This document shows positions 1 to 64,000 of a stretch of 64,000 nt of DNA, one piece after another. Origin of the DNA: an uncultured Muribaculaceae bacterium. GTDB lineage: Bacteria; Bacteroidota; Bacteroidia; Bacteroidales; UBA932. Both the position numbers and the translations under genes were made by a program. Numbering within the stretch: position 1 is the stretch's first letter; each line of letters begins with the position of its first letter. The notes beneath the pieces were generated by a model. That model was not told the origin of the DNA. It was given only the letters and a program-made list of their open reading frames with translations, and ran no database searches. The DNA is taken from NCBI GenBank assembly GCA_964383385.1, contig CAYLGW010000006.1, positions 21,113 through 85,112 of the forward strand, written 5' to 3'.

Positions 1-902
1 TTTTCATAAGCAGAAAGACGAGCCTTCGACTTTGCCTGACGAGCCTTTGGAGCCATTCTAACCCACTCCAATTCCCGTTCAAGAGTCTTCCTCCTCTTAC
101 TCTCCTGCTTCTCCTCCTGAGCCAGCCTATTCGCCTTCTGCTCCAGCCATGAGGAGTAATTACCCTTCCATGGTATACCCTCTCCTCTGTCGAGTTCAAG
201 AATCCATCCGGCAACATTATCGAGAAAATAACGATCGTGAGTAACCGCTATAACCGTACCTTTGTACTTCTGCAAATGCGCCTCAAGCCACTGTACACTC
301 TCAGTATCGAGATGATTGGTAGGTTCATCGAGTAAAAGAATATCTGGTTCCTGCAAAAGAAGCCTGCAAAGAGCAACCCTTCTGCGTTCTCCTCCCGACA
401 AGTTTTTTACCGGAGCATCCGCATCTGGGCACATGAGAGCATCCATCGCTCTTTCGAGCTTATTATCTATCTCCCAACCATTAACATGATCTATCTTCTC
501 TGTCAACTCTCCCTGCTTCTCAATAAGTTTTGCCATTTCATCATCGCTCATAGGCTCGGCAAACTTTGCATTCACCGCCTCATACTCCTTCATTAGATCC
601 ACAACACTCCGAACACCCTCCTCTACAACCTGCTTAACACTCTTTGTGTCGTCAAGATGAGGCTCTTGTTCGAGATAACCCACACTGTAACCCGGAGCAA
701 AAACTACCTCGCCCTGGTACGATTTCTCAACATCCGCAATAATTTTTAAAAGAGTCGATTTACCGGATCCGTTCAGACCGATGATACCAATTTTAGCACC
801 ATAAAAAAAGGAGAGGTAAATATCCTTTAAAATTACCTTATTGTTGTGCGGCAATATCTTGCCCACACCATTCATAGAAAAAATTATCTTTTCGTCCGCC
901 AT
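1..902 (-). CDS. ettA: ABC-F ATPase, energy-dependent translational throttle EttA (N-terminal ~300 aa; C-terminus lies beyond the window edge)
   Basis: My minus-strand translation from the ATG at 900-902 gives MADEKIIFSMNGVGKILP...GLNGSGKSTLL...LSGGERRRVALCRLLL...LLLDEPTNHLD...AGWILELDRGEGIPWKGNYSSWLEQK. It is collinear with E. coli EttA (Walker A, ABC signature, Walker B). Confidence 0.88.
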   Translation of the reverse strand, partial: MADEKIIFSMNGVGKILPHNNKVILKDIYLSFFYGAKIGIIGLNGSGKSTLLKIIADVEKSYQGEVVFAPGYSVGYLEQEPHLDDTKSVKQVVEEGVRSVVDLMKEYEAVNAKFAEPMSDDEMAKLIEKQGELTEKIDHVNGWEIDNKLERAMDALMCPDADAPVKNLSGGERRRVALCRLLLQEPDILLLDEPTNHLDTESVQWLEAHLQKYKGTVIAVTHDRYFLDNVAGWILELDRGEGIPWKGNYSSWLEQKANRLAQEEKQESKRRKTLERELEWVRMAPKARQAKSKARLSAYE

Positions 903-904
903 AT

Positions 905-1450
905 TTATATATCTATCTCATTTAGCTCGCAAAGATATCTTTTTTTTATAAATGCAGCATACTCATTCCCCTCATACTCTCTTAAAACATTTTGAAAAGT
1001 ACGCTTACTTTTAAACCCCGAGATATATATTGCATCCTCTATTAGTACATCGGCATCCTCTTTCAGTAATTTTGCCATAAAAATAATACGCTGTCCGTTA
1101 ATATAAGAATTAAACCCGTTTTTCGATTTCATGGCATTAGAGATATACGTCCTATTAGTACCCACTTCACGAGCAATTTTTTCCATTTTAATATCCGGAT
1201 CCAAGAAAGCCCGCTTAGAGATGATATAATTATCTATCCTCTCCTCCACTCCCTCCAAAAAAGAGCTCCTCTTAAAAGAGATCTGACATTCCTGAACATT
1301 ACCTATAGTATTATAGTAACGATCGTAAAGATCATCTATAATAACATTATCGCCGATAACAACGGATTTTAATGAAATAAGGCGGAAATTTCTCCAAAAG
1401 AGCAAAGAACGAAAAAAACAGAAAATCAGCCCCCTACGAAAAATAGTCAT
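905..1450 (-). CDS. small AraC-family HTH protein with a hydrophobic N-terminus
   Basis: The C-terminal ~100 aa (IAREVGTNRTYISNAMK...ISGFKSKRTFQNVLREY) has an AraC-type HTH pattern. It has an ATG start and overlaps the upstream paralog by 17 nt. Confidence 0.6.
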   Translation of the reverse strand: MTIFRRGLIFCFFRSLLFWRNFRLISLKSVVIGDNVIIDDLYDRYYNTIGNVQECQISFKRSSFLEGVEERIDNYIISKRAFLDPDIKMEKIAREVGTNRTYISNAMKSKNGFNSYINGQRIIFMAKLLKEDADVLIEDAIYISGFKSKRTFQNVLREYEGNEYAAFIKKRYLCELNEIDI

Positions 1451-2006
1451 CGATATTCACAGTTAAATTATTAGCCTTTTTGTTATTAATCTCCTTGCAC
1501 CAAAGAACAGGAGAATATCCGGTGTTTGTTCTGAAGGCACTGCAAAAAGAGGTAATAGTCTTAAAGCCGCACTGAAGCGAGATATCATAAATGGAGATAG
1601 TCCTATCATTTACATAACGTCTGCAAATCTCCCTTGTCCTATAATAATTTACAAATTGATTAAAGTTTTTTGAAAGCCGTCTATTAAGAATTTTAGACAA
1701 AATCGTTCTATTTGTATGTACAAGTTTAGATATGTCACCTATCCGAATTGAACTATCCAAAAAGGGTCGATTATTTTCAAATAGAGAGATTAGCTCCGCA
1801 ACAATACGGGCATCGTCGGGGAATTGGTCAAGTGGCTTTACTACCTCTTCAGCAACATTTGACCCTACAGTATGAAGAGCCTTATAAGGCAAATCGAGAT
1901 ACTGCCGTTTTTGATTCTTTAGTGATCTTTGTGCCTTAAACCGCCACACAAAAATAATAATCACGGGCAGGAGTATGGCAATTGATAAGATTTGGACCAT
2001 TTTCAT
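1434..2006 (-). CDS. membrane-anchored AraC-family HTH protein
   Basis: N-terminal TM helix (ILSIAILLPVIIIFVW) followed by an AraC HTH (ISKLVHTNRTILSKILN...QCGFKTITSFCSAFRTNTGYSP). Confidence 0.65.
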   Translation of the reverse strand: MKMVQILSIAILLPVIIIFVWRFKAQRSLKNQKRQYLDLPYKALHTVGSNVAEEVVKPLDQFPDDARIVAELISLFENNRPFLDSSIRIGDISKLVHTNRTILSKILNRRLSKNFNQFVNYYRTREICRRYVNDRTISIYDISLQCGFKTITSFCSAFRTNTGYSPVLWCKEINNKKANNLTVNIDDYFS

Positions 2007-2131
2007 AAGCCAGATGTGTTAAGTGATTAATTACATAACAAATATAATTCACTTAGCATGAAAAAATAGTCCTTTACTTCAATAACTGAGAGATATTTTT
2101 TCTGAATTTTTAAAAAATTATTTTAAAAAAA

Positions 2132-2953
2132 TTACCATGAACCACCGGCACCTCCGCCTCCAAAACTGCCCCCTCCGAATCCCCCAAATCCGCCTCCGCC
2201 GAAAGAACCTCCGCCGAATGAACCGCGTCGACCGGAGCCGCTCAACAATGATCCCAGAAGGAGAGCATCTACCGCATTAAGATTTTTACCTCTACCTCCG
2301 CCCATATTTTTCGGGCCATTCTTTGAACCTCTCGATATGAGAATTACAATAAATAGAATGAAGAGAAGAAATAAAATACCGGCAACTACTCCCCCCTCTT
2401 CATCCTCTTTAGAGAACTCATCGGACGATATTTCACCCTTTACAAGAGGATAGATGACCTTTAGAGCCTGTTCAACACCATTATAATAGTCATTACTCCT
2501 AAAGGAAGGAATCATATACCTCTCAACTATTCTGCGGCACACAGCATCGGTCAAAACACCCTCCAAGCCATATCCGGTTGCTATAAAGACTTCTCCTTTA
2601 GAATTTCCCACCTTGGGCTTCACGAGAATTACGACTCCATTGTTAAACTTCTTTTGCCCCACACCCCATTTTATACCGATTTCAAATGCAAGTTCGGATT
2701 TATCCATCCCGTATAACTCCGGAACGGTAACAACGACAATCTGGTTAGAGGTGTTTTTTGCAAACTGCTCAAGAGAATTCTCCATCTCCGCTACCTGTCC
2801 GGAATCAAAAATTCCGGCAAAGTCATTTACTAATCTTGCAGGTGATGGTCTCTGTGGTACTTGAGCACTCAGTACCGCCACAGACAACGCAAAAAAACAA
2901 ATTATTGCTACTATATACTTATTTGCCAAAAGAGATCTCATCTGGTTGCTCAT
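2132..2953 (-). CDS. TPM-domain protein (YgcG-like): signal peptide, TM helix, Gly-rich tail
   Basis: Signal peptide, TPM-like core (VNDFAGIF...QIVVVTV...GVVILV), a TM segment, and the tail GSFGGGSFGGGGFGGFGGGSFGGGGAGGSW. Confidence 0.72.
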   Translation of the reverse strand: MSNQMRSLLANKYIVAIICFFALSVAVLSAQVPQRPSPARLVNDFAGIFDSGQVAEMENSLEQFAKNTSNQIVVVTVPELYGMDKSELAFEIGIKWGVGQKKFNNGVVILVKPKVGNSKGEVFIATGYGLEGVLTDAVCRRIVERYMIPSFRSNDYYNGVEQALKVIYPLVKGEISSDEFSKEDEEGGVVAGILFLLFILFIVILISRGSKNGPKNMGGGRGKNLNAVDALLLGSLLSGSGRRGSFGGGSFGGGGFGGFGGGSFGGGGAGGSW

Positions 2954-3356
2954 TAATATCGTCTGATTTATAAGGAAAATACCTTTTCAATGATTCTCCC
3001 GCTGTTAATATTGCCGTTTTAAGACCCTCTGCATAATGCTGTCTACAGAAATCCGAGGCCATTTTTGCTTTAATTTTATCCCAGAAGTCGTCCGGTACAG
3101 CATTATTGATACCCTCATCCCCAATTATTGCAAACTTCTGACTCTTTACAGCAACATAGATAAGGACTCCATTTCTAGCCACGGTTTTATACATCTTAAG
3201 ATAATTAAAGATGTATACGGCCCGGTCATATGGATTTGATTTACATGTAGATTCTATATGGACTCTTATCTCACCGGAGGTATTAAGCTCCGCCTCCTTT
3301 ATAGCAGCTACAATCTTTTCGTTATCGGCCAGAGATATGAACTCTTTCAGATCCAT
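2919..3356 (-). CDS. TPM-domain protein (cytoplasmic type)
   Basis: 145 aa with TPM-like motifs (SGEIRVHIE...NGVLIYVAVKSQKFAIIGDEGI). It sits between LemA and the YgcG-like gene, the usual position in this conserved triad. Confidence 0.68.
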   Translation of the reverse strand: MDLKEFISLADNEKIVAAIKEAELNTSGEIRVHIESTCKSNPYDRAVYIFNYLKMYKTVARNGVLIYVAVKSQKFAIIGDEGINNAVPDDFWDKIKAKMASDFCRQHYAEGLKTAILTAGESLKRYFPYKSDDINEQPDEISFGK

Positions 3357-3947
3357 TTAGAACTGAACTTTAGGCGCAACCTCTGACCCCTTCTGAGCTT
3401 CAAAATAAGGCTTCTGTGAGAAACCGAACAGAGCTGCAAAGATATTTTTAGGGAATTGTCTTATAAGTGTATTATAAACTTTTGCAGCCTCATTGAATTT
3501 ATTACGTTCAACAGAAATTCTATTCTCTGTCCCCTCTAATTGGGATTGCAGTTCAAGAAAATTCTGATTAGCTTTGAGATCCGGATAATTTTCCTGAATC
3601 ATCATAAGTTTTCCGAGTGCGGCTCCAAGTTCGCCCTGAGCTCTCTGGTATTTTGCAATAGCTTCCGGAGATAAATTCTGAGGATCTATCGTAATTTGAG
3701 TAGCCTTTGCTCTCGCCTCAACAACAGCCTCCAAAGTTGAGCTCTCGTGTGCGGCATAACCCTTAACAGTATTAACCAAATTAGGAATAAGATCGGCTCT
3801 GCGCTGGTAAACATTTTCTACCTGCCCCCATGCCGTTTTTACCCCTTCATCCTCTCTGACCATAGAGTTATATGAACCCTTAATCCACAAAAACAGTATT
3901 ACAACAACTGCTAAAATAACCAATAATGTTACTGTACCTTTTTTCAT
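3357..3947 (-). CDS. lemA: LemA family protein
   Basis: N-terminal TM helix plus LemA motifs (YNSMV...VENVYQRRADLIPNLV...ESSTL...RISVERNKFNEAAKVYN). Confidence 0.85.
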   Translation of the reverse strand: MKKGTVTLLVILAVVVILFLWIKGSYNSMVREDEGVKTAWGQVENVYQRRADLIPNLVNTVKGYAAHESSTLEAVVEARAKATQITIDPQNLSPEAIAKYQRAQGELGAALGKLMMIQENYPDLKANQNFLELQSQLEGTENRISVERNKFNEAAKVYNTLIRQFPKNIFAALFGFSQKPYFEAQKGSEVAPKVQF

Positions 3948-3980
3948 ATTATAAAAAATTAGATATTCTATTAAGTAAAT

Positions 3981-5000
3981 TTATCTCTTCTTCACACATC
4001 TTATTGATGAGGCAAAGCTATCCTTGGAGGTATAATTCATTGGGAAAGTCTCTTGAGAATGGAATAAATATCTGTATTGCGCCTTATCGGAAGCATATTC
4101 GGTAGAAGACCACCAAAAACCATAGGCGTATATACCCGAATATCTGTTGTACCCGTCGGTGCTTGAACCTGCAGAGATAGCATTCCATCCATAATCATTA
4201 GAGGGTTCAAAAAGTCCGTTATATGGCCAGAAAGAATGCTCCGTATTTAGATACGCCTTTACCATAACTTTCCGGGCCAGACCCGACCAGTCATCTATAA
4301 ATGCAACTGCAACACCTCCGTTTAATGTCTTTCCAAAATCCTCCCAATCCGCATTTGTAGGAATAGACCATCCCTGCGGACATACACCCTGAGGGCCTTG
4401 TCCCAATCCGTTTTTAGAGATTCCGCCGGTAGCATCCTCCCATGTATATAATCTTCCAAGTGCATATCCGGCATCATCCGCTTTACTGTATCCCTCTCCC
4501 GCTCCGGCCCAATTCAGATTATTGGTAAACCATATCAGATTACCTATCTCTTTGATATAGTACCATTGTCCGTCTCTGGAGTCCATAATAGAATCCTTTG
4601 GCTCCGGGAATCCTGTAAGGCTGTTCCCATAGCCTCTCTTTAAAAATGTTATCTCCTTTGAGGCTGAAATCTGATAGTATCCTTTAGCCTTGGCAATTAA
4701 AGAGACGCTGAACGTACCTAACGTATCAGGAATTGTAATCTGTACCGACTGTCCCCACAAAGTATCACTGATAAAATCTGCATTGTACCACCCGTATCTT
4801 ACTCCTGATTCGGGATAAATTACTCCTGAGGCATTCATTTTAATAGTCGACCCAACAAGCGCAAACATAGGTACATCTGCATTGAGGCTTCCTTCGATAG
4901 ATGGAACTTCCTCTTCACTATCGCCCTTACTGCAGGACACGGAAACCATTGCAAATGCCACTGCCATTAATATAACATACTTAATTTTACCTGATTTCAT
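3981..5000 (-). CDS. lipoprotein with a Fibrobacter succinogenes major paralogous (FISUMP) domain
   Basis: Lipobox (SVSCS). The C-terminal domain has DSRDGQWYY...WFTNNLNW...YTWEDA...CPQGWSIPTNADWE...WWSSTE...IRCVKK. Confidence 0.7.
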   Translation of the reverse strand: MKSGKIKYVILMAVAFAMVSVSCSKGDSEEEVPSIEGSLNADVPMFALVGSTIKMNASGVIYPESGVRYGWYNADFISDTLWGQSVQITIPDTLGTFSVSLIAKAKGYYQISASKEITFLKRGYGNSLTGFPEPKDSIMDSRDGQWYYIKEIGNLIWFTNNLNWAGAGEGYSKADDAGYALGRLYTWEDATGGISKNGLGQGPQGVCPQGWSIPTNADWEDFGKTLNGGVAVAFIDDWSGLARKVMVKAYLNTEHSFWPYNGLFEPSNDYGWNAISAGSSTDGYNRYSGIYAYGFWWSSTEYASDKAQYRYLFHSQETFPMNYTSKDSFASSIRCVKKR

Positions 5001-5098
5001 CTGATACTTTTTGGTTTTAATTTACAAAAATGCACATTTTTTAAATGCTAAACAACTAATTGATATTTTTTCTACATTTGCTTATCTAAAATTGTGCC

Positions 5099-6127
5099 AT
5101 GCTAAAAAAAACAATATTACATATCGGGGTACTATTGGCCCTCACCATTTTTGGGTGTAAAAACAATGGGAAACAGTCTTATATAACAATAGACGGCTTC
5201 ACTCAAGGCTCAACCTATCATATCATTTACCGGGACGAAGGCGACACCGCCGTCCCATCTGATTCAATTGAGAGATACCTACGCGATATTGATTATAGTG
5301 TGTCGGGGTATAATGAAGCCTCCCTTCTCACAAAGATAAATAAGGGAGAGAATAGTCCTTTGGATAGTATTTTTACTAAACTCTTCAGAGAATCGGAAAA
5401 ATACTACAAACTGAGTAACGGTAAATTTGACATTTCAGCCGCTCCTTTGTTTGATATGTGGGGATTTGGATTTAAAGAGGGTAAAGAGGTAACTGTAAAG
5501 ATGATAGATAGTGTTAAGTGCTTTATAGGAATGGATAAGGCAAGAATCGTTACAGGAAAAGAGGGAAAAGCATACCTCCAAAGAGATGATCCTCACATGC
5601 AGTTTAATTTTAATGCGATAGCTCAAGGCTATACCTGCGATTATATTGCTGAAAAGTTTAATGCAAAGGGAATAAAAAATTATTTGATAGAGGTAGGCGG
5701 AGAGGTTTATTGTAAAGGGGTCAACAGTAAAGGGGAGAAGTGGAAAATAGGAATAGATAAGCCTATTGATGGTAATAATGTACCCGGAGAGGAGATGGAG
5801 TGCGCTCTCCTCATCTCCGACAAAGGCCTCGTTACCTCCGGAAACTACAGGAAATTTTATATAAAAGAGGGTAAAAAGTACTCCCACACTATAGATCCAA
5901 TATCGGGATACCCTGTAAGCCACTCACTACTCTGTGCAACAGTTATTGCAAATGATGCCACCACGGCAGATGCTCTTGCCACCTATTTTATGGTTATAGG
6001 GCTCGAGGAGGCAAAAAAATATCTCGACGCTAACCCTAATCTTCAGGCACTTCTAATTTATGAAGAGAACGGCAAGATAAAAACCTTTTATACCGATAAA
6101 TTAGAGATTATTAATTTCGACAAATAA
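5099..6127 (+). CDS. apbE: FAD:protein FMN transferase (ApbE family lipoprotein)
   Basis: Lipobox (IFGCK) and ApbE motifs (TIDGFTQGSTYHI, DISAAPL, NAIAQGY, SGNYRKFY...YSHTIDPISGYP). Confidence 0.85.
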   Translation: MLKKTILHIGVLLALTIFGCKNNGKQSYITIDGFTQGSTYHIIYRDEGDTAVPSDSIERYLRDIDYSVSGYNEASLLTKINKGENSPLDSIFTKLFRESEKYYKLSNGKFDISAAPLFDMWGFGFKEGKEVTVKMIDSVKCFIGMDKARIVTGKEGKAYLQRDDPHMQFNFNAIAQGYTCDYIAEKFNAKGIKNYLIEVGGEVYCKGVNSKGEKWKIGIDKPIDGNNVPGEEMECALLISDKGLVTSGNYRKFYIKEGKKYSHTIDPISGYPVSHSLLCATVIANDATTADALATYFMVIGLEEAKKYLDANPNLQALLIYEENGKIKTFYTDKLEIINFDK

Positions 6128-6142
6128 TAAAATAATTACACC

Positions 6143-7864
6143 ATGTACCACTCAGATGAAACCAAAAAAATCTCAAGGAGAAATTTCTTTAGACAATCAT
6201 TATTTATTGGCGGGACTGCCGGTTTCGCAATGATTGGAGGAGATTCCTCTGCCTCCATTTTAGGAGGATATATAGGTAAAGATAAGTTTGATGCCGCAAT
6301 TACTAACGGATTGGTATATTGCGGAAATGGAGAGGAACCTATAAAAGGTGGAATCGGCATAATAGATGGTAAAATTGCAGCTATAGGCAAGATAGGAGAG
6401 ACAGAGGAACTCTCACGCCAGTGCAAAACAGTAATAGATGCCAAAGGCATGGCTATAACTCCGGGATTCATAGATATTCATTCTCACTCAGATACAAATT
6501 ACTTTGATGCACCTCTCGGCGACAGCAGGATATATCAAGGTATAACAACAGATGTATGCGGTAATTGCGGAGATTCGCCCTTCCCGTACTCAGATACGGA
6601 GTTTGCAGCCAATAAAAATGAACTACGACACGGCTATCCATATTGGCAGGATGTGGAGGGATATTTCAACGCCCTACGCAAGAATAAACTCGGAGTCAAT
6701 TTTATGACTTATGTAGGATTTGGAATGTTAAGAAGCGCCGTTATTGGTAAGAACGATATTCAACCCACGGAGGAACAACTAAAAAAGATGTGCAGTCTCC
6801 TCGACAAAGAGCTGGAAGCAGGAATCCTTGGCATGAGTACCGGGCTCGAATATACTCCTGACGCCTATGCAAGTACAGAAGAGGTTGCACGGCTTTGCAA
6901 AGTAATAGCTAAACACGACGGACTCTTTGCCATTCACATGAGAAGTGAAGATGACAAAGTTGAAGAGGCCATTAGCGAGGCTATTGAGATTGCACGCAAA
7001 TCCGGTGTAAGGCTGCAAATCTCTCACCTTAAGGCTCAAAACGAACCTAACTGGGGCAAACTGCCTAATATGCTCAAACTTATAGAAGCAGCCAAGTCGA
7101 GCGGCATAGATGTAGCATTTGACCGTTACCCTTACTCGGCATTTTCCACAGGTTTGACCAGCTTCATACCTACTCAATATAGACAAGGTACAGATGAAGA
7201 GATTATGGTCCGTCTTAAAGATAATAAGCTCTCTGAAGAGATAGGTAAATACGCTCAGTCGAGAATAAAACGGCTCGGTGGGGCTAAAAATGTTCTTATT
7301 GCTGCCTGCAAAAATCCGGACAATATTCAATTCTCAGGAAAGAATCTCGAGGAGTGCTGCAAAATAAGCGGAATGGGAGAATGGCCAATGGTAAAACATC
7401 TTCTTATTTCAGAAAATCTCGGCGTTCAAATGGCCGGTTTCGCAATGAAAGAGGATAATCTCAGGACAATCTACGCCCATCCTCTATCAATGCCCGCAAG
7501 CGATGGCAGCGTATATTCTCCAAATGGACCTCTTGGAGAGGCAATACCTCACCCTCGTTCTTACGGAACAATGCCTCGTTTTCTCGGTAAATATTGCCGT
7601 CAGGAGCATATCATAGATTGGCCTACCGCAATTTATAAATGTACAGGGCTGCCTGCATCGAGGTTGCACCTAAAAAACCGCGGGCTTCTTGTACCGGGAT
7701 ATGCGGCAGATATTGTTGTATTCGATAAAGATAAAATAATAGACACGGCAACCTATATTAACCCTCATCAATTTCCCGACGGCATAGCCCATGTCTTTGT
7801 AAACGGGAATCATACTATTGACAACAAAAAATTTGTAGGATCACTAAATGGTCAGATATTGTAA
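6143..7864 (+). CDS. Tat-signal amidohydrolase, N-acyl-D-amino-acid deacylase (D-aminoacylase) family
   Basis: Twin-arginine leader (SRRNFFRQSL), metal-binding GFIDIHSHSD, and length and layout typical of D-aminoacylases. Confidence 0.72.
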   Translation: MYHSDETKKISRRNFFRQSLFIGGTAGFAMIGGDSSASILGGYIGKDKFDAAITNGLVYCGNGEEPIKGGIGIIDGKIAAIGKIGETEELSRQCKTVIDAKGMAITPGFIDIHSHSDTNYFDAPLGDSRIYQGITTDVCGNCGDSPFPYSDTEFAANKNELRHGYPYWQDVEGYFNALRKNKLGVNFMTYVGFGMLRSAVIGKNDIQPTEEQLKKMCSLLDKELEAGILGMSTGLEYTPDAYASTEEVARLCKVIAKHDGLFAIHMRSEDDKVEEAISEAIEIARKSGVRLQISHLKAQNEPNWGKLPNMLKLIEAAKSSGIDVAFDRYPYSAFSTGLTSFIPTQYRQGTDEEIMVRLKDNKLSEEIGKYAQSRIKRLGGAKNVLIAACKNPDNIQFSGKNLEECCKISGMGEWPMVKHLLISENLGVQMAGFAMKEDNLRTIYAHPLSMPASDGSVYSPNGPLGEAIPHPRSYGTMPRFLGKYCRQEHIIDWPTAIYKCTGLPASRLHLKNRGLLVPGYAADIVVFDKDKIIDTATYINPHQFPDGIAHVFVNGNHTIDNKKFVGSLNGQIL

Positions 7865-8030
7865 TTATCAGTAAAGTAAACAGAGTGCAAAACCCGATTA
7901 CTTTGCAAAGAGCCATCTCAATTTAATACTCTATACCGACCGATTTTAATAGCAATACAAATAGCGAAAAATAGTACCTAAAGATTAATTTTATTGATAA
8001 TCGCAGAGATAATATTAAACTTAACTAATT

Positions 8031-9182
8031 ATGGACAGACGCAATTTCTTTAGAATTTTATCTACTACCGGGGCCGTCCTTGCTGCCGCACCGGTTATTA
8101 GTGCCTCTGAAAAAGCCTCTGGTATTTTATTACCAAAAGCTCTGCCTGAGAACAACATGAACGATATTCTCGCAATACCGAGAACAAAAAACTCACTGCC
8201 CGGTCTTTACCCGGGTAAGGTAATTCTTGCAAGGAACGATAAAAGTGTTGTAGACGATCTCCCTCAGGAGGCAGTTGCCTACGAAATGCTAAAAAACTCC
8301 ATGCTCGCACTAACAGGATGCAAAAGCCTAAAAAAAGCATGGCGTAAATTTGTCTCTCCTAAAGAGATTATCGGACTAAAAGTGAATCCGATAGGAGATA
8401 AACTATTATCCACCTCTCACGCCGTTACAAAATCCGTAATAAAACAGCTGAAAGAGTCGGGAATCCCTGCAAAAAATATAATAATATGGGACAGGAGGCA
8501 AGAGAATCTTATAAATGCAGGTTATACTGCCGATAATTATCCCGATATTCGAATAACCTCCACTGAATATATGGATGAGAAGGGAAGTATGTATGGTGCC
8601 GACGGCAAATTGTATGGTGAATCGAGAATCAACAAACAGAGCTATTTTTACGCAGATGTTGAGGAGGAATATGATTCATATACAATGCCTTATATGATAA
8701 ACAGCGGAAAAAACTCATACCTGACAAAAATTGTTACTGATGAGGTTGATAAAATCATCAATATTCCTATTCTAAAAAATGCCGGGGCCGCTGTAACATT
8801 GTGCATGAAAAATCTGGCGTTCGGTTCCATCTCAAATACCGGCAGATTGCATAAACAGTTCTGGCATGAGACCTGCGCCATTATCCCGGCCTTTCCGGCA
8901 ATAAGAGACAAGGTAGTGCTGAATATTGCAGATGGTTTAAGAGGCTGTTTTGAAGGAGGTCCGGGAGCAAACCCTCAATATATTTGCAACTACAATTTAC
9001 TTTTGGTAGGCACAGATCCGGTGGCCGTAGATAGAATAGGCCACGATATCGTGATTAAAAAGCGGATACAGGAGGGGGTACAGAAGGCCGATAAGGCAAG
9101 CGGATATAAATATGCCACTTTGGCCGAAAGTTTCGGCCTGGGAGTAGCGGATATCTCAAAGATAAACCTTATTAATATTTAG
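8031..9182 (+). CDS. Tat-signal DUF362-like protein
   Basis: Twin-arginine leader (MDRRNFFRIL...AAAPV). The body resembles the DUF362 family (IGLKVNP..., ILKNAGAAVTLCMKNLAFG). This is a recollection-level family call. Confidence 0.5.
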   Translation: MDRRNFFRILSTTGAVLAAAPVISASEKASGILLPKALPENNMNDILAIPRTKNSLPGLYPGKVILARNDKSVVDDLPQEAVAYEMLKNSMLALTGCKSLKKAWRKFVSPKEIIGLKVNPIGDKLLSTSHAVTKSVIKQLKESGIPAKNIIIWDRRQENLINAGYTADNYPDIRITSTEYMDEKGSMYGADGKLYGESRINKQSYFYADVEEEYDSYTMPYMINSGKNSYLTKIVTDEVDKIINIPILKNAGAAVTLCMKNLAFGSISNTGRLHKQFWHETCAIIPAFPAIRDKVVLNIADGLRGCFEGGPGANPQYICNYNLLLVGTDPVAVDRIGHDIVIKKRIQEGVQKADKASGYKYATLAESFGLGVADISKINLINI

Positions 9183-9291
9183 TATCGGCTTGTAAATAGA
9201 GATTTCAAAAGGATTCCGGCCTGTTCTCCATAAAGATGGAAGAGTGCACCATAACACTATAATCATTATACATAAAATAGATAAGATTAAC

Positions 9292-9987
9292 ATGAAACGG
9301 CCTTATAAATTATTATTTACATTATCAGTTATTTTTTTAATCTATGTGGAGAGCTCTGCGCAGGAGATAAAAAGTGAACGTCTTTTTGAGGGGAAGGGGC
9401 TATACGGCTATATGAACGGAGGCTCCGATTTATACTACGAGTATAATTTTATAAAACTAACAGTTAAAGAGATAGCATATGAAGGGCATAAATACACAAT
9501 GGAAATTTATAGTATGGACTGCCCCAAAAACGCATACGGCCTCTATTCTATTCATATATTTAAACCGTTACGTATAGATACACTCATCGCCGGCGGATTC
9601 GATTGCCTTTCTCAATATGAATTGCAAGCGGCCGCAGGTGATGAATATATTTCAATTGTCTTTACCGAGGGGCTTCCGGCGGCAAAAGGAGCCGATTCTC
9701 TTTTGCTCAAATATCTTAAAAGCAAACAAAACAACTTGCAAAAAGAGACAGATTACAGTTCAACCAAAAAAGAGCTCCTTACAGCTGAAAATAGTCTATT
9801 CCCGCCTGAGATAAGAACTCTCTCGAAGCCCTTCTCAGGCAGATTAAAATATGCAAGGGGACCACTTGCTCTCTCTAATATAGACGAAGAGAGTGCTGAT
9901 AAGTACCCCGACATTGGCACCTCCTACGGGATATGGATCTACTCTGAGCAGGGTAAAGAGGATATTCTAATTAAAGAGAACTTTTAA
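9292..9987 (+). CDS. secreted hypothetical protein
   Basis: The ATG at 9292 gives a clean signal peptide (MKRPYKLLFTLSVIFLIYVESSAQE). The longer ORF-track start at 9244 is a GTG. I recognise no motif. Confidence 0.5.
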   Translation: MKRPYKLLFTLSVIFLIYVESSAQEIKSERLFEGKGLYGYMNGGSDLYYEYNFIKLTVKEIAYEGHKYTMEIYSMDCPKNAYGLYSIHIFKPLRIDTLIAGGFDCLSQYELQAAAGDEYISIVFTEGLPAAKGADSLLLKYLKSKQNNLQKETDYSSTKKELLTAENSLFPPEIRTLSKPFSGRLKYARGPLALSNIDEESADKYPDIGTSYGIWIYSEQGKEDILIKENF

Positions 9988-12691
9988 AAGATAATTTCAA
10001 TTTAATTAAACGGCCGGCAAAATCGTTTATATATATTACTTCGCCATCAGATGATGCAGGAGTAGGAGAAGTTGTTTGTGCCGGATACGCCGATACAGGA
10101 CCGGCCAATATTGGAACTCCCAAATTCAACCGATTCACAAAAATACCTGTTTTCGCCTCAACCGCATATAAATAACCGTCATTTGCTCCAAAATAACATA
10201 TTCCGCCAATTATCAGACATGAACCGGTAACTGTCTGCTGAAAATCCTTTGAATAGGGCACCGTATAAATACGAGACGGATTGGTTTTAAAATTCCAAGC
10301 TTGTGCAAAATTCTTACTCATATCCAAAGCTACAACACCCTCGTTTGCCGTACCGAAAATGAGCAAACTATCATAAATAACAGGCTTCAAAGAGCCATTG
10401 ACATACATTTCCCCGGGCAAATTAAAATTCTTAAGAATCTTCCCTGTCTCCGGCTCCACTAGAGAAACACTCTTTTCTCCAATGCAAACAAAAACCGAAT
10501 CGCTCCCGACTCTTCCAGAACCATCATAACCCACACCGCCGATAATATCATTTGTTGCTACATGGACCTCCTTTTTACTCGCGAGTATCGGGGTACTATT
10601 TGCAAATTTCTGTTCTGGCCCCAATAAACTCCAAATGACCTCGCCTGTCTTTGAATTTAGCGCAAAACGGCCGCGCCAATAGCCAATAGAGAGCAGAATG
10701 CCCTGTTTAACAACTATATCCGCCACAGAAACTATCCCATTATGCCACGCACTTTTCCAAATAATTTTTCCCGTAGCTGTATCTACACCCTTCAAACTCC
10801 CCACCGCTCCGGCATAGACCATTCCATTATTAACACATACCCCCATATTAAAAGTCTGCTGCGGAGAGTCTTGCAACGAGACCCGCCAATTCAACTTGCC
10901 CGTAGCGGCATTGATAGAATACAGTTGATGCATAACATCACAAACGAAAATAGCCCCATTATCGAGCACGAACCTATTTTTTACGGAATTATCTGTCTTA
11001 AAGAACCATTTAAGACTCTCCTTCTCTCTATCAAAAGCATAAATACCGCAACGCTCATTATTATCATCATCGGCAGCTCCCATATAGATTGTAGAAGAGG
11101 AGATAACAGGCTCAGCAAAAAAGCAAAAGGCACCCGTACTTATCACCTTCTCAACATTCAGGTATCCCGACACATTTTTATTTTCGGCCAAACCCCTACG
11201 GTTTTCAATGCGCCTTATCACCTTATCACCATTAGCAAAAACTGCCTCCAGCTTATAACCGGTAAAATCATCTATGCCGACCGGAACAACCCCTTCTCTA
11301 ACCATAGCCCCCTTTTGAACAAGAGGATAACGACTCCCATCCGGAGCAACAACAGTAGCAGATTTTGTATCACTTGAGGTATCATAAACAATTGAACTTA
11401 TATGAGTTGCACAAGAGGAATACTCTTTCCCTCCAATCCCATTCCTCTCTATTTTATCTGCTCTGCTTGCAATGGCAACAGCACTATTTTGAAAATTGGA
11501 ATAGCGAAGCTCGCTCCGTATATTACCTTTTTCATCGAATGTCAAAACCCTATAACTCGATGGTGTATGCTCCGTTCCTCCCTTATTCGGAGAACATGTA
11601 CAAAACATTCTAACCCCATTCTTTGTGGTGTTGGCAAGATTAACATGATGATGTCCATATATATAACCCTTAAGATTATATCTTTTCATCTCTATGCTAT
11701 CTGTTTTACCTATCATATTAAACTCCTTATCATATCCGATAATCATGTGACAAAAAATAATTATCGGAGTCCCCTCAGGCAAAAGAGACAAATCCTTTTT
11801 CATCCAAGCATATATCTTGTCGTAATCATAAAAGGTTTTCTTATCGCCAAAAGGAACAGGCAGAGATAAAAAATGAACTCCGGCAGCATTAAACGAATAA
11901 TAAGCAGGTCCGAAACACTGTTCATATAATTGCTCACCATAATCTCCGTCCACAAGATCATGATTCCCGACTGTAAAATATGAAGTTATTCCCAAAGCCT
12001 TTGAGTTGAGATAATCCCTATGCAGTTTCAATCCCTTCTCATAGCAGATATCTCCTGAAAAGAGTATAAAGGCCGCCTCGTTTTCGGCAGCATAATCCTT
12101 AATCTCATCTACCCAATCTTTATATATTCGTGCCTCGGTATCGGATAAATGCACAAATTTACGTGGCTGATTATTATATTCTTCGAGAGCAAAATCCACA
12201 CGTACAGGTCCATTTGCTCTTTTTTTATCAATATTGGGCCTCTTTTTTATCTCCTCTAAACCGCGATAAAAATCACCTCTGCTTTTATAGTAACTCGGAA
12301 CCGAAATATTCAAAACATGAGCATCGGGATTAATCTCAATAGAATACTTGCCCTCTGCATCAGTCACGGCAACACAATACCCATCAGAAACAGCAACACC
12401 GGAAACCCCCTTTTCGCCTGCAACACCCTCTGCGGCCAGATCGAGAACTCCGTTCTTATTCAAATCATTAAAGACATATCCCGATATTTTCAGAGGCTTC
12501 ACCTCTCTATTTTTACTGCGCACTACGCCTAAATTATCTCCGGTAAAAGCAGTTGCAGCACTTGCCTCTCCAAAAAAACAAAGTGTTGCAAACAAAATCG
12601 CAATAGAGAAGTTGAAAATACGCAGAGGCCCCCTTGGAAGGAGCTTACAACAGGATTCGTTAATTGGGGGAAAAATGATGGTATTATCCAC
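9971..12691 (-). CDS. secreted multidomain protein: SdrD-B/MetallophosN-like domain, calcineurin-like metallophosphoesterase, PQQ-like beta-propeller repeats
   Basis: GYVFNDLNKNGVLD...DAEGKYSI; metallophosphoesterase motifs (FVHLSDTE, SGDICY, VGNHD, GHHH); the C-terminal half has repeated GxxYxxxxxGKxxW propeller blades. Confidence 0.68.
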   Translation of the reverse strand: MDNTIIFPPINESCCKLLPRGPLRIFNFSIAILFATLCFFGEASAATAFTGDNLGVVRSKNREVKPLKISGYVFNDLNKNGVLDLAAEGVAGEKGVSGVAVSDGYCVAVTDAEGKYSIEINPDAHVLNISVPSYYKSRGDFYRGLEEIKKRPNIDKKRANGPVRVDFALEEYNNQPRKFVHLSDTEARIYKDWVDEIKDYAAENEAAFILFSGDICYEKGLKLHRDYLNSKALGITSYFTVGNHDLVDGDYGEQLYEQCFGPAYYSFNAAGVHFLSLPVPFGDKKTFYDYDKIYAWMKKDLSLLPEGTPIIIFCHMIIGYDKEFNMIGKTDSIEMKRYNLKGYIYGHHHVNLANTTKNGVRMFCTCSPNKGGTEHTPSSYRVLTFDEKGNIRSELRYSNFQNSAVAIASRADKIERNGIGGKEYSSCATHISSIVYDTSSDTKSATVVAPDGSRYPLVQKGAMVREGVVPVGIDDFTGYKLEAVFANGDKVIRRIENRRGLAENKNVSGYLNVEKVISTGAFCFFAEPVISSSTIYMGAADDDNNERCGIYAFDREKESLKWFFKTDNSVKNRFVLDNGAIFVCDVMHQLYSINAATGKLNWRVSLQDSPQQTFNMGVCVNNGMVYAGAVGSLKGVDTATGKIIWKSAWHNGIVSVADIVVKQGILLSIGYWRGRFALNSKTGEVIWSLLGPEQKFANSTPILASKKEVHVATNDIIGGVGYDGSGRVGSDSVFVCIGEKSVSLVEPETGKILKNFNLPGEMYVNGSLKPVIYDSLLIFGTANEGVVALDMSKNFAQAWNFKTNPSRIYTVPYSKDFQQTVTGSCLIIGGICYFGANDGYLYAVEAKTGIFVNRLNLGVPILAGPVSAYPAQTTSPTPASSDGEVIYINDFAGRLIKLKLSFKSSL

Positions 12692-12693
12692 CT

Positions 12694-13650
12694 CTACAGA
12701 TTAAGTTTTTTGGGATCAACATGCAAAAGCATATCGTCAACCATCTTGCTTAAATCCCATTTAGGATTCCATCCCCACTCCTCACGAGCAGCACTATCGT
12801 CCATACAATCAGGCCAGGATGCGGCAATTTTCGCCTTTACCGGGTCAATATTATATTTATGAGTAAAATCAGGAATACGTTTTCTGATCTCAGCAAAAAT
12901 CTGCTCCGGAGTAAAACTCATAGAGGCAATATTGAAACTATTTCTGTGTCTTAACTTGGCAGGATCCGCCTCCATTAGTTGAGTAGTAGCCTCAAGAGCA
13001 TCCGGCATATAAATCATATCCATATAGGAATCCTCAGGAACCTCGCAATTATACTTATGCTCACTCTTTGCATGATAAAATACCTCCACTGCATAATCGG
13101 TTGTACCGCCGCCGGGAAGTGCACCATATGAGATAATGCCAGGGAATCTGACACTTCTTGTATCCACCCCGAATTTCGTAAAATAGTAGTCACTTAATAA
13201 CTCACCTGAAACCTTACACACACCGTAAATTGTATTAGGACGCATTACCGTATCCTGAGGAGTTTTAAAATGAGGAGTATTATCTCCGAAAGCGCCAATT
13301 GAACTTGGTGTAAACAGAGCGCAATTAAACTCTTTTGCAATATTCAAGGAGTTGATTAAAGCTCCCATATTAATATTCCATGCAAGTTGAGGGTTTTTCT
13401 CACCCGTTGCAGACAAAAGAGCAACAAGATTATAAATTGCATCTATCTTGTATTTTTTAACTATCTCTGCATAAGTCCCTGCATTAAGAGCATCCACCGG
13501 AACAGCCTGCGAAAATTTAGACAGTTTCTCCACCATCTCCGGCTTAAGATCAGCTGCTATTACATTGTCTTCACCGTAATTATTCTGCAGGTGAGGTACT
13601 AACTCTGTACCTATCTGTCCGCCTGCTCCAACTACCAATATTCTTTTCAT
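12694..13650 (-). CDS. tdh: L-threonine 3-dehydrogenase, GalE-like short-chain type
   Basis: Rossmann motif VVGAGGQIG. Collinear with animal and bacterial GalE-type TDH (PSSIGAFG, TIYGVCKV, FPGIISY..PGGGTTDYAVE, SMSFTPEQ, ASWP...D.AREEWGW). Confidence 0.75.
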   Translation of the reverse strand: MKRILVVGAGGQIGTELVPHLQNNYGEDNVIAADLKPEMVEKLSKFSQAVPVDALNAGTYAEIVKKYKIDAIYNLVALLSATGEKNPQLAWNINMGALINSLNIAKEFNCALFTPSSIGAFGDNTPHFKTPQDTVMRPNTIYGVCKVSGELLSDYYFTKFGVDTRSVRFPGIISYGALPGGGTTDYAVEVFYHAKSEHKYNCEVPEDSYMDMIYMPDALEATTQLMEADPAKLRHRNSFNIASMSFTPEQIFAEIRKRIPDFTHKYNIDPVKAKIAASWPDCMDDSAAREEWGWNPKWDLSKMVDDMLLHVDPKKLNL

Positions 13651-13852
13651 TTATAATGTTTTTTGATTCGTTCAAACCCTTTTAATGGAATAGATAACGT
13701 TTTATAGTTATTTTATTAAATTTTGTTACAATAATTAACAAATTTACATATTTATTTTAAAAAATAAAATCGGTCGCAAAAATAATTAAATTAGATTAAA
13801 GTTGAACAGCTAACGCCAATATAAATTACTATTTTTGTAAATAAAAAAGGCA

Positions 13853-14842
13853 ATGTCCGCAGAGAACAAATGGATATGGAACAGGACCAAAGTATTGGCA
13901 GAGGAGTTAAATTTTTCAGCCTGCGGTTGTACAAAGGCCACTGAGGTTTCGGAAACAACTATTGACCGCTATAATGAACGGCTCAGCAAAGGCTATTTTG
14001 CAGAGATGTCCTATCTGAAACGTAACTGCGAAAAACGATTCAACCCCACGCTGCTTGAAGGGGGAACGCAAAGTCTTCTCCTATTTCTGGCCCCATTCGG
14101 AGAGAATAAATACATTGTTAAGAGCCCCTCTAAAGAGCAGGAAGAGAATAAAAGTACGGAAATTGAGAAAAAAAGAGAAGCGAAAATTTCTCAATATGCT
14201 ATGGGGCAAGATTATCACAAAGTCATTAAGGATAAATTATTTTACATTCTTAAAGCACTCCGTGAGGAGGACCCGAGCATTAAAGGCCGCCCCTTTGTAG
14301 ACTCCGCTCCTCTTCTTGAACGCTACTGGGCTGCAAGAGCCGGGCTCGGCTTCATAGGCAAAAACAACTTTCTGATAAGCCCGGAATGCGGCATAAGAAA
14401 CTTTATCGGGGTACTATGCCTCAATAAAGAGCTCCCATACAGTACCCCGATATTTTTTACCTCACCCAATAAACAGAATTATGAAAAGGAATATTGCATA
14501 ACAAACGAGTCTGCATTAAAGAGAAACAGTAAAATTGATTGCGGGGAGTGCGACAGATGTCTCAAAGCCTGCCCCACAGGGGCGTTAGAAGGGCCATATA
14601 TGCTTAATGCCAACAAATGCACCTCTTATCTCACGATTGAGGCGACATATCGGGAAAACGCCCAAAAACAAGCACAAAAGGGAACAATAAAGAGATTCGA
14701 TCTGCTCTCTATGCCCAACGAGGCACAAGCCGTAAACGGGTGGCTATTCGGATGCGATGAATGTATGAATGCCTGCCCATGGAATAGCAAAAACAGGCCA
14801 TCATGGAGCGAGTTTCTAAAAGATGCGAAGGAAAATAAATAA
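13853..14842 (+). CDS. queG: tRNA epoxyqueuosine(34) reductase
   Basis: QueG motifs: YAMGQDYHKV, GLGFIGKNN, CGECDRCLKACPTGA, CTSYLTIE, GCDECMNACPWN. Confidence 0.85.
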   Translation: MSAENKWIWNRTKVLAEELNFSACGCTKATEVSETTIDRYNERLSKGYFAEMSYLKRNCEKRFNPTLLEGGTQSLLLFLAPFGENKYIVKSPSKEQEENKSTEIEKKREAKISQYAMGQDYHKVIKDKLFYILKALREEDPSIKGRPFVDSAPLLERYWAARAGLGFIGKNNFLISPECGIRNFIGVLCLNKELPYSTPIFFTSPNKQNYEKEYCITNESALKRNSKIDCGECDRCLKACPTGALEGPYMLNANKCTSYLTIEATYRENAQKQAQKGTIKRFDLLSMPNEAQAVNGWLFGCDECMNACPWNSKNRPSWSEFLKDAKENK

Positions 14843-14908
14843 TAACAGGATAATCTTAAACAGAAGCAACATAGTTAAAAGGTAAAAAAAGGGCATAAAT
14901 GCCATCAC

Positions 14909-15853
14909 TTGAATCTTAACGCGAAGATGAAAGCAATGAACACCCACACAACAACGAAGAGAAACACAGAGGAGAAAATAGTTCTGCTCGGCTCCTGCTT
15001 TGCAAACGAAATCGGGAAAAAGCTGCAGGAAGAAGAGAACAATGTCTGCATCAATCCTTTCGGCACACTCTTCAATCCTGTCTCTATTGCAACCTCCATT
15101 GAGAGGCTCTCGAGCGGGAAACCCTTCACAAAAGAAGAGGTTATTGAGTCTCTGTACGGATACACACAAAGTACAGACAATAAGGGTAACACAACAAGAA
15201 CTCCGGTAATAAAATATGGCAGTTTTTATCATTATACGCTCTTCTCAAAGGAGAGTCCGGAGAAATTCCTGGAATATGCCAACAAAAAACTACTCGAGGA
15301 TTCCGCCTTTTTTAAAGCCGCAAATACGGTCATAATCACACTCGGCACTGCATGGGTATTCAGGTACATTGCTAATGGTATGATAGTCTCTAACTGCCAC
15401 AAAAAACCGGCAAAAGAGTTCAGCAGGGAGTTCCTCGATTTGCAAAAATGTGTCGAGGTAGTGAAAAAGATGCTTTTTACCTCCTCAGGAGCTTTAAAGT
15501 ACCCCGACAAAAAATTCCTCTTTACCGTAAGCCCTGTCCGGCACCTTGCAGACGGTGCTCATGGTAACCAATTGAGCAAAGCAACGCTTCTGCTCGCAAT
15601 AGATGAATTGCAGAGATATTGCGAAAGGGCCGGCGAGAATAGCATAAAGTACCCTGCTTCAGACAAAAAGGGCAAAACAGAATTGATAAATACAAACGAT
15701 AATCACAAGATAATAAGCTACTTCCCTGCATACGAAATAATGATAGACGAACTGAGAGATTACAACTATTATGCAGAAGACCTTATCCATCCAAATCAGG
15801 AGGCGATTAACTACATTTACAAGCGTTTCAAAGAATGGGCGAAAATGAAATAA
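14909..15853 (+). CDS. GSCFA-domain protein
   Basis: Eponymous LLGSCFANEIG motif near the N-terminus, and a C-terminal DLIHPN motif. The start codon is uncertain. Confidence 0.72.
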   Translation: MNLNAKMKAMNTHTTTKRNTEEKIVLLGSCFANEIGKKLQEEENNVCINPFGTLFNPVSIATSIERLSSGKPFTKEEVIESLYGYTQSTDNKGNTTRTPVIKYGSFYHYTLFSKESPEKFLEYANKKLLEDSAFFKAANTVIITLGTAWVFRYIANGMIVSNCHKKPAKEFSREFLDLQKCVEVVKKMLFTSSGALKYPDKKFLFTVSPVRHLADGAHGNQLSKATLLLAIDELQRYCERAGENSIKYPASDKKGKTELINTNDNHKIISYFPAYEIMIDELRDYNYYAEDLIHPNQEAINYIYKRFKEWAKMK

Positions 15854-15888
15854 TAGAAGATCGGGACTCCTATACAAATACAATTTAT

Positions 15889-16761
15889 TTATAAAAAATT
15901 GACTGTTTCCTGCTGCAAATCACTCAGTAGATTATTTATAAGGCGATCGGCCCCAATTCTAAAATAACGCGGTGTAAGCCATTCCTTGCCAAGAATCATC
16001 TCTACAATAGCAAGATAACACAATGCATCCTTTGCGGTTGTAATTCCGCCGGTGGCCTTAAAACCCACCATTTTGCCTCTCTTATTATAAAATTCCTTTA
16101 TAGATTGGCACATTACTATTGCAGCCATCGGAGTGCACGCAGTCTCCTGTTTGCCTGTGGAGGTCGTAATAAAATCCGCACCCGCCTCCATTGCAAGGAA
16201 TGATGCCGACGCAATATTATCGGGAGTGAATAGCATCCCGGTTTCAAGAATGACCTTAAGAATAACCTTCTCCCCAAGATCGCACTTAATATCCTTTATC
16301 TCTTGAGATGCTCTCTCCAAATCTCCATCAAAAAAGGCATTGAGCGCAAGAACAATATCTATCTCGTTCGCTCCGTTTTGTACAGCCAATTTGCACTCCA
16401 TTCTTTTTACCTCAGGAAAACTCTGAGAAGTTGGGAAGGAACCGGCCACTGTGGTAATATCAACCCCTGAAACTGTAAGAGTATCATTTACAAACTTTCC
16501 AAAATTCGGATATACACATATAGATGCAGGAGAGGGATAATTGGGATAATGAATAGTGAATTCATTCACTTTTTGAGTGATTGAGATAATTTTAAAGGGC
16601 GTATCATTTGAATTTAAAGAGGTATAATCGGTATACCCTATACATGATGATAAATTGTGAGGAGTGACATAATTTACTAGATTGCTTTGAATATTAGATA
16701 AGATTTTGCCAATATTTCCCATGTCAGGTTCATATCCAAATCTCTCAGTAATCTTTTTCAT
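15889..16761 (-). CDS. deoC: deoxyribose-phosphate aldolase
   Basis: GANEIDIVL, KVILETG, FITTSTGK (Schiff-base Lys context), GFKATGGI. The ORF-track start at 16821 is a TTG inside a GC-rich leader; the ATG at 16761 (or 16791) is preferred. Confidence 0.8.
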   Translation of the reverse strand: MKKITERFGYEPDMGNIGKILSNIQSNLVNYVTPHNLSSCIGYTDYTSLNSNDTPFKIISITQKVNEFTIHYPNYPSPASICVYPNFGKFVNDTLTVSGVDITTVAGSFPTSQSFPEVKRMECKLAVQNGANEIDIVLALNAFFDGDLERASQEIKDIKCDLGEKVILKVILETGMLFTPDNIASASFLAMEAGADFITTSTGKQETACTPMAAIVMCQSIKEFYNKRGKMVGFKATGGITTAKDALCYLAIVEMILGKEWLTPRYFRIGADRLINNLLSDLQQETVNFL

Positions 16762-16973
16762 ATTATTTTTTAATTTAATATTAAATAGCATATTATATTC
16801 AGCTACCTTCTCCGCCCCCAAGGCCCTTCCTTCCGCCGCTTATGGCAAAGCCCCCCTTTTGACTTGAACTATTTCACCTCATTCTCGGGCGAGGTGCAGC
16901 TCTATTTAGCACTTATTCCTATACTTGTACCTATTTCATACTACAAAATTGCAGAAAAAAGCAAGAGTGTTAG

Positions 16974-17011
16974 GTATCAAATCTGCACAATAAAGTATCA
17001 AATCTGCACAA
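16974..17011. repeat. tandem direct repeat: 2 x 17 bp (GTATCAAATCTGCACAA) separated by 4 bp
   Basis: Exact copies at 16974-16990 and 16995-17011. They lie between the terminator of the TPR/AraC regulator gene and deoC. Confidence 0.9.
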
Positions 17012-17021
17012 ATAACGAAAA

Positions 17022-17050
17022 AGCGCCGACAAGAATATTCTGTCGGCGCT
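17022..17050 (-). terminator. rho-independent terminator of the TPR/AraC regulator gene
   Basis: 10-bp perfect stem (AGCGCCGACA/TGTCGGCGCT) with a 9-nt loop. On the minus strand it is followed by TTTTCGTTATTT. Confidence 0.7.
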
Positions 17051-17089
17051 CCTAAAGCTAAAAATAAGACTCCTTCTCTCTCGTATTTT

Positions 17090-18892
17090 TTATAATAGAC
17101 GGCGATACTGGGCAGGTGTCATGCCGTAAGATTGCTTAAAATTACGAACAAGAGTCAGTAAACTTCCAAAACCACTCTCTTCGGCAACACTTTCAATTGA
17201 TTTGTCGCGATCTGATAGTAGCTCAGTAGCGCGCATAAGCCTTAATTCGGTAATATACCTGGTTAGGGTAGTATTCCGATAGAGGTGTATAGATTGCGCA
17301 ATCAGGTTACGATTGTATCCTATTCTCAAGCAAAGTTCGTCCTGAGTGATGGCAGAAAGAAAAAGTTCCTCCTTTTCAATAGTAGAGACAACTGCACTAT
17401 AGATTACTTCCAATCTTGGATCGTTAGTTGCGTCCACCGCCACTCTCTTATCTGTAATAGAATCTGAAGAGGCCACGCTCTTTTTCAATTGATCGGATCG
17501 TTCCTTCTGCAGTTGCTGCAATTGTTGAATCTGTTTGACCATTTGCTTATTACGTCGCCGTGTATTAGACCATTTAATAGCTAATACTATGGCTATAAGC
17601 AGTATAGAAATTATAACAATAAGATAGAGTTTCAGCCTCAATTGCTGTAATCGAATGGCTTTTTCCTTTTTATGAACATCGTAGATTATAGAGAGTTCAA
17701 GAGCGTTACTCTGGATAATTCTCTTCTGCTCAAGATTCTTGAGATTAAATGCATGTCGTTCGTATTCAAAAGCAACTTGCAAGTTACCGAGCGCCTTTTC
17801 AGATTCAGCCAGTGTCGCAATATTGTCGATAAAGATTTGGGTCAACGTATCGCCCCTTTTACGATCGGCCGCAATATCGGCCTCTGCCATACGATGAACA
17901 TTGCGGTAGTCTCCCACTGCAGAATAATAACGCATCAATACTTGACGTATAGACTTTGATGATTCCGACAAAGATAAATCTACTGTATTAAAGAGAGAAT
18001 CTGCCTGGTGCGACTGACCAAGAAGATGCAAAAAACGCGCAATCTTAATTTTGTTTCCACTTTCTATCTGGGTTATCGCAACCGCCGGCATCTTTTCGGA
18101 ACTGGTACGGATATTTTCTATTGTTCTACCACACACGCGAGCCCATTTAAGAGCAGAATTGTAATCGCCCATCTGATCACAAAGATTCACTATAGCCGCC
18201 ACAATGGCAGTTTGATAGCTCCAACGATGGCGTTCGTCATAATCACAAGAGGCTCTCTTACTAATATCGTAGCCCTCAATAGCTTCGCGCAAAGCATTAT
18301 TAGTATAACCCATTTGATTTAGCACACTAGACATCATAAAATGTAGATAGCCCACCGTAACATAATATACACCTCTCTTCTCAGCATAATCAATTCCGCG
18401 CTGAGCATAATAAATACTACGGTCATAAAAGTTAGCGGAACTGCAGGCGGTCGCAAGTGATTGCAGAATCTCAATAATTGCCTCATCGGGCTTTACGGCA
18501 AATTTATCGGCCAGCTTTAAACAACGCTCCCCGGAATCAATCATTTCGGAGTAGCGAGATAAAAAGGTATAGCAATTCATACGTGCGCGTTCACAATTGA
18601 AGCGATTATCGTTACCGCGCTTTTCAATTTCATCTACAATTTCCAAGCATCGCGCAGGTTGAGTATATTGTAAAATACCGACAGCAGCTACATTAACCAA
18701 TAGAGAGTCCGGAATAGGCTTAATTTTAGCCCCCTTTACCTTACCTGTACGTGATACATTTTCATTAGAAGTAAAGGTGGAAATATTACGATTTTTATAT
18801 TGTTGGTAATTATTTGGTATACAAAAGGCAACAACACTAAAAGTTAAAATTATTGATAAAAAAAATAGCTTTACTATCTTCATGAATTTCAT
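17090..18892 (-). CDS. one-component transmembrane regulator: signal/anchor, extracytoplasmic TPR-like region, TM helix, coiled coil, AraC HTH
   Basis: N-terminal hydrophobic segment, a ~400 aa helical-repeat region, TM (LYLIVIISILLIAIVLAI), a Q-rich coiled coil, and a C-terminal AraC HTH (ESGFGSLLTLVRNFKQSYGMTPAQYRR). Confidence 0.7.
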   Translation of the reverse strand: MKFMKIVKLFFLSIILTFSVVAFCIPNNYQQYKNRNISTFTSNENVSRTGKVKGAKIKPIPDSLLVNVAAVGILQYTQPARCLEIVDEIEKRGNDNRFNCERARMNCYTFLSRYSEMIDSGERCLKLADKFAVKPDEAIIEILQSLATACSSANFYDRSIYYAQRGIDYAEKRGVYYVTVGYLHFMMSSVLNQMGYTNNALREAIEGYDISKRASCDYDERHRWSYQTAIVAAIVNLCDQMGDYNSALKWARVCGRTIENIRTSSEKMPAVAITQIESGNKIKIARFLHLLGQSHQADSLFNTVDLSLSESSKSIRQVLMRYYSAVGDYRNVHRMAEADIAADRKRGDTLTQIFIDNIATLAESEKALGNLQVAFEYERHAFNLKNLEQKRIIQSNALELSIIYDVHKKEKAIRLQQLRLKLYLIVIISILLIAIVLAIKWSNTRRRNKQMVKQIQQLQQLQKERSDQLKKSVASSDSITDKRVAVDATNDPRLEVIYSAVVSTIEKEELFLSAITQDELCLRIGYNRNLIAQSIHLYRNTTLTRYITELRLMRATELLSDRDKSIESVAEESGFGSLLTLVRNFKQSYGMTPAQYRRLL

Positions 18893-18995
18893 ATAGGTAT
18901 AGTTCTAAATTATGATAATGGAACTTACAATTATGCAATAAGGCCCGCAAATTTGGCAATTTTCCGAATTATTGACAAATTTTTTACTACAAAAT

Positions 18996-19050
18996 AGTAT
19001 AAGAAGAGAGGTCAACCGTTAAATTCACGGTCAACCTCTCTTCTTATACT
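18996..19050 (-). terminator. long hairpin terminator downstream of rplQ
   Basis: 17-bp perfect inverted repeat (AGTATAAGAAGAGAGGT / ACCTCTCTTCTTATACT) with extra inner pairing. On the minus strand it is followed by ATTTTGTAGTAAAAAATTT. Confidence 0.75.
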
Positions 19051-19068
19051 ATCCCAAAACGGGATTAA

Positions 19069-19590
19069 TTACTTTGTCTCTTCTGCAGGAGCATCGGCTT
19101 TTGGAGCCTCAGCAACCGGTGCCTCAGACTTAGGAGCTTCTGCCTTTGGAGCAGTTGCTTTCTTAGCACGGCTTCTGCGTGTAGTAGATTTCTTCGCAGC
19201 CTCTTTGCCGGTAGCTGAATTCAATGCAGTTTCGTTGAAATCAACGAACTCGATTAATGCCATATCTGCAGCATCACCTGCACGGAATCCTGTTTTAAGA
19301 ATACGTAAATATCCGCCCGGACGCTCTGCAATTTTAGGAGCTATTACACGGAACATCTCGCTTACAGCCTCTTTTTGTTTCAGATAGCTAAATACTATAC
19401 GGCGAGAATGAGTAGTATCATCTTTACTCTTTGTAATAAGAGGCTCAATATATACTCTAAGAGCCTTTGCTTTTGCCACAGTTGTCTCAATGCGCTTATG
19501 AAGCACGAGAGATGATGCCATGTTTGCAAGCATCGCTTTACGATGGCCGCTCTTGCGTCCCAAATGATTTATTTTTTTATTGTGTCTCAT
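19069..19590 (-). CDS. rplQ: 50S ribosomal protein L17 with an Ala/Lys/Pro-rich C-terminal extension
   Basis: [21 protein letters not shown]... L17 signature, at the last position of the alpha operon. Confidence 0.95.
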
Positions 19591-20588
19591 TTTTTCTTCT
19601 TAACTTCAATATTATACTTACTAACATCCATACCGAAGGTCAATTTAAGTCTATCCATCAGCATGTCTATTTCTGTTAACGATTTCTTACCGAAATTTCT
19701 GAATTTCATAAGATCCGGACGCAAGTGCGACACAAGATCTGCAAATGTCTCTATTTCGGCAGCCTTCAAGCAATTCAATGCCCTTACAGAAAGTTCCATA
19801 TCGGAAAGTTTAGTAAGAAGCAAGTGACGCATACGCAGTGATTCCTCATCCAACTCATTGGTTACAACCTCTTTTGCCTTCTCCATACTTATCTTCTCAT
19901 CTGAGAAGAGCATAAAGTGATAAATAAGAATTTTTGCAGCCTCCTTAAGAGCCTCCTTTGGATGAATAGATCCGTCGGTGGTAATCTCAAGGTTGAGTTT
20001 TTCATAATCGGTCTTTTGCTCAACACGCCAGTCCTCAATAGAATACTTCACATTCTTAATTGGTGTGAAGATAGAATCGATAGGAATAGTACCGAATGGA
20101 GTACCTTCTACCTTATTCTCTTCTGCAAGAATAAAACCTCTGCCTTTACCAATTTTTATGTCGATAACAAATTTAACCGAAGGCTCCATTGTGCAAATCT
20201 TCAACTCCGGATTGAGTACCTTAAATGAGGAGAGGCTTTTTGAAATATCCTCAGCAGTGAACTCCTGTTTACCGCTAATTGATACGGTAACAGATTCACC
20301 CTCTTCAGCATCAATCATCCTTCTGAAACGAACTTGTTTTAGATTAAGAATTATGTCTACAACACTTTCTATAACTCCTGGGATAGTGGCAAACTCATGA
20401 TCTACACCATGAATCTTTATAGAGGTAATTGCAAAGCCCTCTAAAGAGGATAAAAGAATCCTTCTGAGAGCATTGCCAATAGTAGTACCATATCCTGGTT
20501 CAAGAGGTCTAAACTCAAATTTCCCAAAAGTTTCGGTTGAGTCGAGCATTATTACCTTGTCAGGTTTTTGAAATGCTAATATTGCCAT
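19587..20588 (-). CDS. rpoA: DNA-directed RNA polymerase subunit alpha
   Basis: 333 aa with typical NTD and CTD sequence ([11 protein letters not shown]..., [11 protein letters not shown]), located between rpsD and rplQ. Confidence 0.97.
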
Positions 20589-20629
20589 TATTATTAATTT
20601 TTTATTTGTAGGCCTAACAGCCCGCGTTA

Positions 20630-21235
20630 TTATTTAGAGTATAACTCAACGATAAGTTGTTCGTTGATTGTTTCAGGTATCTCCGTTCTTACAGGCATAT
20701 TAAGGAATTTACCTGATAACGAAGCAGCGTCCCACTCTAACCAAGAGCATTTATTAGTTCTTGCATTGAGGCTATCCTGAATTACCTCGAGGCTTTTTGA
20801 TCTCTCGCGAACCCCGATGATATCTCCGGGTTTCACTAACCTCGATGCTATACTGCAGACATTACCATTTACAATAACATGATTATGGTTTACAAGTTGT
20901 CTTGCAGCTGCACGAGTAGGAGCAATGCCCAATCTGAATACCATATTATCTAAACGAGACTCTAACAATAACAGCAAGTTCTCACCCTTAATACCCTTCA
21001 TTTTAGAGGCCTTTTCGTAAAGATTACGGAACTGTCTCTCAAGGATACCATAGGTAGATTTAACTTTTTGCTTTTCCTTTAACTGAACGCCATACTCAGA
21101 GGATTTTTTTCTCTTTCTTGCCAATCCGTGTTGCCCCGGAGGAAAGCTTTTGCGTTCATAACTTTTATCGGCGCCGAAGATCGGCTCTCCAAATTTACGG
21201 GCAACTTTTGTTGACGGCCCGGTATATCTTGCCAT
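20630..21235 (-). CDS. rpsD: 30S ribosomal protein S4
   Basis: [20 protein letters not shown]... and operon position. Confidence 0.96.
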
Positions 21236-21264
21236 ATTATTTTAATTTTAAATTTTACGAAAAA

Positions 21265-21657
21265 TTATACTCTACGACGACCTTTAGGTCTACAACCATT
21301 GTGTGGAAGTGGAGTAACATCGACAATCTCTGTTACCTCAATCCCGGCGCCGTGAATTGTACGGATTGCAGATTCACGTCCTGCACCCGGGCCCTTCACA
21401 AAAGCCTTAACTTTACGTAATCCTGCATCAAAAGCTGTTTTAGCGCAATCTGCTGCTGCAACTTGAGCTGCATAAGGAGTGTTCTTCTTAGAACCTCTGA
21501 ACCCCATCTTACCTGCAGATGACCAACTAATAACTTGGCCGCCGCCATTGGTAAGGGTAATTATAACGTTGTTGAAAGTAGATGAAATATGAGCTTCGCC
21601 ATAAGCCTCAACTTTAACAACTCTTTTTTTATTGGATGTTCCTGTTTTCTTTGCCAT
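21265..21657 (-). CDS. rpsK: 30S ribosomal protein S11
   Basis: [28 protein letters not shown]...[14 protein letters not shown]. Confidence 0.96.
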
Positions 21658-21668
21658 AATCTTAGGTC

Positions 21669-22046
21669 CTATTTAGTTGCTTTTTTCTTATTAGCTACTG
21701 TCTTCTTCTTGCCTTTACGCGTACGCGCATTATTCTTGGTACTTTGTCCCCTTACAGGAAGTCCAAGTCTATGACGAATACCTCTGTAACAGCCAATATC
21801 CATAAGACGTTTGATGTTTAATTGAATGGTTGAACGAAGTTCACCCTCAATTTTATACTCTTCCGCAATGGTTGCCCTAATTGCGGCGATTTGGTCATCT
21901 GTCCAGTCTTGCACCTTTGTATCAAAATCGATTTCGTTTTTGCTGAGGATGCTTCTGGCAGAATTGCGACCAATTCCAAAGATATAGGTTAAACCTATCT
22001 CTCCACGTTTGTTTTTTGGTAAATCAACTCCGGCTATACGTGCCAT
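21669..22046 (-). CDS. rpsM: 30S ribosomal protein S13
   Basis: [26 protein letters not shown]... Confidence 0.96.
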
Positions 22047-22083
22047 AATATCTTGTTTTTTTCTTTATTGTTTACTATATAAA

Positions 22084-22200
22084 CTATTTCTGGCGCATTT
22101 TAAACTTAGGATTCTTTTTACAAATCACATATAAACGGCCTTTACGCTTAACTATTTTGCAGTCTTCACTACGTTTTTTGATGGATACTTTTACTTTCAT
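22084..22200 (-). CDS. rpmJ: 50S ribosomal protein L36
   Basis: Absent from the ORF track (under 60 aa). My translation is [38 protein letters not shown], between infA and rpsM. Confidence 0.9.
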
Positions 22201-22212
22201 TGTATTAAATTT

Positions 22213-22431
22213 TTATTTGTATCTGAAAGAAATTCTTCCTTTTGTCAAATCATAAGGTGACATTTCTACTCTCACCTTATCGCCCGGCAGGATTCTGATA
22301 TAATGCATCCTCATCTTGCCTGAGATATGTGCAATTATAACATGTCCGTTGTCAAGTTCAACTTTGAACATAGCATTGGACAATGACTCTACTATTGTAC
22401 CATCTTTCTCTATAGCTGTTTGTTTTGACAT
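22213..22431 (-). CDS. infA: translation initiation factor IF-1
   Basis: 72 aa, ...[46 protein letters not shown]. Confidence 0.96.
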
Positions 22432-22457
22432 ATAATATTATATTCCTTTGTAGTTTA

Positions 22458-23228
22458 CTACTTTTTTAAATTTTTAATATATTCATAAGAGGTCAGAATC
22501 TCAGATTTTCCCTCTCTGACCACTACCATAAACTCAAAATGCGCCGAATTTTTTCCATCTTCGGTCTTAATCTCCCAATTATTACCCTCTACATAAATAT
22601 GCTTTGTTCCAATATTAATCATAGGTTCAATACATATTGTCATGCCGTCAACCAATTTTTTACCTTGGCCCGACATTCCGTAGTTGGGAATTTCTGGAGT
22701 TTCATGCATTTTGCGTCCAATCCCGTGACCAACCATCTCTCTCACAACCGAAAAACCGAAACTTTCACAATATTGCTGAACGGTATGGCCAATATCGCCG
22801 ATCCTTTTTCCGGCAACCGCTTGTTCGGCACCAAGATACAACGATTTTTCCGTAACTTCAAGCAATTTTTTAGTCTCTTCACTCACCTCTCCTACGGCAA
22901 AGGTATAAGCAGAATCTCCGTTATAGCCCTTGTAAAGAGTTCCACAGTCTATTGAGACAATATCTCCCTCTTTTAATCGGTACTGCGACGGAAAACCATG
23001 CACCACCGTATCATTTACTGAGACACATATTGAATAGGGAAACCCTTCGTAATTGAGGAAACTCGGGATAGCACCATTGTCTCTAATGTAGGTATCGGCA
23101 ACTTTGTTGAGCTCCATTGTCGTTACGCCGGGAGCTATTGCTTTGCCTACTTCGGCCAAAGTTTTGGAGACCATTATGGCGTTCTCTCTAAGTAATTCGA
23201 TTTCTTCTTCGCTTTTGACTCTTATCAT
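22458..23228 (-). CDS. map: type I methionyl aminopeptidase
   Basis: Metal-ligand contexts VVHG, DIVSIDCG, DSAYTF, VGHGIG, ICIEP and EF/E, at the position between secY and infA. Confidence 0.93.
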   Translation of the reverse strand: MIRVKSEEEIELLRENAIMVSKTLAEVGKAIAPGVTTMELNKVADTYIRDNGAIPSFLNYEGFPYSICVSVNDTVVHGFPSQYRLKEGDIVSIDCGTLYKGYNGDSAYTFAVGEVSEETKKLLEVTEKSLYLGAEQAVAGKRIGDIGHTVQQYCESFGFSVVREMVGHGIGRKMHETPEIPNYGMSGQGKKLVDGMTICIEPMINIGTKHIYVEGNNWEIKTEDGKNSAHFEFMVVVREGKSEILTSYEYIKNLKK

Positions 23229-23247
23229 TTCAAATGAACTATTAAAA

Positions 23248-24570
23248 TCACATACCCGTACGGCCCTTAAGACGTCCTGTCTTCATTAAGCCGTCGTAGT
23301 GGCGCATAAGCAAATAACTTTCTATCTGCTGGAGAGTATCAAGAACAACTCCCACAAGAATCAGCAAACTCGTACCTCCATAGAAGTGAGCAAACTGGTT
23401 ATTGACACCCAATTTCATGGCAAAAGCAGGTAAAATTGCTATAATCGCCAAGAAAAATGAGCCCGGAAGTGTAATGCGTGACATCACTGAGTCCAGATAA
23501 TCCGCGGTCTTTTTTCCGGGTTTGATGCCGGGAATAAAACCACCGTTTTTCTTCATGTCTTCAGCCATCATAGTTGGATTAACAGTTACTGCGGTGTAGA
23601 AGTATGTAAAGGCAACTACCATAAAACCGAATATGAAATTATACCAGAAGCCTGTGTAGTTACCTAAAGTGGCGGCTAATCCACGGGTAGCATCAAAGCT
23701 TGCAAATATAAGCGGGAATAACATAAGCGCCTGCGCAAAGATTATAGGCATTACTCCTGCCGCATTAATCTTTAACGGAATATACTGACGTACTCCACCA
23801 TATTGTTTGTTACCAATAATTCTCTTAGCGTACTGTACCGGAATCTTGCGTGTACCTTGCACAAGTGCAATTGTAGCAACAAAGACAAAGAACAAAATAA
23901 TCAACTCGACAATAAGCATCAAGAAACTTCCTGTTGTCTGGTTCATCTTTGTTCCGAACTCCGCTGCAAGTGCATAAGGCAATCTCGCAATGATACCTAT
24001 CATAATGATCAGGGATATACCGTTGCCTAAGCCGCGATCGGTAATACGTTCACCCAGCCACATTATAAACATTGTACCTCCAATAAGAACTATAGTAGCA
24101 AAAAAGTTGAAAGAAAAACCTTTTATTAAGAATGCCGTCTCAGGTAACTGAGCATGAAGGTTTGTAAGATAAGCCGGACCTTGAAGTGCAAGAATCACAA
24201 TGGTTAGATAACGTGTCCATTGATTCATCTTCCTTCTCCCGCTCTCTCCCTCTCTCTGCATTCTCTGGAAATACGGAACCATAATACCCATCAGCTGAAT
24301 CACAATAGAAGCAGATATATAAGGCATAACTCCCAACGCAAAGATGGAGGCATTACTAAAAGCACCTCCTGAAAACATATTCAACAAACCAAGCAAACCA
24401 TTATTTTCTGCTTGAGTCTGTAGAGCATCCAATTGCGTAGGGTCGATTCCGGGAACAACGATAAAACATCCGAGTCTGTATACAAGAATAAGGAGTACAG
24501 TATATACGATCCTCTTCCGAAGCTCTTCAATTTTAAAAATGTTCTTTATTGTATCAATTAATTTCTTCAT
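23248..24570 (-). CDS. secY: preprotein translocase subunit SecY
   Basis: 440 aa, 10-TM pattern, LGVMPYISASIV and GTSLLI motifs. Confidence 0.96.
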   Translation of the reverse strand: MKKLIDTIKNIFKIEELRKRIVYTVLLILVYRLGCFIVVPGIDPTQLDALQTQAENNGLLGLLNMFSGGAFSNASIFALGVMPYISASIVIQLMGIMVPYFQRMQREGESGRRKMNQWTRYLTIVILALQGPAYLTNLHAQLPETAFLIKGFSFNFFATIVLIGGTMFIMWLGERITDRGLGNGISLIIMIGIIARLPYALAAEFGTKMNQTTGSFLMLIVELIILFFVFVATIALVQGTRKIPVQYAKRIIGNKQYGGVRQYIPLKINAAGVMPIIFAQALMLFPLIFASFDATRGLAATLGNYTGFWYNFIFGFMVVAFTYFYTAVTVNPTMMAEDMKKNGGFIPGIKPGKKTADYLDSVMSRITLPGSFFLAIIAILPAFAMKLGVNNQFAHFYGGTSLLILVGVVLDTLQQIESYLLMRHYDGLMKTGRLKGRTGM

Positions 24571-24577
24571 TTTAAGC

Positions 24578-25024
24578 TCAGATTACGTTTACTGTTCCCT
24601 TTGCAGATTCTATCTTTGCAACAGCAGATTTAGAAAAAGCATGAGCAGAAACATTTAATTGCGCCTTCAACTCTCCATTACCCAAAATTTTTACTAAATC
24701 CTTTTTTGAGACCAAACCGTACTCAACCATACTATCAACAGTAATCTCGTTGATTCCGTGTTTCTCGCTCAAATTTTGAAGTATAGAAACATTAATGGCC
24801 TTATATTCAATCCTGTTGGGATTTGTGAATCCATATTTAGGCAGACGTCTTTGAATAGGCATCTGACCTCCTTCAAAACCAGCCTTGCTGGAATATCCGG
24901 ATCTTGATTTGGCACCATTCATACCACGGGTAGATGTTCCTCCATGTCCGGAACCCTCACCGCGACCGATTCTCTTTTCTCTGGAAGTAGAACCTTCTGA
25001 TGGTTTTAATGTATGTAATTTCAT
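24578..25024 (-). CDS. rplO: 50S ribosomal protein L15
   Basis: MKLHTLKPSEGS...RIGRGEGSGHGGTSTRG. Confidence 0.95.
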   Translation of the reverse strand: MKLHTLKPSEGSTSREKRIGRGEGSGHGGTSTRGMNGAKSRSGYSSKAGFEGGQMPIQRRLPKYGFTNPNRIEYKAINVSILQNLSEKHGINEITVDSMVEYGLVSKKDLVKILGNGELKAQLNVSAHAFSKSAVAKIESAKGTVNVI

Positions 25025-25038
25025 CTTTAAATCTCCTA

Positions 25039-25221
25039 TTAGCTAATTTCTTCAACTTTGACAAGGTGTAATACCTTCTCTATCATACCCTTGTTTACAG
25101 GATTCAATTCCATCTCAACAGATTGATTAATTCTCCTGATACCTAAAGATTGTAGGCAAGCAATCTGGCGTTTTGTAGAGCCATTTTTACTTACGATCTG
25201 AGTTATTTTAACTTTTCCCAT
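25039..25221 (-). CDS. rpmD: 50S ribosomal protein L30
   Basis: 60 aa, KVKITQIVSKNGSTKRQ...LGIRRINQ. Confidence 0.93.
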   Translation of the reverse strand: MGKVKITQIVSKNGSTKRQIACLQSLGIRRINQSVEMELNPVNKGMIEKVLHLVKVEEIS

Positions 25222-25233
25222 ATTATTGCCTCC

Positions 25234-25752
25234 TTAACCTTTAAATACTTTATTCATCTGTATACCTCTCAAACCTGCAATTGTATATGCATCACGTAAT
25301 TCCGACAATGCTATTATAGTAGCCTTGACAAGATTGTGAGGGTTTGAAGAGCCTTTTGATTTAGCAAGCACATCATGAATTCCTACCGACTCAAATACGG
25401 CACGCATAGCACCACCGGCCTTTACTCCGGTACCGGGAGCCGCAGGTTTCATAAATACACTCGCACCACCGAATTTTGCTGTCTGCTCATGAGGAATAGT
25501 CTCTTTCTGAACAGGAACTTTTACAAGATTCTTCTTAGCATCCTCAATACCTTTTGATATTGCGGTAGTAACCTCATTGGCTTTTCCCAATCCATATCCT
25601 ACAATACTCTTCTCATCGCCAACAACAACTATTGCAGCAAAACTGAAATGACGTCCTCCTTTAGTAACCTTAGTTACTCTTCTTACGGCTACAAGTCTGT
25701 CCTTTAATTCGAGGTCAGCAGCCTTAACCTTTTTGATATTCATATTTGCCAT
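25234..25752 (-). CDS. rpsE: 30S ribosomal protein S5
   Basis: [32 protein letters not shown] chose the start MANMNIKK at 25752; the longer ORF would overlap rplR. Confidence 0.94.
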
Positions 25753-25759
25753 AGTCAAC

Positions 25760-26122
25760 TTAGAATTTAAGACCACCCTCGCGAGCGGCGTCAGCCAAAT
25801 TTTTAACTCTTCCATGATAAAGGTAACCTCCGCGGTCAAATGCAACCTCGGTGATTCCTTTTGCTATTGCACGCTCAGCAGCAGCCTTTCCAACTATAGA
25901 GGCAACCTCCATATTTGTTTTTCCTTTTGTCTGCTCTGCTATAGTCTTATCCATAGAAGACGCAGCAGCGATTGTTACGCTGTTAACATCATCTATAAAC
26001 TGAACGTATATCTGCTTGTTGCTTCTATATACGCACATTCTCGGTCTCTGGGCAGTACCACTGACTGCCTTACGAATACGGTAATGTATTCTCTTTCTTC
26101 TTTCTATTTTAGTTAATGCCAT
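25760..26122 (-). CDS. rplR: 50S ribosomal protein L18
   Basis: [34 protein letters not shown]...[13 protein letters not shown]. Confidence 0.95.
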
Positions 26123-26136
26123 ATACCTTCTCCTTA

Positions 26137-26697
26137 TTATTTAGCGCTTGCCGACTTACCTGCCTTACGACGTAACTGTTCGCCAACAAACTTAATACCT
26201 TTACCCTTATAAGGTTCAGGCTTACGTAATGAACGTACTTTAGCTGCAACAACTCCAAGCAATTGTTTATCGAAACTTTTTAAAACAAGGACAGGATTAG
26301 CTCCTTTTTTTACAGGCTCAGCCTCAGCTTTAACCTCTTTAGGAATCATGAAATGAATATCATGAGAATAACCCAAACTCATTTCGAGAATCTGTCCCTT
26401 AACTTCAACACGGTAACCGACACCCACCAACTCTTGTTTAATAGTGAAGCCTTCTGAGACTCCTACTACCATGTTGTGGATGAGAGCGCGGTATAATCCA
26501 TGCATAGAACGATGGCGCGGTTGATTCGTAGGTCTTGATACGTTAACTACGCCTCCCTCCAGAGCGACCTTGATATCAGGGTCAACTTTCTGAGACAATT
26601 CGCCCAGAGGTCCTTTGACCTTAACCACATTATTAGCATCAATTGTTATATTGACACTTTGCGGAAGGCTTACAGGTAATTTTCCAATTCGTGACAT
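26137..26697 (-). CDS. rplF: 50S ribosomal protein L6
   Basis: [12 protein letters not shown]...GYSHDI... Confidence 0.95.
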
Positions 26698-26713
26698 TTA
26701 TTAGATATTTAAA

Positions 26714-27121
26714 TTAGTAAACAAAACATAAAACTTCGCCGCCGATATTCATCTCTTTGGCCTCTTTGTCTGTAATAATGCCCTTTGAGGTTGAGATAAT
26801 TGCTATTCCCAAACCATTGAGGACTCTTGGCATTTCATCAACACCGGCATAGTTTCTCAAACCCGGACGGCTGATACGTTTGATCTGTTTGATCGCCGGT
26901 TTCTTTGTCTCAGGATGATATTTGAGAGCTATTTTGATGACATCGTACGGTTTTTCTATAGATGCAGCATCTATAACCTTATAGCTGAGGATATATCCCT
27001 TCTCGTGCAAAACGCGGGTTATCTCCTTTTTCATTTTTGATGCGGGAATCTCAACAGTCTTATGACCTGCTAAGTACGCATTACGAACTCTTGTTAGAAA
27101 ATCTGATATTGGATCAGTCAT
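26714..27121 (-). CDS. rpsH: 30S ribosomal protein S8
   Basis: MTDPISDFLTRVRNA... I chose the start at 27121 rather than the upstream in-frame extension. Confidence 0.94.
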   Translation of the reverse strand: MTDPISDFLTRVRNAYLAGHKTVEIPASKMKKEITRVLHEKGYILSYKVIDAASIEKPYDVIKIALKYHPETKKPAIKQIKRISRPGLRNYAGVDEMPRVLNGLGIAIISTSKGIITDKEAKEMNIGGEVLCFVY

Positions 27122-27202
27122 ATTGATTAAATTTAAATGTACCGACACAATTAAGTGCCCGATATCCAATTGTTAATAATTATTTCACCTGTGTGGTTAT
27201 TC

Positions 27203-27472
27203 CTACCAACTTGCCTTGTGAACTCCAGGAATAAGACCTTTACTGGCCATCTCACGGAATTGAATACGGCTTATACCGAAAATACGCATATATCCTTTTG
27301 GTCTACCGGTGAGTGAACAACGGTTATGCAATCTTGTAGGACATGAATTTTTTGGTAATTTAGCCAATCCGGCATAATCACCCTCTTCTTTCAGCTGTTT
27401 GCGTTTTTCAGCATACTTGGCACATAATTTAGCGCGTTTTACCTCGCGAGCTTTCATTGATTCTTTTGCCAT
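27203..27472 (-). CDS. rpsN: 30S ribosomal protein S14
   Basis: 89 aa, [13 protein letters not shown]...[24 protein letters not shown]...KASW. Confidence 0.94.
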
Positions 27473-27484
27473 TGTATCTCCTTA

Positions 27485-28093
27485 TTATTTCTTGTTATTT
27501 TTAAAAGGCAATCCGAATTCGCGAAGAAGCGCACTTGCAACTTCATCCTTATCGGATGTGGTAACGAATGTTATTTCCATTCCAAAAATTTTGGTAATCT
27601 TGTCGATATCTATCTCAGGGAAAATAATCTGCTCTTTAATACCAAGAGTGTAATTTCCTCTGCCGTCGAATTTCTCATTTATACCATTAAAATCTCTGAT
27701 ACGAGGAAGAGAGACAGTAATAAGTCTTTCCAAGAACTCATACATCTTTGTCCCGCGAAGAGTCACTTTAACGCCGATAGGAGTTCCCTTACGGAGTTTG
27801 AAGTTTGATATATCCTTCTTAGAATATGTCAATACAGCCTTTTGACCGGTTATTACAGAAAGTTCAGTTTGAGCAACCTCAACAAGTTTTTTATCTCCTG
27901 TAGCCTGGCCTACGCCCTGATTGATTGTAATCTTCTCCAATTTCGGAACCTGCATAACAGATTTGAAACTGAAATTTTTCATCATTTTACCTACAATCTC
28001 TTCTTTATATTTTTTCTGTAAGGAAGGAATATATCCCTTAACCTTAACCTGCTCACCCTTCGGTGCTGCAGCTTTTGTCTTCTTTTCTGCCAT
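27485..28093 (-). CDS. rplE: 50S ribosomal protein L5 (with a Lys/Ala-rich N-terminal extension)
   Basis: [28 protein letters not shown]...[10 protein letters not shown]...[16 protein letters not shown]. Confidence 0.94.
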
Positions 28094-28416
28094 TATTTGA
28101 TCTCCTCACCTGATTTTTTAGCATAACGGACTAATTTCCCCTTATCACCTATACGGCGACCTATTTTGGTTGGTCCTCCTTTAGAAGGATCAACTACCTG
28201 TAGATTGGAAATGTGTATTCCTGCCTCTTGTTTGATAATACCTCCCTGAGGATTTTTAGCATTAGGTTTAGTATGTTTACTTACCATATTTAAACCCTCG
28301 ACGATAGCACGAGACTTGTCTGTATCAACCGACATAACTTTTCCGGATTTACCCCTTTCGTTGCCGGCATTTACAAAAACCATATCGCCTTTCTTAATAT
28401 GTAATTTATTATTCAT
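28093..28416 (-). CDS. rplX: 50S ribosomal protein L24
   Basis: [27 protein letters not shown]...; I prefer the ATG at 28416. Confidence 0.93.
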
Positions 28417-28435
28417 AATAATTTCCTCCATTAAA

Positions 28436-28801
28436 TTATAGTACCTCAGGAGCTAATGAAACTATCTTCATGTAATTATCACGCAACTCTCTGGCAACAG
28501 GCCCGAAAATACGTGTTCCGCGAACTTCTCCCTGGTTGTTCAACAGCACACATGCGTTTTCATCAAATCTGATATAAGAGCCGTCCGGACGACGAACCTC
28601 TTTTTTAGTACGAACTACAACAGCTTTAGAAACAGATCCCTTTTTTGCATCTGCGCCCGGGATCGCACTTTTTACGGCGACAACTATCTTGTCTCCTACA
28701 CTTGCGTAGCGGCGGCGTGTTCCGCCCAAAACACGAATACAAAGGACCTCCTTTGCACCACTGTTATCCGCTACCATTAATCTTGACTCTTGCTGTATCA
28801 T
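28436..28801 (-). CDS. rplN: 50S ribosomal protein L14
   Basis: [27 protein letters not shown]... Confidence 0.96.
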
Positions 28802-28803
28802 GG

Positions 28804-29058
28804 CTATTTAACTTTTTCTACAATTTCTATTAATCTCCAACGTTTTGTCTTGCTCAAAGGACGTGTTTCCATAATTCTTACGGTATCGCCCTCACTACAC
28901 TCATTTTTTTCATCATGAGCTACAAACTTTGTGGTTTTATTTACGAACTTTCCGTAAATAGGGTGTTTTTCCTTAGTTTTTACGGCAACAACAATAGATC
29001 TTTCCATCTTGTTACTTACCACTACACCAACTCTTTCCTTACGAAGATTCCTTTCCAT
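28804..29058 (-). CDS. rpsQ: 30S ribosomal protein S17
   Basis: 84 aa, ...[19 protein letters not shown]...HPIYGKF...HDEKNEC.EGD.V.I.ETRPLSK.KRW. Confidence 0.95.
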
Positions 29059-29063
29059 GAGCT

Positions 29064-29264
29064 CTATTTATTATCCTGGTTTTCTAATTGGCTCAACACG
29101 GTGAGCATTCTTGCAATATCTTTCCTTGATTTCTTAATAAGAGAAGTGTTTTCCAAAGGAGAAATTGCATGGTTCAACCTCAATTTGTCCAAAGAAACTT
29201 TCTCGGTTTCTATACGCTCACGTAAATCTTTAGCGGATAGCTCTCGTATTTCTTTAATTTTCAT
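29064..29264 (-). CDS. rpmC: 50S ribosomal protein L29
   Basis: 66 aa, [33 protein letters not shown]. Confidence 0.93.
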
Positions 29265-29282
29265 ATCCCAATCTCCTTTAAA

Positions 29283-29705
29283 TTATTCTTCAACATAATC
29301 CCTACGAATAACGAACTTCGTAGTAATAGGTAATTTCTGGGCACCAAGGCGAAGAGCCTCTTTTGCTATTGCCAATGGAACGCCATCGATTTCTATCAAC
29401 ATTCTACCTGGTGTAACAGGAGCAATAAATCCCTCCGGACTACCTTTTCCTTTACCCATACGTACCTCAGCAGGCTTTTTTGTAAATGGCTTGTCAGGGA
29501 AAATTCTGATCCAAATTCTACCCTCACGTTTCATATAACGAACTACGGCCTGACGTGCAGCCTCTATCTGTTGACCGGTCAACCAGCAAGACTCAAGAGT
29601 CTTAATGCCGAAAGAACCAAAAGCCAACTGGCTGCCTCTGTGAGCCAACCCCTTCATGCGGCCTTTTTGCTGCCTTCTAAATTTGGTTTTTTTTGGTTGT
29701 AACAT
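29283..29705 (-). CDS. rplP: 50S ribosomal protein L16
   Basis: [30 protein letters not shown]... Confidence 0.96.
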
Positions 29706-29792
29706 TGTTTCTACAATTTAACAATAATACTGCTGTATCTAATTCTTTAGTTTTCAAAACTTTAGCTGTAACGGAGCTAAAATTGTGGGCTG

Positions 29793-29800
29793 CAAATATA
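29793..29800 (-). promoter_or_regulatory. candidate Bacteroidota -7 promoter box (TATATTTG) for the rplP-led ribosomal operon
   Basis: TAnnTTTG on the minus strand, 87 nt upstream of the rplP ATG, in the 230-bp AT-rich gap that replaces rpsC. A second match (TAAGTTTG) is at 29887-29894. Confidence 0.3.
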
Positions 29801-29935
29801 CACAAAATATTTTATATGCAAACTATTTCGCATATTTTTTTACAAATTTTGGACGATTTTTTTTAATGTTAAAATTACGATTTTCACAAACTTATGAAAG
29901 TGCAAAAAAACAATGAATGGCCAATTTGGAAAATA

Positions 29936-30853
29936 TCATATCGCTCTGATTCCATACTCGGCGAAGAGTGTTTTTACCTCCTCTACCCTCGCTTCGGAAG
30001 GAGTTGCCAGATCAAACTTTTTACTGTTATATTCGGTACCCAATCTTGAATGCTTGCCCTTTGCTATATCGTGATAAGGGAGCAACTCCACTAAAGGAGA
30101 GGGTCCCGGCAATGAAGAGAGAAACTTAGCTGAAGCAATAATATTGGTATCGTCAGAATTGACCCCCTCTATAAGAGGAATTCTTATTATAAAATCCTTC
30201 CCCATCTCTGCAAGTAACTCGATATTATTATGAATAAGCTTGTTATCAACGCCGGTAAACTTTCTATGTAGAACATTATTCATCAATTTTAGATCTACCA
30301 GGAATAATTCACAATTGGCAGCCACCTCCCTTACAATCTCCTCAGAGGCATATAAAGAGGTATCAACACTTCTGTGGAAAGACTCCTCCCCACACTCCTT
30401 TAAAATTGAAAGAAGGAATTTGGGGTGCATGAGCGGCTCTCCTCCACAAAACGTAACACCTCCGCCAGACTCCTCAAAAAACGGCTTCTCCTTGCGTATC
30501 TCACTCATAATCTGCTCTACAGAATAAATTTTCCCGGCCATCTCCATAGCCTTGGAAGGACACACCTCTGCACACTCCCCGCAACAGACGCACTTCGTTT
30601 TATCTGTCAGTACACCCTTGCCTCCTTTATCCATAGAAAGTGCTCCGTGCCGGCAAACACGAATACAACTACCGCAACCTATACATTTATTAAGGGTATA
30701 CATCTTGCTTTGCGCAGGACTCATCCCCTCAGGATTATGGCACCAAGCACAAGACAAAGGACAACCCTTAAAAAAAAGGGTTATCCTTATTCCCGGTCCA
30801 TCATTTATAGAATATCTTTTGATATCAAAAATATAACTCTCCATCACCTCCAA
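29936..30853 (-). CDS. glycyl-radical enzyme activating protein (radical SAM, two extra ferredoxin-like clusters)
   Basis: CPLSCAWCHNPE radical-SAM triad, then CIGCGSCIRVCRHGA and CVCCGECAEVCPSKA. The ORF-track start at 30853 is a TTG; the first ATG is at 30844. It lies 1 nt downstream of the GRE stop. Confidence 0.88.
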   Translation of the reverse strand: MEVMESYIFDIKRYSINDGPGIRITLFFKGCPLSCAWCHNPEGMSPAQSKMYTLNKCIGCGSCIRVCRHGALSMDKGGKGVLTDKTKCVCCGECAEVCPSKAMEMAGKIYSVEQIMSEIRKEKPFFEESGGGVTFCGGEPLMHPKFLLSILKECGEESFHRSVDTSLYASEEIVREVAANCELFLVDLKLMNNVLHRKFTGVDNKLIHNNIELLAEMGKDFIIRIPLIEGVNSDDTNIIASAKFLSSLPGPSPLVELLPYHDIAKGKHSRLGTEYNSKKFDLATPSEARVEEVKTLFAEYGIRAI

Positions 30854-30854
30854 A

Positions 30855-33266
30855 TCAGAAAGTACTATTCTCCGTTCTCTTTATTATCTCCTCCTGATAG
30901 TCGGTATTCATATCATTAAAATAGTCGGAATAACCGGCCATCCTCACAAGAAGATCCCTGTAATTCTGAGGATTCTTCTGTGCATCGCGAAGAGTTGCAG
31001 TATCCACAATATTAAACTGAATATGGTGACCGTCCATTGCAAAATAACTTCTGATAAGGTGGCCGAACTTAACCAAATCCGACTCTTTCTTTAAAAGATT
31101 AGGAATAAACCTCTGATTCAACAACGTACCACCGGTCTTAGTCTGGTCGAGTTTACCCAAAGACTTTACAACCGAAGAGGGCCCGTGAGTATCACATCCC
31201 TGCGAAGGTGAAGTACCATCGGAAATTGGCAATGAAGCAAATCTACCGTTAGGGGTTGCCCCCATAACTTTACCAAAATAGATATGGCATGTGGTTGAGA
31301 GCATATTCATATGATAATGCCCACCTCTAATATTAGGTTTACCATCTATAACATTAAATAGGTCATTAAAGACCCTGACAGCTATCTTGTCGGCATAATC
31401 ATTATCATTACCAAAAAAAGGAGTGTTATTGATTATTCTCTGTCTGAGCACCTCCATGCCTTTGAAATTCTTGCTCACAGCATCAAGCATCTCATTCATT
31501 GTAAGAGATTTATCATCATATACAAACTTTTTGAGAGCGGCAAAACTATCGGTCACGGTACCGAGACCGGTACATTGTATATAATTGGTATTATATCTCG
31601 CCCCTGAATCATAATAGTCTCTTCCTCTCTTAATGCAATCGTCTATTAAAAGGGAAAGAAAGGTTGCCGGAGCATACTTGGCGAACATACGATCTATATA
31701 ATTACTTACCAGCATCTTCTGAGACACTACATACTCAAGTTGTTTATAGAATGCCTTGTATAGAGAGTCGAAAGTCTTGAATTTCAGAGGATCTCCGGTT
31801 GCAATACTAACTTGCTTTCCCGTAACGGGATCAACACCATTATTCAATGTAATCTCAAGAATTTTAGGAACATTAAGATACCCCGTTAGCAAATAAGCCT
31901 CCTTACCAAACGCTCCAACCTCAATACAACCACTGCAACCACCCTCTCTCGCATCAGCAAGAGTTTTACCCTCTCTTACAAGCTCCTTAACATAACCATC
32001 GGAATTAAAGATAGAGGGATAACCATAACCCTTACGTATTACCTTTGAGGCAGCCATAAGGAACTCATCAGGAGTATTTTTACTTATGTGAACCGAGCTC
32101 CCGGGTTGCAAAATATGCAACTCCTCAACCACCTGTAAAATCAGATAAGAGATCTCGCTAACACCGGTAGAACCATCGGTTTTAACACCGCCTAAATTAA
32201 TATTAGTAAAATCGTTATAGGTACCACTCTCCTTGGCGGTAATACCAACCTTAGGGGGAGCCGGATGGTTATTAACCTTTATCCAGAAACACGATATCAA
32301 CTCCTTTGCCCTCTCCGGAGTAATCGTTCCCTCTTTGAGCTCCTTCTCATAGAATGGTTGTAAATGCTGATCTAAATGACCCGGATTCATCGCATCCCAG
32401 CCATTAAGTTCTGTAATGGTACCAAGATGAGTAAACCAATAGGTCTGCAATGCCTCCCAAACATTGCGCGGAGCATGTGCAGGAACCCATTTACAAACCT
32501 TTGCTATCTCCCTGAGCTCCAACACCCTCGCAGCCTTTTTCTTAGCAACTTCAGAATCTACTCTCTTACCTGCGTTAGAAAGTTCATTCTCTATCTCGGC
32601 GGCCATTTTCTCGGCCAAAACTGCATGTCTCTTTGCAAAAAGAATTGCCGCATCACATGAAATATCCATCGCAGTCAACTCTTCCTGCTTATCAGTAGCC
32701 TCAGGATCATTCATAAAATCAAGAGAGTCGAGCTGTTGTCTAATCTGTCTCTTCAGATCCAACATACCATACCTGTAAATCTTCCCGTCGAGAGCAGTAT
32801 GTCCCGGGGCACGTTGCTCCATAAACTCCGTAAAAAGCCCCGCCTCATACAAAGAACGCCAACTCTCAGGAACATGATTAAAAATCCTCTCTCTCTGCGT
32901 TCTTCCTGTCCAATATGGTATTACCTTTTTACGATAAATCTCAATCTCCTCATCGCTTATAGAATATCTCTGCAGCTCTCTCTTCCTTAGCACATTAAAA
33001 TCATCAACCGAATGGCAGGTAAGTTCAGGAAAGGTAGGAACAGCCTTCGGAACAGGACCGCGCTCACCCACTATAAGCTCCTGATCACCTATATATATAC
33101 TCTTCTTTTTACATAAATTATAAAAATTGAGTGCACGCAACACGGGAATAGGGTACTTGCCCTCATTCTTTTTATAAAAATCGGTTTCGAGCAAAGCACG
33201 CTCTATTGACAACGACGGCAGTGCGTTCACCGACAACTCTCTTAAATATTTTATTCTATCATTCAT
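30855..33266 (-). CDS. glycyl radical enzyme, dehydratase/lyase (PFL2-type) class; substrate unassigned, hydroxyproline-dehydratase-like is one hypothesis
   Basis: 803 aa. C-terminal glycyl-radical motif LLVRMAGYSDYF. Thiyl loop GGCSGCIEVG (Cys-x-Glu, not the Cys-Cys of PFL). FTEFMEQRAPGHT and NGWDAMNPGHLDQH motifs. Confidence 0.85.
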   Translation of the reverse strand: MNDRIKYLRELSVNALPSLSIERALLETDFYKKNEGKYPIPVLRALNFYNLCKKKSIYIGDQELIVGERGPVPKAVPTFPELTCHSVDDFNVLRKRELQRYSISDEEIEIYRKKVIPYWTGRTQRERIFNHVPESWRSLYEAGLFTEFMEQRAPGHTALDGKIYRYGMLDLKRQIRQQLDSLDFMNDPEATDKQEELTAMDISCDAAILFAKRHAVLAEKMAAEIENELSNAGKRVDSEVAKKKAARVLELREIAKVCKWVPAHAPRNVWEALQTYWFTHLGTITELNGWDAMNPGHLDQHLQPFYEKELKEGTITPERAKELISCFWIKVNNHPAPPKVGITAKESGTYNDFTNINLGGVKTDGSTGVSEISYLILQVVEELHILQPGSSVHISKNTPDEFLMAASKVIRKGYGYPSIFNSDGYVKELVREGKTLADAREGGCSGCIEVGAFGKEAYLLTGYLNVPKILEITLNNGVDPVTGKQVSIATGDPLKFKTFDSLYKAFYKQLEYVVSQKMLVSNYIDRMFAKYAPATFLSLLIDDCIKRGRDYYDSGARYNTNYIQCTGLGTVTDSFAALKKFVYDDKSLTMNEMLDAVSKNFKGMEVLRQRIINNTPFFGNDNDYADKIAVRVFNDLFNVIDGKPNIRGGHYHMNMLSTTCHIYFGKVMGATPNGRFASLPISDGTSPSQGCDTHGPSSVVKSLGKLDQTKTGGTLLNQRFIPNLLKKESDLVKFGHLIRSYFAMDGHHIQFNIVDTATLRDAQKNPQNYRDLLVRMAGYSDYFNDMNTDYQEEIIKRTENSTF

Positions 33267-33278
33267 AGTATTATAAAG

Positions 33279-34388
33279 TTATTGTTTTACCCCTCCGATA
33301 TGAAGTATTTCGCCCCATACTCTCATTAAATTACCTCCCCAAAAAAGTCTTAAATCCTCCTGAGAATAACCTCTCGAAAGTAACTCCTTTGTAAGAGATT
33401 TCATCTTAGAGCAATTTTCCATCCCCACTACACCGCCACCTCCGTCAAAATCGGTACCTATCCCCACATGCTCTATACCAACAAGATTCTTCACATAATC
33501 TATATGATCGGCAAGTATAGAGACACCTACCTGAGACTTTGGCAAAGAGGAGAGAAAATAGCGGCCGGTAGCTACCTGTATAAGACCTCCGTGCTCAGCA
33601 ATAGCCACCATTTCCGAATCTCTCAAATTACGCGCATTATGCTTAATGTTCCACACTCCGGAATGAGAGGCAATAATGGGAGCCTTACTATATTTTAAAA
33701 CATCCATCAAGGTTGCAGAGGAGGAGTGGGAAACATCTATAATCATCCCAACCTCGTTCATTCTTTGTACAACTCTCTTGCCAAACTCAGTAAGACCTTT
33801 GGTCTTCTCCCCCGGACGAGTTTCGGTGGAAGATTCGCAAATAAGATTATTCTTACTGTGACAAAGAGTAATATACCTTACACCCATATTGAAAAATTCA
33901 TTAATACGCTCAACCTTATCACCTATTCCGTAACCATTTTCGATTGCCATTACAGCACCCCGTTTACCGCTCTTTTTCATAGAGAGCAGTTCCTTAGGAG
34001 AACGGATAAGCACCAGGCTGTCTTTATGCCTCTCTTCATATTTCATAAAGAGCCGTAACTCGTTTTTACACTGTTCATAAACAGAATCGAGCGAAGGCAG
34101 ATCATTCGCTTTTTGCTCCAAATAGACGGCAAAAAAAGCGGCATCCAACCCTCCTTCATACATCTTAGCAATGCTGACCTGCCCTGTACTCAGAGAATTA
34201 TGCCTGCTCGGATGAAGCAAATACGACTCCGAATCATTATGAGTATCGATAGAGATAATTTCTTTATGTATTCTGTTTACCGTCTCGTCGGAGATAATCT
34301 TACGTTGTGCATAAAGCAGCTCTGTATTTGAATATGTTAAAAACAGAGCTACAGACAAAAACAATAATATGTAATTACATTTTTTCAT
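33279..34388 (-). CDS. secreted membrane-dipeptidase family (M19) metallopeptidase
   Basis: Signal peptide (KKCNYILLFLSVALFLTYS), zinc-ligand context SIDTHNDS, ...DVSHSS..., IGTDFDGGGG. I prefer the ATG at 34388 (the ORF-track start at 34391 is a TTG). AAGGAG lies 8 nt upstream. Confidence 0.8.
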   Translation of the reverse strand: MKKCNYILLFLSVALFLTYSNTELLYAQRKIISDETVNRIHKEIISIDTHNDSESYLLHPSRHNSLSTGQVSIAKMYEGGLDAAFFAVYLEQKANDLPSLDSVYEQCKNELRLFMKYEERHKDSLVLIRSPKELLSMKKSGKRGAVMAIENGYGIGDKVERINEFFNMGVRYITLCHSKNNLICESSTETRPGEKTKGLTEFGKRVVQRMNEVGMIIDVSHSSSATLMDVLKYSKAPIIASHSGVWNIKHNARNLRDSEMVAIAEHGGLIQVATGRYFLSSLPKSQVGVSILADHIDYVKNLVGIEHVGIGTDFDGGGGVVGMENCSKMKSLTKELLSRGYSQEDLRLFWGGNLMRVWGEILHIGGVKQ

Positions 34389-34416
34389 CAATTGAACTCC
34401 TTAATTAAAAAATAAA

Positions 34417-35745
34417 CTATTTCATCACTCTTCTTAACAATAGCAACAACACGGAAATTACTATACAACCAATCATGAGCCACGAACCCATACCATTGAC
34501 AAACATTATAGGAACAAATGTTATAAGCAAAATCTCCACAGGTGCTATCGGCAAATAGGCAATGGCATAATCCTCCATTGTCTTGCTTTTAAATTTAGGG
34601 TCTACTATTCTCAACAGTGCTATACCCATTGCCATTGTCCCTGTCCACCATCCCCACGCAAAAATAGAGCGTTCGAACCAGTACGAGCTGAGAAGTTTTC
34701 TTCCCAAATAAAATGTTATAAAAAACACAACTACTACTCCAAATAATATTAATAAAGCAAGAGGAGCCGCATATTTTAACACAACATCCAACTTAATTGA
34801 GGCAACTCCGCAAACCACAAGAAGATCCGTAAAGAAACTGCTCAACCTCTGTGTAGTCTTCACACAAATATAATCGCTTACTTTTGTGGCATCGAATAGT
34901 TTTTTCAATATTAAACCCGCAACAAAAGCACAACTGAATACAGGCAGATCAAGTTTGGGATAGTAGTATTTTACCCCCATACTCATCAAATAACCAAAAA
35001 ACGCCGCAACAAAGACCAACGCCATATGAAATGTCAGAGAATCAATAGAAATTGAAGAGGTTGTAGCCTCGCCTATAGATTCTCTATTATTCTTTGGAAC
35101 CAAACCGTTTTTCAATTCATTCGGCAGTTCAGAAAAATCCGTAATAAATGAGGTATATTTTTTTCTGGCAGCAATTTTAACTATAACAAGTCCACCAATA
35201 ATCGCAAGTATAATTCCTACAGTAGCAGTTGTCATGCCAAGACTTCTTGCCTCATCCCAACCCAAATTTTCAAATGCTGAACCTACTGCAGCTGCAGTGC
35301 CGTGTCCGCCATAAAAACCGGTAGGGAGCATTATTCCAAAGGCTTCATTAAGATTAGGCCAAATAGCCATCAGTACATAAATACCAAAAACACCCACAAT
35401 ACCCCATTGAAGAAGCATTCCCACCTGAGCATAAATCCATATAGGACCTACTCTGTGCGTCACCTCTTTAAAGGAAACATTAGGAGACGAAAAAGCAAGA
35501 GAACCAAACACAAGCGCAATCATTATTGCCGAATATGAACCTAAATTCCCGGAAAGAGGCAGATAGTCAAGCCCGTTCGGGCCAAATGTAAGTCCCAAAA
35601 GACCGGCAATAAGGCTGGGCGGGATAAAGAGTTGTTGTATAAGTTTTATTTTAACCCTAAGAAGTTTTGAGAAAAGAAGCAGAGCGCACACAATTCCAAA
35701 ATCAGTAAAGAGAGACCATGGCGTAAAATTGGAAAGATCGAACAT
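34417..35745 (-). CDS. GltS-family sodium/(glutamate-like) solute symporter
   Basis: 442 aa polytopic protein. Collinear with E. coli GltS, including the GFYGGHGTAAAVGSAFENLGW segment (GltS: LSGGHGTGAAW). Confidence 0.75.
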   Translation of the reverse strand: MFDLSNFTPWSLFTDFGIVCALLLFSKLLRVKIKLIQQLFIPPSLIAGLLGLTFGPNGLDYLPLSGNLGSYSAIMIALVFGSLAFSSPNVSFKEVTHRVGPIWIYAQVGMLLQWGIVGVFGIYVLMAIWPNLNEAFGIMLPTGFYGGHGTAAAVGSAFENLGWDEARSLGMTTATVGIILAIIGGLVIVKIAARKKYTSFITDFSELPNELKNGLVPKNNRESIGEATTSSISIDSLTFHMALVFVAAFFGYLMSMGVKYYYPKLDLPVFSCAFVAGLILKKLFDATKVSDYICVKTTQRLSSFFTDLLVVCGVASIKLDVVLKYAAPLALLILFGVVVVFFITFYLGRKLLSSYWFERSIFAWGWWTGTMAMGIALLRIVDPKFKSKTMEDYAIAYLPIAPVEILLITFVPIMFVNGMGSWLMIGCIVISVLLLLLRRVMK

Positions 35746-35809
35746 TTTAGTATAAATTAGGTTAGGTAAAGTTTTTAAAAAAAATGGAATGTTTTTCGCA
35801 TTTGAGTGT

Positions 35810-35817
35810 CAAAGATA
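35810..35817 (-). promoter_or_regulatory. candidate -7 box (TATCTTTG) for the transporter-dipeptidase-GRE-activase operon
   Basis: TAnnTTTG on the minus strand, 64 nt upstream of the symporter ATG. Confidence 0.35.
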
Positions 35818-35829
35818 ATAAAAAGGAAT

Positions 35830-35837
35830 TAATTTTG
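35830..35837 (+). promoter_or_regulatory. candidate -7 box (TAATTTTG) for the DUF4294-like gene
   Basis: TAnnTTTG 12 nt upstream of the ATG at 35850. This supports the shorter start. Confidence 0.35.
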
Positions 35838-35849
35838 GGGCACATTTAT

Positions 35850-36515
35850 ATGCAAAAATATTTAGTCATATTATTTTTAACACTTACTTTGCCGTTACAG
35901 GCTCAGCAGACAAAACAGCAGAGAGATTTGCAGGAGATGATCCCAGATGTATTGCCGCCGGCAAAAGGAGGACTGATGGGGTTCAAGGTTGAGATGGGCG
36001 ATACGGTCTATTTCGACAAACTCGCTCCCGTCTATGTTTTCGATAGACCAAACCCTTGGACAAAGAGAAAACAATGGAGAGACTACTACAAGACAGTCTA
36101 TAATTTTAAAAAAGTGTATCCTTACGCACTCCTTGCCAAGAGAATAATACTTGAAGCCGACAGTACAATTACCAACTCAAATTTCACGAGAAGAGAACGT
36201 GACAAATATGTAAAACAATATGAGAAGAGACTCTTCAAAGAGTTCGAAAAACCTCTTAAAAACCTAAGTTTTTCACAAGGAAGACTCCTACTTAAATTGA
36301 TAGACAGAGAGGTGGGACAAACCTCCTTCTATATAATAAAAGGTTATAAAGGAACCTTGACAGCAGGTTTTTGGCAATTTGTCGCAAAGATATTCGGTTC
36401 CGATCTCAAAAAGCCATATGATAAATACGGTGAGGATAAAGTTGTTGAGGAACTCGTCAAAATGTATTACAACGGCTCCTTCAATAGCCTATACTACTCA
36501 ATGTTCAGAGAGTGA
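35850..36515 (+). CDS. secreted DUF4294-like protein
   Basis: Signal peptide MQKYLVILFLTLTLPLQAQ. The LSFSQGRLLLKLIDREVGQTSFYIIKGYKG segment resembles DUF4294 (recollection-level call). Confidence 0.5.
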   Translation: MQKYLVILFLTLTLPLQAQQTKQQRDLQEMIPDVLPPAKGGLMGFKVEMGDTVYFDKLAPVYVFDRPNPWTKRKQWRDYYKTVYNFKKVYPYALLAKRIILEADSTITNSNFTRRERDKYVKQYEKRLFKEFEKPLKNLSFSQGRLLLKLIDREVGQTSFYIIKGYKGTLTAGFWQFVAKIFGSDLKKPYDKYGEDKVVEELVKMYYNGSFNSLYYSMFRE

Positions 36516-36553
36516 CCCCGGAACACCTGCAATATCTTATACAAAATAACTAC

Positions 36554-36587
36554 AAGAGGCTGTCTAAAAAAATTCAGACAGCCTCTT
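36554..36587. terminator. bidirectional hairpin between convergent genes
   Basis: 12-bp perfect stem (AAGAGGCTGTCT / AGACAGCCTCTT) with an A/T-rich loop. It abuts the stop of the kinase fragment. Confidence 0.6.
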
Positions 36588-36590
36588 CAT

Positions 36591-38210
36591 CTATAATTGT
36601 ATAAAATCCATCTCAACACTCCTTTCCTGAGCGGTAAAAGCTATGCGAATCCCCTTCCCGGCGGCATATTTTTCATAACTCTCACATATCATTGAGATGA
36701 ATCCCGCAATATCTCCGTGCTTCCACTGCGGGTGAGCCACTCCGGAGGTTATTTTTGCAATATCGAGTATCTGATTAATAAGAACTAAAAGATTACTGCC
36801 GTGAGTCATAATATCCATCACATCCCTGCGTATACTCTCATCTCCCCCAGCCTGCTCAATAATATCTTGAGCCGCAGACCGAATAATAGTGAGCGGTGTA
36901 CGAAACTCATGCGTTATATTGGTAAAAAATAGGTCTTTAGACTTTTGCATTTCGTTCTGCAAAAGATACCTACGCCTGCGACCTCAGGAGAGAAACAGAA
37001 GAAATGCAATCAGGAAGATGAGCATAATCACAATAAATATTGAAACGATCATCACCACTCGCGTATGAGCCTGCTCCTGCTCATTCTTCAGAATAAGTTC
37101 CTCATTTTTGTATTTTGCATTGTATTGACTCAATAATTTTTCCAAATCATTGCCATACAATGTATCTTTTATCTCCGCGTAGCGGTGCAGGTGCCGTATA
37201 GCCTCTTCCTTATCAGTATGATTTAAAGCCTCATATAGGCCATATCTGGATTTACTTTCATTATAGAGATCTCTACGCTCTTTAAAAACCGCAAGTGCAT
37301 CTCTAAAATACTGTACAGCATCTCTATAATCCCCTCTTTTATTAAGCAAAGTGCCCATTTGATTATAACAGATGCTTAACGATTGCAGATTGCCCTCCTC
37401 TTTAAGAACAGGAATAGCCTTCAATAAAGAGAGTTCTGCTGCCTTACTCTCACCCAAAGCTATTTGGGCAGTAGCCATTTGAGAGAGACGGATCGCCGAT
37501 TTCCCTCTATTCCCCATCTCAGAATCTATATCATAAGCCTTTTGAGCATAGGAAAGAGCCTTTTTATCCTCCCCGAGACTGTGATAAATTCCCGAGGCCA
37601 TCCCATATTGAATAGCCACACGCCTGGTATCACGAACAGCCTCACTATTACAGATAGCTTCGAGAATATATTTTTCACCCTCCTTGGGCTCTTTAGCTGC
37701 AAGGTAAATACCCGCTATCGTATTTAATGTACTGCTTATTCTACTCTTATCACCAATCTTTTTATTTGCCTCCAAACTTTGCTTGGCATAGCTTAAAGCA
37801 AGTGTATAGTCGGCTTTACGAAAATAAAGTATTGAGAGCAAATTTTCACAATCGCTCCTCCGCATTTGATTCTGATTTTTTATGCATAAAGGTAAAGCCT
37901 TCTCCGAATAATTAATGGCTTTATCATACTCTTGCAGGTCATACAAATATTCTCCGGCCCAGTACCAAACAAACATCTTTATACTGTCCTAATTACTTTT
38001 AGAATTGAATTGAATGAGTTTTTCCGTGAATTCCTCGTTATGAAGCAACACAAAGAAATTGTTTGCCACGGTTATCTTCTCCTGGCGGCTCTTACTTGAG
38101 TCAAATTTTTGGAGTAAAGAATCAATATTATATGCTCCGGCCTCCGAGCCGGCAGATATAATAAAGAGGTATAATATAATATATTTAACTCTTCTCATCA
38201 TAAAAATCAA
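36591..38210 (-). pseudogene. decayed TPR-TM-HisKA sensor histidine kinase (two in-frame stops; HATPase domain missing)
   Basis: Three ORFs (37989-38210, 36984-37976, 36591-36962) share one frame. They are separated only by a TAG (37989-37991) and a TGA (36984-36986). Read-through gives ...FNSKSN*DSIKMFVWYW... and ...FLLFLS*GRRRRYLLQNEMQKSKDLFFTNITHEFRTPL. The frame ends right after the HisKA region with no ATP-binding domain. Confidence 0.8.
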
Positions 38211-38962
38211 TATTCGCAGGTGAGAATTTCCGAGCCGTTAAAGAGAAGATAGTTGCCTGTATTTATCCAGTCTCCAAGTAAAAACATACGGCCACCACTC
38301 TTTAAATCATATTGTGTTTTATAATGGAAATGCCCATATATAAAATAATCAATTTTAGACCCGGAGGGCTGCATTTGCTGAAGTCTCTCAGAAAACTTGA
38401 CTATCCGCTCATCTGCATTCTTAAAATCGTATGGCAAATTCTTTACAAGCCTATTATGCTTACTCCATTTTTGAGCCAGCATAAAGGCCCACCTGGGATG
38501 GATTCCGCTGAATAGTAACTGAAGAAATTTATTCTTGAAGATGGAATTCATAAATTTATAGCCATAATCTCCCTCTCCAAGCCCATCGCCATGCCCAATA
38601 CATAATTTCTTATCTCCGGCAGTAAAAATATATGGCTGTTCAAGTACTCTGACACCAATCTCTTTCTGGAGGTACGAATAGGTCCAAATATCGTGATTCC
38701 CATTAAAAAAATAGACTTCAACACCTCTGTCTACAAGCGCGGCAATAGCCCCTAATGTTCTTGTATAGCCTCTTGGTATGACATTTTTATACTCGTACCA
38801 GAAATCAAAAATATCACCAAGCAGGTAGACTGCCTTAGCCCCCTGAGGAATGGAATAGAGGAAGGCTGCGAATTTCTTCTCACGCTCCTCCGGCCCTTTA
38901 TAGTTGAGCCCTAAATGAATATCGGAGATAAAGTAATAAACTCCTTCCTCAATCACTGCCAT
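38207..38962 (-). CDS. lpxH: UDP-2,3-diacylglucosamine diphosphatase
   Basis: Metallophosphoesterase motifs in LpxH order (FISDIHLG, LLGDIFDFW, GNHD, GHGD, GHFH); 251 aa. Confidence 0.72.
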   Translation of the reverse strand: MAVIEEGVYYFISDIHLGLNYKGPEEREKKFAAFLYSIPQGAKAVYLLGDIFDFWYEYKNVIPRGYTRTLGAIAALVDRGVEVYFFNGNHDIWTYSYLQKEIGVRVLEQPYIFTAGDKKLCIGHGDGLGEGDYGYKFMNSIFKNKFLQLLFSGIHPRWAFMLAQKWSKHNRLVKNLPYDFKNADERIVKFSERLQQMQPSGSKIDYFIYGHFHYKTQYDLKSGGRMFLLGDWINTGNYLLFNGSEILTCEY

Positions 38963-39010
38963 ATCGGGATACTATTATAAGATATAATTACTATACAATT
39001 AAATTAAGGA

Positions 39011-39844
39011 TTAACAACAAATATTGGAAATTATGCACGCCACTCCCACAATAAAGCAATAAATAGCAAAACCCCACAATTTAAGATTCTTAACCAAATT
39101 TATCATTAGTTTGCAGGCAAAAAGCCCTGCAACGAAGGCCGAAATAAACCCAAGTAATAACGATATTGCGCTTAGACCTGATTCGGCAACCGAAAACTCC
39201 CCACCGGTCAGTTCGAGAAAAGCCTCACCCAAAACTGGAACAAGCACCATAAGAAATGAGAACTGAGCCACTTCCGATCTCTTAACCCCAAGCATCAAGC
39301 CGGTAGAGATAGTAGAACCGGAACGCGACAAACCAGGCATAACCGCTACCGCCTGCGCCAAACCTATAATAAAGGCATCTTTATAGGTAACACTCCTGCC
39401 AGACAAACCATCTGAACCGGCTGTCGCCGACCTTCTTGCCTCTCTTTTAGCCAATATCTCACTCAACGAAAGGAGAAGAGCGGTAAGAAGAAGCATAAGT
39501 CCCACAATAAAAAGCCCGCTACCGAACATACTCTCTACAAAATCTTTAAAAAACAGCCCGACTATTAGAACGGGAAGCATTGAAACGCAAATTTTAAAGA
39601 TATAATCCTTACCCGGATTCATTTTGAGATTGAATAAGCCCTCAATCAACCTCCATATCTCCTTTCTGAAAACAACTATTGTACTCAATACTGTTGCGGC
39701 ATGAACAATTACCTCAAAACTGAGATTTTGCTTTTGGACTCCAAAAAGAGCAGAAAAAATCGTAAGATGACCACTACTGCTTACAGGAAGAAACTCCGTA
39801 AGTCCCTGAACCAAGCCCATGATTATTGCCTCAATTTCTGTCAT
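39011..39844 (-). CDS. uppP: undecaprenyl-diphosphate phosphatase
   Basis: GLVQGLTEFLPVSSSGHL and PGLSRSGSTI motifs; 8-TM profile. Confidence 0.9.
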   Translation of the reverse strand: MTEIEAIIMGLVQGLTEFLPVSSSGHLTIFSALFGVQKQNLSFEVIVHAATVLSTIVVFRKEIWRLIEGLFNLKMNPGKDYIFKICVSMLPVLIVGLFFKDFVESMFGSGLFIVGLMLLLTALLLSLSEILAKREARRSATAGSDGLSGRSVTYKDAFIIGLAQAVAVMPGLSRSGSTISTGLMLGVKRSEVAQFSFLMVLVPVLGEAFLELTGGEFSVAESGLSAISLLLGFISAFVAGLFACKLMINLVKNLKLWGFAIYCFIVGVACIISNICC

Positions 39845-39846
39845 GA

Positions 39847-40119
39847 CTATTTCTGTTTTTTGAATTTACATACCTTCATTATAGCTACAATCTCCACAAC
39901 TATACCTCCCACTATTAAAATCGGGGCAAGAACTATTCTTCTGAAACTGAAAATAGCGGGGTTAAATAGATTCATATCGTCAGATCCGCCGCCGGCCATC
40001 AAAATATACCCGAGCACCATTACCCCGAGTCCTGCCAGAATATAAATAAAATTCTCTTTAGGTATTGCAAAGCGCTCCCCGGCAGCCTGCATCACCTCAT
40101 TATTTTTTTTTGTCGCCAT
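39847..40119 (-). CDS. DUF3098-like small membrane protein
   Basis: 90 aa with two TM helices, at the conserved position between ftsX and uppP in Bacteroidota. Confidence 0.65.
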   Translation of the reverse strand: MATKKNNEVMQAAGERFAIPKENFIYILAGLGVMVLGYILMAGGGSDDMNLFNPAIFSFRRIVLAPILIVGGIVVEIVAIMKVCKFKKQK

Positions 40120-40223
40120 ATTATTTTAAAATATATATTCACAAAATTATCTCCGCCCTCCCCAACAACCAGATTATTAATTCCGCAGATCTCTATATTA
40201 AAACCGCAGGATTATTTCAAATA

Positions 40224-41102
40224 CTAATAGTACAGATCACTGTTATTAAGTGTAATCATCTTGTTAACAACAAAATAAGTACAAATAACACAGATAAAAA
40301 TACCAAGCATTATCACTCCCCCCATAACTGCAATAAGGAGTCTTATATCCATCATCGAGAAGAGCTGAACAAACTCATTTTTAACCACAAAAAGAATCGC
40401 AAGGAGTGCCGTAGTTGCAAGAAGTCCGGCAATAAGCCCCTGAAAAATAGCCTTTATCACAAACGGGGCCCTGATAAAGGACTTGGTCGCTCCAACCAAA
40501 CGCATCGTATAAATTGAGAATCTTTTTGTATACACATTCAGACGAACCGTATTATTAATAAGCACAAAGGAGATAAACATAAGAAGAACAATAAATACAA
40601 CCAAAACCACTCCTATCTTCTCCATATTCCCATTAACAAGTTTAATTAGGGAGTCTTCATAAACAACATCATCCACCTTGGAGGTCTCCATCAGAACTGC
40701 CTTTACTTTTGTCAGGCTGTCCGGAGAAAAATAAGCCTCGTTAAGACGTATATCTACAGAAACAGGAATCGGATTAGAATCAAAAACAGACAAAAAATCC
40801 TCTCCGAGAAGAGTTTTCATCTCCTCAGTACCCTGCTCCTTTGAGATAAACTCCGCAGCACGTACAAATGGCAGACGGCTAATCTCTCCGCAAAACCGCT
40901 TACCCTCATTATCGCTTACATTATCCTTTAAGACCGTGGTAATCTTTATATTCTCCTTAAAGTACTTCGACACCGCCCTTGCATTAACCGCAAGAATACC
41001 AAAAATGCCGACCAATAACAAGACCAAGCTGATGCTGATGATAGATGACAAATAGGAATGTATCAGCCTTCTCGCAATAATATTTTTATCTTTTCCTCTC
41101 AT
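40224..41102 (-). CDS. ftsX: cell-division permease FtsX-like
   Basis: 292 aa. One TM helix, then a periplasmic domain, then three C-terminal TM helices with the MRLVGAT.SFIR.PF motif. Confidence 0.8.
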   Translation of the reverse strand: MRGKDKNIIARRLIHSYLSSIISISLVLLLVGIFGILAVNARAVSKYFKENIKITTVLKDNVSDNEGKRFCGEISRLPFVRAAEFISKEQGTEEMKTLLGEDFLSVFDSNPIPVSVDIRLNEAYFSPDSLTKVKAVLMETSKVDDVVYEDSLIKLVNGNMEKIGVVLVVFIVLLMFISFVLINNTVRLNVYTKRFSIYTMRLVGATKSFIRAPFVIKAIFQGLIAGLLATTALLAILFVVKNEFVQLFSMMDIRLLIAVMGGVIMLGIFICVICTYFVVNKMITLNNSDLYY

Positions 41103-41209
41103 AATATTTAAACTTCAAAGATATATAAAAATCATAAATTAAAGAATCTCTTTATAATTTGGATGCGCCGTAATTCAAAACAGATTCTAAATCTTTGAAT
41201 TATTTTTAC

Positions 41210-41217
41210 TACCTTTG
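41210..41217 (+). promoter_or_regulatory. candidate -7 box (TACCTTTG)
   Basis: TAnnTTTG 18 nt upstream of the ATG at 41236. Confidence 0.35.
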
Positions 41218-41235
41218 TGAAGTGAAAAAATAATT

Positions 41236-42072
41236 ATGGAAGAGATTAAGAGAGTTTTGTTTGTTAATTCCGAGATTTTCCCCTATTCTCAGGAATCACC
41301 GGCAGCAATTATCGGAAGATACTTGCCTCAGGGTATTCAAGAATCAGGAAAAGAGATTCGTTCATTTATTCCGCGATACGGCAATATAAATGAACGCAGG
41401 AATCAATTGCACGAAGTTATCCGTCTTTCCGGTATGAATATCGTAGTCAATGATGTTGACAGACCCCTCATTATTAAAGTTGCCTCAATATCTGCCGCAA
41501 GAATGCAGGTGTATTTTATTGATAATGATGATTATTTCCACAGAAAAGCCGTCTATTACGATTCTGAATCAGACCTTTTCTTTGAAGACAACGACGAACG
41601 TGCTATTTTCTTTGCAAGAGGTGTTTTAGAAACAGTTAAAAAGCTAAGATGGAAACCGGATATCATTCATTGTCAAGGTTGGATCTCAAACTTGATCCCA
41701 ATTTATCTAAAAAAAGCATATAAAGAAGATCCAATTTTCACAGAGAGCAAAGTAGTCCTGTCGCTATACGATGAGATTTCAAGAGAGAATTTCTCTCATA
41801 AAATGAAATCAAAAATAACAATGACAGGAATAAAAGCTAAGGACGTTGAGATATTAAATCAAGCTAATGGCATAAATCTTGCTAAACTTGCCATACAGTA
41901 TTCAGATGGTATAATTTACGGAAGTAAGGAGCTCTGCAGAGAGCTTTCAGGATGTATTAAGGAATCAGGACTCCCGGTACTTCCCTATCAGGAAATAAGC
42001 CAGACAAATACTGAATACATAGACAAGTATAACCAATTTTACAACAAAATTTTAGAGAATGACTCATTTTAG
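41236..42072 (+). CDS. glycogen/starch-synthase-like protein (GT5 N-terminal domain only)
   Basis: VLFVNSEIFPY... resembles the GlgA N-terminal Rossmann half. At 278 aa it has no C-terminal GT-B half. Confidence 0.6.
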   Translation: MEEIKRVLFVNSEIFPYSQESPAAIIGRYLPQGIQESGKEIRSFIPRYGNINERRNQLHEVIRLSGMNIVVNDVDRPLIIKVASISAARMQVYFIDNDDYFHRKAVYYDSESDLFFEDNDERAIFFARGVLETVKKLRWKPDIIHCQGWISNLIPIYLKKAYKEDPIFTESKVVLSLYDEISRENFSHKMKSKITMTGIKAKDVEILNQANGINLAKLAIQYSDGIIYGSKELCRELSGCIKESGLPVLPYQEISQTNTEYIDKYNQFYNKILENDSF

Positions 42073-43429
42073 CAAAGCACTTAGTTTTCCGGCCGTATTT
42101 GTTCTTGCTGCTGTTTCTGTAATATCTTGCATAACCGTAGACAAATCATTGGGATCGGGCAATATTCCTGACGACCAAAAACTCAAAATGGAGACCGCCT
42201 CTTTCAATATACCGGTCGACCTCAAAATGGCCGATAGCCTTCAGGGGGCCTCTACTTCATATCTAATGGTAGGAGCCATTAATACTGCCGAAATGGGGCT
42301 CGCACAGTTCAGTACAGCAGCCAATATAGTGCCTTACTATACCGGCACACGCTATGGACAAGATCCGGTAATCATCTCTACCTACATTGTATTTGTAAAA
42401 TCTGCATCTGTCACAATGGAGGATAACCAGGATGGTATAACACAAGATATATTTGTATATAGGTTAAAACAACCGCTCGATACAATAAACGTCTACAACA
42501 ACAGCATTAATTCATCGAGTTACTACCCTACCCCGCTAAATAATAAGGCAATAACCTATTACGGAGGGGATACTTTAAAGATATACCTAAATAATTCACT
42601 TGGTAAAGAACTTCTTACGGCAACCGACACGGAACTTGATTCGCTAAATCTCTTCAGTAAAAGATTCGGCGGGCTCTATGTTAAATCGAGTACACCTCCT
42701 GCCGGCATAATCGGAGGCAGATTGAATCAATTCTCATACGGAGACACCTATCTGTACCTTAAGTACAACTTTCAGCCAACATGGAAAAGCGGAATGGCAA
42801 GAAAAGATACAACCGTAGTTATGTCGTTCGGTTATAAATTCTGCCTCAATCTCTCCTCATATAGCACAGCCAATAAGGAGACTACAGTTGCACAGACAGT
42901 ACTTCCGGTAGAGGGCATCGGTGGTATTAAGCCGTATATTAAGATGGATGCTCTAAAGGATCAGATAGACGCATGGATAAAGGCAAAAGGTTACGATAGA
43001 ACAAAAATCCTTTTATCGAGAGCTACAATAACATTCCCTTTTAGTGCTCCGGAAAATATAGACAAGCTGACTCACTATCCGGCCTATTTATTTCCATGTT
43101 ATAGAAAAAAGGAAACAGACTATAATATCACCTACTATTACAATTGCGACGATATAAACTCAAATGGGAACGCCAAGGGTGTATTAGATAGAACATTTAA
43201 TTACTATTCCGGAGATATTACCTCCACTATCCAAAAAATGATTACCAAAGAGAGGTCGGAACTCGACAATACCTATAATTTCTGGTTGATGCCTATAAGT
43301 TCCTCAACAAATTCTTATGGTACTACCTCCTATTCGATTAATATTTTTGACTACAACGGAGGTCAATTGAATGGGCCAGCCTCATCCAATCCTCCTACGC
43401 TTCAATTATTCTATACTATAATGAAGTAA
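42059..43429 (+). CDS. DUF4270-like lipoprotein
   Basis: Lipobox (VISCIT), 456 aa. The pairing with the short GT5 gene is conserved in Bacteroidota (recollection-level call). Confidence 0.5.
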   Translation: MTHFSKALSFPAVFVLAAVSVISCITVDKSLGSGNIPDDQKLKMETASFNIPVDLKMADSLQGASTSYLMVGAINTAEMGLAQFSTAANIVPYYTGTRYGQDPVIISTYIVFVKSASVTMEDNQDGITQDIFVYRLKQPLDTINVYNNSINSSSYYPTPLNNKAITYYGGDTLKIYLNNSLGKELLTATDTELDSLNLFSKRFGGLYVKSSTPPAGIIGGRLNQFSYGDTYLYLKYNFQPTWKSGMARKDTTVVMSFGYKFCLNLSSYSTANKETTVAQTVLPVEGIGGIKPYIKMDALKDQIDAWIKAKGYDRTKILLSRATITFPFSAPENIDKLTHYPAYLFPCYRKKETDYNITYYYNCDDINSNGNAKGVLDRTFNYYSGDITSTIQKMITKERSELDNTYNFWLMPISSSTNSYGTTSYSINIFDYNGGQLNGPASSNPPTLQLFYTIMK

Positions 43430-43478
43430 TCTCTTCTGTAACGCAGTAAATTATACCAAATACGGTCTCAATATATGC

Positions 43479-43509
43479 AAATAAGCAGCCTTTCGGCTGC
43501 TTATTTTTT
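43479..43509 (+). terminator. rho-independent terminator after the DUF4270-like gene
   Basis: 12-bp stem (AAATAAGCAGCC / GGCTGCTTATTT), loop TTTC, then a T-run. Confidence 0.75.
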
Positions 43510-43510
43510 G

Positions 43511-43584
43511 TAGCGCGGCCCAGGATTGAACTGGGGACCTCATGATTATGAATCATGCGCTCTAACCAGCTGAGCTACCGCGCC
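43511..43584 (-). tRNA. tRNA with CAT anticodon (elongator Met, or Ile2 if lysidine-modified); CCA not encoded
   Basis: Hand-folded cloverleaf: GGCGCGG-TA-GCTC-AGCTGGTTA-GAGC-G-CATGA-TTCATAA-TCATG-AGGTC-CCCAG-TTCAATC-CTGGG-CCGCGCT-A. The anticodon stem lacks the three G-C pairs of initiator tRNA. Confidence 0.85.
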
Positions 43585-43593
43585 ATCATGTAG

Positions 43594-43664
43594 TTGAGAT
43601 ACCAGGACTCGAACCCGGACCAAGAGAGCCAGAATCTCTTGTGCTACCATTACACCATATCTCA
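43594..43664 (-). tRNA. tRNA-Gln (CTG anticodon); CCA not encoded
   Basis: Hand fold: TGAGATA-TG-GTGT-AATGGTA-GCAC-A-AGAGA-TTCTGGC-TCTCT-TGGT-CCGGG-TTCGAGT-CCTGG-TATCTCA-A. The U1-A72 pair is typical of tRNA-Gln. Confidence 0.8.
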
Positions 43665-43725
43665 ATATAAACTCTTCCAAAGTTTTGCATCTGCAGAGAT
43701 ACAGAGCATTTTTACTTTAGGGGTG

Positions 43726-43733
43726 CAAAGATA
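43726..43733 (-). promoter_or_regulatory. candidate -7 box (TATCTTTG) for the tRNA-Gln/tRNA-Met pair
   Basis: TAnnTTTG on the minus strand, 61 nt upstream of the tRNA-Gln 5' end. Confidence 0.4.
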
Positions 43734-43758
43734 TGAATTTTTTTTAAAAAACCCTCCT

Positions 43759-44250
43759 TTATAGATTTTTTTTAAGCAAAACGGTAGAATAAACGGCCAC
43801 TCCCTCCTCTCTACCCACAAATCCCGCACCCTCAGTAGTTGTCGCTTTAACGGAAACTCTCTCAAATGAAACCTCCATCACCTCTGCCAACGCACGACGC
43901 ATAGAGACTATATAGGGTGCCACTTTAGGCCTCTGTAAAAGAAGAGTACAATCTGCATTAACGAGTTCATAACCCTGCTCCTTTACCAGCATATAGGTAC
44001 GAGCTAAAAGAATTTTACTGTCTATATTCTTGAACTCTGCGGAACTATCGGGAAAATGCTTTCCAATATCTCCAAGAGCCAATGCACCAAGAAGTGCATC
44101 GCATAAAGAATGAATAAGGGCGTCACCGTCAGAATGGGCAATACAGCCTTTGGAATGCTCTATCTTTACCCCTCCAAGATAAAGCGGCAATCCATCCGCC
44201 AGCAAATGCACATCATATCCGTTTCCCACTCTGAAATCTACTTCTTGCAT
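43759..44250 (-). CDS. ispF: 2-C-methyl-D-erythritol 2,4-cyclodiphosphate synthase
   Basis: RVGNGYDVH...GGV.I....G..AHSDGDALIHSLCDALLGA...GDIGKHFPD. Confidence 0.93.
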   Translation of the reverse strand: MQEVDFRVGNGYDVHLLADGLPLYLGGVKIEHSKGCIAHSDGDALIHSLCDALLGALALGDIGKHFPDSSAEFKNIDSKILLARTYMLVKEQGYELVNADCTLLLQRPKVAPYIVSMRRALAEVMEVSFERVSVKATTTEGAGFVGREEGVAVYSTVLLKKNL

Positions 44251-44434
44251 CTTATAAAACTTATTTAATAGTTAAAAAGAACCTGCTTTCAGGCCATTAT
44301 TTATAACAAAACCCTCTATTAACAGTGTGATTATCTGAACAAAGGTTCTATGGGCAAAAATAGTAATTTTGTTTAGATAATGAAAGATAAAATTTGTTTT
44401 GATTAATCATAAAAATTTTATCTTTGCATTAATT

Positions 44435-44725
44435 ATGGGACTAATATTTTTCAAACAATCGGGACACAGAGTCTTCAACTACCAGCCGCTCTTTTATAAT
44501 GAGCGGAAAGAGAGACTCAACAAAAAAATGGAAGAGGCAGCAATGAAGGAAAAAGGAGAGTACGTGCCTGGGGCCAACATTAGAGGATCGTTCCAAAAGA
44601 TGAGATATGAGTCAAAGAGAGGAAAGGTGATCAATCCTGCAAAAAGAGTTTTGAATCTTCTCACATTGGCAATTATCCTCGTTGCCCTTCTTTATTTTAT
44701 TAAATACTACGGGTTGCTCTTTTAG
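44435..44725 (+). CDS. small tail-anchored hypothetical protein (start uncertain)
   Basis: C-terminal TM helix (LLTLAIILVALLYFIKYYGLLF). The ORF-track TTG start at 44399 lies upstream of a TATCTTTG box (44419-44426), so the true start is the ATG at 44435 or 44528. Confidence 0.4.
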   Translation: MGLIFFKQSGHRVFNYQPLFYNERKERLNKKMEEAAMKEKGEYVPGANIRGSFQKMRYESKRGKVINPAKRVLNLLTLAIILVALLYFIKYYGLLF

Positions 44726-44727
44726 AA

Positions 44728-46569
44728 ATGCTTAAAGTATTACCTGATCAGATTTCAAATTTGATTGCCGCTGGAGAAGTTATACAACGGCCCGCTTCTG
44801 TCGTGAAAGAGCTCGTAGAGAATGCCGTAGATGCCGGAGCCTCATCGGTTCAGGTAATAATTAATGACTCAGGACGCACACTCATACAGGTTATAGACAA
44901 TGGCTGCGGAATGACAAAAGAGGAGGCTGTGCTCTGTTTTGAGCGTCACGCTACCTCAAAAATCTCCAAAGCAGAGGATTTATATCATATCTCAACTTAC
45001 GGGTTCAGAGGTGAAGCTCTTGCCTCAATCGCCGCCTGCGGAGAGATCACAATGAAGAGCAGAAAAGAGGGTGAGGAGACAGGAACGGAGGTCTGTATTG
45101 CCGAGAGCAAAATAGTCTCATGCTGCGAAACGGGAGCTGCGCAAGGAACCAATATTGCCGTAAGAAATATTTTCTACAATATACCCGCTCGCAGAAAATT
45201 CTTAAAATCAGATAATTATGAGTTCAGGCAAATCCTCTCTGAGCTGATAAAAATTGCTCTCACCAAAACAGGAATTGAATTCAAACTGATTCACAACTCA
45301 AAGACCTTAATGCATCTGCCTGTTACCGAAAATATTAAACAGCGCATAATCCAAATAGACGGGATTAATTCGGCAAAAGATTTGATAAACCTTAATGTCT
45401 CTACACATGTGGCCGGAATAAGCGGCTACGTGGGAAACCCTCAACTATCCAAGAAAAATCAACAGAACCAATATATGTTCGTAAACGGCAGATACTTCAA
45501 AAGTTTTCTGCTGCATCGGGCCATAATGAAGGCCTACGACAAACTAATACCCGAGGGCTCAGCTCCCTCATATTATCTCTACTTGCAGGTAGAGCCTTCG
45601 GAGATGGATGTAAATATTCATCCGACAAAAACCGAGATAAAATTTGAGAATGAATCGGTAATGTTTGAAATACTTCTTGCCGCTGTGAGAGAGGCTATCG
45701 GGATAGGTGCCTTCATGCCAGGACTGGACTTCGACACAGAGGGGAGTCCTGAAATTCCGGCAGTAAAATCTGATTTCTACTCCAATAGAGAGAAATACAT
45801 GAAGCCGCCAAAGATAGACTATAATCCGCTTTTCAACCCTTTTGAGAGCGAAAACCAAGATAACAGCAATGAATTTGGAGACGCAGGCTCGGATTTTGAG
45901 ACAAAAAATCCATACGGGCAACACAAAGAGGTAGATGAGGCACCGGGATTGAATGATAATTTTGCCGAAAGCGGCTCTATCCTACAAATAAAGGGCAAAT
46001 ATATTGTTACAACTGTTAAATCGGGTCTTTTGCTAATTGATGTGAGAAGAGCAAAGGAGAGAATACTCTATGAAAGATACCTCGACTCAATCAGCCACGA
46101 CAATCCGGAGGTTCAGGAGAGCCTTTTTCCAGAGACCATAGATGTCCGGGCAGAAAGCTACCACCTATTGATGGAGCACCAGGAACAGTTGAAACAATTA
46201 GGGTTCGATCTTAGGCCTTTCGGAGAGAATTGCATTGTCGTATACGGCATGCCGGCCATCTTTGCAAATGAACAAATTGCCCCGTCGGAATGTATAGAGA
46301 ACATTCTAAGCGACCTTAAAGAGTTGGAGAATGAGGGGAAAGACAATTCCGAAGGAGCAGAGGAGATGAAAAAGAGAATGAAGGAAAAAATAGCCTCCGA
46401 CATGGTAAAATCGGAAAGCCTCTTTAAGAGCGAAATAGATATACTTGAGGCTCAAATACTAATAGATTCACTCTTTGCCTGCAAGTACCCCGATATCTCC
46501 CCTCAAGGAAAGAGGTGTGTAACAATAATCACCCTCAATGAAATAGCAGATAAATTTAAAACAAGATAA
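44728..46569 (+). CDS. mutL: DNA mismatch repair protein MutL
   Basis: LIAAGEVIQRPASVVKELVENAVDAGA...DNGCGM...YGFRGEAL; 613 aa. Confidence 0.95.
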   Translation: MLKVLPDQISNLIAAGEVIQRPASVVKELVENAVDAGASSVQVIINDSGRTLIQVIDNGCGMTKEEAVLCFERHATSKISKAEDLYHISTYGFRGEALASIAACGEITMKSRKEGEETGTEVCIAESKIVSCCETGAAQGTNIAVRNIFYNIPARRKFLKSDNYEFRQILSELIKIALTKTGIEFKLIHNSKTLMHLPVTENIKQRIIQIDGINSAKDLINLNVSTHVAGISGYVGNPQLSKKNQQNQYMFVNGRYFKSFLLHRAIMKAYDKLIPEGSAPSYYLYLQVEPSEMDVNIHPTKTEIKFENESVMFEILLAAVREAIGIGAFMPGLDFDTEGSPEIPAVKSDFYSNREKYMKPPKIDYNPLFNPFESENQDNSNEFGDAGSDFETKNPYGQHKEVDEAPGLNDNFAESGSILQIKGKYIVTTVKSGLLLIDVRRAKERILYERYLDSISHDNPEVQESLFPETIDVRAESYHLLMEHQEQLKQLGFDLRPFGENCIVVYGMPAIFANEQIAPSECIENILSDLKELENEGKDNSEGAEEMKKRMKEKIASDMVKSESLFKSEIDILEAQILIDSLFACKYPDISPQGKRCVTIITLNEIADKFKTR

Positions 46570-46583
46570 AGAGAATATAGCTT

Positions 46584-47237
46584 ATGTTTAATAGAATACC
46601 TCCGGTTGTAAAAAACCTCATCATACTGAATGTCATCATGTTTATTATAACAATGCTGACAGGAAACTTCATGTATGAGAAATTCGCACTTTTTTATTTT
46701 CAATCCCCGCTCTTTAAACCCTATCAGATAATAACCCACATGTTCATGCATGGAGGTTTTGTACATATCTTCTTTAATATGTACACATTATGGTTCTTCG
46801 GAAGCGTCCTCGAAAACGTATGGGGAGGCAAGAAATTCCTCTTCTACTATCTTGTGACAGGTATAGGAGCAGCCATAATACACTCTCTCGTAATGTATAT
46901 AGAGGTAAGCAATCTCGAATCGGCATACAGAGCAGGAGAAATAATAGCTCAATCTCAAATAGTCGACATCTTCAGAACCCCGACAGTAGGAGCATCCGGA
47001 GCAATCTACGGCCTGCTTCTGGCCTACGGAATGCTCTTCCCGAACAACGTTCTGCAACTTATAATACCTCCGGTAGCATTGAAAGCCAAATATTTTGTCA
47101 TGATTTTCGGTGCTCTAGAACTTATTCTCGGAATCTCCTCTCCGGGTAGCAACATCGCCCATTTTGCCCACCTCGGCGGTATGATTTTCGGATACTTCCT
47201 TATCATATACTGGAAAAAGAATCACAGACTCTATTAA
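46584..47237 (+). CDS. rhomboid-family intramembrane serine protease
   Basis: HIFFNMYTLWFFG, GASGAIYGLL and AHLGG motifs; 6-TM profile. Confidence 0.85.
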   Translation: MFNRIPPVVKNLIILNVIMFIITMLTGNFMYEKFALFYFQSPLFKPYQIITHMFMHGGFVHIFFNMYTLWFFGSVLENVWGGKKFLFYYLVTGIGAAIIHSLVMYIEVSNLESAYRAGEIIAQSQIVDIFRTPTVGASGAIYGLLLAYGMLFPNNVLQLIIPPVALKAKYFVMIFGALELILGISSPGSNIAHFAHLGGMIFGYFLIIYWKKNHRLY

Positions 47238-47238
47238 C

Positions 47239-48336
47239 ATGGCTACACACTCCAGAAAAAAGTCGCCTTTCCTCTTCGGGTTTGTATTTAGGATAATACT
47301 TATTGTGGCCGGAACCGCAATGGTACTCTCTTACATATCGATCTATGTCGACCCTTCCAAATTCGGAGTGCCACTCTTTTTCGGGCTATACTTCATTCCT
47401 ATTCTGTTTATCAATATCTGCCTTATGATAATGGCAATAATAAACAGGAGCAGGTCGGTATGGATTCCTCTAATTGTTATTTTGCCCTCTCTTCTCTTCA
47501 CGGAACTTTTTTTCAAATTCGGAAGCAACAACAACATTAATAAAGAGGGTATAAAATTAAAGATAGAGAGCTATAATGTCGGAATGTTTTCTTCTTCGAG
47601 GAAGAAACTTAACAGAGGTGAATGTAGAGCAGCAATACTAGAATGTATCCGCGGTAATAATGCAGATATTGTTTGCTGTCAAGAGTTCTATGTAGATAGT
47701 ATTCCGCAAGCCGATTCTCTTTTGCCGGAGTATAAATACAAATTCTATCATTTTTTCAAAGTTAAGAACGGCAAGCACTTCGGGAATATTATTTTTAGTA
47801 AATTCTCGATAATCTCCTCAGGAAAATTAACTTTCCATAAAAGCACCAACCTTTCAATCTATATAGATATAGACCATTACGGTAGAAAAATACGCATTTA
47901 CAACAACCACTTGGAATCTTACAATATCTCTTTCGCCTCCATTGTACAAAGATTAAGTGATAAAACCAACAGAAACAGAAGGGAGATAAGTAACGATTTT
48001 ATTGAGGTACATGAAAAAATGCTCGGGAGCTTCATAAAACGGTCTGACCAGGTAAATATGATTTTGAATACCCTCTATAAAAGTAACTATCCCGCAATAA
48101 TATGCGGAGATTTTAACGACACCCCAATGTCCTATACATATCACAAACTCTCCTCCGGAAGAAAGGATTCCTTCAAAGAGTCAGGAAAAGGATTCGGCAG
48201 TACCTTTACAATCCTTTGGCCTTTACTGAGAATTGACTATATATTATTCCCCGAAAAATTCGATAGTACCAGACATATAATAGGCAAAGAGAAGTTTTCC
48301 GACCACTATCCGATTATTGCAGAAATAGTAATTTAA
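47239..48336 (+). CDS. membrane-anchored endonuclease/exonuclease/phosphatase (EEP) family protein
   Basis: N-terminal TM helices, then EEP motifs (SYNV, CCQEF, NHLES, GDFNDTP, SDHYPI). Confidence 0.75.
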   Translation: MATHSRKKSPFLFGFVFRIILIVAGTAMVLSYISIYVDPSKFGVPLFFGLYFIPILFINICLMIMAIINRSRSVWIPLIVILPSLLFTELFFKFGSNNNINKEGIKLKIESYNVGMFSSSRKKLNRGECRAAILECIRGNNADIVCCQEFYVDSIPQADSLLPEYKYKFYHFFKVKNGKHFGNIIFSKFSIISSGKLTFHKSTNLSIYIDIDHYGRKIRIYNNHLESYNISFASIVQRLSDKTNRNRREISNDFIEVHEKMLGSFIKRSDQVNMILNTLYKSNYPAIICGDFNDTPMSYTYHKLSSGRKDSFKESGKGFGSTFTILWPLLRIDYILFPEKFDSTRHIIGKEKFSDHYPIIAEIVI

Positions 48337-48347
48337 CAACTCATAAG

Positions 48348-49472
48348 ATGGCTAATATAGGTTTTGACGCAAAAAGAGCGTTCCTTAATTTCTCGGGGCT
48401 CGGCAATTACAGCAGAGCTTTCATCAATTCGATGAGTTCCTACTATCCGGAAAATATGTATTCTCTTTTTACTCCGGAATACGACAAGAAGAATAAAATG
48501 TTCGATTTTGTAAAAAGGGACAATATAGAGGTTATAATGCCGAGAGGAGTAGATTGTATTCTGCCACATTCGCTATGGAGAAGTTTCGGCATAACTAAAG
48601 ATATTGCAAAAAACGAGATCGAAATCTTCCACGGACTCAGCGGAGAGTTGCCCTCATCAAATTTCAGCGCAAAAAAAGTAGTTACTATGCATGATGCTAT
48701 CTTTATGCGCTATCCGCAACTTTATAAATCAATAGATAGAAAAATTTATGAGAAGAAATTTGCGAATGCCTGTAAAGATTCCGATAAGATAATTGCAATA
48801 AGCAAACAGACAGCAGACGATATAATGAGTTTTTTTGGCGCTAAAGCAGAGAAGATTGAGATTATTTATCAGAGTTGCGACAAAATTTTCTATAACTCTC
48901 CCTCTTTAGAACAGAGATCACAGATAAAGCAAAAATACTCTCTGCCTGAGAAATTTATACTCAGTGTCGGGACAATGGAGGAGCGCAAAAATTTAGAAAC
49001 AATTGTTAAAGCACTCCCGGAGATTCCGCAAGAGATCTCGCTTGTGGCAATAGGCAGAGCAACTCCATACCTACAGAAGGTTATTGCAACAGCAAAAGAG
49101 CTGGGGGTAAGTGATCGAATAAAATATATACACAACGCCTCTTTCGGCGATTTTCCCGCAATATACAAACAGGCGGTAGCTTTAATCTACGTCTCTATTT
49201 TTGAGGGATTCGGACTACCGGTACTTGAGGGGATAACAGCCGGCGTTCCGGTAATAACTTCCAATATCTCATCTATGCCGGAGGCCGGAGGAGATGGGGC
49301 GATACTCGTAGATCCTCATAATGCCAAAGAGATAGCGGGCAATATCCGAGAACTATACAACTCCTCTTCACTTACGAATGATCTCATTAAAAGAGGTTAT
49401 CTCTATGCAAGAAATTTTAGGGACTCGGAAATGTCAAAACACGTAAATGATTTATATTCCAATCTATTATAA
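48348..49472 (+). CDS. glycosyltransferase family 4 (GT-B)
   Basis: The C-terminal domain has SIFEGFGLPVLEGITAGVPVITSN (EX7E-type motif). Confidence 0.8.
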   Translation: MANIGFDAKRAFLNFSGLGNYSRAFINSMSSYYPENMYSLFTPEYDKKNKMFDFVKRDNIEVIMPRGVDCILPHSLWRSFGITKDIAKNEIEIFHGLSGELPSSNFSAKKVVTMHDAIFMRYPQLYKSIDRKIYEKKFANACKDSDKIIAISKQTADDIMSFFGAKAEKIEIIYQSCDKIFYNSPSLEQRSQIKQKYSLPEKFILSVGTMEERKNLETIVKALPEIPQEISLVAIGRATPYLQKVIATAKELGVSDRIKYIHNASFGDFPAIYKQAVALIYVSIFEGFGLPVLEGITAGVPVITSNISSMPEAGGDGAILVDPHNAKEIAGNIRELYNSSSLTNDLIKRGYLYARNFRDSEMSKHVNDLYSNLL

Positions 49473-49507
49473 ACTATTAATCTATTAAAAATTTAAAACG
49501 AATCGTC

Positions 49508-50068
49508 ATGAATTCGCAAATTGATTCAGCAATCAAAATTATGAAGGAGGGCGGAGTAATTTTATACCCGACCGATACTATCTGGGGCATAGGCTGCGAT
49601 GCCACAAATGAAAAAGCCGTTGAAAGAGTTTATCAAATTAAACAACGTTCCGACAGTAAAAGCCTTATTGTTCTTGCTGCAAATTTTGATATGGTATGCA
49701 GGTATATAAAGCAAATACCTGAAATAGCAATCTCATTGGTGGAAGTCAACGATAAGCCGATGACCATTATCTACCCGGGAGCAATGGGCCTTGCAAAAAA
49801 TGTAATAGCTCAAGATGGCACAGTCGGTATAAGAATTCCCGACAATGAATTTTGTAATAAACTCATATCGAGATTCCATAAACCTATTGTATCAACCTCT
49901 GCTAATATTTCAGGAGAACCCTCTCCGAAATCGTATGACGAGATCACGGATGAGATCTTAAATGCCGTAGATTTTGTTGTAGACCCGCAATTCGACAGTT
50001 CAACCCACCAAGCCTCACAAATCATTAAGGTCGGACTAAAAAATGAGGTTGAAATAATAAGAGAATAA
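49508..50068 (+). CDS. tsaC: L-threonylcarbamoyladenylate synthase (YrdC/TsaC type)
   Basis: ILYPTDTIWGIGCDA, K.R...KSLIVL and STSANISGEPS motifs; 186 aa. Confidence 0.85.
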   Translation: MNSQIDSAIKIMKEGGVILYPTDTIWGIGCDATNEKAVERVYQIKQRSDSKSLIVLAANFDMVCRYIKQIPEIAISLVEVNDKPMTIIYPGAMGLAKNVIAQDGTVGIRIPDNEFCNKLISRFHKPIVSTSANISGEPSPKSYDEITDEILNAVDFVVDPQFDSSTHQASQIIKVGLKNEVEIIRE

Positions 50069-50084
50069 ATATAGTTATAAAGTG

Positions 50085-50110
50085 TTGCTATATAGATTAA
50101 TATATAGCAA
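50085..50110 (+). terminator. hairpin after tsaC
   Basis: 10-bp perfect stem (TTGCTATATA / TATATAGCAA) with a 6-nt loop. There is no clear T-run. Confidence 0.45.
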
Positions 50111-50142
50111 AGGTACTATAATTAATTATTCGTATTTTTTAT

Positions 50143-50150
50143 TATCTTTG
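50143..50150 (+). promoter_or_regulatory. candidate -7 box (TATCTTTG)
   Basis: TAnnTTTG 31 nt upstream of the ATG at 50182. Confidence 0.4.
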
Positions 50151-50181
50151 CAACAATGATAATCCGCAAAATAATAAAATC

Positions 50182-51159
50182 ATGAATAAAGTAATACTAC
50201 TATTAGCTGTAACATTTACAGCATTGTCATGCGTTAAAAATAACGTGGAGAACAATAGCTCCAATTTAGTGGCAAGACTTACTACTACAGAAGAATTTAC
50301 TGTTCCATATATAAGCGGTAAAACGACCTATGTTACATTAGGCATCGACACAATTGCCATTGTAAATCAACCGGGCGTTGTAATTACTGTTTCAAAATCC
50401 TCATCGGCTACAAAGGCAGAATCTGATATTGTGGTAACATATAAAGATGGTTCCGATCCTAATGCGGGGACATGGCAAATGTGGCAAACTATAGCCTTCG
50501 AGGATACTAAAAGTGGCGACTACGACTACAACGATATTGTTATCCACACAAAATATGTAACCAAGGGGAACAATTGGTATATAGGTATTCACCCCATTGC
50601 CTTGGGAAGTGTTAACAATATTCAATTAGGATGCAGAATTTACAACGGCAAAAATATGATTTACGACAATATTGTAATATCAGACTGCCGGGCCGAACTC
50701 TTCGACGGAAGGGAGGGATTCTTAAACACCAAAGAAGAGGCAAACTTTTACTCCCCTCTCTTTAAAAAGGTAATAAGCGGCAACTATACAACAAGCGACG
50801 GAGCCCTTCTTGTAATTTGGTACATAGTTTCGAGTGGAAATACATTATACTCCGTTAATGATAAGTATGGTATTATGCTTGACAAAAATTCGAGACCTTA
50901 CGGCCTGGTTATTACCGATACTAAACGCTCCTTTTCACAGAATGGAGTCGCCGGAGTGGTTGGCAGAAACTGGTTCGCCTATCCATTGGAGAGTAATAAT
51001 ATAAGCAGTTGTTATCCAACCTTTGACTCATGGTTAAATGGGACAATTGCAAGTGTAGACTTTCTTACCTATAATAAAGTATTTGATATTGAAAATCAAA
51101 TGATTAACGGAAACAGAATTTATGAAATCTCCACAAAGGAGGCAAAACTCCCTCAATAA
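50182..51159 (+). CDS. LruC-domain-like lipoprotein
   Basis: Lipobox (ALSCV). The GDYDYNDIVIH motif is characteristic of LruC/DUF4842-type proteins (recollection-level call). Confidence 0.5.
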   Translation: MNKVILLLAVTFTALSCVKNNVENNSSNLVARLTTTEEFTVPYISGKTTYVTLGIDTIAIVNQPGVVITVSKSSSATKAESDIVVTYKDGSDPNAGTWQMWQTIAFEDTKSGDYDYNDIVIHTKYVTKGNNWYIGIHPIALGSVNNIQLGCRIYNGKNMIYDNIVISDCRAELFDGREGFLNTKEEANFYSPLFKKVISGNYTTSDGALLVIWYIVSSGNTLYSVNDKYGIMLDKNSRPYGLVITDTKRSFSQNGVAGVVGRNWFAYPLESNNISSCYPTFDSWLNGTIASVDFLTYNKVFDIENQMINGNRIYEISTKEAKLPQ

Positions 51160-51189
51160 TATCTCTTCAGACAACTATTCATCTCTCTT

Positions 51190-52041
51190 TTAATAAGATG
51201 AATCGGAACAGGAGAAGTATATATTTGAAACGGCGGCTACGGCTGCCGTTTCTGTTCTAAGCCGCGATTCGCCAAGATGTAGAGGAATAAATCCGTTCTC
51301 AAGAGCTAAATCAACCTCCTTTTGAGAAAAATCCCCCTCCGGACCTATCATCACAATAAAGAATGGTTCAATGCCTTGTAAGTTACATCTCGAAAGATAC
51401 TCCCGCACAGCACCATTAATGAATCTTTTATTTGTATTACCACAAAAAGCAATCATTTTCAATCTCTCATAGCAACGATGCGTCTCCTGTAATTTTGGCT
51501 CCTCTTCATTAACTTCGGCTCTACGTTCACCCGGAGTATCGTATCCGGCCCGAACCTCTCTCACTCCAAGAATCTCCTCATGATTCTTAATAAACTCCTC
51601 TACCTTTACTGCCTCATATAAACGAGGGAAGAGTGCCTTTTGCGACTGCTTGGCAGCTGAAATAATTATTTTCTCCTCACGTTCTGTGTTAATGACTCTT
51701 CTCTCCGAACACTCTCCTATCACAGGTATTATATAATCCATTCCCAATTCAGTACCCTTCTCTATAAACCATTCGTACCTGTCAATATTTTTTGTAGGAG
51801 CAACAGCCATGGCCAATTTATAAGGATGAGCTCCAAAATTTTCACAATTAGAGAGAATCTCACACTCAACCGAGTTTTTGAGAATGTTCATTACCCTGCA
51901 CAACAACATTCTCCCACAACCATCCACAATATTTATCTCATCTCCCACCCTGTGTCTCAAAACTTTTGAACAATGCACAGCCTCCTGTCCCTCCAAAATG
52001 CAAAGACCTCTAGTTACAGATGTAGAATAAAACAACTCCAT
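51190..52041 (-). CDS. rsmE: 16S rRNA (uracil1498-N3)-methyltransferase
   Basis: N-terminal PUA-like domain (H..KVLRHRVGDEI), SERRV, and C-terminal GPEGDFS.KEV. It carries a charged insertion of ~35 aa. Confidence 0.78.
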   Translation of the reverse strand: MELFYSTSVTRGLCILEGQEAVHCSKVLRHRVGDEINIVDGCGRMLLCRVMNILKNSVECEILSNCENFGAHPYKLAMAVAPTKNIDRYEWFIEKGTELGMDYIIPVIGECSERRVINTEREEKIIISAAKQSQKALFPRLYEAVKVEEFIKNHEEILGVREVRAGYDTPGERRAEVNEEEPKLQETHRCYERLKMIAFCGNTNKRFINGAVREYLSRCNLQGIEPFFIVMIGPEGDFSQKEVDLALENGFIPLHLGESRLRTETAAVAAVSNIYFSCSDSSY

Positions 52042-52087
52042 ACAGCATTATTATCTATTGTTGATGCAAATATACCAACAAAAAGAT

Positions 52088-52095
52088 TAAATTTG
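52088..52095 (+). promoter_or_regulatory. candidate -7 box (TAAATTTG)
   Basis: TAnnTTTG 38 nt upstream of the ATG at 52134. Confidence 0.35.
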
Positions 52096-52133
52096 CATCC
52101 GGGTATTGATTATTAGCGTAAACAGATAAAAAT

Positions 52134-53354
52134 ATGTCACAAGTTAAAAGCAATAGATATGTGGCTCTTGACGTTCTTAGAGGAATGACCGTTGCCGGCA
52201 TGATTCTGGTGAATAATCCCGGCTCATGGGGTCACATATTTCCACCTCTTGAGCATAAGCCATGGGTGGGATGTACTCCTACGGATATGGTCTTCCCTTT
52301 TTTTCTATTTGTTGTAGGAGCTGCAATGGCCTTCTCATTTGCAAAATATAATGAGAGCCTGAGCGCAACAAGCGTTAAGAAATTGCTTAAACGAGGCTTT
52401 TTGATCTTCATTGTAGGTCTCGGTCTCAATGCATTTCCTTTCTATCCTACCTCACCGGACCCGGAACTAACCTGCGGCCAAAACTATATAAATTATCTGC
52501 AACATATAAGAATATTCGGGGTACTGCAAAGAATAGCAATGTGTTATCTACTTGGAGGGCTGGTAGCACTTTGGCTTAAAAAACCTAAAAAGATAATTCC
52601 CGCAATGGTTATTCTTATGGGACTTCACTGGCTGATTCTCTTCATTATAGGTAACCACAATGCAGAAATGGTAGATGGTGCTGCAGGCGCATTCTCGCTT
52701 GCAGGACAAGGTTCAGGCGCTATTGATATTGCGCTATTAGGCGAAACACATGTATATCACGGCTACGGAATACCTTTTGATCCAGAGGGATTATTAGGTT
52801 CACTATCAGGAGCATGTACCGTACTCCTCGGATTCCTACTTGGCAACATGATAAGGACAACAGAGCATAAGATAGATGTTGTGGCAAAATTATATACCAC
52901 CGGTCTCGTCTGTCTTGCAGGCGGAATAGTATGGGGAATATGGTACCCGGTAAGCAAACCGCTCTGGACAGGCTCCTACGTACTATATGCAGGAGGCTGG
53001 GCTACAATAATGCTTGCATTTTTTATCTACTTCATAGATATTAAGGGAAAAGAAAAGGCCTTTACGCCATTTAAAGCACTTGGTATGAATCCATTATTTG
53101 CCTTCGTCATGGCAGGGCTCTTTGCAAAAATATTCGGGCGGGTAATAAAATGGACGACCATTGCAATGAATGACCAAGGTTACTTTACGGAACAGACTGT
53201 AAATGTTAACAGCTGGTTTTACAAACATCTCTGCGTTGCCATTGTCGGAACAAACAACGAGGTCTCCTCTCTTATCTTTGCTCTAATATATGTAGCTATC
53301 TTCACAGGTATGGCTATGTTCCTCTACAAGAAGAAAATAATCATCAAATTATAA
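52134..53354 (+). CDS. polytopic acyltransferase, heparan-alpha-glucosaminide N-acetyltransferase-like (DUF5009/DUF1624 type)
   Basis: The N-terminus RYVALDVLRGMTVAGMILVNNPGSW is typical of this family; ~11 TM helices. Confidence 0.62.
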   Translation: MSQVKSNRYVALDVLRGMTVAGMILVNNPGSWGHIFPPLEHKPWVGCTPTDMVFPFFLFVVGAAMAFSFAKYNESLSATSVKKLLKRGFLIFIVGLGLNAFPFYPTSPDPELTCGQNYINYLQHIRIFGVLQRIAMCYLLGGLVALWLKKPKKIIPAMVILMGLHWLILFIIGNHNAEMVDGAAGAFSLAGQGSGAIDIALLGETHVYHGYGIPFDPEGLLGSLSGACTVLLGFLLGNMIRTTEHKIDVVAKLYTTGLVCLAGGIVWGIWYPVSKPLWTGSYVLYAGGWATIMLAFFIYFIDIKGKEKAFTPFKALGMNPLFAFVMAGLFAKIFGRVIKWTTIAMNDQGYFTEQTVNVNSWFYKHLCVAIVGTNNEVSSLIFALIYVAIFTGMAMFLYKKKIIIKL

Positions 53355-53370
53355 ATTCAGGAGACCGATA

Positions 53371-53868
53371 ATGACAAAAATAGGCCTCATATCTGATACA
53401 CACTGCTTCTTCGACGATAAACTGAAGAATTTTTTTGAGCCGGTAGAGACTATCTGGCATGCCGGCGATTTCGGAAACTTAGAAACGCTCGATACAATCT
53501 CCAAATTCAAGCCGATGAAGGGAGTATACGGCAATTGCGACGACTATATGATAAGACTCTCCGTGCCCGAAGTTCAACTCTTCACTGTTGAGGAGGTGAA
53601 GATAGTGATGATGCATATAGGAGGCTATCCCGGGAGATACACCACGCAGGCAATGCAATATATCTTAGCCGAAAAACCCGATCTCTTTGTATGCGGCCAT
53701 TCTCACATACTGAAAATTATTTATGATAAAAAAAACAATCTTCTTGCGCTTAATCCTGGAGCCGCCGGTGTTCAAGGCTTTCACAATGTTAGGAGCGCTC
53801 TCAGATTCAAAATAGAGGGGAAAAAGATAACCGACATGGAGATTGGTGAATGGGAAAGGAAATATTAA
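53371..53868 (+). CDS. YfcE/MJ0936-type metallophosphoesterase
   Basis: ISDTH, HAGD, GNCD, GHSH motifs; 165 aa. Confidence 0.8.
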   Translation: MTKIGLISDTHCFFDDKLKNFFEPVETIWHAGDFGNLETLDTISKFKPMKGVYGNCDDYMIRLSVPEVQLFTVEEVKIVMMHIGGYPGRYTTQAMQYILAEKPDLFVCGHSHILKIIYDKKNNLLALNPGAAGVQGFHNVRSALRFKIEGKKITDMEIGEWERKY

Positions 53869-53886
53869 CCTTTAAATAAACATTAT

Positions 53887-56370
53887 ATGAATACTACCTA
53901 CAAATTACTTCTCAGTGCTGCATTAGCAGCTATTCCGCTTTTATCTATCACAAAAGCGCACTGTCAACAGGCTGTAACAAAAGCTAACTACGACTTGGCA
54001 GAAAGATTTTCACCAAAAAAGGTCAACAGCCACGTCTTCTCAACCTCGGTTGATGTAAACTGGTTTAAGAACTCCGATAAATTTTGGTACAAATACAAAA
54101 CCACAAGTGGAGAAAGATACTATATAGTAGACCCCGCAACAGGGAGTAAACGGGAGATCTGGGAGATGGGCGAACTCGCATCACAAATTACAGAGATCAT
54201 AAAGGATCCGTTTGACGCACTTCATCTTCCTATAACAAATCTTAAATTAAAGGAGGATAAAATTTTTACCTTCGATATTATGAGTTCTCTACCTGACGAC
54301 TCAAAAAAGAAGAAAAAAGAGGAGAAGGTAAAGGGAGGAAAAGAGGAAAAAAATGCCAAATCCAATGGGAAAAAAGTTTTCCACTTTGAATATGATATCA
54401 ATACAGGTAAACTCACAGATGTAACTGATAAAGAGCAGAAGAAGGAGTATCCGAGATGGGCTAATGTCTCTCCGGATGGAAAATTTGCTATCTATACCAA
54501 AAACTACAATATCTGGTATATGGATATGGAAAATCTTAAAAAGGCGACTGAAGAGGAGAAAGATTCTACAATTGTCGAATACAAAATTACCTCAGATGGA
54601 ATAAAAGATTTTTCATACGGCAGTGGAGCATGGGATAAGGAGGGAAAAGCCGACACCACAAAAAGAAGCTATTGCGGGGCAGCATGGTCTCCAGATTCAA
54701 AACACTTTGCATTAACAAGAATCAATCAAAGCAATATTAAGGATCTTTGGGTAATAAATGTTCTTGCACAACCGAGACCGAAACTCGAAACCTATAAATA
54801 TCTTATGCCTGGAGAGCCAGGAGGAAAGTCCTATCTCTATCTTTTTGATTTTAGTACTAAAAAATCCACTATCATTAAAACAAAAGCTTTCAAAGATCAA
54901 TCACTCTCAATTGAGACTGCTCCCTCTACCAATAAAGATGCATATACCGACTATTACTCAACAAAATGGCTTGGAGATAATGGAAAGTTCTATTTTACAA
55001 GACAAAGCAGAGACCTTAAGAGGCTCGATATCTGCTCTGTAGAGGTTGGTAGCGATACCTGTAAGGTAATAATCAGTGAAAAACTCAACACCTACGTAGA
55101 AAGTAGAGATTTTAAACTTATAAATAACGGAAAAGAGATTATACAATGGTCGGAAAGAGACGGTTGGGCTCATTTATACCTTTACGATAGTAACGGAACT
55201 CTTAAAAACCGTATCACCTCAGGCCAATTCCATGTTGCAAGAATAGCAGGAATCGACGAGGCAAAAAGGACAGTATATTTTACGGCTAATGGCAAAGAAG
55301 AGGGGATAAATCCTTATTACTCCAATCTTTACAGTGCCACATTAGATGGCGGTAATCTTAAATGCCTTACTCCAAAGAACTTCGACAACAAAGTCAATAT
55401 GAGCGACGATGCAAAATATTTTGTCACCAACTACTCAAGAGTAGATACTGCCCCTAAATCTGATCTATTCGATAACACAGGAAGAAAGATTAAGGAGATG
55501 GAGACAACAGATTTGAGCAGCCTCTTCGCAATGGGATATAAATTTCCGGAGACCTTTACTGTAAAGGCAGGTGACGGAATTACAGACCTCTACGGAGTTA
55601 TGTATAAACCTTTCGATTTCGACTCCTCTAAGGTATATCCTATAATTGAATATGTCTATCCGGGACCACAAACCGAAGCTGTAAACAGTTCGTGGAGCAA
55701 GAGTATGAATAGAGTTGACAGACTTGCCCAACTCGGGTTTATTGTAGTAACAGTCGGAAATCGCGGAGGACACCCGGACAGATCTAAATGGTACCATAAC
55801 TTTGGATACGGGAACCTGAGGGATTACGGATTGGAAGATAAAAAAGTTACAGTTCAGCAACTTGCCGCAAAATATAAATTCATAGATGGTAACAAAGTCG
55901 GAATACATGGTCACTCGGGAGGAGGATTTATGTCTACCGCCGCAATTCTATTCTATCCGCACTTCTTTAAAGCAGCAGTCTCATGTGCAGGTAACCACGA
56001 CAACAATATATACAACAACTGGTGGAGCGAGCAACATCACGGTCTTTTAGAAGAGGTGAATGAAAAGGGAGATACTACATTTAAATATAACATAGCTACA
56101 AACCAGTCGTTGGCCGCTAACCTGCGGGGACACCTGCTGCTCGTAACCGGCGATATTGATAATAATGTTCATCCGGGCAACACCATACGTGTAATCAATG
56201 CTTTGATACGTGCCAACAAGAGATTTGATATACTTCTTCTACCTGGACAACGTCATAGCTTTTCCGATATGGACGAGTATTTCTTCTGGAAAATGGCAGA
56301 TCATTTCTGTAAATATTTAATAGGAGATTACAGGAATGAAACTGATATTAACCAGATGCACAACGATTAA
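53887..56370 (+). CDS. secreted S9-family serine peptidase (DPP IV-like propeller plus alpha/beta hydrolase)
   Basis: Signal peptide, an N-terminal propeller region, and triad contexts GHSGGG, GDIDNNV, GQRHSF. Confidence 0.8.
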   Translation: MNTTYKLLLSAALAAIPLLSITKAHCQQAVTKANYDLAERFSPKKVNSHVFSTSVDVNWFKNSDKFWYKYKTTSGERYYIVDPATGSKREIWEMGELASQITEIIKDPFDALHLPITNLKLKEDKIFTFDIMSSLPDDSKKKKKEEKVKGGKEEKNAKSNGKKVFHFEYDINTGKLTDVTDKEQKKEYPRWANVSPDGKFAIYTKNYNIWYMDMENLKKATEEEKDSTIVEYKITSDGIKDFSYGSGAWDKEGKADTTKRSYCGAAWSPDSKHFALTRINQSNIKDLWVINVLAQPRPKLETYKYLMPGEPGGKSYLYLFDFSTKKSTIIKTKAFKDQSLSIETAPSTNKDAYTDYYSTKWLGDNGKFYFTRQSRDLKRLDICSVEVGSDTCKVIISEKLNTYVESRDFKLINNGKEIIQWSERDGWAHLYLYDSNGTLKNRITSGQFHVARIAGIDEAKRTVYFTANGKEEGINPYYSNLYSATLDGGNLKCLTPKNFDNKVNMSDDAKYFVTNYSRVDTAPKSDLFDNTGRKIKEMETTDLSSLFAMGYKFPETFTVKAGDGITDLYGVMYKPFDFDSSKVYPIIEYVYPGPQTEAVNSSWSKSMNRVDRLAQLGFIVVTVGNRGGHPDRSKWYHNFGYGNLRDYGLEDKKVTVQQLAAKYKFIDGNKVGIHGHSGGGFMSTAAILFYPHFFKAAVSCAGNHDNNIYNNWWSEQHHGLLEEVNEKGDTTFKYNIATNQSLAANLRGHLLLVTGDIDNNVHPGNTIRVINALIRANKRFDILLLPGQRHSFSDMDEYFFWKMADHFCKYLIGDYRNETDINQMHND

Positions 56371-56414
56371 CACTAAAATATAACAACATTGTTCCATACT
56401 TTATCCCTATATAA

Positions 56415-57638
56415 ATGAAACGTAACAGATTAGTTTTAACCCTTGTTTTACTTGCATATACAAGTATGATATCGGGGCTAATGGCACAAAACAATAAAAT
56501 TGAGTCATTCCCGGGAGAAAACAAGATACATTATGCAGACGATATCATTACCGGCTCTCTAAGCATCAATGAATATCTGCCACTTCTGAGGGGTAAAAAG
56601 GTTGCTGTTCTCTCAAATCAGAGCGGCATGATAAACGAAAAAACACATCTTGTGGATACATTACGCGCACTCGGTGTAAACATCGCCTGTATTATGTCTC
56701 CTGAACATGGATTCAGAGGCAATGCAGATGCAGGAGAGCATGTTTCGAGTTCAATAGATGAAAAGACGGGAATACCTATCCTCTCATTATATGGCGTAAA
56801 GCATAACAACAAAGAGCTTACAAATAACTTTGATGTTATGGTATTTGATCTACAAGACGTTGGAGTACGTTTCTATACCTACTATGTAACAATGGCTAAA
56901 ATGATGCAGGCGTGCGCGGAGGCAGGAAAGGAGTTTATCCTCCTCGACCGCCCTAATCCCATCGGATTCCTGACGGACGGGCCTATTCTCGATATGAAAT
57001 ACAAATCGGGAGTAGGCTATCTGCCGATTACAACAGCGCATGGAATGACTCTTGGAGAATTGGCTCAAATGATAAACGGAGAAAAATGGCTGGAAAATGG
57101 TATTCAGTGCAAACTCACTGTCATAAAATGTAAAAATTACACTCATGACAAACTTTACAGATTACCAATAAAGCCCTCTCCTAACCTACCCGATATGCGT
57201 TCTGTGTACCTGTACCCCTCCATTTGCTACTTTGAAGCAACACCGGTAAGCCTCGGCAGAGGAACAGAGAAACCTTTCCAAATGTACGGACATCCTAATA
57301 TGATGGGTTACAGCTACAACTTTACCCCCGTTAGTACCGCGGGAGCCAAAACGCCACCGCTGATGAATAAAAAATGCAATGGTGTAGATTTGAGAAAAAC
57401 ACCATCGGTAGAATTAATTAATAAAAAGGGGATAGATTTAAGCTATATAATTGACGCCTACAATAACCTCAACATAGGAGACCATTTTTTTAGGTCGTTC
57501 TTTGAATTGGAAATAGGAGTAGGATATGTTAGGAAAATGATTGAGGAGGGAAAGAGTGCAGAGGAGATTAAAGCGGCATGGGGGCAGGATGTTGAAAAGT
57601 TCAAAAAACAAAGAGCCCCATATATGCTTTACAAATAA
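56415..57638 (+). CDS. namZ: DUF1343 family exo-beta-N-acetylmuramidase (NamZ-like)
   Basis: VAVLSNQSGM, PEHGFRG, FDLQDVGVRFYTY, LDRPNP motifs; signal peptide. Confidence 0.75.
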   Translation: MKRNRLVLTLVLLAYTSMISGLMAQNNKIESFPGENKIHYADDIITGSLSINEYLPLLRGKKVAVLSNQSGMINEKTHLVDTLRALGVNIACIMSPEHGFRGNADAGEHVSSSIDEKTGIPILSLYGVKHNNKELTNNFDVMVFDLQDVGVRFYTYYVTMAKMMQACAEAGKEFILLDRPNPIGFLTDGPILDMKYKSGVGYLPITTAHGMTLGELAQMINGEKWLENGIQCKLTVIKCKNYTHDKLYRLPIKPSPNLPDMRSVYLYPSICYFEATPVSLGRGTEKPFQMYGHPNMMGYSYNFTPVSTAGAKTPPLMNKKCNGVDLRKTPSVELINKKGIDLSYIIDAYNNLNIGDHFFRSFFELEIGVGYVRKMIEEGKSAEEIKAAWGQDVEKFKKQRAPYMLYK

Positions 57639-57696
57639 AGCTCTACTCTACATGCTCCATTAATCTATAGCTTTTATGAACTCTTAGAAGAGATTA

Positions 57697-57740
57697 AAAT
57701 GCACTCCTAAAGTATACTCTATAACTTTAGGAGTGCATTT
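57697..57740. terminator. bidirectional hairpin between convergent namZ and thioredoxin genes
   Basis: 16-bp perfect stem (AAATGCACTCCTAAAG / CTTTAGGAGTGCATTT). Confidence 0.6.
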
Positions 57741-57756
57741 CAATTAATGACTGCTG

Positions 57757-58248
57757 TTACTTGGCACTTTTTTTAAGTAGAATCTCCTCAACAGCCCTTT
57801 TTAAATCAGCTTTTGGAAGTGCACCAAGAGACATTTGAGGTTGGCCGTCCATAGGGATAAATAAAAGCGTAGGAACGCTGCGAATACCAAATGCGGAGGC
57901 AAGTTCACTCTCTTTATCTATATCCACTTTATAGACATCTATTTGATCCTTATATTCGGTAGCTATCTCTGCCAGTACAGGAGCCAGACCCTTACATGGG
58001 CCACACCATGTTGCAAAGAAATCAACTATCGCCGGTTTTTTACCATTATAGACCCATTTATCAGGGTTCGCTTCATAATTTGTGATTTTATCAAAAAAAT
58101 CTGCCTTTGTCAACTCTATTACCATTGTCTTTTCGTTTTTTTTGTTGTTAGTTTCTTTTACGTTTTCTCTCCCATTACTTGCATTGCACGAGGCACATAC
58201 AAGGAATGTACATAATAACGCCGATAATGTTTTAAAAATACGTTTCAT
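57757..58248 (-). CDS. lipoprotein-anchored thioredoxin
   Basis: Lipobox (LVCASC) and FFATWCGPCK active site. Confidence 0.85.
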   Translation of the reverse strand: MKRIFKTLSALLCTFLVCASCNASNGRENVKETNNKKNEKTMVIELTKADFFDKITNYEANPDKWVYNGKKPAIVDFFATWCGPCKGLAPVLAEIATEYKDQIDVYKVDIDKESELASAFGIRSVPTLLFIPMDGQPQMSLGALPKADLKRAVEEILLKKSAK

Positions 58249-58537
58249 ACATTTAATGATTTTAATTTTGTATGATAACTCGCACGATGAATTTATAACT
58301 TAATCATGCTCGATCTCATTGTATTAATTTTATAGTGCAAAAGTCGCACTTATGAAGCTGCCGATAAATAGCAAAAAAACACGAACTATTGGCAATTATT
58401 CCCGATTTGCCGCAACATGGGTTATAATTATACTAAAGCATACTGCAACTATTCCATTTTATAAAAAGCGATTTTAAAACTATCCAAAAATTATGCAGGT
58501 TCCGCAAGTAAGCATAAATGATTCGGACAATATAACA

Positions 58538-58972
58538 TCATCTCTCAATAATAACGGAACGGGAATCATCTTGATTAATCACAATCTTCACATATACTGT
58601 CTCTTCCGGGAGAATCTCCTTAATTTTTTCCGGCCACTCCATAAGACACAATCCGTCTGAGGCAAAATACTCCTCTATACCAATATCATAGGCCTCACTC
58701 AGCTTATTGATTCTGTAAAAATCAAAATGGAAGATAGGAAATCCCTTGGCTGCCCTATATTCATTAATAATAGTAAAGGTTGGACTATTCACAACATCTC
58801 CGGCACCGAGCACAGAGCAAATAGCCTTAATGAAAGTTGTCTTACCGGCTCCCATCGGAGCCTCAAAAGCAAAAATATTGCTTTGAATGTCGGAGTCAGA
58901 AATATAGTCAACAAACTCCTTGGCAGCCTTTTCTATTTCAGTCAAATTCTTAATCAAAATACTATGTTTCAT
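58538..58972 (-). CDS. tsaE: tRNA t6A biosynthesis ATPase TsaE
   Basis: APMGAGKTTF P-loop, SPTFTIINEY, HFDFYR motifs; 144 aa. Confidence 0.88.
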   Translation of the reverse strand: MKHSILIKNLTEIEKAAKEFVDYISDSDIQSNIFAFEAPMGAGKTTFIKAICSVLGAGDVVNSPTFTIINEYRAAKGFPIFHFDFYRINKLSEAYDIGIEEYFASDGLCLMEWPEKIKEILPEETVYVKIVINQDDSRSVIIER

Positions 58973-59008
58973 CCCTTTACAAATTAATAATTTCTGAGTT
59001 TAATATAA

Positions 59009-60562
59009 TTATAGATAATTTTCCATGGTCTTATCGAGTTTTCTGAACTGAAGAGCCTCGGAAATATGCTTCAAAGATATAAATTCCTCGCCATCAAGAT
59101 CCGCAATAGTACGTGAAATTTTAAGAATCCTGCTATAACCGCGCGCAGATATTTTCAGCCCCGCGATCATTTGAGTCATATAGCGCTTTTCACTGCTGCC
59201 GAGTTTACAATAACTGCTCAACTGCGATGGAGGAATACGGGAATTGGTATAAAAGTGCTCATTTTTATAGCGTTCAATCTGAATTTTGCGAGCGGCAGCC
59301 ACCCTCTCTGCAATACAGCCGCTCGGCTCCTCCCTCTTAGCAGAAACCAGAGCCTCCTCAGGAACCTTATGTAAAACAAGTTGAATATCTATCCTATCCA
59401 TAAGAGGCCCCGAAATTTTACCCATATATTTTGCAACAGCCGACGAAGAACAGGTGCACTTTGAGGGATCATCAATCAAATGGCCGCAAGGACATGGGTT
59501 CATGGCTGCAATTAGCATAAAGGAGGCAGGGTAAAGAGACTTGGCCTTCACTCTCGATATACTTACAAACCCCTCCTCTAAAGGCTGCCTGAGTATCTCC
59601 AATACACAACGCCCAAACTCGGGAAACTCATCGGCAAAAAGAACACCGTTATGCGCCAACGATATCTCCCCAGGCAGTCCGTTAATCCCCCCACCGACAA
59701 GAGAGGCAACCGTAGAGGAATGGTGCGGAGATCTGAATGGCCGCTTACGGGTAAGACCTTGAGAAGCATTTAGTAACCCCGACACAGAGTATATTTTACC
59801 GGTCTCAAGCGCCTCATCAATATCCATAGGAGGGAGAATAGAGGGGACAGCTTTTGCGAGAAACGTCTTACCACAACCGGGGCTTCCAACCATAATTACA
59901 TTATGCGCTCCGGCGGCAGCTATCTCAAGACCTCGCTTTGCTTCAGTTTGGCCTATAACATCGGCAAAATCGTAATCATACTTTATCTCCCCCTCCGGCA
60001 GATCATCTCCAATAGTAACAATCTTATCACAGAACTCCTCCGGTGAAAGTAATATCTCTATAACCTCTCCAACATTCTGAGCCCCAAAAACCGTTATCCC
60101 TGCCACTTCCGCCGCCTCAGCCGCCGAAGAGGAGGGAAATATACAGCTCTTGAAGCCACACTCCCGAGCGTGCATCGCTATCGGCAAAGCACCCTTCATA
60201 GGCCTTAATGAACCATCGAGAGCCAACTCTCCCATTACAATAAACTCATTAAGAATCTCCTGGCTTATTCCCCTCCCGCTTATCTGTCCCGATGCACAAA
60301 TAATACCCAATCCTATAGGCATATCAAAAGAGGAACCCTCCTTCCTTACACTTGCCGGTGCCATATTAACAACAATCCTTTTCCCCGGAATACGATAACC
60401 GAATTTGGCTAAGGCACTCCCTATACGCTGCTGGCTCTCCTTGACAGCACTATCCGGAAGTCCTACAAGAAAAAAACAGATCCCATCGGAGACATCGGTC
60501 TCAATAGTAACCGTATAGGCCTCAATACCATTACATGCAGCGCAATAAACCTTACTTAACAT
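59009..60562 (-). CDS. comM: YifB/ComM family Mg-chelatase-like AAA+ ATPase
   Basis: N-terminal Lon-protease-like domain, Walker A GSPGCGKT, LFADEFPEF Walker B, a C-terminal Mg-chelatase domain; 517 aa. Confidence 0.88.
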   Translation of the reverse strand: MLSKVYCAACNGIEAYTVTIETDVSDGICFFLVGLPDSAVKESQQRIGSALAKFGYRIPGKRIVVNMAPASVRKEGSSFDMPIGLGIICASGQISGRGISQEILNEFIVMGELALDGSLRPMKGALPIAMHARECGFKSCIFPSSSAAEAAEVAGITVFGAQNVGEVIEILLSPEEFCDKIVTIGDDLPEGEIKYDYDFADVIGQTEAKRGLEIAAAGAHNVIMVGSPGCGKTFLAKAVPSILPPMDIDEALETGKIYSVSGLLNASQGLTRKRPFRSPHHSSTVASLVGGGINGLPGEISLAHNGVLFADEFPEFGRCVLEILRQPLEEGFVSISRVKAKSLYPASFMLIAAMNPCPCGHLIDDPSKCTCSSSAVAKYMGKISGPLMDRIDIQLVLHKVPEEALVSAKREEPSGCIAERVAAARKIQIERYKNEHFYTNSRIPPSQLSSYCKLGSSEKRYMTQMIAGLKISARGYSRILKISRTIADLDGEEFISLKHISEALQFRKLDKTMENYL

Positions 60563-60825
60563 TATGCCCTCCTTTTCTATAATAATCCGCCGTAAACTCT
60601 CTTCCCGACAATATCTTTATTGAGGATAACACCTTTTACAATAACATCCACTCAAATAGCCCTCTTTAAATAATATCAACTACAATGATACTCTTTATTG
60701 CACAAAAACAAATAAGAGAGATAAAAAAGAACAGATTTACCTCCCCAAATTAATTATAAAAAAAATAGATTGAATTTATACGGATATATAGTCCTTATTT
60801 TGAGCTATATCACCATAAAAGAGAA

Positions 60826-62331
60826 CTAATAACTACCATTCACTTCATTTAAAATATCATTTGCCAACTCGAGCAACTCTGTATCAAAATTATCAGAATA
60901 ACTCCTCGAATTACACAATAGCGCACCACAGGTTGTAGAAGCTCCTCTAACCCACACCGTAGCTGTTCCTGCAAGATTACCCGTATGATACGCAACCCAA
61001 TCGGTAAAGAGAGAATGATTTACACGCCAACCGAGAGCATAATGAATATAGGATTGAGACGGAGCATACATTTTATTGAGTGTCGCCTTACTTAAAAGAT
61101 CCGGAACTTCTACTCCGTAATCCACAAAAGAGAGTAACCTAATAAGTTCATCTGTAGAGGCAATAATACCGCCAAGAGCCTTAATAAGCTGCATATCATT
61201 ATTATAACCCTCCGCTCCATCTTGAGAATAGTAAACAACCTCATTTTTCCTTCTTTCTGCTCTTCCTCCACCTATGTGCATATCAGTAATCCCTGCCGGA
61301 GTATAAATTTCCTCCTCTAAAAACCGGCTATACTCTTTGCCTGAAACTTTCTCCACAATTTTACCGAGAATCCCGAATCCAAGATTGTAATACGAATATT
61401 TTTCTCCCGGAGAATAGGCCTGAGGCACATTATTAACAACATAAGTAATTCTATCTTCTAAAGACTTACCGGCATATGTAGAGGAATTTGTAAAAACAGG
61501 ATCAACCGGACTGCTTATCCAGCCACTGTTATGCTGCAGTAAGTTTCTCACCGTTACCATCTTGGCCAGTCCCGGCATAGCATCTCCAAACTCCTTCTCC
61601 AACAAACCTCCCTTACCAAATGGGCAATCGTCGAGCGACAGCTTCCCCTGCTCGCATAATTTCATTATACACAAAGCAGTCTGGCATTTGGTCATACTTG
61701 CGAGCCGAAACAGATGTTTGGTTGTCACACGCTCCTTGGAGGAGGTATCTGCAAAGCCATATCCGGCAGAATAGGCGGAATGTTCATGTTTTGAGGAGGA
61801 AAACGATATCCCCGGTATTTTATATTTGACCATAAAGGCATAGACAAGATTATCAATCTCGGGCCTTCCATTCTTCGCACAGACATAATAGCCATTCTTC
61901 AAAGTACCCTGCGTAGTTTGTACAAGGATTGTCGCAGTACCAGAAAAATCACATTTTGTAACTCCTGACTCTATTTTTTTATTGTTAACAAGTACCTCGA
62001 CACCCAATGCATTGCTTGCAGATGCCGCCTCTACAATAGCTGTTTTTCCTACGCCCACTACGATTGTAGGCACAAGTTCCGATAGTTTTACCTTTTCTGG
62101 GAGAGTCACATAAATTGTATGCCCACTTATTACTCCTCTACAAGTGTACGGCAAAGAGGGATTTAAAGAGGGCTCAAATAAAAGAGATGCAAGACGAGTA
62201 TTCAAAGCCTTATCCGGCTCAATATTCGGCTCGTCAATAGATGAATTTTTGGAACAACTTGAAAAAATGGGAGCGGTTAATAGTGCAACAAACAGAAGTA
62301 GACACGTCCCATACGAGAATCTTAGTTTCAT
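60826..62331 (-). CDS. lipoprotein with a C-terminal beta-lactamase-family serine hydrolase domain
   Basis: Lipobox (IFSSCS), an N-terminal ~150 aa beta-rich domain, the SxxK motif (LASMTKCQTA), and a YYN/YSN-type second motif. Confidence 0.75.
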   Translation of the reverse strand: MKLRFSYGTCLLLFVALLTAPIFSSCSKNSSIDEPNIEPDKALNTRLASLLFEPSLNPSLPYTCRGVISGHTIYVTLPEKVKLSELVPTIVVGVGKTAIVEAASASNALGVEVLVNNKKIESGVTKCDFSGTATILVQTTQGTLKNGYYVCAKNGRPEIDNLVYAFMVKYKIPGISFSSSKHEHSAYSAGYGFADTSSKERVTTKHLFRLASMTKCQTALCIMKLCEQGKLSLDDCPFGKGGLLEKEFGDAMPGLAKMVTVRNLLQHNSGWISSPVDPVFTNSSTYAGKSLEDRITYVVNNVPQAYSPGEKYSYYNLGFGILGKIVEKVSGKEYSRFLEEEIYTPAGITDMHIGGGRAERRKNEVVYYSQDGAEGYNNDMQLIKALGGIIASTDELIRLLSFVDYGVEVPDLLSKATLNKMYAPSQSYIHYALGWRVNHSLFTDWVAYHTGNLAGTATVWVRGASTTCGALLCNSRSYSDNFDTELLELANDILNEVNGSY

Positions 62332-62529
62332 ATATTAAAAACGTTTGCTCATACAATTTATTAAAATCCTGTAAGAGTCTGATAGTCATTTTACTATTGC
62401 TTACCTCTCACATTTATTTTGATTTTTTAATATCACCTTGAGTTAAAATATAAACTAACTATTCTTCTTAGTGAATTATAAACTTCCTGCCCGGATTCAT
62501 ATTTGAATTACTCAGCAAATAAACTTGCA

Positions 62530-62655
62530 TTACGACCAGCTGCCCTCTCCGCTGCCAAAGCCATCGCTTTCGCCACTAGTGGCAAAACCTTTTTCTGCCT
62601 TAAATTGTATCACCTCTATCTCAGGCGATGTATAGGGTATTTTTTCTCCTTTCAT
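62530..62655 (-). CDS. candidate 41-aa small protein with an acidic Gly/Ser-rich tail
   Basis: Absent from the ORF track (under 60 aa). ATG at 62653-62655, TAA at 62530-62532. Translation: MKGEKIPYTSPEIEVIQFKAEKGFATSGESDGFGSGEGSWS. A TAAATTTG -7 box lies on the same strand at 62776-62783. Confidence 0.4.
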   Translation of the reverse strand: MKGEKIPYTSPEIEVIQFKAEKGFATSGESDGFGSGEGSWS

Positions 62656-62987
62656 AATTATTGTTTTGAGTTATTAATAATCCATATTTAAGATTATCTT
62701 CTTTTTAAATATGGTTATTATAGAGTTGTAACAATATAAAAGATGATGTTTTAAGTTTTGTCTCACTTCAGAAAGCAAATTTAAGCAATAAAGTTGAACT
62801 TATTCTACTTCTTATTAAATATTTATAATAATTATTCCTAAATAGCAATTGCCCCCCTGAAAGCCCGATAACGGCAATCAAAAAGAGGGCATCTACATTA
62901 GAACTCCAAAAAAAAGCAATCAATACAGATATCTGAATTCCATTGCTATTTATAATAATAATTATTATACAAATACAAAAAAACCAT

Positions 62988-62995
62988 TATATTTG
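62988..62995 (+). promoter_or_regulatory. candidate -7 box (TATATTTG) for hutH
   Basis: TAnnTTTG 40 nt upstream of the ATG at 63036. Confidence 0.35.
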
Positions 62996-63035
62996 TATAA
63001 TTAGTTAACGTTTATAACAAAATTTAATATAAATC

Positions 63036-64000
63036 ATGATTTTTAATATAAATCAAAAAATACACCTTCTATCAGATGCCGAAGAACTTCTAATTCCAGG
63101 TACAAAAATAGCCCTTGGCGATGAGGCGCAAGCAAGAATACAAAAATGCAGAAAATATCTCGACGAGAGAATGAAAAATCAAAAAGAGCCGATTTATGGT
63201 ATTACAACCGGATTCGGTTCTTTGTGTAATGTCTCAATTCCCGCAAAAGACCTCAGCAGACTTCAAAAAAATCTGGTGATGTCTCATGCCTGCTCCATTG
63301 GAGACGAAGTACCTCAGGAAATTGTAAAACTGATGCTTGCTTTTAAGATCAAATCATTATCATACGGCTTTTCGGGAATAAGACTTGAGACAGTTCAGAG
63401 ACTTGTAGCTTTCTTCAATAACGGCATTTATCCGGTAGTTTATGATCAAGGATCACTGGGTGCTTCTGGAGACCTCGCACCTCTGGCTAATATGTCTCTT
63501 CCGCTGATAGGACTCGGAGAGGTTAATTATAAGGGCAAAAAATACACAGGCGCACAAATTAATGAAAAGTTCGAATGGAATCCGCTCGAACTTGCATCAA
63601 AAGAGGGATTAGCTCTCTTAAACGGCACACAGTTTATGCTTTCGTACGCCATATGGAATATTATTAAAGCTAAAAAATTATCGGCACTTGCAGATAAGAT
63701 TGCAGCTCTCTCAATAGATGCATTCGATGGTCGAATTGAACCATTCAATCAGGCGGTACATGAAGTACGGCCTCATAGAGGACAATTGGCAACAGCAAAA
63801 ATTATATCGGGATACTTAAAGGGAAGTAAGATTATTGAGCAGCACAAAGAACATGTACAGGATCCTTACTCCTTCCGCTGCGTCCCACAGGTCCACGGAG
63901 CAACAAAAGATGCCATAGAATATATTGAGCAGATTTATGTTACAGAGATGAATAGCGCCACAGATAATCCTACAGTAATTCCAGATAAAGATCTTATTGT
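63036..64000 (+). CDS. hutH: histidine ammonia-lyase (N-terminal ~320 aa; continues beyond the window)
   Basis: My translation from the ATG at 63036 gives ...PIYGITTGFGSL...GSLGASGDLAPLA (Ala-Ser-Gly MIO motif)...NGTQFM... The open frame runs to the window end. Confidence 0.82.
   Translation, partial: MIFNINQKIHLLSDAEELLIPGTKIALGDEAQARIQKCRKYLDERMKNQKEPIYGITTGFGSLCNVSIPAKDLSRLQKNLVMSHACSIGDEVPQEIVKLMLAFKIKSLSYGFSGIRLETVQRLVAFFNNGIYPVVYDQGSLGASGDLAPLANMSLPLIGLGEVNYKGKKYTGAQINEKFEWNPLELASKEGLALLNGTQFMLSYAIWNIIKAKKLSALADKIAALSIDAFDGRIEPFNQAVHEVRPHRGQLATAKIISGYLKGSKIIEQHKEHVQDPYSFRCVPQVHGATKDAIEYIEQIYVTEMNSATDNPTVIPDKDLI

Follow-up and report, generated by a model that had tools for sequence, protein, structure and literature searches.

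A predicted trans-4-hydroxy-L-proline dehydratase and its activase as an accessory module behind an older carrier–dipeptidase pair in a Muribaculaceae-like bacterium

Four co-directional open reading frames on the minus strand of the window (the whole 64,000-nucleotide stretch of DNA that was analysed) encode, in order, a membrane carrier, an M19 dipeptidase, a glycyl radical enzyme (GRE) and a radical-SAM activase (Table 1). The arrangement raises the question of which substrate the GRE acts on, and whether the two genes in front of it have any bearing on the answer. The original prediction had described the operon as one with no assigned substrate. When the listed start codons were used, the genes were separated by 25 nt (carrier to M19), 12 nt (M19 to GRE) and 1 nt (GRE to activase); the gaps of 1–28 nt described previously were reproduced when the ATG at the second codon of the M19 gene was taken as its start. 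The four genes, their motifs and a promoter-like box, TATCTTTG, were all found as claimed.

Table 1. Features of the operon and its flanks, with positions numbered from the first nucleotide of the window.
Feature	Position	Strand	Basis or remark
Conserved ~230-nt region upstream of rplP	29706..29935	-	Downstream boundary of the HypD-activase module
rplP (ribosomal protein L16)	29283..29705	-	Opens a ribosomal protein run; syntenic anchor
Radical-SAM activase, 305 aa	29936..30853	-	Start TTG 30853 or ATG 30844
GRE, predicted HypD orthologue, 803 aa	30855..33266	-	NF043068; PDB 6vxc; residue mapping
M19 zinc dipeptidase (renal-dipeptidase-type), 370 aa	33279..34391	-	PF01244, 2.7e-95
Polytopic membrane carrier, 442 aa	34417..35745	-	Putative divergent GltS/ESS member, via orthologues
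TATCTTTG promoter-like box	35810..35817	-	Matches the Bacteroidota -7 consensus TAnnTTTG
DUF4294 gene	35784..36515	+	PF14127, 1.3e-49; divergent, upstream syntenic anchor

The TATCTTTG box was located 65 nt upstream of the carrier ATG, inside a divergent intergenic region of ~100 nt that is shared with the DUF4294 gene, the true start of which is probably near 35850 (MQKYLVILF). As the window contained 98 matches to TAnnTTTG where 68 were expected, a single match is weak evidence for a promoter, and only the position of the TATCTTTG box supports such a role. A motif scan found no minus-strand TAnnTTTG box inside the M19 gene, and hypD had no promoter-like box of its own; one promoter upstream of the carrier would probably give a transcript covering all four genes. 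The only strong hairpin (30757–30788) fell inside the activase reading frame, over the codons for ITLFFKGCP, and was not accepted as an internal terminator. An Rfam scan of the operon for riboswitches and other known RNAs returned nothing at thresholds. The operon was flanked by DUF4294 at one end and by ribosomal protein genes, starting with rplP, at the other; as stated earlier, neither microcompartment shell genes nor genes for handling aldehydes or alcohols were adjacent.

Analysis of the GRE revealed both Pfam domains of the superfamily, PFL-like (PF02901, 1.2e-224) and Gly_radical (PF01228, 7.4e-31), and its translation contained the glycyl radical motif LLVRMAGYSDYF and the Cys loop GCSGCIEVG. 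Membership of the superfamily is defined by a PFL-like barrel and a C-terminal glycyl radical domain with an RVxG[FWY] motif; here VRMAGYSDYF aligned Gly778 with Gly765 of HypD, the trans-4-hydroxy-L-proline dehydratase. The Cys-x-Glu signature of the 1,2-eliminases was present in GCIEVG, in which Cys447 and Glu449 aligned to HypD Cys434 and Glu436. The domain searches and translations thus bore out the earlier gene calls and motifs and the placement in the Cys-x-Glu eliminase clade. The protein also passed the NCBIfam equivalog for trans-4-hydroxy-L-proline dehydratase, NF043068, at 1143.8 bits, a small margin of 44 bits over the cutoff of 1100. The next equivalog, NF048011, fell short of its cutoff of 1000 at 532 bits, and the generic subfamily model TIGR01774 scored 578 bits. 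The best solved relative was Clostridioides difficile HypD (6vxc, 955.8 bits), followed at 506 bits by a glycerol dehydratase (1r8w); the GREs that act on other hydroxyproline isomers scored 407 (HpzG, 8iof), 406 (HpyG, 8id1) and 375 bits (HplG, 7vua).

An alignment of the GRE with 6vxc was used to map the 15 catalytic or hydroxyproline-contacting positions named in the HypD structure paper (PMC7077986). This showed that 14 of the 15 were identical, the sole change being Val to Ile at the middle residue of the CXE loop. All 11 of the hydroxyproline-binding or essential residues Phe152, Arg156, His160, Trp277, Asp278, Lys326, Ser334, Asp339, Phe340, Tyr450 and Thr645 (HypD numbering) were identical, and so was every residue that binds the carboxylate, amine or hydroxyl of hydroxyproline or stacks against its ring. 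His160, Asp278, Ser334, Asp339, Phe340 and Glu436 are essential in HypD (PMC7077986). The key residues of the GRE are Gly778 (radical), Cys447, Glu449, His156, Asp291, Ser347, Asp352, Phe353, Tyr463 and Thr658. The Cys-Ile-Glu loop was also observed in a HypD from Gelidibacter (L035), which had no carrier or dipeptidase nearby. The original prediction had offered hydroxyproline dehydratase as one hypothesis, and the equivalog score, the match to 6vxc and the residue mapping identify this as the correct one. It had also allowed that the GRE might prove to be simply a known enzyme; comparison with the characterised GREs placed it within the HypD family, above the NF043068 cutoff and with 14 of the 15 named residues kept, and the heading of no assigned substrate falls with this result.

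If the GRE works as its C. difficile homologue does, the activase would use a [4Fe-4S] cluster and SAM to generate the radical on Gly778. The radical would then pass to Cys447, which would abstract a C5 hydrogen of trans-4-hydroxy-L-proline, and Asp291, Glu449 and His156 would help the 4-hydroxyl to leave as water. The product, pyrroline-5-carboxylate, would be converted to proline or glutamate by enzymes encoded elsewhere.

The activase carried the Radical_SAM and Fer4 families (Pfam), and the radical-SAM triad (CX3CX2C, CPLSCAWC) and two ferredoxin-like CX2CX2CX3C motifs (CIGCGSCIRVC and CVCCGECAEVC) reported earlier could be read in its translation. It scored 325 bits against the general GRE-activase model TIGR02494 (cutoff 174). 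The activase equivalog for trans-4-hydroxy-L-proline dehydratase, NF043069, was its top-scoring equivalog at 340 bits, below the cutoff of 425, and the gene was assigned as the HypD activase from its adjacency to hypD.

Comparison with C. difficile HypD and its activase (6VXC/6VXE; NF043068, NF043069) showed the same domain architecture, with glycyl radical and Cys-x-Glu loops, shared active-site residues as above, and an adjacent activase with two auxiliary cluster motifs. The window GRE differed in being only ~51% identical, in encoding CIE rather than CVE, and in a clade-specific insertion of ~17 residues near positions 226–250; the window activase, moreover, fell below the equivalog cutoff, and the locus had no adjacent gene for pyrroline-5-carboxylate reductase (proC). 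This last absence had been noted originally and extended to the whole window, in which no proC homologue was found. There is therefore no sign of a Stickland-type hydroxyproline-to-proline route at this locus. Huang et al. 2018 (PMC6219649) described HypD from Bacteroides and Parabacteroides, in most cases with no proC next to it. In the literature consulted, no assayed HypD from Bacteroidota was found, and the activity of the window enzyme is predicted from homology. The window enzyme belongs to the same phylum-level clade as those of Bacteroides vulgatus and Parabacteroides distasonis, in which proC is likewise absent and the neighbourhood heterogeneous (PMC6219649); HypDs of Parabacteroides, Tannerella, Odoribacter and others were 69–72% identical to it. 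What sets the window apart from these gut Bacteroidetes is the DUF4294-rplP site beside the GltS-like carrier and M19 genes, which was seen only in Muribaculaceae-type genomes. The enzyme is thus a known one, and only its local setting is unusual.

The M19 protein matched PF01244 with 319.6 bits over residues 41–360, and the ligand-type residues H51, D53, E151, H222, H243 and D314 were invariant in 19 M19 orthologues. Its N-terminus, MMKKCNYILLFLSVALFLTYSNTELLYA/QRK, resembles a type-I signal peptide as judged by eye, in keeping with the earlier description of a signal-peptide-bearing M19 peptidase, and the enzyme is presumed to be periplasmic. The M19 dipeptidases of known structure (human DPEP1, 1ITQ; Streptomyces Sco3058, 3ID7; Aspergillus GliJ, 5LWZ; a Pseudomonas enzyme, 3B40) share its fold, and their His/Asp/Glu/His/His/Asp ligand-type positions are kept in the window protein, which differs in having an apparent signal peptide and in the position of its gene beside a symporter gene. 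The similarity is distant, and substrate preference is not transferable from these enzymes. The best solved relative, at 153 bits, was an uncharacterised 'probable dipeptidase', too uninformative for a substrate to be assigned from solved structures. No alignment column separated the HypD-linked from the unlinked M19 orthologues, and a specificity shift in the former was rejected.

Pfam searches with the full-length and the truncated window carrier gave no match at a threshold of E<=10, and the two relatives nearest to it likewise failed to match PF03616. Orthologues 71–73% identical to it, in contrast, matched PF03616 (Glt_symporter) with 68–70 bits (cutoff 26; 6e-19 and 1.5e-19) over ~320 residues, and the source records of the 2235 carrier homologues found name them sodium:glutamate symporter. 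With this indirect support, the carrier is putatively placed in the GltS/ESS (Na+/glutamate symporter-like) family as a divergent member. The GltS-type label given to it earlier holds for its orthologues but does not register for the window protein itself.

The neighbourhood of hypD was compared across the 80 best-matching HypD loci, which were mostly from Bacteroidota. The activase gene was adjacent to hypD in at least 67 of these and was its only constant neighbour; when the neighbours were clustered, every other gene was limited to eight loci or fewer, and a four-gene operon conserved across Bacteroidota was rejected. An E. coli ProC sequence was used as a probe with L16 as a positive control, and detected no proC within 10 kb of any of the 80 loci, which agrees with the literature on Bacteroides and Parabacteroides HypD (PMC6219649). 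The carrier and/or the M19 gene occurred near HypD in only ~5 of the 80 (L007–L010 and L012, all Muribaculaceae-type), leaving ~75 without the pair. Conversely, the pair was found without HypD in 80 of 80 metagenome carrier loci. The order DUF4294, carrier, M19, rplP, again without HypD, was present in L001–L006, L167–L170 and 22 metagenome loci, and the closest HypD-less relatives had carriers 89% and 78% identical to that of the window. The DUF4294 gene held the same position in the loci of relatives. The region upstream of rplP, which carries its own TATATTTG box at 29793–29800, followed the activase in the window and L009 and followed M19 in the HypD-less L169 and L167, with 81% mean column identity across both junction types. 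Among relatives, some loci carried only the pair, others only the module, and others both in rearranged form. HypD identities tracked those of the carrier and DUF4294. As the pair is widespread at the same DUF4294-rplP site without HypD, the comparison shows it to be the older element, and HypD with its activase to be an accessory module that was acquired or lost at that one position downstream of the pair. The module lies between the M19 stop codon and the conserved rplP promoter region.

Our preferred reading, which we hold at roughly 80%, is that the GRE and activase form the anaerobic HypD and HypD-activating enzyme system of a Muribaculaceae-like bacterium, and that this two-gene unit is an accessory gained or lost at a single location, downstream of a pair that was there first. 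Because the carrier was in place before the GRE, it is uninformative about what the GRE acts on. Judged from its sequence, the GRE is an ordinary copy of a known gut-bacterial enzyme; since it appears to be known HypD, behind an older pair that is usually without it, the operon is no evidence of new chemistry. Most likely, the pair has a job of its own, independent of HypD, in which dipeptides would be hydrolysed in the periplasm and the released amino acid then taken up. Any supply of hydroxyproline by the pair would be an add-on and not the reason for its existence; that such a dipeptide-to-hydroxyproline route operates at all is unlikely.

A stronger form of that route, a dedicated salvage operon in which M19 cleaves Xaa-Hyp (such as Pro-Hyp), the carrier imports hydroxyproline and HypD dehydrates it, seems improbable to us, although the tight co-directional packing, with hypD lacking a promoter box and only 12 nt behind the dipeptidase gene, is what it would predict. 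The four-gene order recurred in L009 and L171/L172, M19 was directly upstream of HypD in L012, and in L007 and L010 the pair and the module stayed within 3 kb despite an inversion. The order persisted in lineages with carriers only 75% identical, and this recurrence, together with the linkage through an inversion, may result from selection that keeps the genes together and not from shared ancestry alone. Co-occurrence was confined to one family-level lineage (the window, L009, L171/L172, L007 and L010, and partly L008 and L012). Recurrence, which had been proposed originally as a test, was found within Muribaculaceae-type loci only, and the far commoner unlinked states of both HypD and the pair do not fit partners that depend on one another. 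The M19 alignment, with no column setting HypD-linked enzymes apart, also counts against a dedicated operon, as does the relationship of the carrier to glutamate carriers. No characterised M19 enzyme is known to act as an Xaa-Pro or Xaa-Hyp dipeptidase, an activity found instead in the M24B prolidases. Elsewhere in Bacteroidota, HypD adjoins other peptidases, several of proline-specific types: M24B with AMP_N in 8 loci (as the immediate upstream gene in 4–5), S9 DPP-IV in 4, M1 in 4 and M28 in 5. According to PMC6219649, the enzymes that free hydroxyproline for HypD in the gut had yet to be identified, and Pro-Hyp is cleaved poorly by host peptidases; both points favour such a supply. That the Muribaculaceae M19 frees hydroxyproline from collagen-derived Xaa-Hyp (Pro-Hyp), with the GltS-like carrier as the first identified hydroxyproline importer for HypD, is more doubtful still, and we found no literature linking M19 or Muribaculaceae to HypD. 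If true, HypD beside the pair here, and beside M24B, S9, M1 or M28 elsewhere in Bacteroidota, would point to a general peptide-to-hydroxyproline supply logic.

A neofunctionalised HypD relative acting on another substrate, whether the anionic one proposed originally as new chemistry or another hydroxyproline isomer, is very improbable, and a new substrate was rejected on the equivalog score, the order of the PDB matches and the mapped residues: the ~51% identity to the assayed enzyme, the small equivalog margin, the insertion and a GltS-like carrier in the same probable transcription unit might suggest it, but the hydroxyproline-binding and ring-stacking residues are all identical, the Cys-Ile-Glu loop also occurs in the Gelidibacter HypD that lacks both partners, the GREs for other isomers score under half of HypD, and the carrier is older than the GRE at the site.

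With the GRE and activase read as a HypD system, to leave the enzyme labelled as unassigned would be an error, since standard annotation would give HypD. Few glycyl radical enzymes are as abundant in gut metagenomes as HypD, which ties the breakdown of collagen and plant glycoproteins to microbial proline and glutamate metabolism. The comparative result is of modest value: within a single family of gut Bacteroidales, the HypD-activase module is cleanly present or absent at one and the same position behind the conserved pair. The M19, M24B and S9 peptidases found beside HypD are concrete candidates for the bacterial release of free hydroxyproline.

Analysis of the open reading frames, Pfam domains and translations confirmed the four co-directional genes, the domains and the quoted motifs of the original prediction. 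The carrier, M19 dipeptidase, glycyl radical enzyme (GRE) and activase genes were separated by 25, 12 and 1 nt. The GRE contained PFL-like and Gly_radical domains with the motifs VRMAGYSDYF and GCIEVG, the dipeptidase a Peptidase_M19 domain, and the activase Radical_SAM and Fer4 domains with one CX3CX2C and two CX2CX2CX3C motifs. On visual inspection the dipeptidase has a signal peptide, which suggests that the enzyme would be periplasmic. The candidate promoter box, TATCTTTG, was found as claimed and in a fitting position; as TAnnTTTG, the Bacteroidota -7 consensus, is common in the window (98 observed versus 68 expected), it counts as evidence by position alone. No minus-strand TAnnTTTG was found anywhere within the M19 gene and the GRE gene starts 12 nt past it, so the simplest reading of the layout is that all four genes are transcribed as one unit from the carrier promoter.

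Coordinates of the features discussed, in window positions
Feature	Position	Strand	Remarks
TATCTTTG box	35810-35817	-	65 nt upstream of carrier ATG
Membrane carrier	34417-35745	-	442 aa
M19 dipeptidase	33279-34391	-	370 aa
GRE	30855-33266	-	803 aa
Extra residues in GRE	roughly 32520-32590	-	residues ~226-250; from alignment to C. difficile HypD
Radical-SAM activase	29936-30853	-	305 aa
Terminator-like hairpin	30757-30788	-	13 bp, T-rich tail
rplP upstream region	29706-29935	-	~230 nt; own TATATTTG box, conserved leader
Ribosomal protein run	23248-29705	-	begins at rplP (L16)
Two adjoining ORFs	36591-37976	-	330 aa and 123 aa
S9 DPP-IV-type peptidase	53974-56325	+	~20 kb from hypD

The hairpin flagged as terminator-like is internal to the activase gene; its codons read ITLFFKGCP and directly precede the radical-SAM cysteine triad. 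The hairpin probably reflects the coding sequence, but could attenuate transcription.

The GRE scored 1143.8 bits against NF043068, the NCBIfam equivalog for trans-4-hydroxy-L-proline dehydratase (HypD; cutoff 1100). The remaining equivalog models gave at most 532 bits, each far below its own cutoff, and the generic PFL2/glycerol dehydratase subfamily model gave 578 bits. A search of all PDB sequences revealed C. difficile HypD (6vxc/6vxe) to be the top match at 955.8 bits (~51% overall identity), followed by glycerol dehydratase (506 bits) and by HpzG (8iof, 407 bits), HpyG (8id1, 406 bits) and HplG (7vua, 375 bits), which are GREs for other hydroxyproline (Hyp) isomers. The catalytic and substrate-contacting residues listed in the HypD structure paper (PMC7077986) were mapped to the GRE through the alignment. 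Phe152, Arg156, His160, Trp277, Asp278, Lys326, Ser334, Asp339, Phe340, Cys434, Glu436, Tyr450, Thr645 and Gly765 (C. difficile numbering) were all identical, corresponding to F148, R152, H156, W290, D291, K339, S347, D352, F353, C447, E449, Y463, T658 and G778 of the window protein. The sole mapped difference was Val435, in the middle of the CXE motif, which is Ile in the GRE; this CIE loop also occurs in a Gelidibacter HypD (locus L035) with no carrier or dipeptidase nearby. Compared to C. difficile HypD, the GRE has 17 extra residues, seen as two adjacent alignment gaps, in the stretch NELSNAGKRVDSEVAKKKAARVLE, which is presumed to lie on the protein surface. HypD was ~803-812 aa long in the Muribaculaceae-type loci and in L029 and L031, and ~786 aa in other Bacteroidota.

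The original prediction had left the operon without a substrate; the model score, the PDB ranking and the retained residues together supply one, and the hydroxyproline route that it had offered as one hypothesis was right for the enzyme. New chemistry is not supported, as the GRE is a member of a characterised family and retains the residues that contact the substrate, an outcome that the prediction had itself set against its proposal. The activase cleared the cutoff of the general GRE-activase model; its top specific model was the HypD activase at 340 bits, below the cutoff of 425, and we therefore assign it as the HypD-activating enzyme by its adjacency to hypD. On these comparisons, GRE and activase appear to be the known system of HypD and its activase, in a Muribaculaceae-like genome. 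By homology, the activase would use SAM to generate the Gly778 radical, the Cys447 thiyl radical would take the C5 hydrogen from Hyp, and Asp291, Glu449 and His156 would assist the loss of water to give pyrroline-5-carboxylate (P5C). HypD of gut Bacteroidetes is already known, and a neighbouring P5C reductase gene (proC) is present for only a minority of hypD genes (PMC6219649).

A search that took one genome from each species yielded the best 80 HypD loci (69-95% identical), mostly from Bacteroidota (Parabacteroides, Tannerella, Odoribacter, Lutibacter, Draconibacterium and others); the closest (95%) was in an uncultured Muribaculaceae MAG. Their neighbours were compared by tblastn with the window proteins and by grouping every gene up to 7 kb away into clusters. 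The activase was the only constant partner (at least 67 of the 80 loci), and none of the 80 had a proC homologue within 10 kb. A carrier was near HypD in L007-L010 alone and an M19 gene in L007, L009, L010 and L012 alone. These five loci shared a Muribaculaceae-type backbone of FtsX, DUF3098, BacA, metallophosphoesterase, DUF4294, a variable cassette, rplP, rpmC, rpsQ and onward. The cassette comprised carrier, M19, HypD and activase in the window and L009; inverted M19 and carrier, then DUF4294, HypD and activase in L007 and L010; carrier only and HypD in L008; and M19, HypD, activase, ZIP and FeoB in L012. Other forms of the cassette were two unknown genes and HypD (L013, L014), and HypD, activase and an unknown 770-aa gene (L057, L065). 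HypD ~70% identical to the Bacteroidota type was also found on a 3-kb contig of a MAG labelled Methanothrix sp. (L026) and a 5-kb contig of Agathobaculum sp. (L040), which are likely binning errors of an archaeon and a Firmicute bin rather than horizontal transfer. In the window, the stretch from the metallophosphoesterase gene to DUF4294, which is empty in relatives, contains two adjoining ORFs that resemble a sensor kinase in split or truncated form. The first encodes a 330-aa TPR-like protein with a transmembrane segment at its end and the other a 123-aa fragment with a HisKA-like H-box (ITHEFRTPL).

The window carrier had no Pfam match, even at E<=10. Its orthologues of 71-73% identity scored 68-70 bits against PF03616 (Glt_symporter), so that the description "GltS-type" holds by transitivity but not for the window protein itself. 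Its two closest relatives, P0001 and P0003 (93% and 78% identical), also lacked a PF03616 match at E<=10, even when shortened, and orthologues of 71-75% identity gave about 70 bits; the missing match in this sub-clade may reflect either an artefact of the HMMER filters or true divergence. Carriers 71-72% identical to that of the window lay in the order DUF4294, carrier, M19, rplP, with the GRE absent. A metagenome scan revealed HypD in none of 80 carrier loci, 22 of which had carrier-M19 on this backbone, with DUF4294, rplP or both as flanking genes. In 36 human-gut loci the carrier was alone, with no M19 gene nearby, and it thus also functions without the dipeptidase. This human-gut orthologue (73% identical; L087-L128) was very abundant; at the one locus examined (L092, 7023-9347) it lay behind an AraC-type regulator and beside MacB/FtsX-type permeases. 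The order carrier-M19-rplP, without HypD, was found in L169/L170 (carrier 89% identical) and L167/L168 (78%), and the full four-gene order again in L171/L172 (75%). The four-gene neighbourhood recurred in L009 and L171/L172; among the 80 HypD loci, carrier or M19 accompanied HypD in only L007-L010 and L012.

That the carrier-dipeptidase pair supplies HypD with dipeptide-derived substrate is possible and testable, and we consider it unlikely. The 12-nt gap and the lack of a TAnnTTTG box within the M19 gene favour it, as does the frequent proximity of other Bacteroidota HypD to peptidases, several of proline-specific types. An M24B peptidase (Xaa-Pro type) with an AMP_N domain was near HypD in 8 loci, in 4-5 of them as the immediately upstream gene; the raw M24B count, uncorrected for kinship, looks higher than chance. 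S9 DPP-IV (4 loci), M1 (4), M28 (5) and S46 (1) peptidases were also found; in Perlabentimonas, HypD, activase, S9 and M24B were consecutive. Examples outside Muribaculaceae are L018 (13316-17014), L035 (2713-8001), L041 (2409-9646), L020/L032/L059 (~8200-9600) and L054, and some loci carry several peptidase types at once. The window also encodes an S9 peptidase, 30% identical over ~800 residues (E 5e-92) to the hypD-adjacent one of Perlabentimonas, which its distance from hypD leaves unlinked. Against such coupling, the pair without the hypD-activase module and the module without the pair are each far commoner than both together. When 19 M19 orthologues were aligned, 58 columns were invariant, ligand-type positions among them, and no column split HypD-linked from unlinked copies; the closest solved M19 structures were distant and gave no functional information. 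Characterised M19 enzymes favour L-Xaa-D-Xaa or Cys-Gly-type dipeptides and are not known to prefer Xaa-Pro or Xaa-Hyp; E. coli GltS transports L- and D-glutamate. These properties suggest salvage of acidic or D-amino-acid dipeptides as another candidate role of the pair.

Across the clade (including L001-L006, L129-L166 and L167-L170), rplP has as upstream neighbours the pair and the conserved region of ~230 nt. Probes for S3, S19 and S10 (E. coli sequences, with L16 as positive control) gave no match in the 64-kb window or L001-L086, so the usual S10...S3-L16 cluster seems to be split before L16 across the whole clade.

The region upstream of rplP was conserved after either the activase or the M19 gene, and the boundaries of the module are thus clean: it starts just past the M19 stop codon and ends just ahead of the rplP promoter region. 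HypD identities tracked those of the carrier and DUF4294 in pairwise matrices, a pattern consistent with a vertically inherited module that has repeatedly been lost, or replaced by recombination, at a single site. The known system of HypD and its activase was inserted downstream of the carrier-dipeptidase pair, which is the older of the two units.
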